Assembly (NCBI GenBank): GCA_043228905.1
Contig: JBHGNT010000017.1
Location: 17,484,001 to 17,548,000 of the forward strand
Direction of reading: 5' to 3'
Origin: Azolla caroliniana
Lineage: Eukaryota; Plantae; Polypodiophyta
Length of the DNA stretch: 64,000 nt
The translations under genes were made by a program, and so were the position numbers. The notes under the pieces are model-generated. The model worked only from the letters and a program-made list of their open reading frames with translations, did not search any database and was not told the origin of the DNA. Below, piece after piece: positions 1 through 64,000 of the stretch (position 1 is the first letter of the stretch; each line of letters starts with the position of its first letter).

Positions 1-221
1 TAAAGCTTCAGGGGAGCAAAGATAAAATGAAATGTATAATACCTTGGAGCTCGTGCTACATATACTCGCACGAGAAAAGCACGAATTCTCTTTATAAACA
101 TACATCATGTTACCTTCTGTGCTTGTATAACATTTTGTTATAGCTTAATACAAGGTCAGCATAACATGAACCGACCCGAAAAATGATCGGAGAAGAAGAT
201 ACACAAAAGTACAGAGATTAC

Positions 222-3200
222 TCATACATGACTGGGTCTTCGCTTCCCGCCATCGGTTCTCATTTTCTTCACCGGTGGAGTCATAAGCCACTGACCTGAC
301 CCCATATTAACTGGAGGTCCTCTATTAAATGGCTGAACTTGAACCTTCTCTATAGACCTCTGTCCAGAGGCAGAGGGGGTAGTAGGTAACATTCCAGCAG
401 GGCTCGAACCACTACCACTCATACCTACTGTCCTTACTTTCTTCCCCGCTAGCTTTACACCCATTTTCATATCAGAATCCTGTATCGGTGCCTTACTTCT
501 AACCACATTTTTATCCGGAGGTGATGTGAAATTAATTGTTCTTATCTTATTTACAACTCGTCCTCTTTCCTTCCTCTTTTTCTTGCTGAAAACAAGATCC
601 ACCGGGTGTCTCGGCTCATCATGATCAGCCCCATTGCCTTTTCCATGCTCTGATTTCATCTTGATTCTCTCAGACGTTTTGGGGGCAACCACTGGAGCAG
701 CTTTTGTTTTCTTGTGTGACCTTTTGATCTCGGTATTATGGGAGACCTTGCTTGGAAGCCTCTCTTCATTCGGCTCACTTGCTTTCATGGTCGGGCGTAG
801 TGTTATGGATACAGGTACCTCTGCTTGAGGCCTTCCAATGATATGTAGTGGGCGGGAGGAAGACCCAGTATTGAGGGTGGCTTGATTTAGCCCTAATGTG
901 CCTAGATTCCTTGTCTTTAGCGGTGCGAAATCCACGTCTGGAAAGTTATGATGGGCATGTTGGAAGAACAAAGCTTGCAGTTTCCGGATGTACGCTTTGA
1001 CCTGCAAATTAATTTTACTAATCTATTTCTTGAACATGAAGGAGACTTAAACCCAGATTAATAAACTGGCTTCATAGCTGATTCCAATATTAAACTGTAG
1101 ACATAATAAATAGGGGTATCATCACAAGATTGGTCACTTATATTTAGTGTTGACAGCACTCTATAACCCAAAGGCATGTCTAAATATCAGAATGGAGTTT
1201 CTCATTAAGTTCTCTCAAGATGTTGCATAAGGAACATGAATAAAAATTCTTAAACAAATAGAGGTGAAACGTAGCACTGATATACTAACATGAATTGTAC
1301 AAACTACACTGTACACAGTTAAATATGCAGAACAAGCACTTCAAAATGTGGACAAAAATGGAACGAACACTAAAGCAATTTGTATGCCACCATTTGGAAC
1401 GCGCATTCAAGATCAAAGGTCGCTAGACATACGAAAACTCCAACCCAGAAACATTTCGTTAGTTGGTAATGCCACAAAATTGCATATCAATGACACAATG
1501 ATGATGCTTAGTCTAAAAGTAAATTTCCAACTTCCAGGGTCGAATTACACAAGTAATCATTCATTAGCTTCAGCTTGAGAATGCAAACACATTGTGCAGC
1601 CATACACCCGGATAAGCTTAAGAAGACCAGCCACTGCGAGTAGTTCAATGTGAATAGTGGCCACTCCACATGTCAGCATCTATATAGGTAGTTCAATGCC
1701 TCAATTTGAGGACATCTTGTGATGGCTACATTTAAAACATATTCCCCACGATTTTTTGTGTTGCAGGCTGGGAGCAATTTTGACTGAACAGGTTCCCAGG
1801 CTCGAAAATGAGCTCGTATTGGCCTGTCTGTAGCTTGGAATTTGTTATATGTGCAGGTAGGATGCTGCAGGACACTAAGGAAACGTTCTGAAGGAAACTA
1901 CACTCCATGGTCATACATAATCATTTTTCAAGACTACTATTTTAAATGGGAACAAAAATACAGACTTTCCCTAACATTGACATCATGATCCTTGTATTGA
2001 CTGAGAAGTCGTGTGTAATTTTGAGCAAGGCTATAATTTAAATTTATATGTAATATTACATGATTTATTTTTTATCATTAATCACACAGTGGTCTTAAAC
2101 ATTGTAGTGGTTTTCTTTAAAAACATGTCATGTTCAAAATGAAAGCTTACCTCAGGTGATTTATAAAATCGAGCTGCATTATCAAGCATCAATAGGACAT
2201 CAGCTGCAAATTCAAATACAGCTCCATATTCAAAATGCTCAATTCGTTGTTCAATCATTCGAGCATCGATTGGATTGGAAATCACTTTGTAATATCCAGG
2301 ACTCTCGGTACGTCTTGGAAGCTCAAAGATGATATTGGCTTGGTGCCCATCTTTCTCCACGACAGCTTTAAGCCTGTGAAGCACAGCCTTGCACTGCAAA
2401 ATTGCACAAAAATGGCAACCACAGTATGTTATAGTACCTTGTAACTGAATGAAGGAAAACCACAGGCATTCAATATGAAACTCATGAAGTCTCTTACCTT
2501 TTTCTGTATGCTCTCAGGCATACGTCCTGGCATAATCCCACTTGATGTACTACTAAGGCGACTTGTCAATTTAGCACTCTCTTTGTGTGGATCAGCTGTG
2601 TTAGTAAAATAGTCTGGGAAGCCTAACGTTCTATTTTGTTTCAGTATGGGGCTGAGGGATTGTTGTGGAGAGAAGACTTCAAGCGGCTTTTTCCCAAGGA
2701 TAGGCTCAAGTAGATGTCTCCTCTTGCTTGGTGGCATGGACTGATCTGATCTCCTGGACATACTTTCCATAGGACTCTGACTTTCATCATGAAACCTCTG
2801 TGTATGTCTATCGATTATACGTTCAGCTGGCATGTGGTATTGTTTCTCAAATCCATGAGGTGGTCTCTGTTGAGGAAGTTGTGGGAATAAATGTGTAGGA
2901 GCCTTCCTCTCTAGGATCTTTCCACCACCAACTGTACCAGCCTTTTCTAGAGGCCGCCTACGTGGTAGACGAGCACTCCGTTTACGTTTTGTTAATCGTT
3001 GAATAGCTTGGTCCTCTTCCCCTTCATCATGTTCCTGTGCTGAACTCCCTGAAGGCTGTGCCTCAAAACGTGAATCGCCAGAAGCTGCTATCTCACCCTC
3101 TTCAAGTTCTTCCTTCTGTAAAAAAATGAATGATGATTTATACTGAAAAAGTAGCTTAAGCCACACCTTGAAAAACTATACAAAAGACAATTATATACCG

Positions 3201-6200
3201 TGATTTGTGCAGATGGCCTGCTATCAAGAGCTGCTAGTGATCCAAACTTCCGTTGAGCTAGAGTAAGTCCTATCTCCCTTTCAGTTCTACATAACTCTTC
3301 CTCGTCCTCAGAAGATTCTGAATGCTCCTGTGCTGAATTTTCCAATCTCTTGTGAGCAATTTTGAGTTCCGAAACTCTAGAATTGGATTGCCTTAAATCG
3401 AGTTCATCTTCTGAAACTTCGCCCTCCTCTGGTTCAGTGTTTGCATCATCTTCATTTGTCTCTTTTCTGATTTCCCCTTCTTCTTCATCAAAGCTATCCA
3501 ATTGTGCAGCTGTTTCCATAGCAGTCACAGATTTACTTAGCATAGTTGATGGTCTTTTTTTGCTACTATTGTTTTGTGAATCACTCCTCCTCTCTGAACT
3601 GGTCTCTCGCTTCTTAAGTGACACTTTATCAGGCTGCTCCAGGCGTAGCTTCTCTTCTGCCTCTGCAGTTCCAAGAATTTCAACTGTTCCTTTTTTGGAG
3701 GCATGTTTTGACATAGCATTTACAGCAGCATTCACTTCCCGTGACCCTACAGCAAGCCACGTTGGAGTGTGATGATGATGTAGCATCTCTCCTGGCCACT
3801 CATATTCTTCATCCATCTGATCAAAGATCTCAACCTCCTCATCACTTCTAGCAATCATCCGATTCACTTCATGTAAGCTTGGCACATCATGAACACGTTC
3901 TTGGTACCTTTCTTCATCATGCAACAATGCCTCAAGAGTCATCCTGCGCTCCTCATGTGTCGTCCTCTGGTCAAAACGACCAGCATTAATCACTTCATCA
4001 GCCATTTCAATCTTGTGTTGTTGGATAGTATTGCGTACTAAGCTTTCCACAGAGCCCACGTATCTATCTTTTCCTGCCATATCATCATCTTCTGTGTCAA
4101 TCCCTCCTCCACTCCTGATCTCATCTTGTTTTTCAAAACTGGAGATAGTCTCCACTACAGCTTCCATATAGATGACTCTTACTTCTCTTTTTTGTCCAAT
4201 ACGGTGTGCCCGTGCAACTGCCTGTTCTTCATTCTTTGGATTAGGATCAGGGTCATAGATAACAACTGTGTCAGCAGTTTGGAGATTGAGACCTCGGCCC
4301 GCTGCACGAATACTTAGTAGAAAGATGAAGCAATCAGATCCAGCTCTATTGAACTCAACAATTGCTGCTTCCCGAGCTTCTAGCGTAGTTGTTCCATCAA
4401 TCCTTCTGTAGATTAAACCACGCCATTGAAGGTAGTCCTCCAAAATGTCCAACAACTTGGTCATTGTACTAAAAAGCAAGACCCGATGACCCGTATATTG
4501 GAGCTTAACCAGTATCCTATCCAATATCCAGAGTTTTCCGCACGAACGCACAGAGAATTCATTGGTTCTTTCACTGAAAAATGGATAGTTTAGAAGAGGG
4601 TGATTACAGACTTTGCGTAGCTCCATGCATTTATTTTGAAGTGGAGCATAAGCACGCTTCTGCCTTTTTCCATTCTTTGCTGCAACTCTTAATTCCTCAT
4701 CTCGAGGATCTAGCCGTATTGTTCCTGTTGCTTTAATCCAGTCATAAATTGCAGCTTGTAGGGCAGACATTTTACACCGCAAGACAACAGAAACCTGGCA
4801 TAGCATGAGATCCATATTGTGAGTCATTATCAAGATTCTTAACTGAATCTAACATGAAAACCTCAAAAGAAGTTGGGATCACCTTCGCAGGAAGTGAGCC
4901 TTCTACATCTTCCACACGACGTCGCAGCATGAAAGGCTCTAAAATCTGATGCAGGCGATGGATTACAATGACCTTCTTCTCCGTCTCCAGCCAGTCATCC
5001 TCCTGACTCAAGGAGGTGTTATCTCTCTGGAATGGCATTGAGAACCAATCCTGAAACGACTTTGAATTATCGAAAACCTCAGGTAGAAGCAGGTTGAGCA
5101 GTGACCAGAGCTCACGCAGATCATTCTGGATGGCATAATGAATAAGTTAGTAACTTACATTCCACACACATAAATATATATTGTTCATCAGGACCAGATT
5201 GTGAATACATGCAATTACCCCATCCAGATTCTTTACAGTAAACTTTTACCAATATTACCTGCAGAGGAGTCCCTGTCAACAGTAGACGACGCTGACAGCG
5301 AAAACGATCCAAGTCACGTGAAAGCCGAGACTCTCGGTCCTTCATGCGCTGGGCCTCATCAATGATCAGATACTTCCATTCGATCTTTGACAGCTTGGAT
5401 CTGTCGCGCATGATGAACTCGTAAGTAGTAACCAGCACATTGAACTTTCTTGCACAAACTTCCTGCAGTTTAACATCATGTTAAATGTAGTCTCTAAGTT
5501 TAAACAAAGAATGCAAAAGGACTACAGAACCCAATGCAAAAACAACCTTCATAATTAGAATTTGGTGAATAACTACGACAAATTAAGGTTGAAGAGAAGA
5601 ATTTATCCAGTCCACTCATATTTGGCAACAAAAATAATTCCCAGTGAGTATTGTTTATTGCCCATATCAGAGATGCTCAAATTGCAAGCTCATGTGTTTA
5701 AAGAACTCAAAAGATTATTTAATTGTGCATACAAAGGAACCTGATTTAATGAATGTTTGGGAGACCATGTGACTATACGAAATGCAATCTTTACAATTTT
5801 AAATGAACTAGTCAAAACAAATAAATTATCATCATGCATATTTGAATTCTAAGCTACTGGGCAAGAATCTTGACGAAACACTAACATCCAACGAATAATA
5901 GAAAACCTCAAACATGTGTTGAACATTGCCACAATGTGTGTGACTAATGTTCACATCACAATAAGCTACATAGGTTAAGCTACAAGGGCATCAACTTTAT
6001 AGAAGTATGCCGAGTACCAAGATACAAGTGTGTAATATCCATGTGTTTATTGGATGTGAATTCTTTACATTGCTTAAAACTGCATTTAAAATAATGTAGT
6101 TTTCCAATCCAAACCTGAGCATAAAGTTTTGTCCGCTGCTCTTTGCCTCCAACATAAAATATACATGAGACTGACGGTATCCATCGCAGTAGTTCACTCT

Positions 6201-9200
6201 GCAAAAAATTAGGACATAAGACCAAAATAGACACAATAACATAAGAATCAAATATACATCAATGGTTCATAATGACCTTCCAGTTTACTATTACTGCATT
6301 GGGAACAATAATAAGATGTGGACCATAGTTTGCTTTAAACTCCATCAAGTACGCAATCAAAGCCATAACCTGCAAGAATTCATCACAAAATTATGTTTAG
6401 GGGAGAAACATTTAGGGTTGAAAAATGACCTAATAGTGCCAAGTTGATATAATAATTATGTGTATGGGGCAGTGATCGAACCATAAGATATACCCCTAAT
6501 TTCTTGTTGACGATTGCTTCATAATTGCCAACTCAATAATCATTCATATAATGACGTTCTATTCTTTAGCAATCCATGTTTTCGATATATTTTAAGTTCT
6601 GTTTCCAGGATAAGCATAAATCAACCACATACACTTTCATGATTGGGTAAGACATCATTCAACACATTGACTGCTTCATAAAGCATTGTCAGAACATGAT
6701 AACTGTTTTTTTCACTTTTTGTGGTAATGAAGACATTTAGGGAAGGATTTTAAGTTTTTCTTCTCACTCAATGCCAGCTGTAGATTAAGCCAACAATTTC
6801 AGGTAATATCAAATATAAATTCACCTGTACTGTCTTTCCTAGACCCATCTCGTCTGCTAGGATTCCATTTAGCCGATTATTATACAAAGAAAGCATCCAC
6901 TGTAACCCTACCTACATGTCATAATTGATCGGTTAAATAAACAAACACACCATAATATACTGTACAAGAATTTTAACTTTGCACATGATGAGGTGGTGAT
7001 TATTCACAAAATGAAACATACAAGCTGATAATCCCGCAGGATGCCAGCGCGAAGCATGGATGGCTGTCGTCCAATCCGTTCATTCACAGCATGAGCCAGA
7101 TTATAATATCTGCACCAAAAAAGCAATATAAAGAAAATGCGATCAACTTAAAAAAATATTCACCATGGTTTATACATACTTGCTAACAGAATCAGAGGCT
7201 CTATCAGGTGAGTGTAGGCGTGCGTCAACCTCCTCACGAGCTTGTAATGCAGCTGCATCAATCTCCTCTTCTGAGAGACCCTGAAAAACATGAACAACTA
7301 AATTGTTGGAAGATATGCCATCAAACTTTCACTGGAATAAAGGTACGCAAGTAGAGTATCAAACCTGAGCTTTGGCAGCTAATGTTGCTGCCACCGCTGC
7401 TTCATCTCTCTCCTGTTGATACTTGACTGCTGAAATCTTTCCCCCGAGCTTGTGGAGATAGTCTTCAGTTTGAGAGAGAAATGATGACAAAACTTGAAAG
7501 CGTTCGCCTGCATCGCCAGGCAGCTTAGTCTGCTGTTGTTTCAACATTTCTCGATATGTATCCACATCATTGTTCTTCAAGGCTTCCATCCTCTTGTTTC
7601 GATCCTCATCTCTCCTTTTCGAGAATTCCCGAAGCATCCTTTCATGGTACTTCAAAACCCCCCTGTTCCTTGTAGTTCGAGTATCCCGAATAGCCCAATG
7701 AGCCTCAAATAGACGCTTCCTCCATGAGAAGAGACTTTTAAGTTGCTTCTCCCTTGTGCTTTTCTGTAATTGTATAACCTGTCTTGCTAATTCACCCCGT
7801 TGACGCTCACAAAATCGTACAAATTTGCGGTATACACGTTCCCCCATTGTCATTATGTCTTGTTGCTGTTCTTCAACCTCCTCTCGTACTCTCGACTGCA
7901 GTGTCATCAATCGGAGCTTCTTTTGCTCAATTCTAAGCTTTGTGATGAGTTCTAGGGGAATGCACTTTTTGTCCAATGCAGATCCTAAAAGGGCATCAAT
8001 TAACTTGAGTCTTTCAGACTTTTTCTTATCAATCACCCGGACACCCTCCTTCAACAAGAGTTGTCTTACATCATATCCAAGTGGAATGGGAGGGCCCCAT
8101 GGATTATTGCCCTGAAATAAACTATCAATCTTCCTGCCAATAGGTGGGAAGTCAAACAATGGGCCACGGTATCGCCTCAGAAGTTGCAAAGGTTTTTGTT
8201 GGTTAGGAGCACCTGGAATGGGTTTCTTGGGTAATGCTCCTGATGGTGCCTTACTTGGGGAACAAGGCTGGCTGGCCATATTAATGTTGGCATTGACGAG
8301 GCTAGAATCATCCTTCCTGGTCTGTTCATTAGAACTATTTTGACCAACACTGCCATGCATGGATTCACCAGCAGGCCTGGTTTCTTCTTGCTTCAACGCA
8401 GCACCTCTCTGATCTGGCATATTACTTGCCTGAGGCTGCTGTGATTTTCCATCTAGCATTTCAACTTGCAAGGCAGCTTTTTGAGCCTTCACTTCAACTG
8501 GTTGAGTAATGACGTGAGTGGAAGCATTATTCTGTTTCTCTGTGTCATCCTTCCCTGCAGATGGTGAGGCTTCAACGTTTGAAGGTAATTGCGATCTGTC
8601 AATCCCTAAGGACTTCATAACCTCGGGAGGAATGCTTTCTCCTCGCTGCAAGAGACATTCAAAAAATTCTTTCACATGAACTATAAGAATCACGTAAAAT
8701 GTTCAGTTAACTCCAGATAAAATACCTCTCACTTACCTTAACCCGCCGAAACGCAATAATTTGGGATCTGAGAACTACAAGTTGCTGCCTTGAAAAGCAT
8801 GACTGTGGCTGGATTGGAGGCTGCAGCTGTGGCTGTAGATGAAGTTGAGGTTGTAAATGTGGTTGAGGTTGTGGATGTGGATGTGCCTGTGCTTGTGCTT
8901 GTGATTGCGCTTGTGCTTGTTTTGCTTGTGCTTGTGGATGTGGATGTGGATGTGCTTGTGGATGTGGATGTGGCTGTCCTTGTGCCTGTGATTGTGATTG
9001 TTGTTGGTGTTGTTGCTGTAACTGTGGCTGCAATTGGGTCTGTGGGTGCGATTGCCGATGTGATTGGAGTTGTGGTTGCAACTGTAGCTGTGCCTGTGGC
9101 TGGGGCTGGGGCTGGAGATGTTTCAACTGTTGTTGGAAATGCTGGTGGCCACCTTGTGGATAAAGACCATGAGGATGGTGCTGCTGGATCGGCATTGCTT

Positions 9201-12200
9201 GTGTATGTGCAATATCCTGCTGCTGTTGCAATTGCTGATTGAAATTTGCCTGCTGCATCAATGCATTTGGAGCTTGGGCGGTGGAGGCTGAAGATTGCGC
9301 CTGTTGCTGCCTCATATATTGCATTTCTGCATCATCTCCAGCTCCAACAACTTTATCTGCTGCCCTGGATGGCAATGGTGCTCCTATCAAGCCCTTGTTC
9401 ACAATGCTGGTGGGGGTAGCAGATCCCGTTACATTGGCAGTTGCCCTATTCAAACTTAAAACTCCCCGTTCAATTGAATAGTCAGCTGATTGGTGCATTG
9501 GTTGCTGACGAAGGGCCGGGCTCACAGCATACCCACTGGAAATACTCTGAGGCCCTTTCCCTAACACAATAGCTGGACTGGCATGTCCCTCTGAAGCCAT
9601 ATTTCCATGTTGCTGCGGGATAGGGGAGACAAGATTTCTCATAGGCACATCTTGGCTTTTAGGTGGCATGTGATGAGGATGCTGGGGGGCTGGACTTGTC
9701 TCAGCAGCAGACTTTTGCATTGCCGCAAATTGGGCAAGTAGCTGTGGATGCATGAATTGAGGTTGCCCTTGGAGAAGCGATCCTGAGCTTGGGTCTTGGT
9801 TAGAGTGCATAGGGGGCATTCCTATGTGATTCTGACCGTTTGGTAGCCCTTGCTGCTGACCAGTTGCAGCCGGTGGCCTCATGGTGTTCGGCAAAGAGCC
9901 ATTATATCCATGTTGGATCCGTGGGGGAGCACCGGCTTCATTCTTGGGTTCTTGGGCCTGATCCATCTGCTGTTCTGCTGATAAATACTGACCTGTTATT
10001 TTCCCTTGCCTTGTTGCTTGTGCTTGCCTATGGTTCTGAAGGTTGTTATTGCCTTCCTCTATCGATTGGCCACTTGTTTGTTGACCAGAAATTGAAGCTT
10101 TGCTCTGTTGTGCATTTGATTGTGTCTTCTTCTGAGCTGCAAAAAGTGCTTGTTGTGCATAGGCTTGGTTCACGGCCTGGGGGGTCTCCGCCGCAACCTG
10201 TGTTGGCAACTGTACATCAGTGTAGACCCTTGGTTGGCTACGAAGAGGAGGGCCACTGGATCCGTTGTTAGAATTACTACCCGCTGGGCCTTGAAAGATG
10301 GGTCCTTGATAAGAAGAAAACTGTTCATTGGGCATATCTTTGCGATACTGCTGCAAAAAGAACAAGAGCAACATAGGATTTTTCAAATTAAGATCCCAGC
10401 AACCAAGAAATAGAGACAACTCTAAATTCTTGCCATTTTCAGCAAGCATTCAAAGAACATCAAGTTCAGTGACACTTGGATTCCAGTTCTACTATTATTG
10501 AAACCTATAAAAAGTTCACAAACTGTATTGATGCAGAAACCACGAGACAACAAGCAGATTGAAAATTTTAATGAATTAAATGGACATTTGATTCATGTCC
10601 AACTGTATTGAGGCAAAACTTCTGGAAGAACTACATAATCATGCACAATTCAAGCCCATTGTCTGTAATGTTGCAGAAATCCTAGGGATACAAGCTCTGG
10701 TTTTTCCCATCTTGATCATGCACTTTAAATTGACTATAACTTTGTCATTTATGGAGCAGGAGATATACAGACTCTTTGCAATAGCAATTATTTTGATCAC
10801 ATTGACACAAATGAGGAAAGCAGTGGATACCATGTCAAGGATTAACCCTCACGCTCTGGTATCATGTAAAGAACTATGCAAGCTCTATTGAGGATCATTA
10901 AACAATGCAGCAGAAAAAATAGAAGTTATGTGTGTGCATGTGTGTGTGAAAGAGAAGGGATGAAACAAGGTTGAACAAAATGAATCAACAACAATTACAT
11001 GGAGGAGGATTGGTTTATATAATATATTCTATGGGTACTCTCAGAGAATCATAAATTAGTCTGCCAAAATGGTAGAAAAAATGGGGTATCATACAATATC
11101 CAATTCATTCAATACAAAGGATGTATTCTCTTACACTAGTGACAAGGGTGGACTCTCAAGCACATTCTCTAACAAATGCATTCCCAAAATAAACATGAAT
11201 TTGGTTGATTATAACTTCACTTAGACCCTTTACAACAAAAGAATTTAAATTCCTTCAAAACAAAATACATATAAAAGACAGGTTGAACCAAGTGCACAGA
11301 AGATCCAAACCCTACATTTCTCGAACAAATATATATGCTTGCGAGTTGAATCAACTACGCAGAAAACCCAAAATGTTAATTTCCTTCAAACCAAAAAACA
11401 TATAATACAGAGACTAAACCAAGTGCAAAAGATCCACAGCAATAAATTCTTCAAACCTAAATACATACAAGAAATGCTGAATCAAGTATAAAGAAGTCCC
11501 AAAACTGTAAATTATTTCAAACGAAGTTACATATTACAGTGTCACTAAACCCCTAAATTCTTTCAAATTAGAGGTAGACATCAGAGTGTGTGAGTCAAGC
11601 CCATGGAAGACCCATAATCGTACATTTCTTCCAGCCACACTGTATACCAGAGAAGCTGAATCAAATTCAGAGACTCAAAATTTCAGGACACCTCATATCT
11701 TGAAAATATAGGGAACCCTGGAAAACACATGTTGATCTTGGATTCCCCGTGCCAAAACATGAAACTTGTTCTCCAACTTGACCCATAACCCTAAATTCCT
11801 TCAGAGGCTGAATCAAGTTGCTAGAAGACCCAAAACCCTAAATTTTCTTCACCAAGAATATATACACTAGAGAAGCTGAATTAAGTACCTGAACATGGTA
11901 AGATTGTTGCTGTTGCCCTTGACCTTGCCTTTGCTGCGGCATATGATGAAGATGTTGTTGCAAATGATGTTGCTGTTGTTGCTGTTGCTGTTGCTGTTGC
12001 TGTTGTTGCTGTTGTTGCTGTTGTTGCTGTTGCTGTTGCTGTTGCTGTTGTTGCTGCTGTTGCTGTTGCTGATGATGCTGCTGCTGTAACTGTTGCATCT
12101 TGTGCCATTGTTGCTGCTGCTGTTGAGACCGCTGTGCTGCCGAGAACTGGTGCAAATCAGGGGGGAAATTAGGGTACCCCTTGAGGTTAGGGTTAGGGTT

Positions 12201-12413
12201 ACTGTTCGTGTTTGAGTTAGGGTTAGGGTTAGGGTTTGAGCTAGGGTTAGGGTTAGGGTTAGGGTTAGGGTTAGGGTTAGGGTTAGGGTTAGGGTTTGAG
12301 CTAGGGTTGGAGTTAGTGTTGGGGTTAGATCTTGGGGAGGGAGCAGGGGAGGATGATTCTACTGTTGAGTCTGCCCCTGCTTTTGGCAAGAGACCCTGTT
12401 GACCCTTCTGCAT
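222..12413 (-). CDS. BRM: BRAHMA-type SWI2/SNF2 chromatin-remodelling ATPase, 14 exons, about 2518 aa
   Basis: Exons by GT-AG and frame: 12413-11889, 10350-8737, 8645-7365, 7280-7180, 7109-7022, 6911-6825, 6369-6277, 6198-6115, 5462-5259, 5125-4883, 4794-3199, 3115-2498, 2393-2151, 1001-222 (sum 7557 nt, in frame). Motifs: Q-rich N-terminus, QLQ ([20 protein letters not shown]), Walker [23 protein letters not shown], HELICc ([29 protein letters not shown]), C-terminal bromodomain ([12 protein letters not shown]...LMLDNAARF). The bromodomain distinguishes BRM from SYD. Confidence 0.95.
8810..9190 (-). repeat. Coding low-complexity Q/P/H/A hexamer repeats (QP, HP, QA) in BRM exon 2
   Basis: Runs of TGTGGA/TGTGCT/GGCTGG on the + strand encode QPQPQ, HPHP and QAQAQ just before the QLQ domain. 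Confidence 0.85.
11240..11888. repeat. Degenerate ~65-bp tandem repeat at the 5' end of BRM intron 1
   Basis: The motif (GC)TGAATCAAG..AGAAGACCCAAAACCCTAAATTTCTTC recurs near 11284, 11347, 11414, 11478, 11590, 11656, 11808 and 11876. Confidence 0.6.
11946..12125 (-). repeat. Polyglutamine (CAG/CAA)n tract in BRM exon 1
   Basis: (TGC/TGT)n on the + strand; about 35 consecutive Q in ORF 11838-12638. Confidence 0.95.
12187..12306 (+). repeat. (TTAGGG)n array encoding an (Asn-Pro)n tract in BRM exon 1
   Basis: 13 perfect TTAGGG units in blocks of 2, 3 and 8 (longest 12247-12294), plus CTAGGG variants. Confidence 0.95.
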
Positions 12414-12539
12414 GCTCAAATCCAAAAGACAAATTGCAAAAGCAGAGAAATCTCGCCCATTCACAGATCTACAGAGAGAGAGAAGGAAGAAGGGGGGGGG
12501 GGGGAGAAGAGGGAAGAAAAACACCGCAGGAAAATACAC

Positions 12540-12713
12540 ACACAACTCTTTCTCTCTCTCTCTCTTTCTTTTTCTCTTTTCTTTTTTCTCTCTTACAGAG
12601 ACCCCCACCTTCCCTCGCTCTTTCTCGCAGAGACCCACATCTCTTTCTCTCTATCTATCTGCCTCTGCCTCTGCCTTTCTCTGTTTCCTCTGTTCTCTCT
12701 GTCTCTCTCTCTG

Positions 12714-12754
<41 letters not shown>

Positions 12755-12837
12755 CTCTCTCTAGCTATGTCTGCTTTTCTTTTTCTTCTCTGTCCCCAAA
12801 CTCTCTCTCTCTGCAGTTTGTGATGAAATATATGCTG

Positions 12838-12899
<62 letters not shown>
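12540..12899. promoter_or_regulatory. (CT/GA)n microsatellites in the BRM 5'UTR/promoter (GAGA-element-like)
   Basis: Long (CT)n runs at 12718-12750 and 12842-12899 upstream of the ATG. GA repeats are known BBR/BPC binding sites; function here is inferred. Confidence 0.55.
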
Positions 12900-12901
<2 letters not shown>

Positions 12902-15900
12902 GGAAACCTTCAATGGACAACCCATTGTCCGCCCATCGGCTCATTGTCCGCCCATCGACCCGAACCCGACCATCTTTCGACTCGTCCCATGGCCACCGCC
13001 CATGGTCCTGTACCCTAACCCACAAATCAAACCCAGAACCCCCCCCATGGTAGAAACTCACGTGCACAGAGCACATGGAGATCTGACCCCTGCCTGCCAC
13101 ATGCAAACTCTACTCTGAGCACAACTCCTCATCTTCAACATATCGTTGGGAAGGAAACGGATTGAGCCCATACAGATCTCTGAAACCGGACCCCATCGAA
13201 CAACGGTTGCTCCTTCCTTCCCTAACCGTTGTTTTCTTTTGCTCAGGGTCAATGTTATGGGTTCGTGATGTGCAAGAAGCAAGAAAGCCCCTTTTTCGTA
13301 TTTTGTCACGTTCTTCTCACGAGAAAACTAAGCACAAGGGTTGTGGTTGATATTGAACCTATCTTGATACCTTATGGCACAAGTGATAACAACCATGCAC
13401 AACGTATGTCCATGTTCCTAAAGACATTCCTCCCTTATGAGGATTTGCGGCATATCAAGCCTTTCTCACGATTGATAATGAAACACCAAGTTGCTAGTTT
13501 TGTGACAACAACAACAAATATAGCCGAACTTTTGAGGATGGGGAAACCTAATATTCCTTTGGGGGGGAATTGCATTCTCAAAGTTTTTTAATTGTATATA
13601 ATATCAATCTTGCTAGAGAGAGTTCTCCTCCAAATAACTTGAAGAACTTTTTGGACACATTCATAGCAATGAAAGCAATCAAGGAAACAAAATGGAAATC
13701 TGACCTTTTTTTTATCATTTCAAGAAATTTTCACTTATTATCAACATTTGTTCAATCACATCGATCTTGTAAATCCTACTGACTACTATCAATGTCTAGA
13801 GAGTTCCAAACTTAGTAGTGGCATCTAAACACGAGGGTTGTGGTTGTTGCAACACTCAAGCCGACATGTTAGGCACAAACTAATGACAAGCACGCACCAC
13901 CCATGTCTTCATTCCAAAAGGCATTCCTCTTTTGAGAGGATTCATGACATGTCAAACCCCCATAAGGTTCTTCGTGTTGCAGCAATTAAACCATACGTTC
14001 CATTGCACACCATTGGTTGTCTTATTTTGCATTTTTGCAAAAAAGAAAAACTGATGTTTGGATGGGCAATTTGGCCAATCCACTTGGCTGTGTTTAATTT
14101 CTAAGGGAAATAAACCGAGTTAGAATTTAGGTATTTTATATTTGCGACCGTAGACAAATCTAATATATTTAAGAACTTTGAAGAGAGAAGTTCCAACTTT
14201 TCTTTGGACAATCTACCGTGTTTTTTTCTCCCATTTGTCCGCTTTCTCATTATATTTTTTGGAGACATTTTTCAAATGATGTTTTGCACCTTTGGTAGAC
14301 TTTTATGAATATATTGATTTCATTGACATGATATTGGGTGGAAATTGAAGGGATCCGTTTCAATTAACACTAAACACTACTCTTTGTCTAAATAGTTTCT
14401 CAATACACAAATAGCTTACCCATATCGCAAATAGTTTCCCCAACATATCTTCTTGCCGAGATTTTAATTTTGATTGTATGCTTTTAATAATTTAAATCAT
14501 GTGTCTCTATGAGAAATTTGTAAAGCTCATTATGCGTAAATACTTATACATCTTTATTTTTTGTATAAAGCGGAATGTCACATCATTATTATCGTTAAAG
14601 TAATTCTTACGATTACTAGCATCACGAGGACATAGATAAAATAGAAAAGCAAGTGCCATCAATGAAAGTTTTACTTGTAAAAACACATGAATTGCAATGC
14701 ACACATGCAAACACATCAATTGTTTACACATGTTACTAACTTGTAAGAATGTTTTTGTAGAGTTCATCTTAAGAGATGAAAGAAGGATAATCTTGCGTTA
14801 CACTCAATATAACATGGTATTTTGTTGTACAATGTCAAGTCTATAGAAACTACCATGATTCATGTAAAAATAATGCGTGTGTTGTAAGAACGCATGGAGC
14901 CATGAGAAGTAATTGAAAACTCTCGTCCATTCTCACGAGTCACGACTAATAAGGCCCTTTAATTATTATCAGATTTGTAAGAGAATGGGCAAAAGGATAT
15001 AGTCTTATAGATATGGATCTTTTTGCCTAATACGAAGATAATATATTAACAAAAGAGTTATGTCTAACTCAGGTGGCATTTTAGTTCTTCATTTACTTCA
15101 TCTTTCAATTTTATAATAACAAGATTACTTTGTATGTTCTATCATCTTATTTAGTTTTTCATGAGCAATGTACTAAACTACTTGAATCATAGTATCTCTT
15201 TGCATGTCACTTGTAATTGCATGTAGTATTGTGTAATTGTCTTATGAATAACGTGTATTGTGTGTGTTATATTGATCGAAGTTGGATTTGAATTGGTTTC
15301 TCGTGATCCTTTACCATTTTAAAACAAACAATGATGACTTCATGTAACTTGTAACTTGTAACTTGTAACTTGTAACTTGTAATGACTAGCAATTTATTTG
15401 CATTATAGTTTCATCATTATCACAACCCTAAAATAAAAGCAACCTATTTACATTAACATTGATGTCTTTGTGAATGTCGGAGTCAAGTCCAACCTTCATG
15501 TTTTCTTCCTCAAGAAAATGTTACATGCCCTAAAACACTACGTTATCCCCACATCAAATCATAAAGCAATAGGACGCCGTTCCAAAATATACCAATAACC
15601 TCATTCCTACTAGTGTATTAACTATGAACTGCAATTTCTAGATGACAACACATAAAAACTTCGTCTGGACCATCCCTTACATTATACACACTTTTCTATA
15701 TGGTCGATTTTTTTATTTTGCATCAAAAGACGCTGAAATATGTATCCAACATTGGATATTCTGATGGCAATGGTGTTTAATGCCCAATCTTTTGGGTTGT
15801 GTACTATTACTTTTAGGTGACCAAAACCTAGCACAACTTGTCCCTCACCACCACAACTCTCGTTAAGCCAAACGTTCTTGTGCCTCCAAACCATTACTTT

Positions 15901-16789
15901 TTTCCTTTATCCTCCTATCACCACCACAAGTGCGTGTCACATAAGATGTGTTTTGCTTGGGATTTATATCATAGTATTAACTATTGCCTTATTGCATATA
16001 ACTTGCACTTTATCAACTACTCCCATATTCATGTTTTGTTCTATTAAATTATGTGCTCTAATGTTCAATTCTCATGACAATGCTTACCTATATTTCTCTA
16101 GTGTCTATCAAGGAGATTTAATTCATTCCATGGGGAGTAAAGTGAAGAACTTAACTATCGCTCTTATTACATTCCCAAACCAACATACACAGAAGCATTT
16201 TGCAAATAGATAGTCTTTAAAATTAATGAACTTGTTACACATCCATCAATTTTCACATTCATATAGATTGTGAGCATAAATAAGATGGATATATCTCTTC
16301 AAAACTCTTCAATAAAATATTGATGACACTACAAATGATAACATCAATATCTTTCATTATGAGTAGGTATAAGAGTAGTGCATTGTTCCCATACAACAAC
16401 ATATGCATGTCCAATACCATACTTATTGGTTACCTTCTTGCAAGTGGTTGATTAAACAAATGGGAGAGAGAGAATCTCCATTGGATAATTTACTTTAGCA
16501 CATGAAAGAGAGATCAAAATTGAAAATTTTGAGAGATTTGTTTTGTGTTCACAAGAATATATGATGTTATTTTTCTTAGTAAAAAGAATGAGACACGATC
16601 ATATTACACACTATGTATGTATACCATGGAAAAACTATGTTGCTCTTGTGACATCGTGCGGGATAGGGCATGCACACTCAATCCTAATGACATAGTCCTA
16701 ATGGAAGCAACATGGCTGATATTTTATCGCGGAGTGCCTAAGCGCGATTATGATGGAAGCTCATGTTCTCCAAAGCATATACAGATAGA

Positions 16790-17054
16790 CATAGTCATAG
16801 ACATAGAAACATACATGTACATATACATATACATGTACATGTACATATACATATACATGTACATGTACATATACATATACATGTACATGTACATGTACAT
16901 ATACATATACATGTACATGTACATATACATATACATGTACATGTACATATACATGTACATGTACATATACATATACATGTACATATACATATACATGTAC
17001 ATATACATATACATGTACATATACATATACATGTACATATACATATACATATAC
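16790..17054. repeat. Hexamer microsatellite (TACATA/TACATG)n
   Basis: About 40 mixed TACATA/TACATG units downstream of the RLK1 stop codon; source of the spurious MYMY/HVHI ORFs. Confidence 0.95.
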
Positions 17055-17169
17055 AAGCTTGAAGTTCATCGACAAATGATCACGTTCCCTTGGATAATTT
17101 CAGGATTACCACTGAAATGATTTTCTCTAGATAGAATGCCCAATGCCCTATTTCTCTTACTCACAAACA

Positions 17170-19128
17170 CTATGGAGAGGAAGGCTTGAAGCCCAACATA
17201 GTAGATTCCTTACAACAATCTGCACTCTTATCCATATATGTGAGTCCAAGTGATGGTGGTTCCACTTGGACCTGAATTGCCTTCCCTTGCTTCAGAAGAA
17301 CTAACGCATCTAGCACATCCAACATTGTTGGTCGATCTTTTGGAGATTCCTTGGCACAAGCCAATGCCAAAGCCAATACGCTGTATATGGTCTCGTGGTC
17401 TGCGAGTCCATCCTGGATTTCCTTTGTGAGATCGGGATCAATCACATCCATCCAATTCTTGTGTACCGCGGATTGCACCCATTTAGGTAGGCTTTTTCCG
17501 TCCATGAAAATGTTGCTAGTCGGACGCCGCTTTGTAATCATCTCTAAAACCACAACGCCATAGCTATACACATCCACCTTGTCCGTCAATCTCTCGCCAT
17601 ATGCATATTCTGCCAATTAAACAAAGCAGATCAAGTCATATAAAGCCATCAAAATATAGAGCAAATCATATAAACCACAAGTACCAGGATACAAAGCACA
17701 TGCACCATACCCACGCGAATTCGTGGACATCATTGCTTCTCATGTCCGATCCTTACAAGGAACTCCCAGAACACCTAAGCTACTGGATGGCCTTGTACGA
17801 TGTCGGGGGTTGAACCCATGACCTTATGGTCTCTACCAGAAAACCTTACAAACCAGGATGTAGGTGATCGTCGAGATGAGACTGCTCGACACATGTGGGA
17901 TTAGACTGAAAGTAGATGAGGATGGACCCCTATACATTGCTATATGTTATTTCCCTCCCAAGGGACAATCACCAGAGAGTATCTATCGGATTTTATATGA
18001 GAATGTATCAGTACCTTATATGAGTCAAGATTCCAGTAACTCATGAGAATCAGTAAATTATGGGAATTGCAACTCATTAGGGATCACATGTTCATCTCCA
18101 TCTATCACCTCCCTGGATAAATACCATGAAGGGAATTATGCAACATCTTTGTATGATATAGCAGATCATCCACCTCTACCACATTCATTGATGCCCTGCA
18201 CCCTCCCCACTTCCACTTTCTTCAGTGCAGGTATGGTGAAGGAGTCATATTGACAGATTGCCCACAAGAAGGTTTAGTTGCATACATTTTATACATGCCG
18301 GAGACATGATTGCATATCTAGTGGTCTTTATGTTCAATAGAGCACAGTGTGGGGGCTTTCCTAAAACTTGGGAGTTCTACCAGGATTGTGCATTTACTCA
18401 AGTCAGGAGACCATGATTTGTTTGCTCATTACACCATTCGAGTGAAACAGGGATGTTCACGCGCTCTGATACTCTTTGGGCTGTATGGGGATGATGTTAT
18501 ATGCACATGATATTGTGTTGATAGTAGACTGTGCAGAGGACTTACAAAGATACTTGGATGCTCTACATTCTTTTGCACAAGGTAATGCACTCTCGGTGAA
18601 GCTTGATAAAACCAAGTTCATGGTGTTTAACTCTACATCTCAGTGAATAAGGAGTTCTGCAATAGATGTCATGTCTGGACAGATGAGGGTGAATTTTGTA
18701 GGCTAATACCTACCTTGGTGTAATGTTCACTGCACCTATCTTCTCCATGAGAAGAAATGCACAGGCTCAGCTTACTGGGATGTATACAGCACTAGGAGGA
18801 CTACAGGACTGAGTCTGGACCGGCATTACACTTCCCGAGGAATGTTTCATGAGTAGGGATTTAGGGAGAGAGATCTCGTCTCCATGAAATTCAGAACAAT
18901 TTGAGCTGAAGATAGATATGTATGCTTTTGCCCAAATCATCCTGAAGATCAGTGGGCTAAAGACTGATTTCTTGTGTGCACATTGTATCCTTCACATTAC
19001 TGGTATCCTCTCATAGAGATGTTTCTACACCTATTCTGCTTGAATCCTTTTTTCTAACTCTCTGATTACTATTTCTTTTTACATTAGTTCATATCAGATA
19101 CTTAAGTCACGCATCATTTGATGGTCTT

Positions 19129-19196
<68 letters not shown>

Positions 19197-22100
19197 CACA
19201 CACCACACACAAGCGCGCGCGCATACATGTATGTAAGAACAAACCCAAAGATAGCGATAGCGGATTGGATACCTGGTGCCATATATCCAATTGATCCTTG
19301 CATACCCGACATAGAAACTGCCCGATCGATTTCAGACTTTATCATCCGTGCAATACCAAAGTCACTGATATGTGCCTCGAAATCCTCATCAAGAAGAATA
19401 TTGCTCGGCTTCAGGTCACAATGGAGAACCCGGCCAAATCCTGTTTCCTTATGCAGATAAACCAATCCTTGTGCCACACCATGTGCAATATTAAATCTTT
19501 GTTCCCAACGTAACTTGGATTCATTTGTGTGTAGATGCAGATCTAGGTTCCCATTTGGTATGTAATCCAGAATCAAGCATTTCGAATTTGCAGATGATAA
19601 GGTACCAAATATTTTCACGAGATTTCTATGCCGAATTTGACCCAGTGTATTTGACTCTGATTGAAAACACTTTTCCACCTCTGGACTGTTGTGGAGATTC
19701 AGTTTCTTGACAGCAATCACCATTCCACTACTTAAAACACCTTTGTAGACTGTGCTCGAGCCACCTCTACCAATAATGTTAGCATCATTATATTTGTTGG
19801 TTGCATGAGAAATCTCTCGGGCGGAGAGTTTGATCCTTCGGTCGAATGTTACAACTTTAGTTTTCCTCCACTTTTTAGCAGCAATAAAATAAGTGAGTAT
19901 AGCAATTATTGCACAGATGAAAACCAGAACTACACAAATGATTATGATTTTGGTTTTGGATATGCCATGCTCATGACCTATGGATTCAGATGCTTTGATT
20001 GGACAACTTGAGGTAAGTGGAGGCCCACAGAGATCTGCATTTCCGAGATATGAATCACTCAAAAAGCTGCCAAACTGATTTCCTGTAAAAGGAAACAAAT
20101 TTTACACATGACAGAAGAAAACCATATGCATCAAAAATATCTAAATAAAATGTAAAAACATGAAGATTTAGGGATAGCAATAGTCTCAAGTCTCAAGTCA
20201 TAGTCTAATGTTACATGGATTCTAAAAAGTCATCTTGATATTCTTTCAGTCTATTTAGCGAAAACCTTGGCTGCACAAAATCACTTTCCACAACCCAAGC
20301 GTTGAAACTATATACCAAGCCAATGCTAACATTCACTTCCCACAACCCAAGAGTCGAAAATAATATAACGAGTCAAACTAAGATATTGATAAATAAAAGA
20401 AAATCTGTTATAGGAGTAGAACACATACCTGTTGGGATTGCCCCTGACAACTGATTGTTCGATAGATTCAGGAATGTTAGTGATGTCAAAGCTCTTAGTT
20501 GGGTAGGTATTGTACCACTAAGCTGATTGTTCGAAAGATCCAACGATTCAAGTGTCAGAACATTTCCGAGACTATTTGGAATTGGCCCTGTTAGTAGATT
20601 TCTTGAAAGATTTAGGCTGAACAATCCGGTCAATGAACCAATCTCGTTAGGTATGGTGCCAGACAATTTATTCCCGGACAAATCCAAAGATATGACAACA
20701 TTCAAGAGATACATGTAGTATAATTGTGTACCCTTTGCATCAATGGTCACTTTAACACTCCACAAAGTTTGGTCTGAATTGGTTGTACTTTCATTCCTCT
20801 TAAAACCCTCTAAGTTGTATATGTCAGCTGGAATCGTACCCGAGAATTGGTTGTTGGACACGGCCAAAATCTGTAACTGATTCAAATTCCAGAGCCATAA
20901 GGGAAGAGCACCCTCTAGGTTGTTATAACCAACACTTAAAACCCTTAGATTCTTTAGTTGGCCCCAACTGTCAGGGAGAGGGCCACTGAACTGATTACGT
21001 GAAAAATCCAGTACCACCAAACTGCTCTCATTCACAAAGGAGGCAGGAAGGCTTCCATTAAAGCTGTTGCCTGCAAGTGAAAATGAATTTAGCTGTCTCA
21101 GTGCGGTAAACTGATTTGGAACCTCGCCACTCAAAGAGTTCTCGGAAAGCTTGAGCCACTGGAATTGTATACAATTGGCCAACTCAACCGGTACACCACC
21201 CGAGAAATTGTTCATGGACAAGTCTAGATAAACTAGCTTTGTGAGCTTCCCTAATGACAAAGGGATGGGGCCTTCAAGCCTGTTGGGACTAGCCTCAAAG
21301 TATACGAGGTTCACAAGATTTCCTAACTCGGATGGTAGGAATCCTGTGAAGTTGTTGTTGCCGAGGTACAGCTGAGTTAAAGTAGTCATATTTCCTAGCT
21401 CGGCCGGAATGTTCCCACTCAATCCGTTGGTAAAGATAATGAAGTTACTTAAGTTCTGAATTTTACTTATCTCAACAGGCAATGCACCCATGATGTTATT
21501 GGCAGAGAGGTCCAGTTCTTCCAAGCTTCTCATGTCTCCGATCTCCCGAGGCAACTCGCCAGAAAGCTGGTTGTTCTGAGCATATAGGTAATGGAGGTTA
21601 GTGAGGTTTCCAATCTCCTTGGGGAGGCTTCCATTGAACTGGTTGTAGGATATGGAAAACCTCTGTAGGTTTTTGAGTTTGCCAATTGTTGATGGTATTG
21701 TTCCAGATAGAGCATTCGAGGAGAGATCGAGCTCTTTCAAGTTCCCGAGGTTCCCTAATTCAGCAGGGATGGATCCTTGCAAGTTAATATTCCAGAACCA
21801 CAAATACTGGATGTTTGTAAGGTTTCCAAACTCAGGAGGGAGACCCCCTTGGAATTTGTTCCCCAACAGAGACATTATCTCCAGGTTATGAAGGCGCCCG
21901 AGTTCTGCTGGGATTGCCCCGTCGAGCCTGTTAAGAATGAGGTAAAGTTGAAGGAGCTTACTGAGCTTACCGAGTTCGGGAGGTATGCTTCCAATCAAGT
22001 CATTTTGACCCAAATACATGTACTTTAGATTGGTAAGGTTTCCGAGCTCAGGGGGTATGATACCCGTCAAATTCGGCAGGTTGTGGAGTTGAAGCATTTC

Positions 22101-22718
22101 AAGGGCAGTGAGACTGCCGAGGGAAGGCGGGATTGACCCGACCACATCGCTATTCTTGCTTAAATCAAGCCAAATGAGGGATGTACAATTGCCAACTGAA
22201 GAAGGTATGGATCCAGATAGCAAATTCTCTTTGAAATCTAGATGGGTTAGAGATGACAATTGACCTAACTGTTCAGGTATGGACCCTGTGAGGCCATTGA
22301 TGGAGAGGTTAAGATATGTTAGGAAGGTGAGGTTGGAGAGGTAAGGGGATATGGTTCCTGTAAGGTTGCTTTGCCTGAGGTCTAGGGAGGTCACTCTACT
22401 GGTTCCATTCTGATTTGTGCTGTTATTGTTGTTGCAAGTGACCCCTGCCCAACTGCTGTTGCAAGGGAATGAATGAGGTGAAGAGTTCCATGAGCTTAAC
22501 ACACGAAGTGGATCACCATTGATGCTGGCTTTGAAGCTGAGTAGAGCTTCTTTGTCTATGGTTTCTTCCTCATCTAGGGACAATGTGCACAGGAATGGGC
22601 ATGAAACAATCAGGAATAGAAAGAACAGGGGAGGTGTGGAGGAGGTACATGGGATTACTACTGCACAAATTCTTCTTCTTAGTAATCCCATCATCATCAT
22701 CATCATCATAATCACCAT
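17170..22718 (-). CDS. LRR receptor-like kinase copy 1 (non-RD kinase, island-domain ectodomain), 3 exons, about 1179 aa
   Basis: Exons 22718-20429, 20082-19273, 17609-17170 (GT-AG, 3540 nt). Signal peptide, LRRNT (CNSSWAGVTC), many plant LxxLxLxxNxLxGxIP repeats, LRRCT (YLGNADLCGPPL), TM (IIIICVVLVFICAIIAIL), kinase motifs GRGGSSTVYKG, AVKK, HCDLKPSN, DFG, APE. The exact start Met is uncertain because of the poly-ATG run. Confidence 0.92.
17860..18950 (+). mobile_element. Decayed LINE (EN/RT fragment) inside RLK1 intron 2
   Basis: Broken-frame motifs LYIAICYFPP, RVKQGC..LFGLY (18440), LYAHDIVL (YADD-like, 18497), LSVKLDKTKFMVFN, YLGVMF. Confidence 0.7.
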
Positions 22719-23949
22719 GAAGATGTCATTCTTCTTCTTCTTCTTAGTAATCCCATCATCATCATCATAATAATAATCACCATGAAGATGTCATTCTTCT
22801 TCTTCTTCTTAGTAATCCCATCATCATCATCATAATAATAATCACCATGAAGATGTCCTTCTTCTTCTTCTTATGCTTAGAAGTTAGTACATTTCCTCTG
22901 TCTCTATGGCTGTCTCTCTCTCTCTCTCTCTCTGTTTTTTTGTGTCTTTTTGTGTGTGAACACTGAATAGTCCAAAGTAAATGCATTTCCTGTGTCTCTG
23001 TGTCTTTTTGTGTCTTTCTGTGTGTGAATAGTCCAAAGTAAATACATAATGGTGGCTACCAAACCATACCCATTGATTGCGTTTGAGTGGGATTGTCAAC
23101 CCAAATCTAAGTGTCAACACGTCGACTTGTCAACGAAGAGAGCGATAATGTGGTGTAAATGTCTTGGGTCACAAGTATTTCCTCGAGATTGTGAAGCCGT
23201 TTGCTTGGTACACCGATTATGTATGTAGTGCACAATGTCGGAATAATGACGTGTAACAAAGACGCTAATCTTTGGATTGGAGCCCAAGACCTTGCAATTT
23301 GGCACCACCTAATAGCTTGGAGATTATGATAAGATCGAATGTAATGGAACACAAATGGTTGTTTTATCATCCATGAGGAGACGTATGGTAAGAGATCAAT
23401 ATATCATCTTGTATGTGACTCCTTCCTATGAAATGGGGGTTACTTCTTTGTAATAAAATTCTCTATGCGAAACTAATGCATGCACATATGTGCTAACCCT
23501 CCATGGTGGGAATTTGAGTACGTCACTTGAGTCATCATAGTTCTCGCAAATTACCTTATATGATGAGCATGCAAGAAGTTAGTGATATTCATTCTCCACT
23601 AGGTTTTGATTGCATACCTTGCATATCCTCATAATAGGTCGATGATCCAATGATGCTACTTCAATACCTTACTTGTGCTACTATCTCTAACAACCAAGGC
23701 TCATGGGGATAGTAAGATGCGGTTGGATACTTTCTTGCTTTTTTACTAGAGCTTATCTAATCATTTTACCTTGTATTGGGGCCAACGTTGGAAAATGTCA
23801 TAGTTATGGTAGAGAGAGAGAGAGAGAGAGAGAGGAGGAGGAGGAGGAGGAGGAGGAGGAAAAGGGACATATCATGGTGGGCACAAGATCATGTTTGTGC
23901 TCATAAGCGTCGTGGTGGGACATCAATATTGAATTTATATTAGCATTTG

Positions 23950-24950
23950 GAAGCTCTTCCATTTACCTTCATTTGATTTATGTTTCGGGGTGTACGACCT
24001 TGAACGGAGATGGTGGCATGCTTTATTGAAAAGGCAAGAGTTAAGCTTGGAAACAGGATGGTTCAAACTAATTGCTGGAATATCACTGGTTGTGAAAGGC
24101 ATGTCAAATGTGTAGGGTCTGTGATGGTTAATAATTTGTTGACATATTGGTAGAGTATGTTGGATTTTGTGGAATGACACCCTTCAAAACAAAAGGGATG
24201 TGCCAATTCATTAAAAATGGAGGTTTTGGCGACATCAAGGTTATTAATGGTGGGAAGGTAAACAACATCTTAATCTTCAATTTAATCAGATGGCTAGATT
24301 AGGTAAGGTAACAATGGAGGATGCTATGTTGATGCTACAAAGAAGATAAATTGCCTTCTGAACAACAATATCTATCTTTCGTATTCCAAGAGGTTATATC
24401 TTTATTTGGTATAAGTTGTAACAATGATTATAACTGCATGTCCCATTTCATGATTTAGACATAGGATCTTAAGAACTTGATTAAGCATTTGTTGGAAATA
24501 GGAGATTCATTATGATATCAACAAATTATGTTTGTTGCAAGTTGAGAAACCTAAGTACATGGAGGAAAGGCTTGTAAAGGTATGGGGTTTTCATAAACAC
24601 ATTACCTAGAGGTTTCATGTGATCACAACATGTTGGTGTTCTTGATTGATGCTACGAGCTAAAAGTGTTTCATTTGGAAAGTTATGGTTGGAACTTTACT
24701 ATTGGGGGATGCATTAAACAAGAGAATGATTGCAAGTGGAATGTGCTTTTGTTTAAATGATGGACATAGTAAGCATGGATTTCTTTTATGCTAGGTGGCT
24801 AGAATGGTTTGGAGGTGTATTAATTTAGTGCGGATGTTTTTTATTTGAGTAAGGTTATCTTCATTCAATTGGGTTTTTGCACATATGGAGAATAAGTTAA
24901 AATTACTACTTTTGTGGCAATTGACGATATTAGAGAAGTTCTAGAATCTC
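23950..24950 (+). mobile_element. Decayed L1-type LINE 3' fragment (zf-RVT region)
   Basis: CFIWKVMVGTLLLGDALNKRMIASGMC at about 24665-24750; many stop codons. Confidence 0.55.
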
Positions 24951-25110
24951 AATCATGAAGAGAGCCACTTGTGCAAGGTGACATGTCATCATATTCGTCA
25001 TCTAATTTGGTGTGTTGGTCATAGTATTTAGATCCTTGGAGTTCTAAATATTGTTCTAAGCTAGTCATGTGGTGTTTTCTTTTGTAAGAAAAGGCATTAT
25101 TTATGAGAAA

Positions 25111-25156
<46 letters not shown>

Positions 25157-26014
25157 AAGATATTAATGTCTAAACAAGAGTATTATCAGGGAGTGCAAAG
25201 CCAAGGAATCAAACCCTAATCAATGCCATTAGAGAGTACTATGACACCACAATTACACTAGTTACACTTTTTGTTATTATTAAGCTTATTGATTGAGTGT
25301 CGAATAACTAAATGAGAAGTTTATATATTGGAGATCCCAATCTTAGTTGGCCTTTTCATGTAAGACTTAAGGTGGTGCAATCAATTATGATACCCATAGT
25401 TTCTTATTATCTCTCATCATTGTCACGGTCAAAGGAGGCATTGTTAACAAAGATGAAAAGGAAATTCTAGTATTTCTAGGTTGACATGCACTCATATTTA
25501 TACTCCTAAACAACTTGGCAATATTTAATTTGCATGGCTACGAATTTTGGGGCCACGACAAAAATTTGACGCGTGTCATGCTTATCAAAGGCCATTTTGC
25601 CCATAAACATACACCCAACAAAAATGTTTGTCAAGTGACATATAATAGTTTAAATTTCCATTTTAATGTGAAAGGCCCCTGAGAATTATACATGTCAAAT
25701 GACATGCTAAAATTCTATTTTCCATGTCATATATGCATTATACCAGATATAAATATATGTATGTATTATGATATGTGTATAATAATATATTATATGTTTT
25801 TGTACAACGCACTTAAAATAATATAATAATATAATGATATTATATAATATATATTCTTCAATCTTTATTCTTTACTAATAATAATAGTTGGAATTTGATT
25901 TACACAATAACCTTTATTAAATATTCTAAAGTATAGAGTATAGACTCTAGGTATAATTTTAATGTTTTAAGTTTTAACTATTAAACCTATTTTTTAATGC
26001 TATCCTTTATTACA

Positions 26015-27439
26015 CACCTTGAGTGGTATCCAGGTCATGCTTTATGATGACTTCTTCATGGTGAACCAGTTCGATATTTGGGATGTATGGTTGGACATAA
26101 GTTGCTTGGAATATGTTGATTCAGCCTAAAATCAATGGAGGGTTGGGTTTGATAGATCCTTTGATGCAGCCAAAAGCTCTCTTGACTAAGTTTGTGATTA
26201 GAGGATTGTTGCTAGGATAAGAAGGAATATTTCTAAATTAGCTAATGCAGTTAACTCCTAAGACAGGAGGAGCATGGTCACCCTCTCTAAAGTGGTTATT
26301 CTTGAATGATATGAAAACGCCAAGGCGGAATTTGGCATCCAATAGATTTTTGCTAGGAATCATAAGAGCATAGGATGTGACTAAATCATCTTAAGTTTGC
26401 ATAAGGACAAACCTTCAACGTGGGATGCATCACTTAATCAACCTCTTCTTGCCAATTCTCTAGGGTAAATTGGATAATGGGCCAGCTGCATATGTAGGAA
26501 CTTGGACTCAATTTCAACAAATGTCACAAGAAGATCGTCTTGCACATCTACAATCAGTTCATGGTGCTAAGATAATGGCTACCCGCATATCAACAACATA
26601 TTCGTTTTCTATAACCTTCCAACCCAGGTAGAAACATCTATGGTTTGGATGCTTCACAAATGATACATTGATGGTTGTTAAGGGTGTTTCACCTAACGGG
26701 TGTGTTGCTTATTTTTTAGGTCCTAGACAACAATAGATTGCAATCTTACCAGTCGGTCATTCATTGAAAGAGAATGTAGCCGCCAATTTGCGGCAATGTG
26801 GAATTTGCCATGAGGCTCAGGACACTACCAAGAATGTCCTATGGTCTTGTCCTTTCGCTCAACAAGTATGATGTGGGGAGTGTTACATTCAATCTTGATG
26901 TTGTATGAGGCAAACGATGTTCAGGAGGCAATGACAATACATAATAGAAGATTGATATTACTTATCCCTTCCAGCAACCTCAAAAGCATGTGCGATCTGT
27001 CAAGATTTGGAAAACAGTGACCACCGTAACGTTATGGGTATTATGGAAATGTCGATGTAACCGACTTTATGATGCGGTAGACATTCATCTCTGTATGGGA
27101 GAACTTGTTTGCAGTTGTCTGTTGCCAGTATGATGATATGCATGGTTCCCTAGACACTGTGAACAAGAGAAGGAAAAAGCTTCTTCACTTATGGAAAACG
27201 TTGCCCCTGTTTACAATGTCAACTCAAGAGCCTCAATGGCACTATTGACTTCCATGGAATCTTTCTTGAATATCAACAAATTTCAACACCTTCTACAAAG
27301 TTCGATATTTGGTCATAGGTTATTTTACATCATTGTATATAAAAAGTTGTAACCTCCTAGGCAATTGGGTTCGAATTATAGCCTTCAGGTGTTGCTTTCC
27401 TAATAGTATTGAAGAAAATCTTTTATATATATAAAAAAA
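26015..27439 (+). mobile_element. 5'-truncated L1-type LINE with A-rich tail and 15-bp TSD
   Basis: GGLGLIDPLMQPKALL (26137) and CGICHEAQDTTKNVLWSCPFAQQV (zf-RVT, ~26800); tail TATATATAAAAAAA; direct repeat CTATCCTTTATTACA at 26000-26014 and 27440-27454. Confidence 0.85.
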
Positions 27440-28396
27440 CTATCCTTTATTACAAAATTTAGGTTAGTAAAAAAAGAAGAAGATGGGCAGCAACAAGTTC
27501 TTGATACACATTGCAACTAGGTATAAAGTTTTCTATTCTGTGTTTATTCTATTTCTCATGCCTTAATTTATATTTACCATTGTAAGTCATTTACATTATT
27601 TTGTAAATATCGATATTATTATATGTTTTAACTTTAATTGTTTATTATTGTTTTAATTCTTAGCTTGGAAGCAAATCTCGTAACATGCTTTGGAGCAAAC
27701 CCTAATCAAAATGAGACGGGTAAATCTCTAATACTATTTGTAACACTTGATTATCACTTAAAAGTAATGTTAACTCATATTGATTTTATGTGTGGTTGTG
27801 CATATATTGCAACAATAGAACACGACATTGTTGGGTGATTCAATTGTTTATCCTTCAAGCTTCGATATTGTGGAACTACATTTTAAAATGTAAGTTACTA
27901 ACATATTATGTAATATTAGCAAGTTATTATACAATATAATTTTTGTATTACTATTATGTAAGCAATAACTTGAATATTTCTGTTATATTGAAATGATATT
28001 ATGTCAACACTATTTGGATTGTCTCTATTATTGCATTGAAATGAAAGAATTTCTAGTAATGAAATGTATAACAAAGAAAGTCGACTATAAGAGCTCAATA
28101 TGAAGGTTGGTAGGATCTTCAAACACAGTGAAAGCTGCAAGACTTTCCTTTCAAGAATCATGGTCAGATTCGTCCTTAGTGGATTATGTAGATCGCATGC
28201 CAAAGTGGTGTTACATCACGCCAAAATGGTTATTTCTAGCTTGACAGCCCAACTAGGAAGGTACATAGTATTTTTCGGAAATTTTACATATTGTACGATG
28301 ATTAGCGCATATTGGGTAATGTGGTTGAATGTCTATGATGACATTTTTGTTGTACATATTGGAGTGTAAAGACACTCTACCTACCAATGGGAGGTA

Positions 28397-28450
<54 letters not shown>

Positions 28451-29799
28451 ACAATGTAGCATTATATAGAGCTTTTCATTTTTTAAATTTGTATGTGGAA
28501 TGATACGATAGTTTTTGCACTCTTATGTCATATGACATACATCTTTAAAAAATGTTCGTAAAAAAACTTTAATATTAACCCATCAAATTTATTCCCTAGT
28601 TCGGACCAATTGATGGAATATGCTGAATATTAAAAGAACTATGAAGTGTCAAAGGTATCTGATAATTAATCATTTACTTACAACTGGTAGTCATATTAGA
28701 TTTCATACAATGGCACCATTCTCTAGATAGGTTGTACACTAGTTCTTCACGAATGGAAGTTTTGGCAATATCACAAAAGTAGTGCAAATGTGTGTGAAAT
28801 GTGAGCGGGACCATCGGGGATTTGAACGAGAGAGGATGGGAATACTGAGTCATCAAAGATAGAGTGCACGTGAATATCAATTTCCACGCGTGATTTTGTT
28901 TGAGGGGGTTAAGTTAGCCCGCCTACTCGTACTCTTGTGTGAATAGAACCTTTCGAGTTTGTATGTGTAAAAAGGTAATTAAGGATTAATTATTTGAAAG
29001 AAATATATTTTGGTGTTTGTATGTTGTGTACATATGTGCACAGGTTCAAATGTAGGTATGCATATGTTTTATATAAAACTATATATATATATATACATAG
29101 AACGTAATATTCGTGTTTGTGGAGGCATTCAAACGTTTGAAAACGTACACGTTTGAAAGGGGAAAAATATGTGTTCCTTTTTTTTTTCTTTTTTTCATTT
29201 GTTTTCATTGCAAATTTAGCCCATAATATAGACCATAGTTAATCCAATCAAACGTGTCAAACCAATCCAACTTTTAGTTGATTTACCATTCACGTTTTAT
29301 TGAATCAAACGCGAATGCGAATGCGAGTATGATACGTATGGTTCATTCTATGTATATATATATATATATATATATAACTAAAATAATATATATATAGCTG
29401 TGTACACTTTGTATATATTATTGGGATGTACATATGTGTCTTCGAGTGTGTTTTTATGTATATAAGGTTTTATGTAATGTGTTATGTCCCAAATATTGTT
29501 AGACTTAACACACACAAAGAACACACGATGGAGACAAAACAAGGGACATAAATGCTCTTTATATTATACAACTCAATGTGTTATGAAAGAGTCCCAATAT
29601 TGGGACAAAACCAAAAGGTGAGTTGGAACAAGTTGGGATGAGTTAGGACAACACCACTCTGATTCGGGGGAGAGACAAACGAGCATCAACTTCTGAAATG
29701 AGGAAATGAGTGAGGGTAAGAAATTCATCCATCTCAAATGTTGGGGCTCTTTTATTTGGAAGACTCATTTCATCTACGAAATTGGAACCAAGTTGCCTT

Positions 29800-30340
29800 G
29801 ACTTGTCCATAAATGTCTTGATGATATATTCTTCTTCCTGTTGTCGTATTGTGGCAGGTTCTTATTACTTCACTCTAGTTCTCGATTAAACTCACTAACG
29901 CCATCATCATCTTCTAGAAGAACTCCAAGTCTCTTCATTTCGGCGTGGTCAACAAACTTCAAGAACGTAAGCACTTTATTCACCACCACCAATCTTTGAT
30001 GTCACTTTGAAAGTTGAGCATAGTGGGGTTCAAACTCACTGAATGCCACCAAAGCATTCTTGTAGGGTTTCTATGATGCTACCCATTTGTCAAACTTGTA
30101 GTGACTTGCTCTCGTCACATCTTTATCTTTGAATTCTTTTTGTTATGCCATTTGAAAGGAACCCCATGTTGTATGGGATTGTTGAAGCTTAATGAGCTCT
30201 TTATTGTAGATCAAAGGACACCACTCGATTAAAGTACTTCGATTTGATTAATTCACTGACACCTTTTTGAAGCATCTCGTTGTTGTATGTATTTAAAAAA
30301 TTTGTGAAGTCTTCATTTTGAGTAGCTATCCTCCCTTGCC
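29800..30340 (-). mobile_element. Highly decayed Gypsy gag-like remnant
   Basis: Minus-strand peptides YNNEMLQKGVSE and TWGSFQMA..KEFKDKDVTRAS..KFDKWV resemble the gag at 55240-55950 (TWGEFESRLLERYGLDDALRLSKRDFMEWV). Confidence 0.45.
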
Positions 30341-31899
30341 GCATGTTTCATGTCGGTTCATTTTGGAAACTCTTCATGAAATTATATAATCCCAAGTTGT
30401 ACCAATCAATTTTCTATGCAAGTTAGAAGCGCCACATGGTGGAACATAACAACTTAATGGCCAAGGAAGAAGCATTCAATGTGATTTGCATTGCTAAGAA
30501 GTGTTGATATTAATCGTTAATTCTCCTTCAACATGAACCTTAGTGCCTTTGTCTATTTGATCACTAGGTCTACGCTAACTTGAAAAAAGAGCAAGATGGA
30601 TGCCAATAGTGTGAATTTGAAATCATCATCTTTTATATGCTTGATGGCCTAGATGTAGTTGCAACTTACTTATTGATGTTGTTCTAGTTTCAATATGTTG
30701 ATCATTATGATGAACCTCTCAAGTAAGGTGGATAATATCATTGACTCTCTTATCCAATTATAAGATGTAACATTTCATAATTATCAATATATAAGATAAA
30801 TCATCGAAGTGAAACAATGAACACTTGACACTTGTCATCACCGAATGAAAATGGGGGAAGATGGTGAGATAAGTTCAAAGTAGAATGAAGGGGCAAACGA
30901 AGCTCCTTGATGAGTAGATTGAAGAAGTGATGCCGAGTTAAGACTAAATGAAAATGACAATGTTATGTGTTTAATAGTTATAAGTGCATTAAATGAAGTA
31001 GATTTACACAAATCATAAATATGTCGATGGGACATAATGCCCCATCCCATGCATGAGATGTTATCATCAATAAACTAAAGCAAATAGAATGCTTTGTTAT
31101 TGCAACACAAATCATAAATATGTAGATGGGACATAACGCCCCATGCATTTCATGTCATCATCAATAAACTAGAACAAATAAAATTCTTTGTTATGGCATC
31201 AAGGTCGGGAGGGATATCAGTGCAAAGAAAAGAAAAAGAAAAGACGAATGAGAATTTTGTGTTGTGCTTTTGAGGATATTTCTATCCCACGATGACATCA
31301 TAGATATTGTGGTGTGCATGTGTTCCTTTGTGCGACCCTTTTAGCACACCCTTTTTAGCACGCATGTAGCTAAGCCAACCCAAATGGGTATCTTTGTATC
31401 AACTATAAATTGAGCAAGAAGTCAGAAGTTGAGTAGGCTGGTTTTGATCTTTTATGTGCTTTCACAATATAGAAGATGAATACAAAGCGTACAGTAAATG
31501 TAGCCAAATAAACATTATGTTGACCACATTCTCCAATAAAGAGAAGTTAAAAGGAATCCATTATCCCACATTTGTCATGCCAATGCCAAACAATATCTAG
31601 AGGATCATCACTTAGTTAAGAAAACTTTTGTTGCTTAGAACTATATTATAACATGTGAAATTGGTTGTCGTATAAATCAACATGACACGCCATTGTTATC
31701 ATTAAATTAACCCTTACAATTACTAACATCACACTAGTAAAATGGAAAAGCAAAGTGCCACCGATGAAATGTGATGCACACGCAAACAATAAAGTTTTAG
31801 TTGTGTGTGTAATGAGTTTTATATTTGCTCCAAATAATTTAGAGATGAAAGCCCAAATGAAAAACTATATTCCTTTCTCATAACTTGTATAGAGATGAA

Positions 31900-32880
31900 G
31901 ATGTGTGTGCAAGTACTTTAAAGAATCCCTAAGTGCAACAAGTGTTTATTCTTTTGTTTAGGAACACTTTTATTACTAGTGGGAAACCTCAAAGTGAGTT
32001 GAAAACCCACAAAGAATAAAGAAATACAAGTGCCGATTAGACACGAAAGAGCTTAAAAGTAGTCAAAGTAAAGATTGTAAATTTGTAGCGTGATGTCTCT
32101 AAGGTGCAGACAATCAAATAGAGATTGCATGAGGGATTGCTTAAAGAAGCTAACTTCATGCAGTTGGTTTCGATTTGTCCAAATGGTCTAGAGTGCCCAA
32201 AATTGTGTCCATTGGAGAAAATAGGCATTGTTGGATAGGGCACACGAAATTTGTTTAAATATCTAAAAGTGTTTCCCAAACCTTCGACCAGGAAATCTGT
32301 GATAAGGAGATGCACTTAGTCTTTGTACAAATGTTGTAGTGAATGAACAAGTCCATAATAAGTGTGGGACCGTTTCCAATCGTCCACCACATATTGCACA
32401 ATGTGGTGAGGCTATCAATCTCTTTTGAAGATTTGACCCAATCGGGAGCACACCCAATAGGCATCTCCATAGGAATACTTGTTGCTTAAGTGGAAGACCA
32501 GAGCTCCATAAGCTTGTAAGACTTTTTTCCCAGTCTTGAATCTTGCGATCTCCATCTAGAGGTGGCATAGGTACTAAGGAAAGTACCAACTCTGTGACTT
32601 GATTCCAAATAACGCGATGATGTGGCCCAAGACTATAACAACATGTCATGTCATTGAAGTGCAATAAGTGACCTTGGTCATTTACCATATCTGCGATTGA
32701 TTTCAGCCCCTTCTTTGCTAAAAAGTAAGCTTTCCTAGGCTCTTGTTTAGCTAGTGACCGTGGGAATATAGCACTTCAACGTAAACTTTCGAGGCCTAAA
32801 GAGTTCCCTGATTTTGAATTCCTACCTCTCCATTTCCTTCCAGTGCTTTAGAAGCTTTGAGCTAAACAGAAAACCGTTGA
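31900..32880 (-). mobile_element. L1-type LINE 3' fragment (zf-RVT), present only in duplication unit 2
   Basis: ORF 32263-32688: LWSSGLPLKQQVFLWRCLLGVLPIGSNL..HCAICGGRLETVPHLLWTC. Confidence 0.75.
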
Positions 32881-33618
32881 TGTTTATTCATGTTGCTAAC
32901 TAGCAAGAATGTTTTTGTTTAGATTTTCATAACAGATGAACAAAGGATTATGGTCATGTTACACTTAATATAACATGATATATTTTGTTGCACATTCCAT
33001 ACATGCTAAAAGAGAGAAGTATACAACTACAAGAAACAAATGAAATCTCTCTTTCGCCCTCATGTCAAATAAGATCAACGTAAATATTATAAGATTTGTG
33101 TAAGAATGGCTTGAAAGATGCAAGATATTGATCTCTTTGGTCTAATAATGAACATTAAATATCAACATAGATTTCTACTTGACTATGCTAACATTTTAAT
33201 TTTCTGGCTACTTCATCCTATGCTAGATAATATCAAGATTGATTTGTATGCTCTATCATACCATTTAGATTTACATGATACTTTGATACCAAATCTACAT
33301 GGTTATCTCTTTCAGTGTATCATTGATAATTGCATGTTTTGTGTAATTGCCATCTGAATAATGTCATTGATAATTGCATGTTTTGTGTAATTGCCATATG
33401 AATAATGTGTATGTATGTTATATTGGTTGAAGTTGGAGTTATATTGGTCTCTTGTTATCCTTTACCACCTTATAATGCAAGTAGGGACAATGTCATGTAA
33501 CTCGTCAGGACTGCCAATATATTATCATTATGGTTTCATCATTCTCACAACCCTAAAAGAAAAGCAACCTATTTACTTCAACATTGACAAAATCCTCAGT
33601 GTTAAAGTCAAGCCTAGC

Positions 33619-33905
33619 TTGTGCTTAAGTTTACTGTGTGATTATGATAGAGGATGACACATCTTGGGAGGCAGAGAAGCTCATGTGCTCCTATGCAAAG
33701 AAAGCCTAAAGCCTAAACCCTTGTGCTTAAGTTTACTGTGTGATTATGATAGAGGATGATACATCTAGGGAGGCAGACAAGCTCATGTGCTCCTATGCAA
33801 AGAAAGCCTAAACCCTAAACCCTTGTGCTTAAGTTTACTGTGTGACTATGATAGAGGATGATACATCTAGGGAGGCAGACAAGCTCATGGGCTCCTATGC
33901 AAAGA
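33619..33905. repeat. 102-bp tandem repeat, about 2.8 copies, downstream of RLK2
   Basis: Units start TTGTGCTTAAGTTTACTGTG at 33619, 33721 and 33823. Confidence 0.9.
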
Positions 33906-34059
33906 ACATACACATACACAAGCTTGAAGTGCATCTCCAGACAACCTCTGTTCCCTTGGATAATTTCAGAATTACTGCTGACATTATTTTCTGAATTACT
34001 GCTGACAATATTTTCTCTAGAGAAAATGCAAAATACCCTTTTTCTCTGACTCACAAACA

Positions 34060-35189
34060 CTATGGAGAGGAAGTTCCAGAGCCCAATGAAGCAGGTTCAG
34101 CAGTAGAATGTGAGCTGGTATCAACAATTGCAGGTCCAGGTGATGGTTCCACTTCAACCTGAATTACCTTTCCTTGCTTCAGAAGAACTAATGCATCTAG
34201 CACATCCAGCATTGTTGACCGATCTTTCGGAGCTTCCTTGGTACAAGCCAATGCCAAAGCCAATACACTGTATATGCACTCCTGGGCTGCTAACCCATCT
34301 TGGATTTCCTTCTTGAGGTCTAGATCAATCACATCCATCCAATTCCCGTTTACTGCAGATTGCACCCATTTGGGTAGGCTTTTTCCGTTCGTGAAAATGT
34401 TGCTGGTCGGACGCAACTTTGTAATCATCTCTAATACCACCACCCCATAGCTATACACATCCACCTTGTCTGTCAATCTCTCACCATATGCATATTCTGC
34501 CAATTGCAAAACAGGGCAAATCATATTTAAAATTAAATCCTCCCTCTTTGATACTTCACCACTAATGAACAGATGATGGAGAAGGCTGACCCATGACACT
34601 TTTGGAAAGGCTTTCTCCAGCTTTGAAGCATTGGGAGTCAAACTTACAATACCACACAGGTTGCAGGGATAGTCTCACATATCACAGACTTCTTCCATAA
34701 GTCTTTACCTCCACTGATAAAGTGCCATGGAGTCATCAAAGAGCAAGCAGAAGAATGAGGACATCAACTGAGACCATGAGAACTAGGAACAAATCACATG
34801 AGCCATACCCACACAAAATTGTCTTCATGTCCTATCTGTCCAAGGACACCCAGAACACTCAGCTTACTAGATGGCATTGCAGGATGCCAACATTGCAGGA
34901 TCCTTGCTTCTAACTCTCCAATTACCATTTCTTTTTACATTAGTTCATATCAACTACTTCATGCATCATTTGATGGTTTCTCTCTCTTTCTCTCTCTTTA
35001 GCTTAAGTTCTATTTTATTTTATTTTTATTTTTGATGAATGGGTAAATACCCCATTTTTGTTGTAAACCAATTGTCTCATGCGCCAATTTTGGTCTTAGA
35101 AAACGTTAATATATCTTTAGAAAACGTTAATATATCTTTCTTTCTTTCTTTCTCTCTCTCTCTCACACACACACACCACACACATACAT

Positions 35190-35230
<41 letters not shown>

Positions 35231-38200
35231 TACATGTACCTAAGAAAAAACCCGAAGATAACAAAGAGATAGCGGACTGGATACCTGGTGCCATATATCC
35301 AATTGATCCTTGCATACCCGACATGGAAACCGCCCGATCAATTTCGGAGTTTATCATCCTGGCAATACCAAAGTCACTGATATGTGCCTCGAAATCCTCA
35401 TCAAGAAGAATATTGCTTGGCTTCAGGTCACAATGGAGAACCCGGCCAAATCCTGTTTCCTTATGCAGATAAACCAATCCTTGTGCCACACCATGTGCAA
35501 TATTAAATCTTTGTTCCCAACGTAACTTGGATTCATTTGTGTGTAGATGCAGATCTAGGTTCCCATTTGGTATGTAATCCAGTATCAAGCATTTCGAATT
35601 TGCAGATGATAAGGTACCAAATATTTTCACGAGATTTCTATGCCGAATTTGACCCAATGTATTTGACTCTGATAGAAAACACTTTTCCACCTCTGGACTG
35701 TTGTGGAGATTCAGTTTCTTGACAGCAATCACCATTCCACTACTTAAAACACCTTTGTAGACTGTGCTCGAACCACCTCTACCAATAATGTTAGCATCAT
35801 TATATTTGTTTGTTGCACGAGAAATCTCTTGGGCGGAGAGTTTGATCCTTCGGTCGAATGTTACAACTTTAGTTTTCCTCCACTTTTTAGTAGCAATTAA
35901 AAAACCGAGTATAGAAATTATTGCACAGATGAAAACCAGAACTACACAAATGATTATGATTTTGGTTTTGACTATGCCATGCTCATGACCTATGGATTCA
36001 GATGCTTTGATTGGACAACTTGAAGTAAGTGGACGCCCACAGAGATCTGCATTTCCGAGATATGAACCACTCAAAAAGCTGCCAAACTGATTTCCTGTAA
36101 AAGGAAACAAATTTTACACATGACATAAAAAACCATAAGCATAAAAAATATCTAAATAAAATGTAAAAACATGAAGATTTAATGATAGCAATAGTCTCAA
36201 GGCCCAAGTCATAGTCAAATGTTACATGGATTGTAAAAGTCATCTTGATATTCTTGTTGTCTATTTACTGAAAACTCTGGTTTCACAAAATCATTTTCCA
36301 CAACCCAAGCGTTGAAACCATATACCAAACCAATGCTAACATTCACTTTCCACAAGCTACGAGTTGAAAATGATATAACGAGTCCAACTAAGATATTGAT
36401 AAATGAAAGAGAATCTGTTATAGAAGTAGAACACATACCTGTTGGGATTGCCCCTGACAACTGATTGTTCGATAGATTCAGGAATGTTAGTGATGTCAAA
36501 GCTCTTAGTTGGGTAGGTATTGTACCACTAAGCTGATTGTTCGAAAGATCCAACGATTCAAGTGGCAGAACCTTTCCGAGACTATTTGGAATTGGCCCTG
36601 TTAGTAGATTTCTTGAAAGATTTAGGCTGAACAATCCGGTCAATGAACCAATCTCGTCAGGTATGGTGCCAGACAGTTTATTCCCCGATAAATCCAAAGA
36701 TATGACAGCATTCAAGAGATACATGTAGTATAATTGTGTACCCTTTGCATCAATGCTCACTTTAACAGTCCATAAAGTTTGGTCTAAACTGGTTGTACTT
36801 TCATTCTTGAAACCCTCTAAGTGGTATATGTCAGCTGGAATTGTACCTGAGAATTGGTTGTTTGAGAGGACCAAAATCTGTAACTGATTCAAATTCCAGA
36901 CCCATAAGGGAAGAACACCCTCTAGGTTGTTATACCCGACATTTAAAAGCCTTAGATTCTTTAGTTGGCCCCAACTGTCAGGGAGAGGGCCACTGAACTG
37001 ATTACGTGAAAAATCCAGTACCAGCAAACTGCTCTCATTCACAAAGGAGGCAGGCAGGCTTCCATTAAAGCTGTTGCCTGCAAGTGAAAATAAATTTAGC
37101 TGTTTCAGTGTGGTAAACTGATTCGGAACCTCACCACTCAAAGAGTTCTCGGAAAGCTTCAGCCGCTGGAATTGTATACAATTGGCCAACTCAACTGGTA
37201 AACCACCCGAGAATTTGTTCATGGACAAGTCTAGATAAACTAGACTTGTGAGATTCCCTAATGACAGAGGGATGGGGCCTTCAAGCCTGTTGGGACTAGC
37301 CTCAAAGTGCCCAAGGTTCACAAGATTTCCTAATTCGGATGGTAGGAATCCTGTGAAATTGTTGTTGCCGAGGGACAGCTGAATTAAAGTAGTCATATTT
37401 CCTAGCTCGGTCAGAATGTTCCCACTCAATCCATTGCTAAAGATAATGAAGATACTTAACTTCTGCATTTTATTTATCTCAACAGGCAATGCACCCATGA
37501 TCTTATTGTCAGAGAGGTCCAGTTCTTCTAAGCTTCTCATGTCTCCGATCTCCCGAGGGAACTCACCAGAAAATTGGTTCTTTCGAGCATATAGGTAATG
37601 GAGGTTAGTGAGGTTTCCAATCTCCTTGGGGAGACTTCCATAGAACTGGTTTTCCGATATGGACAAACTCTCTAGGTTTTTGAGATTGCCAATTGTTGAT
37701 GGTAGTGGTCCAGATAGAGCATTCGAAGAGAGATCAAGCTCTTTCAAGTTCCTGAGGTTCAACTCTTCCGAGCTTTGCATGTCTCCGATCTCCTGAGGCA
37801 ACTCTCCAGAAAGCTGGTTGTTCTGAGCATATAGGTAACGGAGGTTAGTGAGGTTTCCAATCTCCTTGGGGAGGCTTCCATTGAACTGGTTGTAGGATAT
37901 GGACAACCTCTCTAGGTTTTTGAGCTTGCCAATTGTTGATGGTAATGGTCCAGATAGAGCATTCGAGGAGAGATCAAGCTCTTTTAAGTTCCCGAGGTTC
38001 CCTAATTCAGCAGGGATGGTTCCTTGCAATTTAATATTCCAGAACCGCAAATACTGGATGTTTGTAAGGTTTCCAAACTCAGGAGGGATGCCCCCTTGGA
38101 ACTTGTTCTGCAACAGAGACATTATCTCCAGGTTATGAAGGTGGCCGAGTTCTGCTGGGATAACCCCGCCGAGGTTGTTGATCATGAGGTAAAGTTCAAG

Positions 38201-38974
38201 AAGCTTAGTGAGCTTACCGAGCTCAGGAGGTATGCTTCCAGTCAAGTTATTTTGACCCAAATACATGTACTTTAGATTGGTAAGGTTTCCAAGCTCCGGG
38301 GGTATGGTACCCCTCAAATTCGGCAGGTTGTGGAGTTGAAGCATTTCAAGGGCAGTGAGACTGCCGAGGGAAGGCGGGATTGAACCGACCACATCGATAT
38401 TCTTGCTTAAATCAAGCCAGACAAGGGATGTACAATTGCCAATTGAAGCAGGTATGGGCCCAGATAGCAAATTCTCTTGGAAATCTAGATGGGTTAGTGA
38501 TGAAAATTGACCTAACTGGTCAGGTATGGACCCTGTGAGGCCATTGATGGAGAGGTCAAGGTATGTTAGGACGGTGAGGTTGGAGAGGTAAGGGGATATG
38601 GTTCCTGTAAGGTTTCTTTGCCTGAGGTCTAGGGAGGTCACTCTTCTTGTTCCATTGTGGTTTGTGGTGTTCTTGTTGCAAGTGACCCCTGCCCAGCTGC
38701 TGTTGCAAGGGAAGGAATGAGGTGAAGAGCTCCATGAGCTTAACACACGAAGTGGGTCACCATTGATGCTAGCTTTGAAGCTCAGTAGAGCTTCTTTTTC
38801 CATGGTTTCTTCCTCTGCTATGGACAATGTGTACAGGATTGGGCATGAAACAATCAGGAATAGAAAGAACAGGGGAGGTGTGGAGGAGGTACAGGGGATT
38901 ACTACTGCACAAATTCTTCTTCTTCTTCTTCTTAGTAATCTTATCATCATCATCATCATCATCATAATGAACAT
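34060..38974 (-). CDS. LRR receptor-like kinase copy 2 (non-RD kinase, island-domain ectodomain, internal LRR duplication), 3 exons, about 1260 aa
   Basis: Exons 38974-36439, 36094-35285, 34496-34060 (3783 nt, in frame). Same motifs and intron positions as copy 1, with a near-identical kinase exon 2. Confidence 0.92.
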
Positions 38975-40233
38975 GAAGATGTCCTTCTTCTTCTTATAAT
39001 TAGAAGTTAGTACATTTGCTACATTTGCTCTGTTTCTATGGCTCTCTCTATCTCTGTTTTTTGTGTCTTTATGTGTGTGAATATGTACATAGTCCAAAGT
39101 AAATACATTTCCTCTGTCTCTCTGTTCTTTTTGGGTGTCTTTTTGTGTGTGAATAGTCCAAAGTAAATACATAATGGTCATGGTGGGTACCTAGTGCCAA
39201 ACCATACCCATTGACTGACACTTAGATTCGTCAATGAAGAGTATAAATGTCTTGGGTCACAAATATGTCCTGGAGATTTGTGAAGTGTCAAATCGCCATC
39301 TTGTCAACGAAGAGAACGATATAATGAGTGTAAATGTCTTGGGTCACAAATATCTAAGTGTCAAATCACCAACTTGTCAACGAAGAGAGCGATAATGAGT
39401 GCAAATGTCTTGGGTCACAAATATGTGATGGAGATTTGTGAAGCCATTTGCTTGATACACTGATGATGTTGTGCAGAGTGTTAGACAAATGATGTCTAAC
39501 AAAGATGTTAATGTCCGGATTTGAGCTCAAGACCTTGCATTTTGACACAACCTAATAGCTTGCAATGTATGATAAGGTATAATGTACTAGAACACAAATT
39601 GTTGTTTTATCATCCAGAGGAGAGCTATATGAAGAGATCAATATATCATTTTGTATGTGACTCCTTCCATAAGAAATGGGGTTACTTCTTTGTAATAAGA
39701 TTCTCTACGCGAAAATAATGCATGCACATATATGATAAGATGGAATGTAATGGAACACAAATAGTTGTTTTATCATCTATGAGGAGGCCAGTTTTGACCT
39801 GGATGAGATCAATTGTATATCATCCTTCCTACGAAATGGGGTTACTTCTTTGTAATAAGATTCTCTATGCAAAACTAATGCATGCACATATCTACTAACC
39901 CTTCGTGGTGGGGATATGAGTATGTCACTTGAGTTGTCTTCCCCATCTAACAAGTCATCGTACTTCTCGCAAATCACCTTACATGATGAGCATGCAAGAA
40001 GTTATGGATATTCATTCTCCACGACGTTTTGATTGTAGACCTTGCATATCCTTATATTTGGTTGATGATCCAATGATGCTACTTCAATACCTTACTTGTG
40101 GTACTATCTCTAACAACCAATTTTCATGGGGAGAGTAAGATGTGGTTGGATACTTCGTAGCTTTTTTACTAGAGGTGATCCAATCGTTTTGCCTTGTATT
40201 GGTGCCAATATTGGGAAATATCATAGTCATGGT

Positions 40234-40264
<31 letters not shown>

Positions 40265-40654
40265 AGAGGAAAAGTGACATATCATGATTGGCACAAGATC
40301 ATGTTTGTGTTCATAAGAGTCTTGGTGGGGCATCAATATTGAATTTATATTAGTATATGGTAGATCCTTAGTTTACCTTCATTTGATTTATGTTTTGGGG
40401 TGTACGACCTTGGACAGAGATAGTGTCTTGCTTTATTGAAAAGGCAAGAGTTAAGCTAGGAAATAGGATGGTTCAAACTAATTGTTGGCATATCACTAAT
40501 TGTGAAAGGCATGTCAAATGCGTAGGGTCTGTGATGGTTAATAATTTGTTGACATATTGGTAGAGTATGTTGGATTTTGTAGAATGCCATCTTTCAATAT
40601 TAGAAATGGAGGTTCTGGCGACATCAAGGTTATTACCGGTGGGAAGGTAAACAA

Positions 40655-42375
40655 TGTAAAAGAATACATGTGGAAGCTTAACAGACACAACCGGGTAACA
40701 ACAGAGAGAAAAGACAAAGAGGTTTAATGGAAAGCTTAACCAACACAGCATACGCGAGAGAGACAAAGAGAGGAGAACACACAAAAAAACTCTATCCCAA
40801 AACAATACTCTAAAACTCTATACATAGGATGTGCTTAGAGAGCACTTTTATACAAGTCCATACGAACTGACAGAAGTACTGACTTGTACTTCAATGCTCA
40901 TCAATGAGCCCCTACACTAACTCCCAAAATATATTCCTCCGTGGAATATCTATCCAACGGCCTCCTGGTTTACGTATCGCTACGGCCTCTCGTTGCGCAC
41001 CCGGTTTACGCACCCACTCTACGCATTGGTTTACGCACCCAATGTTGAGCTTGTATCTCAACACTCCACCTTAAGCTCAACTTGAGGTTCCACATGTTCT
41101 TCCGGATCTTCACTCTAGCTTCTCTTGGCTTCACACCTCGCTCGCGCTCCTCGACCTGTTCGATTCTGTGCGCCTCAACCCTTTTGGTCGGCTTGTCTAC
41201 TTGTGCAGTCTTTCTCAGGCCCCTTGCTATCGCGGTGTTGGCGCCTCTTCCACTACACTTTCCTCCGCTTGGCCTTCAGTTGATTCAGCGTCTCTGAATC
41301 GAACATTCGAAACGATTTGTTTCCGCTCTTGCCCGAATTGGCTGTCTCCAATTCGTCTTCTATCTTCAGACTCTTAACTACATCAGACCATGTCTTGGTC
41401 TTGGCCATCTCGCCCTTCTTGGCTTCATCTCCCCCTTGTTCGGTTGACACTGGCTCTTCCCTTCGGTTGTTGCCCTTGTTTCCGCCTTCGGCTTCTTCCG
41501 TCGACCCGAAATCGAACTCTTCATGCGACTCGGCTTCGCGGTCACTTCTGCTCCTTTCATGCTCCTTTTCCTGGTCTTTTCTCCCCCTCAAGTTCGGCAC
41601 GTCGAGGTGTCACAAACCAAATCACACCTGAGAATTGCCGCAACTTGTCGAGACCAAGGGGTTTGGTGAAGATGTTGGCCGTCTACCGATCTGTCAGAAC
41701 AAACACTAGTTCGATTTCACCGGAGAGGACACGTTCGCAGACAAAATGGTAGTGCACCTCAATGTGCTTGGTCCAGGCGTGGATGACGGGGTTCTTCGCA
41801 AGTTGGATGTTGTTGAGGTTGTTGCAGTAGATCGTAGTCGGAGCGGACACCTCCACCTATAGATCCTTGAGTAGCCACTTGAGCCAGATGACTTTGCACG
41901 TAGTGATAGCCGCTCCTCAATACTCGGCCTCCGTGCTCGACATTGCCACTGTCGGCTGCTTTTTATTGCTCCATGCGATCACCGAACTTCCCAATGAAAA
42001 TGCATATCCAGATGTTGATTTGCGATCGCTGGCATTTCCGGCCTAATCAACATTTGTGTAACCGACTAACTGCTCGGCTACTCTAGCCTGATATAGCAAT
42101 GCCATGTCCTTAGTGCCCCTTACACACCGCAATCCTTTGCGCGCACTGAAGGTGTTCAGTCTTGGGCTGCGACATAAATTGACTGATCAAGCCGACCGGG
42201 TAGTTGAGATTTGTCCTAGTGATTGTCAAATAAATTAGGCTTCTGACAATCTATTGGAACCGTGACGGGTCGCACGCCTTTCCCGAATCTTGGCGAAGCT
42301 TGACGTTTCTCTCTAGAGGAGTTGAGATGTACTTATAGTTTGCCATCCCGAACTTGAAGAGCATACTCATCACGC
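40655..42375 (-). mobile_element. Ty1/Copia element A, 3' part (RT end, RNase H, 3' LTR 40655-41063)
   Basis: LTR TGTAAAAG...CTCAACA; PPT (CTCCACCTT on +) at 41064; peptides VMSMLFKFGM..STPL, SNKKQPTVAMSSTEAEY, KHIEVHYHF, ANIFTKPL. Frameshifted. Confidence 0.85.
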
Positions 42376-44113
42376 TGTAGTGTTGTTTCGCTTATGCTTG
42401 TGAAATAAGGCGGAACCACGGGGGCCTTGAATTGAGGAGAAAGAGAGACAAGAGGAAGTGAGAAGCACGCAAGCGTAAAGCCTGCTAGACCTGTCAGCAA
42501 CCGACAATACTTGCCCTCAGAATGAACCACCAACGCGTATACCGACTTAATGAAGAAGCACACTCAAGAGAAATGAAAGAGGAGACTCCTAGAAACACAG
42601 ATAGACGAAAACAAGAGATTCCATTTCAATAACAATGACGATTCTACAGGTGTGGGGATCCTCCGGGGCGTCCGGACTATCGTGGCCACATGCCTTGATA
42701 GCCCTCTCTAAAAATCCCCTCGTTCGCCGCTGCTGAGGGTTTTGCGGTTCCGCTCATGGTTTGGTATTACGGTAAGGAATTGGACGGAGTGCCGTCCATC
42801 TTGGCTCTTTACGTGCGCGTATGTCGAACCGTTATCCAACACCCTTGTCTCCATACGCGCTGTCGTAATGTACGGCTCCTCGAGTATCACCGGGTGCGAG
42901 GACGTCTCTTGCACGAAAAAGTGTTGATCGATCTCGACGTCGCCGATCTCAACACGTACATTCGGGCATGCCCCGTGCAGCTCCTCCGTGGCGTGGGTCG
43001 CCGTGCGTATATTCCAGCCGTACTTGGTGTTGATCGGTCACTTCCCCTTCCTATAAAAGTCCATGGACATCAGGTTGATCTCCGAGCCGTGGTCTATCAA
43101 TGCCACCACAGGCTCCTGGACGTCCCTGATCCGAACAGGGGTCTCTGTAGTGGCCCAGGCCCAGTGCGACCTCGAATAGTGGCTTCCCGCCCACTCGTCT
43201 TCTAGGGCCATGTCTTCCAGGTGCGTGGTTTGCACCTCCACCGGCTTCTCTGGTTCCGGCTCCGTCGAGAGCCGTTTCTGCTTCACCAAGTCCACGATGG
43301 AATCGTGGAACTCCTTCTTGGTGATCCCGAGAACCTCCCTCAGCGACAACTCCACCTTGCTGTCGAGGATCTGTTCTTCGAGGACCTTCCGTAGGTCCGT
43401 TGACCTCTCAATCTCCGTGCTCAGCTGGTAACCGGCCTGCTTCGTTTTGTCCGGTGTGTTGGGGTTACCGGCATCGTTTTGCTTCTGCCCGACCCGGGTC
43501 TCGTATCGCTGTGAGGGCCCGGCACCTCCGGCCTTTCCCACACGCTTGTCTTCTACCAGAACCACGTAGTTCTGGCACGTGGCTTCCACGAGACCGGTCT
43601 TCTCCTCAATCGGATCGTCCCATCCAGTGACCTCCTGAACCCGCTGCTCTGTGCGACTCGCTTCCTCCCTCTTCAGTCGTGCGCCGGAGAGGCCTTCTAG
43701 CACCGAGGGCCAGAAGCTAGAGTCCTTCGTTTTCCAGTCTTTGTCACCTCCCACCCGGATCCCAACCGATGCTGAATAATGGACAACCTCCACATGGCAT
43801 GCCTCTGCTTCCTCCATTAACCGCTTCATCCCGCTACGCCCGAAATTCGTCTCCACCTCTCTCTGAGTATCACCAACGTGCACCCGTCCGTTCCATAGGT
43901 ACACCACATTACCCCTGAGGGCTTCGACAAACTCCATGCAGTCTCGCCGGCTGTGTCCGACTGCGTCGCACCACATACACTGTTGCCCAGCCGCTGGCCT
44001 TCGGTCGTGTGGCTGCCCTCCACTATCTCTCCGGGCCTGCGCGATCTGAAGGTCGCGCACCATTTGTGTCAGCTCCTCAAGAGCCGCTCCCCCGGATGGA
44101 CCCTTGATTGCGT
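42376..44113 (-). mobile_element. Ty3/Gypsy family B fragment: partial LTR (42376-~42643), protease and gag C-terminus
   Basis: LTR end matches those at 55992 and 63168; zinc knuckle CMWCDAVGHSRRDC and protease ALIDHGSEIN. RT/INT are deleted at about 42644. Confidence 0.85.
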
Positions 44114-44267
44114 TGTCGTGAAGATTTTCGGCAACAGTGGGAAAATCGCATGAAACGAGGGAAATCAAGAACTTGGTGCAATGTGCACACGTATAAAAGG
44201 AGTGATGGTTAGACGTGTATGTTAACACATTAATGTGTACGTGTGATGTGTGTTTGGGTGTTCATTA

Positions 44268-47200
44268 TGACGGGAACTAAACGCTCCTTATGCGCAACGC
44301 TCGACCACAACCGAGCTTAGAATCATACACAAAAAAACGGGAAATAAAACATGACACAAAGAAGAGAAGGGTACACATGATGTTTACGTGGAAAAACCCA
44401 AACTAAGGGAAAAACCACGGCAGCCCACAGGCTGCAAACTATCACTATGTTAGTTTGTACAACAATGAGTTCACGGAGGCAACGACCTCGTGCTCACGAT
44501 CCTCGCCACAGGCGGCGGTTACAATAAGAGGCAACGACCTCTTCCTCTCTCTCTCTCTCTCTGTACACAATTACACACTCTCTCTCTTTCCTTGCACCAA
44601 CAAGGATGACAACAACAGACAACTAAAAGTTTGCCCTAAGTCATATTTATACTAATATGACTTTTCGGCTATTTACAAATATAGCCTCGATGGACTCTCA
44701 GAAACATATTTACGAATATGTCTCTTCATCTGGTGAGCATTCCTCACCGGGTCTGCACCATCCGGCTCTCCGTAGCTGGGTACTCCTCATCCGGTTCTCA
44801 CCGGGTCTGCACCATCCGGCTCTCCGTAGCTGGGTACTCCTCATCCGGTTCTCACCGGGTCTTCACCATCCGGCTCTCCGTAGCCGGGTACTCCTCATCC
44901 GGTCTTCACCGGTTCTGCACCATCCGGTTTCGGCATTGTTTTTCTCCCTTCCCATCCGGAGGGGCCTGTCTCCCAACAAACTCCCCCTTCACTCTGGCAT
45001 GGGGTGTCTTGCTAGACCGATCCTCTTCCAGCATGCATCCAGCTTGTCAGGTATTAGAACTTTGGTCAGCATATCTGACCCGTTCTCGGCCGTGTGGATC
45101 TTCGTCAGCGCGAACTCCTGGTCATCTGCTCTTTCCCGGATCCAGTGATACCTTCGCTGGATATGCTTCGTCCGGGAATGGTAGGCCGCATTCTTAGCAA
45201 GGTGGATGGCACTTTGACTGTCGCAATAGAGTCGGTATTCATCTTGCCGGATACGGAGCTCTCCGATGAAGTCCTTCATCCATAATATTTCCTTGCTGGC
45301 TTCCACAGCCGCCATGTACTCCACCTCCGTGGTTGACAATGCAACCGTCTTCTGCAGCCTCGACTACCACGAAACAACTCCCCCTGCATATGTCATTACA
45401 TACCCGGATGTAGACCGACTGGTATCCACATCAGCCGACATATCCGAATCGGTGAAACCATCAAGTTGAGGTTCTCCGGAGCCGAATCGGAGACACATAT
45501 TTGAAGTGCCCTTCAAATACCGGAGTATCCATTTGACCGCGTTCCAGTGCTCCTTGCCGGGATTGCTCATAAACCGGCTCACCACTCCGACTGCATATCC
45601 TATATCCGGTTGGGTACACACCATTGCGTACATCAAACTCCAGACGGCAGAGGCATATGGAATCTTCATCATATCCGCCTTCTCTGCTTTCGTCTTCGGG
45701 CTTTGCTTACCGGATAACCTGCAGTTTGCCGGAAGTGTCGATCCGACCAGTTTCGCATATGACATGTTGAACCGGTGAAGCACCTTTGTCACGTACTTCT
45801 CCTGTGATAGCCATAATTGCTTCGCTGACCGGTTCCGGATAATATGCATCCCCAACATTTGTCTTGCCGGACCCAAGTCTTTCATTGAGAAGGTCCGGTT
45901 GAGGGCCTTCTTCAGCATCCGTATTTTGACTTGGTCCCATCCGACGATCAACATGTCGTCCATGTACAGAAAGAGTATCAGGAAGTCGCCTCCTTCGAAC
46001 TTCTTCACAAACACACAGTGATCGGTCTGCGTCTTGTGGTACCCTTGATCGGCCATGATGGAATTGAACTTCCGGTACCATTGCCGGGGGGCCTGCTTCA
46101 ACCCGTAGAGGCTCTTCTTCAACCGGCATACCAAGTGCTCCTTCCCTTTCTCCACGAATCCTTCCGGTTGCTGCATGTAGATCTCCTCTTTGAGGTCGCC
46201 GTGAAGGAATGCCGTCTTCACGTCTAGCTGCTCTACCTCGAGGTCCATGCTTGCTGCTATACTCAGCACCGTCCGGATGGAGGTCATCTTTACTACTGGG
46301 GCAAATATCTCGTCGAAATCCATGCCCTTCTTCTGCTGGAACCCCTTCACCACGATCCTGGCTTTGTATCTCGGGGGTTTGCCGGCATCTCCCGGTTTCA
46401 ACTTGTACACCCACTTGTTTCGGAGTGCCCGCTTTCCTTTCGGCAACTCCACCAATTCGTACATATGGTTCTCATGCAGGGAATCCATCTCATCCTGCAT
46501 GGCACTTAACCATTTGCGGCTGTGGGTGTCATCCTTCGCTTCTTCGAAGCTTTCCGGCTCCCCCTCATCGGTCAGTAGAACATGCTCTGCATCCGGAAAT
46601 CTCCGGGGGGCCCTTCTCTCTCTGAGAGGATATCTCCATCTTAGGGCTTCGGTAACCGGTTCCTCCATTTGCTCTTCATCCGAATCCGATTCGGGGTCTT
46701 GGCCGGTTCCGGTCTCAGCTTCCTCTACTTCTTCTTCTGCCGGTTCGGTATCCTCACCGTAACCAGCTGGTTCTGGGTCTGCTCATCGTAGAGTCTATCC
46801 TTACCGGTCGACTCGGAGTTCATTATCTTCTTCTTCGACTCCCAGTCGGCGAGCGTCTTGTCCTCCATGAAGATAATATCTCGACTCCGGAATACCTTCT
46901 TGTCGACCAGGTCCCACACTCGGTAGCCGAACTCATCGTCACCGTAACCGAGGAATATGCATGGCCGGGTCTTTGGATCTAACTTTCCTCTCTGGTCCTT
47001 AGCTACATGCACGTACGCGAGATACCCGAACACCTTCAGATGCCGGTAGGACACTTCCTTACCGGTCCATACTCTCTGTGGCGTGTCTCCGTCCAAGGGT
47101 ACTGAGGGTGATCTGTTTATCACATATGTCGCCGTCGACAGTGCCTCAGCCCAAAACTTCTTGGGTAGTTTTGCATGCACTAGCATACTCCGGACCCTCT

Positions 47201-49648
47201 CCATTATGGTCCGGTTCATCCTCTCGGCCAGTCCGTTTAGTTCCGGCATCTTCGGCACGGTAAATTCGAGCCGGATTCCCTTCGAGCGACAGTACTCCTC
47301 GAATTGCCCCCAGTATGCACCTTCGTTATCTTCTCGAACCGCCTTCAGCTTCCGGCCAGTTTCTCTTTCCACTCTCGCGTGGAGTTCTTTGAAGACGGAT
47401 AACACCTGATCCTTTGTCTTCAACGGTATGGCCCACAGCTTCCGGCTATGGTCATCTATGAACGTCACGAAGTACTACGCTCCGACATGTGACTTCGTGT
47501 CTACTTGACACACATCAGTATGCACCAACTCCAGTGGTGCATTACGTCTCATCGGTGGCCTTGGTCGGAAGGAGGTCCGGTTTGCTTACTGGGCAGACAA
47601 TCAGTGCACTTCTCCAAGTGCACGTTCTTCACTGGAATGAGGTTGTCTTCTGCAAGCCTCTTCATCCCCTTCTCGCTCATGTGACACAGCCTCTTGTGCC
47701 ACAGCTCACCGACAGTGTCGGATGCCACGTTCACTTCCTCCGGACATAACCGGGCATTCATCAGGTACAGTGTGTTGACCTTCCTGGCCCGAGGCACAAT
47801 CAGGCTCCCTTTGCTGAACTTCATGACACCGTTCCGGATGCTACCGGTGTAGCCTTCATCATCTAGCCGACCGGCTGATATCAGGTTCAGACGAACCTCC
47901 GGAACGTGTCGGACATCCTTCAGCAGCAACTTGCATCCGGTTGGTGTTGTCAACCACACGTCTCCTATGTCGACAATTCGGCATGTACCTTCATTCCCCA
48001 TCCGGACACAACCGTGATCACTGGCTGAGTAGGATGAGAAGCATTTCCGGTCCGGGGTAAGGTGGAATGACGCTCCGGAGTCTACCACCCAGGTCATCTC
48101 GTCGCCGGCAAGGTTTATCTCACTCTCCTCGGTGATGAGCATCTACTCTTCTTCACTTGCCGCGATTGCCGTTTTCCCCTCTTGGTCCGGCCCCCTCCGG
48201 TCTTTACCGTTCCGGTCCGGTGTCCGCTTCGAATCGGTACCGTTGGTTTCCTTGCCTTTCTGGAAATGCCGACAGTTCTTCTGGAAGTGTCCCGGCTTGC
48301 CGCAATAGAAGCAAGTAGGCCTCCCCCTTGACTTTGACCGTGTCCCCGACTTTTCTCGGTTCTGGGGGCTACGGTTCCTATGTCTTCCGCGTTCCGATTC
48401 GGTAAGTAGCGCTTTGGAGTCGGAGCTCGTATCTTTATCTTTCCGATGCGCCTCGTCATCTAGCAAGCTCGACTTTACTCTTGCTAGGGATAACCGTTTC
48501 CCTTTTGGCCCGGTGTTGCCCAAGGTGACAACCAACGTCTCCCAGCTATCTGGGAGGGAACCGAGCAGAAGTAGTGCTAGTACCTCATCGGCGAGAGGTA
48601 CCTCCAAAGATGTTGCCTGGTGGATCAACCCCTGGAAGGCATTCATGTGCTCCGCCATGCTGGAGCCATCTTGGTACCGGAGTCCTACTAGCTTCCGGAA
48701 TACCGAAACCTGATTAACAACATTTTTGTTCTGAAACATAATCTCTATCTTCTCCCAGAGCTCATGAGCCTTGCTCTCTTCATTGAAGTTGTTGTATAGG
48801 CTCATGTCGATGAAGCACCGTATGTACACCGTCGTCTTCATGTGCATCACCTCCCATATTGTGGCGTCGATCTTTAACCACGAGCATGTCCCTCATCTTC
48901 GACTTCCACACTGAATAGTTGGAGCCGGTGAGCTTGAACATGCCGCCAAACGATTCGTCCATTTTCTGTGTCGTTTTGCTTTGATACCACTTGACGGGAA
49001 CTAAACGCTCCTTATGCGCAACGCTCGGCCACAACCAAGCTTAGAATCATACACAAAAAAACGAGAAATAAAACACGACACAAAGAAGAGAAGGGTACAC
49101 AGGATGTTTACGTGGAAAAACCCAAACTAAGGGAAAAACCACGGCAACCCACAGGCTGCAAACTATCACTATGTTGGTTTGTACAATAGTGAGTTCACGG
49201 AGGCAACGACCTCGTGCTCACGATCCTCGCCACAAGCGGCGGTTACAATAAGAGGCAACGACCTCTTCCTCTCTCTCTCTCTCTCTGTACACAGTTACGC
49301 GCTCTCTCTCTTTCCTTGCACCAACAAGGATGACAACAACAGACAACTAAAAGTTTGCCCTAAGTCATATTTATACTAATATGACTTTTTGGCTATTTAC
49401 AAATATAGCCTCGATGGACTCTCAGAAACATATTTACGAATATGTCTCTTCATCTGGTGAGCATTCCTCACCGGGTCTGCACCATCCGGCCCTCCGTAGC
49501 CGGGTACTCCTCATCCGGTTCTCACCGGGTCTGCACCATCCTGCTCTCCGTAGTCGGGTACTCCTCATCCGGTCTTCACTGGGTCTGCACCATTCGGTTT
49601 CGGCATTGTTCTTCTCCCTTCCCATCCGGAGGGACCTGTCTCCCAACA
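44268..49648 (-). mobile_element. Full-length Ty1/Copia element D with both LTRs and TSD (pseudogenised)
   Basis: LTRs 48992-49648 and 44268-44978 (TG...CA); TSD CATTA at 44263 and 49649; PBS TGGTATCAAAGC (tRNA-iMet) at 48978-48989; PPT at 44979; gag CFYCGKPGHFQKNC, protease WVVDSGAS, INT, RT YMDD, RNase H in Copia order; several frameshifts and stops. Confidence 0.97.
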
Positions 49649-49957
49649 CATTATACAAATATATAAAATAAGCTTAACGTATACAATGAGATGCAAGTAA
49701 GGTTTGAACCTTACACCTCCAAGATAGGAAACAATTGACATACCATTAGACTACATTGTTTCCTTAAAAGTTAATTTCTTCATTGTACTTTTCACATGTA
49801 AGTGCTCGTTCATAAGAGCTTGGATAAGGTACATGGTCATCATGAATCACATGTGATACATGGTCGCCAAATGGCAATCATGCATTGCATACATCTCATG
49901 CATTGCATGCATGTACTACACCCTCACATGCACATATGCATGGGGGCATGTATATAA

Positions 49958-51352
49958 TGACAGGAACTACACGCTCCGATGAACAATGCTCGGCCACAAC
50001 CGAGCTTAGAATAATACACACAAAAGAACGGGTAATGAATGCACGACACAATGGAGAGAAGAGCACATAGGATGTTTACGTGGAAAACCCAAACACGGGA
50101 AAAACCATGGCAGTCCACTGACTGCTAACTATCACTATGTAACAATATACAAAACATGAACACAGAGGCAACGACCTCTTGTTCACTGTCTTCGCCACAT
50201 GCGACGGTTACAACAGAGATACGAACTCTTCATCTCTTTCTCTCTCTCACTGTACACTGTTGCGCTCTAATCTTACTCCAACAAGAATGACAATAACCCA
50301 TACTAAGTTTGCCCTAAGTCATATTTACACTAATATGAGTTTTTGACTATTTACAAATATAGCCCCGATGGACTCTCAGAAACATATTTATGAATATGTC
50401 CCTTCATCAGGTGAGCACTTCTCACTGGGCCTTCACCATCCGGCTCTTGCCGGGTACTACTCATTCAGTTCTCACCGGGTCTTCCGTAGTCGGGTACTCT
50501 TCATCCGGTTCTCACCGGGTCTTCACCATCCAGCTCTTGCCGGGTACTACTCATCTGGTTCTCACCGGGTCTTCCGTTGCCGGGCACTCCACATCTGGTT
50601 TCGGCCGAGTTTGCTCATAAGTACTGTTCTTCTCACTTCCCATCCGGAGGGACCTGTTTCCTAACAAACTCCCCCTTCACTTCGGCATGGGATGTCTTAC
50701 TAGTCCGATCTGCTTCCGGCATGCATCCAGCTTGTCGGGTATTAGTACTTTGGTCAGCATATCTGACCCGTTCTCGGCCATGTGGATCTTCGTCAGCGCG
50801 AACTCCTGGTCATCTACTCTTTCCCGGATCCAGTGATACCTTTGTTGGATATGCTTCGTCTGGGAATGGTAGGCCACATTCTTAGCAAGGTGGATGACAC
50901 TTTGACTGTTACAATAGAGCCGATATTCATCTTGCTGGATACCGAGCTCTCCGATGAAGTCCTTCATCCATAATATTTCCTTGCCGGCTTCCACAGCCGC
51001 CATGTACTCTGCCTCTGTGGTTGACAATGCAACCGTCTTCTGCAGCCTCGACTGCCACAAAACAGCTCCCCCTGCATATGTCATTACATACCCGGATGTA
51101 GACCGACTGGTATCCACATCAACCGACATGTCCGAATCGGTAAAACCGTCAAGTTGAGGTTTTCCGGAGCCCAATCGGAGACACATATTTGAAGTGCCCT
51201 TCAAGTACCGGAGTATCCATTTGACCGCGTTCCAGTGCTCCTTGCCGGGATTGCTCATAAACTGGCTCACCACTCTGACTGCGTATCCTATATCCGGTCG
51301 GGTACACACCATTGCGTACATCAAGCTCCCGACGGCAGAGGCATATGGAACC
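49958..51352 (-). mobile_element. Truncated Ty1/Copia element E (relative of D): 3' LTR 49958-50666, RNase H and RT end
   Basis: LTR TGACAGGAAC...CTAACA, PPT at 50667; internal sequence closely parallels D 44979-45665. Confidence 0.9.
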
Positions 51353-54300
51353 TTGCCTTTTCCCCACAAGAAATCGGATGTGTTGACCCAACGCTTGTGG
51401 AACCAATGGTTATCTTTACAATACCCCATGTGCCATGGAACTTGAAGCCAATTCCCGTTCCAAGAGCTCATATTCCAAGATTGTTGGAGTTGTTAAAAGA
51501 AAAGATTAGAATGGGAATCCTTGAGCCATCTAATGCGCCTTACTCAAATCGGTGGTTCACAGTGCCGAAAAAGAATGGAGCACTTCGATTTATCCAAGTT
51601 ATGCAACCGGTAAACAAGGTCACCATTCGTAATGTTGGTATTGAGCCTAGTGTTGATGAGTTTGCTGAAGCTTTTGCAGGAAGCTCGATTTACTCGATTG
51701 GAGACTTGTATTCTGGATACGACCAATTTCAATTGTCTTTGGATAGTCGAGACATCACAACGATGCAGACTCCCATCGGGCTAGTAAGGATGTGTACATT
51801 ACCGCAAGGGGCAACTAACTCGGTGGCCCACATGATGAATGCCATGAACAAAGTATTAAGAGACTGCATCCCAGATATTATGATGCCTTTCCTCGATGAT
51901 ATCCCTATAAAAGGGTGCCCCGAATCAGAGAAGGACGAGTCTCTCGATCAAGATGGATGTCAAAGATTTGTCTCAAACCATATTAGAGACTATGGAAGAG
52001 TGCTAGAAAGACTAGAAGGTGTAGGGTTTACATTCTTCGGAGAAAAATCAGCATTTGGCCAACACGAGATACTAGTGGTGGGACATCTTTGTGGACCATA
52101 CGGACGAAAACCCTCTCCCGAGAAGGTGAATGCTATTCAAGAGATGTGAGAGGAATGTGGAACACAGACAGAGGTCCGAAGATTCTTAGGAGCATGTGTG
52201 TTCTACCACATTTGGATTCCGCACTATGCTCATGTGGCTGAACCCTTGTATGACTTACTAGAAAAAGGAAGAAAATTCAAATGGGAACCGATACACACTA
52301 AACCGATTAAAAGGGCTACTAGTGGTAGCACCAGCTTTAAGGAAAGCCGTCTACAAAGAAGGGATGCCCATCTACATCACGGTAGATACGAGTCCAACGG
52401 GAATTGGATGGGTCATCAACCAAGAAGGAGAAGATAGCACACGGTACGCCATCCGGTTCGGAGCAAAGGTCCTTAGCGAGCAGCAACGAGGATACGCCCA
52501 AGTAAAGCGGGAACTCTGGGGTATTGTGTCTGCGGTGAAGGTAGACAAGAATTACTTGATTGGGTCGGAGGTGGTAATTGAAACGGATTGCCTCCCAATC
52601 CTTGGGATGATCTCTGGATGTGCGACACTAGATCTAGCTATGCTGAGGTGGATCACGTATATCAAGTCTTTGAACCCAGAGATCCGCCACATTGCCGGGA
52701 AGAACAACGCCATGGCTGACATGCTGTCAAGAGCAAGATTCGAGGATGAAGGTGACATGGTTTCGGAAGATGAAGACGTCACCCTCGACTTCTTCAAGGC
52801 AGCCCGCCTATCGGCAGAAGACAGAGGCACGCCAACTCTCCACGCTTTCAACGAGAACGAGTATGAAGGGGAGTGGCTACTAATTGGCAGATTCTTGATA
52901 ACAATGATGGCGGATGCTTCATGGACGAAGGAGGAGGCTCTACGAATACGGAAGAAAGCGTACCAGTACTTTCTGAAGGGAGGATTCCTCTGGCGACATC
53001 CAAAGAGAAGGACGGGAATGCCACGACGAGTAGTGGTGAAGAAAGATGACCAAGCAACATTGATGTTTGAATTTCACGAAAGTCCATGGGCAGGTCATAG
53101 AGGAACGTGGGCAACGTTTGAAAAGCTAAAGGAGAAGTATTGGTGGCCAAGCATGTATAAAGATGTGCTACATTTCGTGTCCACATGCGAAAGCTGTCAA
53201 GTACATTCGAACGTACGTCACTATGATGCGTTGCGACCAACATACCCACTCACCATACACTTTAAATGGATGCCAATGGGAGTGGGACAAATGAAGTACT
53301 TGGTACTAGCAAGGGAAGACCTGACAAACCAGGTAGAAGGATGAGCCTTAGCAAATAAGACGACGGCAGCCATATGAAAATTTTTGCTCGAAGAGGTCGT
53401 TTGCAGATATGAATGTGTGGGAAAGATAGTGGCTGACCGAGGGGAGCTAGATGCACACGAAGCCATAGATCTCTTCAAGAAACTAAGCGTAAAACTCTCC
53501 CTCACAACCGCCTATAATCCGGAAGCAAATGGGAAGATCAAGCGAGGGCATGGGCCGATAGTCAAAGCCATCGTACGAGCATGCGATGGTCGAGTTGGGA
53601 ATTGGTCGCGATTATTGCCCTATGCATTGTGGGGCGATAGAACTACGCACAGTTCCGTGACAGGCTATATGCCAGCAGAGCTCATGTATGGACAAAAACC
53701 AGTAATGCCCATTGAGAGGACGATCGCCTCATGGGTAGCAATACCATGGGAGAATGAGATGAGCATGGAAGAATTATTGGCGGCACGAATCAGGCAACTC
53801 GAAAGAAGACCTGAAGACCTAGAGAATGCACGAAAGATAATGGAGACAACCCGCGTTAAGAATAAGATTCGGTTTGATAAGACACACCGACTGCATCCCA
53901 AGAAGATTGAAGAAGGAGATTGGGTATTGGTCTATGACAACAACCTAGACAACCAACACAGGACGACAAGGAAGTTCGCTAGAAGGTGGTTCAGACTGTA
54001 TGTAGTGATGAGTGCCAATGACAACGCCACCTATCACCTCGCGGAGCTAGATGGATCAAGGCTGACCATACCCATTGTGGGGAAAAGAGTAAAGATATTC
54101 AAGAAAAGACAAGATGAGGGTTCTGACCTAGATGACCTCAACAATGAAGATAATATGAGCGAGATTAATGAAGACATGGAGGAAATTGGTCGATCACTGT
54201 AGCCGAAATCGCACTTTCACTTCTTGGCATGTACCGGAGGATGTGCGGTTTGGTGGGGGTGGATGTCGTGAAGATTTTCGGCAACAGTGGGAAAATCGTG

Positions 54301-55239
54301 TGAAACGAGGGAAATCAAGAACTTGATGCAATGTGCACACGTATAAAAGGAGTGATGGTTAGACATGTATGTTAACACATTAATGTGTACGTGTGATGTG
54401 TGTTTGGGTGTTCGTTATACAAATATATAAAATAAGCTTAACGTATACAATGAGGTGCAAGTAAGGATTTGAACCTTACACCTTTAAGATAAGAGACAAT
54501 TGACATACAATTAGACTACGCTGTTTCCTTAAAAGTTAATTTCTTCATTGTACTTTTCACATGTAAGTGCTCGTTCATAAGAGCTTGGATAAGGTACATG
54601 GTCATCATGCATCACATGTGATACATGATCGCCAAATGGCAATCATGCATTGCATACATCTCATGCATTGCATGCATGTACTACACCCTCACATGCACAT
54701 ATGCATGGGGGCATGTATATAAGAAGGAGAGGAAGGCAAAGAAAGGCAAGTAATGTTTGTAATCATTCATTAATAATAAAAGCTCAGTTATCTCATTGGA
54801 AATCTATCTTGTATCTCAAATTCGAAGTCAAAGGTTCAAACTGGCGATTGGAATTCTTGTTCATAATTATCTATCTTTAATACTTTTTTGCTTGCGCTAG
54901 TCCTTTCGTCTAAAACATTGACGGTTCCGCTTCATTGTCTTGAACGATCCTTTCGACCCTCCATCACCACTTGCGGATAAAAGTCGGTGCTCGTCTGCAC
55001 ACGTGTAACGCGGACATCGCGACGTTCGGCACATGTGTCACGTGCTTTGCGACATCATTGTGGTGTGGTAAATATTCTTTCAATCTCGTTATTTCTCTCT
55101 CTCTCTCTCTCTCTCTCTTCTCAATCAACCCACACAAGCATCTTCGACAACAAGAACAACCCGATTGTAAACCATCCTCCTTGGTCAAAGACCCCGCTGG
55201 TCCCATTCGACCGACCTGCAGGCGCGGATTTCCGCGACA

Positions 55240-57203
55240 ACGCCGGTCGATGCTGAGCCCGTTTCAAGCCAATCCCGGGCTTCCTCTTTTCGTGTCGGCG
55301 GAGGTTCATTGAACTTCCTTGCCGGGATGGGTCTCGTCGCCGATGATCCCTTGTCGCCCCACTCACGCCGCTTGTCTAAGCGGCTGCAGACTCCTTTGAC
55401 CGTGGCGCAGTCGGTCGTCAGCCCATCATCCGTCTCTAGCACGAGACCCACTCGACCCCGATCCCGCACGTCCACCGCTTTGACGAACAACAGGACACGA
55501 CTTGTGTCTAGAACGGTCTTGTCCAGCATTGAGAGCCGTGTGAACTCCCGGGGCGCCGACGCATTCCTGCTCTTCCCGGGGGTCTCCACCCACTCCATGA
55601 AGTCTCGCTTCGATAAGCGAAGCGCGTCATCAAGACCATACCTTTCGAGAAGCCGTGATTCAAATTCTCCCCAGGTCCGGCATCCCACCTGCACCTCGAG
55701 CGCCTCTGTGTGGATGCCTAGTGTTGCCACCTGAGGTAACCCGACCAGACGCCTATCCTCCGGAATGTCCCTCATCACCATCTCGGCTCGGTAGGGCACC
55801 AAATAGCTCGTAGCGTCCTACCCACCGAACCGGCCTATCGTGTCGACAATTGCTTCAATGGCCCTGTCGAGGGCGCTTGTGTCCTCGCAAGCACTTACTA
55901 TCCGATCGACTGCTGCTGCCATGGCTTCGGCGAGCTCCGATCCCCTCATCTTCGACTCCTCTGCCGCCTGTTTCACGTCAGGTTCACCAGATGTTGTGTT
56001 GTTTCGCTTACGCGTGTGAAATAAGGCGGGACCATGGGGGCCCTGAACCGAGGAGAAAGAGAGACAAGAGGAAGTGAGAAGCACGCAAGCGTAAAGCCTG
56101 CTAGACCTGTCAGCAACTGACAGGACTTGCCATCTGAATGAACCACCAACGCTTATACCGACTTAATCAAGAAGCACACTCCAGAGAAATGAAAGAGGAG
56201 ACTCCCAAAAACACAGATAGACGAAAACAAGAGATTCGATTTCAATAACAGTGACGATTACAACGATTGCAACCTTGCAGAGAACGATGATAGAGGAGGA
56301 GAGAGCTCGGTTCCTAGTCCGACAACACCTCGTCCTTACCCAAAACGCGATATATTCCTCTTCTTCTCCCTTCCCTTATATAGGTCGCCCAGGAGGCCGT
56401 TACATCAAAACATGTCCACTTTATTCTCTATCCCTTCGGACAAAGATACGCATCGATTTTCCTAATTAACAAATATGTCACACCTAGTATATTTACATCA
56501 GCCATCCTATTCCTAGTTATGTACAATGTATCGATTCGTGCGCACTCGTGCAAGGGCCGGTTCACACCTTAAATTTCTTGATTCCTCTTAGGTTCGGTTT
56601 TCTTCACGACATCCACCCCCACCAAACCACGCATCCACCGGTATGCGCTAGACACTAACAATCGCCGGAGAAGATCGGCCCGTAATCATCCGTCAATTCC
56701 CGAATCCTCGTCTGCTTCGAACCGGTCATCATCGTCAGTCACGCTTCCTGGATCCGGCTTGTCCTCATGCCACTTTTTGAACGCCTTGATCCACTTCCCG
56801 GCTACTGACACTGTTAACCGCGTCCCGTCGAGCTCCGCAAGATGATACATCCCATTGTCATTCACGCTTGTTACAGCGTAGGGCCCGAACCACCTCCTCG
56901 TGAATTTGCGCGTTGCCCTGTGCTGGTTGTCGAGGCTGCTGTCGTACACGAACACCCAGTTGCCTTCCTCGATCTTCTTTGGCCGCAACCGGTGTGTCCG
57001 GTCGAACCAGCCTTTGTTCCTGTCCCTCGTCGTTTGCAGCTTTGTCTTTACTCATTCCACGTCCTCCGGTCTTCGCTCGAGCTGTTGAATCCGTGCCGCC
57101 AAAAGCTCTTCCCGGCTCATCTCGTTCCTCCAATCTATCACCGCCCACGAGGAAATCGTCCGTTCCATCGGCATGACCGGTTTCTGCCCGTATATCAGCT
57201 CCG
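55240..57203 (-). mobile_element. Gypsy family B tandem arrangement: integrase end / PPT / LTR 55992-56611 / PBS / gag
   Basis: 620-bp LTR matching 63168-63787; PPT at 56612-56623; INT C-terminus (WFGPYAVTSV..YHLAELDG) on its right; gag (RTWGEFESRLL) on its left. Confidence 0.88.
55972..55989 (-). promoter_or_regulatory. Primer binding site complementary to tRNA-Trp
   Basis: + strand TTCACGTCAGGTTCACCA, two bases from the LTR end; matches the plant tRNA-Trp 3' end as I recall it (TTCACGTCGGGTTCACCA) at 17/18. Confidence 0.75.
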
Positions 57204-57708
57204 CTGGCTCCTACTCTACGCACTATGGGTAGACATGACGACGCATAGTTCAGTGACCGGGTACATGCCGACGGAGCTGATGTACGGGCAGAAAATCTGC
57301 TTCGACTCGCGTTCCGGAGTCCGCGTCGACTCGCATTTATGCGGAGTTGCAGAATCTATGCTCCAACTTGCGTTGTGCGTAGTTGCGAAGTCTGTGCTTC
57401 GGCTTGCGTCTTTCTTCGTGGCTTTGTGCGGTAGATCGGCTCTTCGCAGCTTCGTTGCACGGTTGCGGAATCCACGTTGTCACGTAAATACGCGCGTGCA
57501 TGTCGAAGGGGCGGGACCACGGGGGTCTCGGACCAGGAAGAGAAGGAGTGGGGAGCCGACTCCGGACCCATACCGAAGGCTACCGAACACGAGAGAGAGA
57601 GCTTGCGCGCCACCGACTCTTATGTACAGAAAACATAAAGGGGTGGAAACACCCGACACCGTGAGAGACACCAGTATGCACAAACAAATATGAATAAATA
57701 TATTACAA

Positions 57709-57991
57709 GGGGGGGGGTGTGGATACATGTCCGATTTTCGAGCCGACTACACTCAGAAGAAGAAGAAGAAATTTACCCAGACAGAGTTTTGCCGCCATGG
57801 CTACCGCACCCAACTTCTCAAGAGGGAGAAGAAGAAGAAGACCACAAGACAGTTACTAACCTTAGAAATTCTTAACAAATGACCCTCTACAAAATGGTAT
57901 ACTCTTACGACTCAAAATGGGCAACCCTTCAAAAGGGACCCCTCCCTTCCTTTTATAGCCCAAGGAGGGAGAGACGTTACAATGTGGGACA
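57709..57991 (+). mobile_element. Probable PPT and short LTR of another retroelement
   Basis: G9 tract followed by TGTGGATACATG at 57718; candidate ends ...GTTACA or ...GGGACA. No partner LTR in the window. Confidence 0.35.
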
Positions 57992-57998
57992 AAGGGGG

Positions 57999-60900
57999 AT
58001 GTAGTGTCGTTGAGAGATCATGATTCCAGCTGGAGTCTGAATTACCTCGATGCCGAGGAAGTAGTGGAGCTCCTTCATGTCCACCATCTCGAACTTGTCG
58101 AAAAGGAGGGATTTGACCTTATTGATTTTGACGAGATGCTCACCTCCAATGACTAGGTCATCCACATATAAAATGATGGCGATCAGACTTGCAGAATCGC
58201 TTCGTATGTAGAGGGAGTTGTCCGATTTTGACATATGGAAGCCGATTTGATGAAGATATTGCATTATCTTTGAATGCCAAGCACGCGGTGCTTGCTTGAG
58301 GCCGTAGAGTGGCTTCTTGAGTCGGCATAAAGCTTTTGGATGGGTGCTCGAGTTGAAGCCGGGTGGTTGTATCATGTACACCTCCTCTTCTAATTCGCCT
58401 TGTAGAAAGGCGTTGTTGACATCCATTTGATGGAGGTGCCACCCTTTCGCCGTGGCAAGCGCAATTACGGTTCGTACCGTCATCATCTTTGCCACCGGGG
58501 CAAAGGTCTCTTCGTAGTCAACTCCGTGCGTTTGTGCGTAGCCTTTTGCTACGAGTCGCGCTTTGTAGCGGTTGACGGAACCGTCGATGTTGTACTTCAC
58601 TTTGTAAATCCATCTGCATCCGATCGCCTTTTTGTGTGGTGAGGTGGGAATGAGATCCCACATCTTGTTCTTGCGTAGTGCCTGCATCTCCTCGTTCATG
58701 GCTTCGATCCATCGCGGATCCTTGGCTGCTTTGGGGGCTCTTGTGGCCCACTTAGCCTTGTGGTAATCGGGCTACCTTCGAACATGTCTTCGAGGTGATC
58801 TCCACCTTCTCGCTCTTGTTCGGCTGGTTCCGTATCGATCGGGGTCGAAGTTGGAATCTTCTATGGTGCGTACCAGGATGCGGATTCGTCGAACACGACG
58901 TCTCGACTTCCTCGACTTTTTCGGGTAGATGGGTTATAGCATTTGTACCCCTTTTGTTCGAGTGAGTATCCTACGAGGATACATTTCTCCGACTTTGGAT
59001 CTAGCTTTTGCCGCTTTTCGTTGGTATATGCACGTATGCTATCGCGCTGAATATCCGTGTGTGCGATAAGTCCGGCTTCTTTCCGAAGTATTTTTCGTGC
59101 GGAGTGACCTCGTGCACTCCGGATGTTGTGCACCGGTTCATTAGGTAGACGGCCGTATTTGCAGCTTCAACCCAATATGACTTGGGCATATGCGTCTCGT
59201 TCATCATGGCCCGCGCTACTTCGAGGATGTGCCGATTTTTGCACTCGGCTACTCCATTTTGTTGCGGAGTGTGTCGACAAGTGAATTCTTGCCGAATTCC
59301 TTCCTTTCAGAGATACGCTGTGAAATCATCCGAGAAGTACTCCTTGCCGCCATCCGATCGAAGGCATCGTACATGAAGACCAATGGCTTTTTTGACTTCA
59401 TTTTTAAACTTTTGGAAGTGTCTGAACACTTCGCTCTTTTGCCGCATCGGATAGAGCCACGTGTGCCTAGAGAAGTCGTCGATGAAGAGCACGTAATATC
59501 GGCATCCGCCGAATGTAGCCGTCTGCACCGGTTCCCATATGTCAGAATGGACAACGTCCTGTAGACCTTTGCTCATGTTCCGCTCTTTCGGGAATGGGTG
59601 TCAGTGTTGCTTGCCGAATTGGCATGCTTCGCATACACCTTCAATCTCCTTCTCTTTGAATGTCGGGAGTCTGATGCCGATTCCTTTCGATTTCATTGCT
59701 TTGAGTTTGTTGAGATTGATGTGGCCGATTCGCTTGTGCCATAGCTCTATGTCGGAGTCGGCATTCGGTTGCGTTTTGACGGCTCCGGCCGTAGTGGAAG
59801 CTCCCCCTTCTTGCGAAGCTTCCTCGTTGGCTTCCGTTTTGCGGCCGAAATTGGGAGTTGTTGTCGAAGGTCGGACCTCGTCCACCTTGTCCTTGGCCGA
59901 ATCGGCCTCTCGCTCGTCTGTGTCCTCTTCCTCCGTTCGAGTGTGTGTAGAGCATGTCGCCTTCTGAGCCATTGCTCCTTGTACGCACGTGGTTTTCTTC
60001 GACCAATAGCATTGATTGGAGCTCGAAGAAGGAGGGAGATTTCTCCCTTGCTAGAACGGCGGTTCGCATCGTGCCGAACCGTGGTGCGAGGCCGCCGACG
60101 CATATTTGCACCATCTCATCATCGTCAATATTTACGCTTATCGAGCCGAGCGAGTCGCAAAGCTTCTTGATCTTCAAGGTATATGTCGTGATGGACATGT
60201 CCCTTTGTTGAATGTTGTTCAACTCTTGGCGGAGTTGAAGCCTTCTTGCGGTTGTGTTCGCCGAGAAAATCTTTCGTAGATTTTCCCATGCCTCCGGTGT
60301 CTTGGCTTCGCGAATGTAGCCGAGCATGTGATCGTGAACACATGTCACCAAGCAATACATCACACGGCTTGCGGCTTGCCCCCATGTCGCATATCCGGGA
60401 GTCGTTTCGACGGGTCAGACTTCGTGTGCTCCTTTGATGTAGCTCCAATAGCCTTGTCCGTCAAGGTATTGGTGCGTCTTGTACTCCCAAGATGCGAAGT
60501 TGTTTCGATCCAACTTCTCGGTAGGGAGAGCGCTCCCCATTTGAGTATTCATTATGTCGATTCTTCTTCTTCTCTCTTCGAATGCGAGCTATGTAGTGAA
60601 GCTACGATAGCGATGAGCTGGTTCTTGGTCATTGGCGTAGGACACAACGCACGTGGATGGGCTAGATCGAGGTACCAAGTCGCTCTGATACCACGTAAAG
60701 AATCAAGAGATGGATGCTATGCAACGGAATAGATATGAACTGTGTGTGTGTACGAGAGAGAGAGTGTGTGTGAGACAAGGAGTAAGACACAGAGAATACG
60801 CAAGGCAAAGTATATTAACAAAGGAGAAAGACTCAATGTTATACAAGATGGGAGGAGGGTGCTTTATATAGTCACCTTCTCTCTTCATTAACTACAAGAC

Positions 60901-61080
60901 TCATGGAGCATAGGGAATGTGAAAGCTCATAAGTTATGTGTCAGAGAATATGATTCTATGACTCATACTAAATGCTAGAATACAAAGTGGTGACATAATG
61001 GTGACTTTTGACCGTTGGAGTGTCTATTCACTCTCAAGGTGAGTTCACACACTAGATCAAGTTGAACTTGATTCTCAACA
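57999..61080 (-). mobile_element. Ty1/Copia element F, 5' part (5' LTR 60694-61080, gag, INT, RT), internally deleted
   Basis: PBS TGGTATCAGAGC at 60682-60693; gag ORF 59641-60363; WHKRIGH..CEACQFGK; RT with LYGLKQAPRAW and LYVDD; protease missing (deletion near 59760). Confidence 0.88.
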
Positions 61081-63167
61081 AAATGAAAACGAAGAACATT
61101 GTTTTCAAATTTCCATAATTTAGTGGCCGGAACGGCCAATTCTGTAGGAGTCTGCGAAGCCTGCCAGCTCGGGAAGCAACACCGACGTCCATTCCCCAAC
61201 GAGCATAATCAGAGTCGAAATCCACTCGATGTGATCTATTCGGAGGTATGGGGACTAGCATAGAGCATGAGCATCGGAGGAAGCCGTTACATCATAACCT
61301 TCATTGATGACTTCACTCGGCACAATTGGGTGTGCTTGATCGCGAAAAAGAGCAAAGTCTTCACGTGTTTCCTGAAGGTGAAGAGTCTTGCAGAAAGGGA
61401 AACCGGGCTAAAGATCAAATGCCAAAGGTCTGATGGAGGGAAGGAGTACTTCTCTGAACAATTCTCGAGTTATCTACAAAAGGAGGGAATTTGACACAAA
61501 TTCTCGTGTAGATAGCCGCCGCAACAGAACGACGTGACCAAGAGGAAGAATTGGACGATAGAGGAGGCAACAAGGGAAATCCTTGAAGAGAAGCATCTGT
61601 CAAAGTTCTATTGGGCCGAAGCGATCAGAACATCTGTCTACCTCCAAAATCGGGCATCTGCCAATGGAGGAGTGTCTCCACATGTGTTGTACTTCAAGAA
61701 GAAGTCGAACTTAGCACACTTGAGGGTTTTCGGTACCATCGTGTATGTGCATGTGCCAAAGGAGAAACGGAGGAAGTTCGACGCCAAAGCCGAGAAGTGT
61801 ATCTTGGTTGGCTACTCGGATGAATAAAAGGGTTGTTATAAGTGTTAGAAACCCCAAACCAAACAAGCTTGTGTAAGTCGTGATGTTATGTTCGACGAGT
61901 CCATGTCGTGGTACTTGCCTTCACCTCCAACCCCTAACGCCTCCATCCCAATATCTGACGAAGAGGTCAGCGAGGCTGAAATGCCTCGGGACAAAGGAGA
62001 CATCAGAGATCTTGAAGAGAGTTCAATCTCATTCAGGCTAAGTGAGCCAAATGAGCGACTAAGTCGGCATGACCAGTCAGACACAGAGTCGGCGAGTAGT
62101 GGAGACTAGGTCGTGCATTCCCCGCGCAAGAAGCCGAGGAGACGGTTTACGCGCAAAGAGAAGGGAAAGAAGAAGATGTCGGAGTATGGCACTGATAAAG
62201 AAGAGTCGGATCGCCGCGAATCCGACTCTGAGAAGAATGAAGACGAACCTTTGGAAACGAAGTCCGCGTCGGCCAAGAGGGCCTCAAAATCGGCTAATGA
62301 GCAATTACGCCAATCTACCGGCCAGAAGAACCCCGTGGTGCGGTTCGGATACAACGAGTACATGGCGCATCATTATGCGTACATGACGCGAGTGGGAGAA
62401 GTGTGTGAGCCGGGGAGCTACGTAGAAGCGGCGAAGGACGCAAACTGGCATGCCGCAATGGAGGAAGAGATGCACGCATTAGTGGAAAATGAAAATTGGG
62501 ACCTAGTTGATGCCCTGAAGGGTGTAAAGTCGATTGGATGCAGGTGGGTGTACAAGGTCAAGTACAACATCGACGGCTCTATCAACCACTACAAGGCCTG
62601 GTTAGTGGCGAAGGGATACGCATAGCAACACGACATCTACTACGATGAGACCTTTGCGCCTATCGTGAAGATGACAACCGCCCGTGTCCTGCTTGCGATA
62701 GCCGCGGTAAAGGGGTGGCATTTACATTAGATGGATCTAAAGAATGCGTTCCTGCAAGGGGAACTTGAGGAACAGGTGTACATGGTACAACCCTTTGGAT
62801 TTCAGTTTGGAAAGAACACCTAGGCGGTATGCCGACTCAAGAAGTCCCTCCAGTCCCTCTACGGACTAAAACAAACCTCGCGCGCGTGGAATGCGAAGAT
62901 CACGCAGTACCTTTGTCGGATGGAGTTTGCTACATCCAAATCGAACACTTCATTGTTCGTCTGGCAAGTTCATCGTGGACCGGTTAGTATCTTACATTAT
63001 GTTGATAATTCAGTCATCGCCGATGCCAACCTAGATGAAATTGGCCGCGTAAAGTCCCAGCTCGCGGCATCATTTGACGTGAAGGACCTAGGGGACCTTC
63101 ATTACTTCCTAGGGATCGAAGTGATCCGCAACCCTGAAGGCATACTAATCAGCCAACGAAATTATGT
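61081..63167 (+). mobile_element. Ty1/Copia element G fragment (pre-integrase, INT, RT), decayed
   Basis: VCEACQLGKQHR, FIDDFTR, SDGGKEY, IGCRWVYKVK, HYVDN, LHYFLGIEV..SQRNY; multiple stops. Confidence 0.88.
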
Positions 63168-64000
63168 TGTCGTGTTGTTTCGCTTAAGCGTGTGAAATAA
63201 GGCGGGACCACGAGGGCCCTGAACCGAGGAGAAAGAGGGACAAGAGGAAGTGAGAAGCACGCAAGTGTAAAGCCTGCTAGACCTGTCAGCAACCGACAAA
63301 ACTTGCCCTCTGAATGAACCACCAACGCGTATACTGACTTAATCAAGAAGCACACTTCAGAGAGATGAAAGAGGAGACTCCCAGAAACACAGATAGACGA
63401 AAACAAGAGATTCCATTTCAATAACAGTGACGATTACAATGATTGCAACCCTGCAGAGAACGATGATAGAGGAGGAGAGAGCTCGGTTCCCAATCCGACA
63501 AAACCTTTTCCTTACCCAAAACGTGATATATTCCTCTTCTTCTCCCTTCCCTTATATAGGTCGCCTAGGAGGCCATTACATCAAAACATGTCCACTTTAT
63601 TCTCTGTCCCTTCGAACAGAGATACACATCGATTTTCCTAATTAACAAATATGTCACGCTTATTATATTTACATCAGTCGTCTTATTCCTAGTTATTTTC
63701 AATGTATCGATTTGCGCGCACTCGTGCATGGGCCGGTTCACGCCTTAAATTCCTTGATTCCTCTTAGGGCCGGTTTTCTTCATGACATCCACCCCCACCA
63801 AACTGCGCATCCACCGGTATGCGCTAGACACTAAAGATCTCCAGAGAAGATCGGCCCGTAATCATCCGTCAATTCTCCGAACTGGTCGTCATCGTCAGTC
63901 ACGCTTCCTGGATCCGGCTCATCCTCATGCCGCTTTTTGAACTCCTTAATCCGCTTCCCGGTTACCGGCACTGTTAACCACGTCCCGTCGAGCTCCGCAA
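63168..64000 (-). mobile_element. Gypsy family B element, 3' end (LTR 63168-63787, PPT, integrase tail); continues beyond the window
   Basis: 620-bp LTR homologous to 55992-56611, followed by TCCACCCCCACC and INT sequence matching 56612-56840. Confidence 0.9.

What the first reader, a model, noticed from the sequence alone, without database searches (positions are those of the whole stretch)
19273..20830. Receptor joining an RLP-type island-domain ectodomain to a non-RD (FLS2/EFR-like) kinase
Seen: both RLKs have a ~40-aa non-LRR island (NLEGFKRNESTTNSDQTLWSVKVTIDAKGTQLYYMYLL) ending in Kx5Y (KGTQLYY, K at 20733; copy 2 at 36743), then exactly four LRRs and GNQFGSF..SYLGNADLCGPPL. Established: island + 4 LRR with Kx5Y/QFxTF typifies kinase-less LRR-RLPs and the RD-kinase LRR-Xb group (BRI1/PSKR), whereas HCDLKPSN non-RD kinases typify LRR-XII pattern-recognition receptors. 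The TM lacks the GxxxG motif RLPs use to bind SOBIR1. A phase-1 intron sits right after the last LRR. Inference: a shuffled, possibly SOBIR1-independent immune receptor class.
Basis: partly seen in the sequence, partly recalled or inferred. Interest (0 to 1): 0.72.

Follow-up and report, generated by a model that had tools for sequence, protein, structure and literature searches.

The report
Island-domain LRR-XII receptors of non-flowering plants
Two intact fern genes encode surface receptors that carry the co-receptor-docking outer part of kinase-less plant immune receptors on an FLS2/EFR-type kinase, a combination also found in other ferns, conifers, Ginkgo and a clubmoss, and likely able to signal immunity without the adaptor kinase SOBIR1.

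Summary
Confirmed and wider than reported. Two tandem, intact three-exon genes (1179 and 1260 aa) carry LRRs, a 38-aa island with Kx5Y, four LRRs with QFxS, a TM and a non-RD kinase. Contigs of probable RNA runs from close relatives join both introns exactly. The kinase groups with LRR-XII (100/99; grouping with Xb rejected, p=0.001). The last four LRRs group with RLPs (89/85; grouping with XII p=0.027, 0.051 with two more rows). The architecture is an old lineage: it occurs in Ceratopteris, Adiantum, Ginkgo, Pinus, Cryptomeria and Diphasiastrum, and no angiosperm member appeared among the listed hits. The island lysine (16 of 16) and the penultimate-LRR glutamate (15 of 16), which RLPs use to recruit BAK1, are kept. 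A predicted model matches RXEG1 best. Ngou 2024 counted 36 such XII receptors but does not discuss them in the sections read; its table gives Ceratopteris no SOBIR1 and no island RLPs. Likely a SERK-dependent, SOBIR1-independent pattern receptor; ligand and function are untested.

The parts
20429..22718 (-). Copy 1 exon 1: N-terminal hydrophobic stretch, N-cap, 22 LRRs, island, last four LRRs; start codon uncertain
20703..20816 (-). Copy 1 island domain (38 aa) with Wx8KG and Kx5Y; K codon 20735-20733
20429..20702 (-). Copy 1 last four LRRs (C3); conserved Glu of the penultimate LRR at about 20549
20083..20428 (-). Copy 1 intron 1 (346 nt, GT-AG, phase 1) inside PTG|NQF
   Evidence: joints
19273..20082 (-). 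Copy 1 exon 2: QFGS loop, C-cap, uncharged outer juxtamembrane, TM (about 19948-19877, no GxxxG), kinase I-VIII with VIa Tyr (19459) and HCDLKPSN (from 19423)
17610..19272 (-). Copy 1 intron 2 (1663 nt, GT-AG, phase 1) at GYMAP|E
   Evidence: joints
17170..17609 (-).
36439..38974 (-). Copy 2 exon 1, with an 80-residue internal LRR duplication at about 37559-37798
36713..36823 (-). Copy 2 island; K codon 36745-36743 (island ends computed from the K position)
35285..36094 (-). Copy 2 exon 2: QFGS loop, cap, TM, non-RD kinase I-VIII
34060..34496 (-). Copy 2 exon 3: kinase C-lobe

Best explanation
These genes encode plasma-membrane receptor kinases that join an RLP-type island plus last four LRRs to an intact LRR-XII non-RD kinase, and they likely act as pattern-recognition receptors that are predicted to recruit a SERK co-receptor on ligand binding and would signal without SOBIR1. 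Shown: the architecture, the splicing (in close relatives), the two different tree placements and the conserved docking residues. Inferred steps: (1) a microbial protein or peptide binds the concave LRR face and the island; (2) the island C-terminus forms a hairpin whose Lys, with the Glu of the penultimate LRR and the QxxS loop, docks the SERK N-cap as in RXEG1-BAK1; (3) the receptor's own non-RD kinase activates the SERK kinase as EFR does, taking the place of SOBIR1. [quoted passage not shown] It was probably lost in angiosperms.
For: Kinase tree, 63 rows: 18 island-bearing rows and 20 XII rows form one side at 100/99; holding them with Xb is rejected, p-AU 0.001. Best PDB match of exon 2 is the FLS2 kinase, E 6.6e-40 against 6.8e-37 for BRI1. 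C3 tree, 77 rows: 16 members, 23 RLPs and one BRI1-type ectodomain form one side at 89/85; holding members with XII gives p-AU 0.027. The LRRs at positions 1, 2, 3 and 5 from the C-end are closer to RLP than to XII in 16 of 16 members. Island Lys 16 of 16 (followed at +6 by Y in 5, F in 11), penultimate Glu 15 of 16, cap Gln 14 of 16; Gln in 21 of 23 RLPs and 0 of 18 XII. These residues recruit BAK1 in RLPs (PMC12686451 passages; PMC10834447 sections 8-10). The AF2 model has strands 160-164 and 167-171 around K165; its best structural match is RXEG1-XEG1-BAK1, Z 31.6, 262 of 266 residues, rmsd 1.7, against about 230 aligned for island-less receptors. Between the two copies dN/dS is 0.95 at exposed LRR positions, 0.36 at other LRR positions and 0.15 in the kinase (Fisher p 3e-4). 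Tandem copies occur here and in Ceratopteris, Adiantum nelumboides and Ginkgo. Ceratopteris is listed with 0 SOBIR1, 1 SERK and 0 island+4LRR RLPs.
Against: No ligand, mutant or interaction data exist. The C3 tree has only 108 columns: support is unstarred (89/85, then 86/81) and p-AU rises to 0.051 with two gymnosperm RLPs added. The kinase tree does not recover all island-bearing rows as one clade (not rejected, p 0.138); the lycophyte row and the divergent Adiantum rows are unplaced. The hairpin has pLDDT near 50 and came from an alignment with 15 RLP rows of 32. The model without RLP rows gave a low-confidence helix there. Foldseek ranked PSKR1 first and RXEG1 37th by E-value. Five of 16 members have a TM GxxxG. 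The window copies have Ser where RLPs usually have Phe at the end of the penultimate LRR (my mapping of the published position). The ungapped cap comparison was even, 8 of 16. A zero SOBIR1 count can be an annotation miss, and Azolla, Ginkgo and Selaginella do have SOBIR1. dN/dS near 1 can be relaxation.
Confidence: 0.6

Rival explanations
1. Relic rather than fusion: these receptors descend from a kinase-bearing ancestor of the immune LRR-RLPs, and RLPs arose by losing a XII kinase and adopting SOBIR1. The signalling mechanism would be the same as in the best explanation; the history is reversed.
For: The island lysine motif is in over 75% of RLP islands, under 5% of Xb islands and 16 of 16 members here, so these are closer kinase-bearing relatives of RLP islands than Xb is. 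Several fern members have GxxxG or GxxxGxxxG in the TM. A Cryptomeria RLP is the nearest RLP, 93/85.
Against: The trees have no root for this question. No bryophyte member appeared among the listed hits, whereas island RLPs are reported across land plants. The outer juxtamembrane is not acidic.
Confidence: 0.2
2. A receptor for an endogenous peptide or small molecule with a developmental role, working like PSKR1 or BRI1 but with a XII kinase.
For: PSKR1 structures rank next to RXEG1 (Z 29.6-30.1) and first in Foldseek. The core fern orthologs are fairly conserved, 57-71% identical.
Against: Non-RD XII kinase, RLP-type lysine motif, tandem duplication, and fast-changing exposed LRR residues.
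Confidence: 0.15
3. The receptors still associate with SOBIR1 through the TM and use their own kinase as an additional output.
For: GxxxG in 5 of 16 members. An RLP23 chimera with a BRI1 cytosolic kinase keeps binding SOBIR1 if the RLP TM is retained (PMC10834447 section 10).
Against: No GxxxG in either window copy or in the five gymnosperm members tested; outer juxtamembrane acidic in only 2 of 16; Ceratopteris is listed without SOBIR1.
Confidence: 0.12
4. Convergence: an ordinary XII receptor gained an insertion before its last four LRRs and converged on RLP-like residues under selection for SERK binding.
For: The C3 signal is short and borderline (p 0.027-0.051), and selected sites can pull trees together. 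LRRs further from the island show no RLP affinity.
Against: Lys, the aromatic at +6, Tyr at -9 in several members, the pre-island LRR, Glu and Gln all match RLPs in register.
Confidence: 0.08

Closest known systems
LRR-RLK-XII receptors FLS2, EFR, XA21
   Same: Non-RD HCD kinase in the same clade, VIa Tyr, about 26 LRRs, tandem duplication; an intron at GYxAP|E (recalled as shared with FLS2 and EFR).
   Different: They lack an island. EFR has GVFRN where these have a QxxS loop, and FLS2 contacts BAK1 through more N-terminal LRRs.
Immune LRR-RLPs (RXEG1, RLP23, RLP42, Cf, EIX2)
   Same: Island before the last four LRRs, Kx5Y/Yx8KG lysine, penultimate Glu, QxxT/S; best structural match is RXEG1.
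   Different: RLPs have no kinase, an acidic outer juxtamembrane and a GxxxG TM, and they need SOBIR1.
LRR-RLK-Xb (BRI1, PSKR1, PSY1R, EMS1)
   Same: Island+4LRR on a kinase, QxxT/S. Ngou 2024 suggests Xb may have arisen by joining an island RLP to an Xb kinase, which would be a parallel event.
   Different: RD kinase of another clade (p 0.001, tested with EMS1-type rows only); under 5% carry the island lysine motifs; developmental output.
The 36 LRR-RLK-XII with ID+4LRR in Ngou et al. 2024 Fig. 4d source data
   Same: Same architecture class, in a survey that included Ceratopteris, Ginkgo and pines.
   Different: Only a count (36 of 19,626 XII). The sections read do not discuss them, and no gene list was found to confirm they are this lineage.

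Membership tests
LRR-RLK-XII | Kinase domain falls in the XII clade (subclasses are defined by kinase domain, PMC13006823) | tested here: met
   100/99 with FLS2-like and EFR/Xa21-like rows. Labels came from source names and motifs, not from a curated classifier; one row named FLS2 (P0463) proved MIK2-like.
LRR-RLK-XII | Non-RD catalytic loop and VIa Tyr | tested here: met
   HCD or HLD, and YLH, in both copies and in 14 of 14 relatives printed.
LRR-RLK-XII | Uninterrupted LRR ectodomain (typical, not defining) | tested here: not met
   38-aa island; only 36 of 19,626 XII have ID+4LRR.
LRR-RLK-XII | Ligand-induced SERK complex and immune output | not testable with these tools
   Needs a ligand and bench assays.
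LRR-RLP (ID+4LRR clade) | No cytoplasmic kinase | tested here: not met
   Spliced in frame to a full kinase.
LRR-RLP (ID+4LRR clade) | Island before the last four LRRs with Kx5Y or Yx8KG lysine | tested here: met
   Lys in 16 of 16; Y at +6 in 5 and F in 11.
LRR-RLP (ID+4LRR clade) | Penultimate-LRR Glu and QxxT/S loop | tested here: met
   Glu 15 of 16, Gln 14 of 16; both present in the window copies.
LRR-RLP (ID+4LRR clade) | C3 region groups with RLPs | tested here: inconclusive
   One side at 89/85 and 86/81; the alternative has p-AU 0.027 and 0.051.
LRR-RLP (ID+4LRR clade) | Acidic outer juxtamembrane and TM GxxxG | tested here: not met
   Window copies: net charge 0 and +1, no GxxxG. Lineage: acidic 2 of 16, GxxxG 5 of 16.
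LRR-RLK-Xb | RD kinase of the Xb clade | tested here: not met
   HCD; grouping with four EMS1-type rows rejected, p-AU 0.001.
LRR-RLK-Xb | Island+4LRR ectodomain | tested here: met

The most novel reading that the evidence does not exclude
An ancient, undescribed class of vascular-plant immune receptor, apparently lost from flowering plants, is the kinase-bearing sister or ancestor of the immune RLPs. In ferns such as Ceratopteris, which are listed without SOBIR1 and without island RLPs, it replaces the whole RLP-SOBIR1 system with single-chain receptors, and it offers a natural template for SOBIR1-independent engineered receptors.
Probability: 0.3. Interest if true: 0.85.

Novelty: new variant of a known kind. 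Interest (0 to 1): 0.66.

Why it matters
Current reviews treat the island+4LRR module as shared by RLPs and Xb kinases only, and Ngou 2024 leaves open whether the ancestor was an RLK or an RLP. A third lineage that keeps the RLP-specific lysine on an immune-type kinase bears directly on that question. It also suggests how non-flowering plants may sense RLP-type ligands, and it makes the idea testable in Ceratopteris, a tractable fern (recalled) with few XII genes (4 listed). It is a natural version of an RLP ectodomain wired to its own immune kinase.

Tried and rejected
No whole genome is held, so copy number in this organism is unknown. No listed run is on record as RNA; the runs laid are guessed RNA and come from relatives or paralogs, so they show splicing of the family, not expression of these exact copies. 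The profile-free representative search was crowded by multi-kinase records and added few members. The island+C3 homolog search was dominated by long LRR proteins. The ESM Atlas gave only generic LRR kinases. Foldseek on the full-length model did not discriminate. No complex was folded: no SERK was identified among the stored proteins (four carried the HRDVKAAN motif, and were not examined further) and no ligand is known. Intron 1 as the fusion seam was rejected because the Q loop lies on exon 2. An annotation artefact joining an RLP to a neighbouring kinase was rejected (single-ORF relatives on 4-5 kb contigs). Rows dropped from trees: 16 rows without a usable kinase segment; P0070, P0072, P0220, P0009, P0424, P0448, P0449, P0478, P0060 and P0066 from the first C3 tree (the first two added); P0463 left out of the XII group in the AU tests. 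Unit 4 and the cap were poorly registered. Literature: nine searches returned no paper describing this lineage. The library lacks most subscription papers, and the main supplementary PDF of PMC10834447 was too large to read. The gene id 28G063700 was not found in its readable supplements or in PMC9223546. Earlier scan notes held nothing relevant.

Full report
Observation. The window holds two tandem minus-strand LRR receptor kinase genes, about 92-93% identical over the coding region. Each has three exons and two GT-AG phase-1 introns, and each translates without a stop: 1179 aa (22718-20429, 20082-19273, 17609-17170) and 1260 aa (38974-36439, 36094-35285, 34496-34060). Copy 1 has 22 LRRs, a 38-residue island, four LRRs, the loop PTG|NQFGSF, a cap, a TM without GxxxG and a kinase with an intact Gly loop, VAVK, VIa Tyr, HCDLKPSN, DFG and APE. 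The organism is inferred to be a fern, because both copies nest among fern proteins at 99/99.

Splicing. No run is on record as RNA. Contigs of guessed-RNA runs, counted from 85% identity, cover the exons. They join 20082 to 20429, exactly or within a few bases, in 3 of 4 runs, and 17609 to 19273 in 2 of 4. For copy 2, counted from 90% identity, they skip intron 1 in 3 of 4 runs and intron 2 in 3 of 4. These contigs come from relatives or paralogs, so the family is spliced as modelled; expression of these exact copies is not shown.

Distribution. Three homolog searches and one representative search gave 179 LRR-cap-kinase units with at least five LRRs. Read by eye, 23 have a true island near the end of the LRRs. 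They are the two window copies; Ceratopteris (KP509_28G063700, and a merged record with three tandem units on chr19); Adiantum capillus-veneris; A. nelumboides (one close and three divergent); Ginkgo (three); Pinus taeda (two); Cryptomeria (two models of one cluster); the lycophyte Diphasiastrum (one); five unnamed proteins; and one oat protein of separate origin. No other named angiosperm or bryophyte protein among these units had it. Only the best 120-150 hits per search were listed, so absence is not proven. Intron read-through or skipping at the same G|xQF point in unnamed and Ginkgo records suggests that intron 1 is shared across the lineage (inference).

Two histories in one protein. In a 63-row kinase tree the island-bearing rows lie with FLS2-like, EFR/Xa21-like and island-less fern, lycophyte and conifer XII kinases at 100/99. 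Joining them to Xb is rejected (p-AU 0.001), and their own monophyly is neither recovered nor rejected (p 0.138). In a 77-row tree of the last four LRRs and cap they lie with 23 RLPs and a BRI1-type ectodomain at 89/85, and joining them to XII gives p-AU 0.027. With two Cryptomeria RLPs added, support is 86/81 and p is 0.051, so this half is probable, not firm. With the island and the pre-island LRR included, all 16 members form one side against 25 RLPs at 80/47, nearest to a Cryptomeria RLP. The RLP-like signal covers the LRR before the island and the LRRs after it, and fades further N-terminal. The RLP-type Gln loop lies after intron 1, so that intron is not the seam.

Mechanistic residues. 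In RLPs the island Lys sits in the turn of a C-terminal hairpin and, with the Glu of the penultimate LRR, binds the BAK1 N-cap; under 4-5% of Xb islands carry the motif (PMC12686451, passages; PMC10834447, sections 8-11 and parts of the supplements). Here the Lys is in 16 of 16 members, the Glu in 15 of 16 and the Gln in 14 of 16; island-less XII rows have the Gln in 0 of 18 and the Glu in 6 of 18. An AF2 model of the window's last 266 ectodomain residues (mean pLDDT 89, island near 50) puts the Lys between two strands. It aligns best to RXEG1 in its BAK1-bound form, Z 31.6 over 262 residues, ahead of ERL1 and PSKR1 at 30.1. Foldseek ranks PSKR1 first. The alignment held 15 RLP rows of 32, and a model without them gave a low-confidence helix, so the hairpin is only suggestive. 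For the kinase, EFR activates BAK1 allosterically and needs its VIa Tyr (PMC11259431, passages); that Tyr is kept in all 14 relatives printed.

SOBIR1. The window copies lack both RLP features for SOBIR1 binding: GxxxG and an acidic outer juxtamembrane (net charge 0 and +1). An RLP23 chimera with a BRI1 TM and kinase loses SOBIR1 and still recruits BAK1, which shows that this wiring can work. The published table lists Ceratopteris with 0 SOBIR1, 1 SERK, 4 XII and 0 island+4LRR RLPs, whereas Azolla, Selaginella and Ginkgo have SOBIR1. That is circumstantial and could be an annotation gap.

Immune role. The evidence is indirect: a non-RD XII kinase, tandem arrays, and dN/dS of 0.95 at exposed LRR residues against 0.36 elsewhere in the LRRs and 0.15 in the kinase (27 of 274 against 37 of 936 nonsynonymous sites, p 3e-4). 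The island itself gave 0.57 on only 7 changes.

Novelty. By kinase these are members of LRR-XII. They work like RLPs in co-receptor docking (inferred), but they are neither RLPs nor Xb. Ngou 2024 states that 94.7% of island+4LRR kinases are Xb, and its source data count 36 XII cases without comment in the sections read. Nine paper searches found no description of the lineage. PMC8462819, PMC7318236, PMC13006823, PMC10739070 and PMC9223546 were seen only as term passages, and other papers only as listings. Verdict: a real, old and apparently undescribed variant of a known receptor kind, built from known parts, that bears on the origin of RLPs and is directly testable. Interest 0.66.

Noticed in passing
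P0224 (Avena sativa, UniRef A0ACD5ZZX6): An island that looks BRI1-like (motif recalled) plus four LRRs on an HCD kinase that nests among grass XII kinases at 100/94. Either a separate natural BRI1-XII chimera or an annotation fusion; single record.
   Followed up: partly
window 37559-37798: Copy 2 has an 80-residue imperfect internal duplication of LRRs that leaves one short, broken repeat. Contigs also show 216-240 nt skips and returns in this area, suggesting LRR number varies among paralogs.
   Followed up: partly
window 22690-22860 and 38940-38980: The start region lies in ATG/GAT and AAG microsatellites (poly-Met); copy 1 has three tandem copies of a unit of about 60 nt. Loose ends of related contigs suggest a shorter N-terminus in paralogs.
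   Followed up: no
window 2429-12650: Minus-strand multi-exon gene with SNF2-type helicase motifs and long Gln-rich tracts, BRAHMA-like by recall; no family search was run.
   Followed up: no
window 42700-62625: Nested, broken LTR retrotransposon pieces, copia-like (45364-48892, 50677-51492, 57977-62625) and gypsy-like (51193-54202), named from recalled motifs.
   Followed up: no
P0057, P0381, P0387, P0462 (Adiantum nelumboides): A divergent, duplicated sub-lineage with an HLD catalytic loop, the same as in the lycophyte member; P0057 has a duplicated island end.
   Followed up: partly
P0463, P0486, P0072: Misleading database names: a 'FLS2' that is MIK2-like, a 'BAK1-like' that is an island XII receptor, and a 'GSO2 kinase' that is a kinase-less RLP.
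   Followed up: yes
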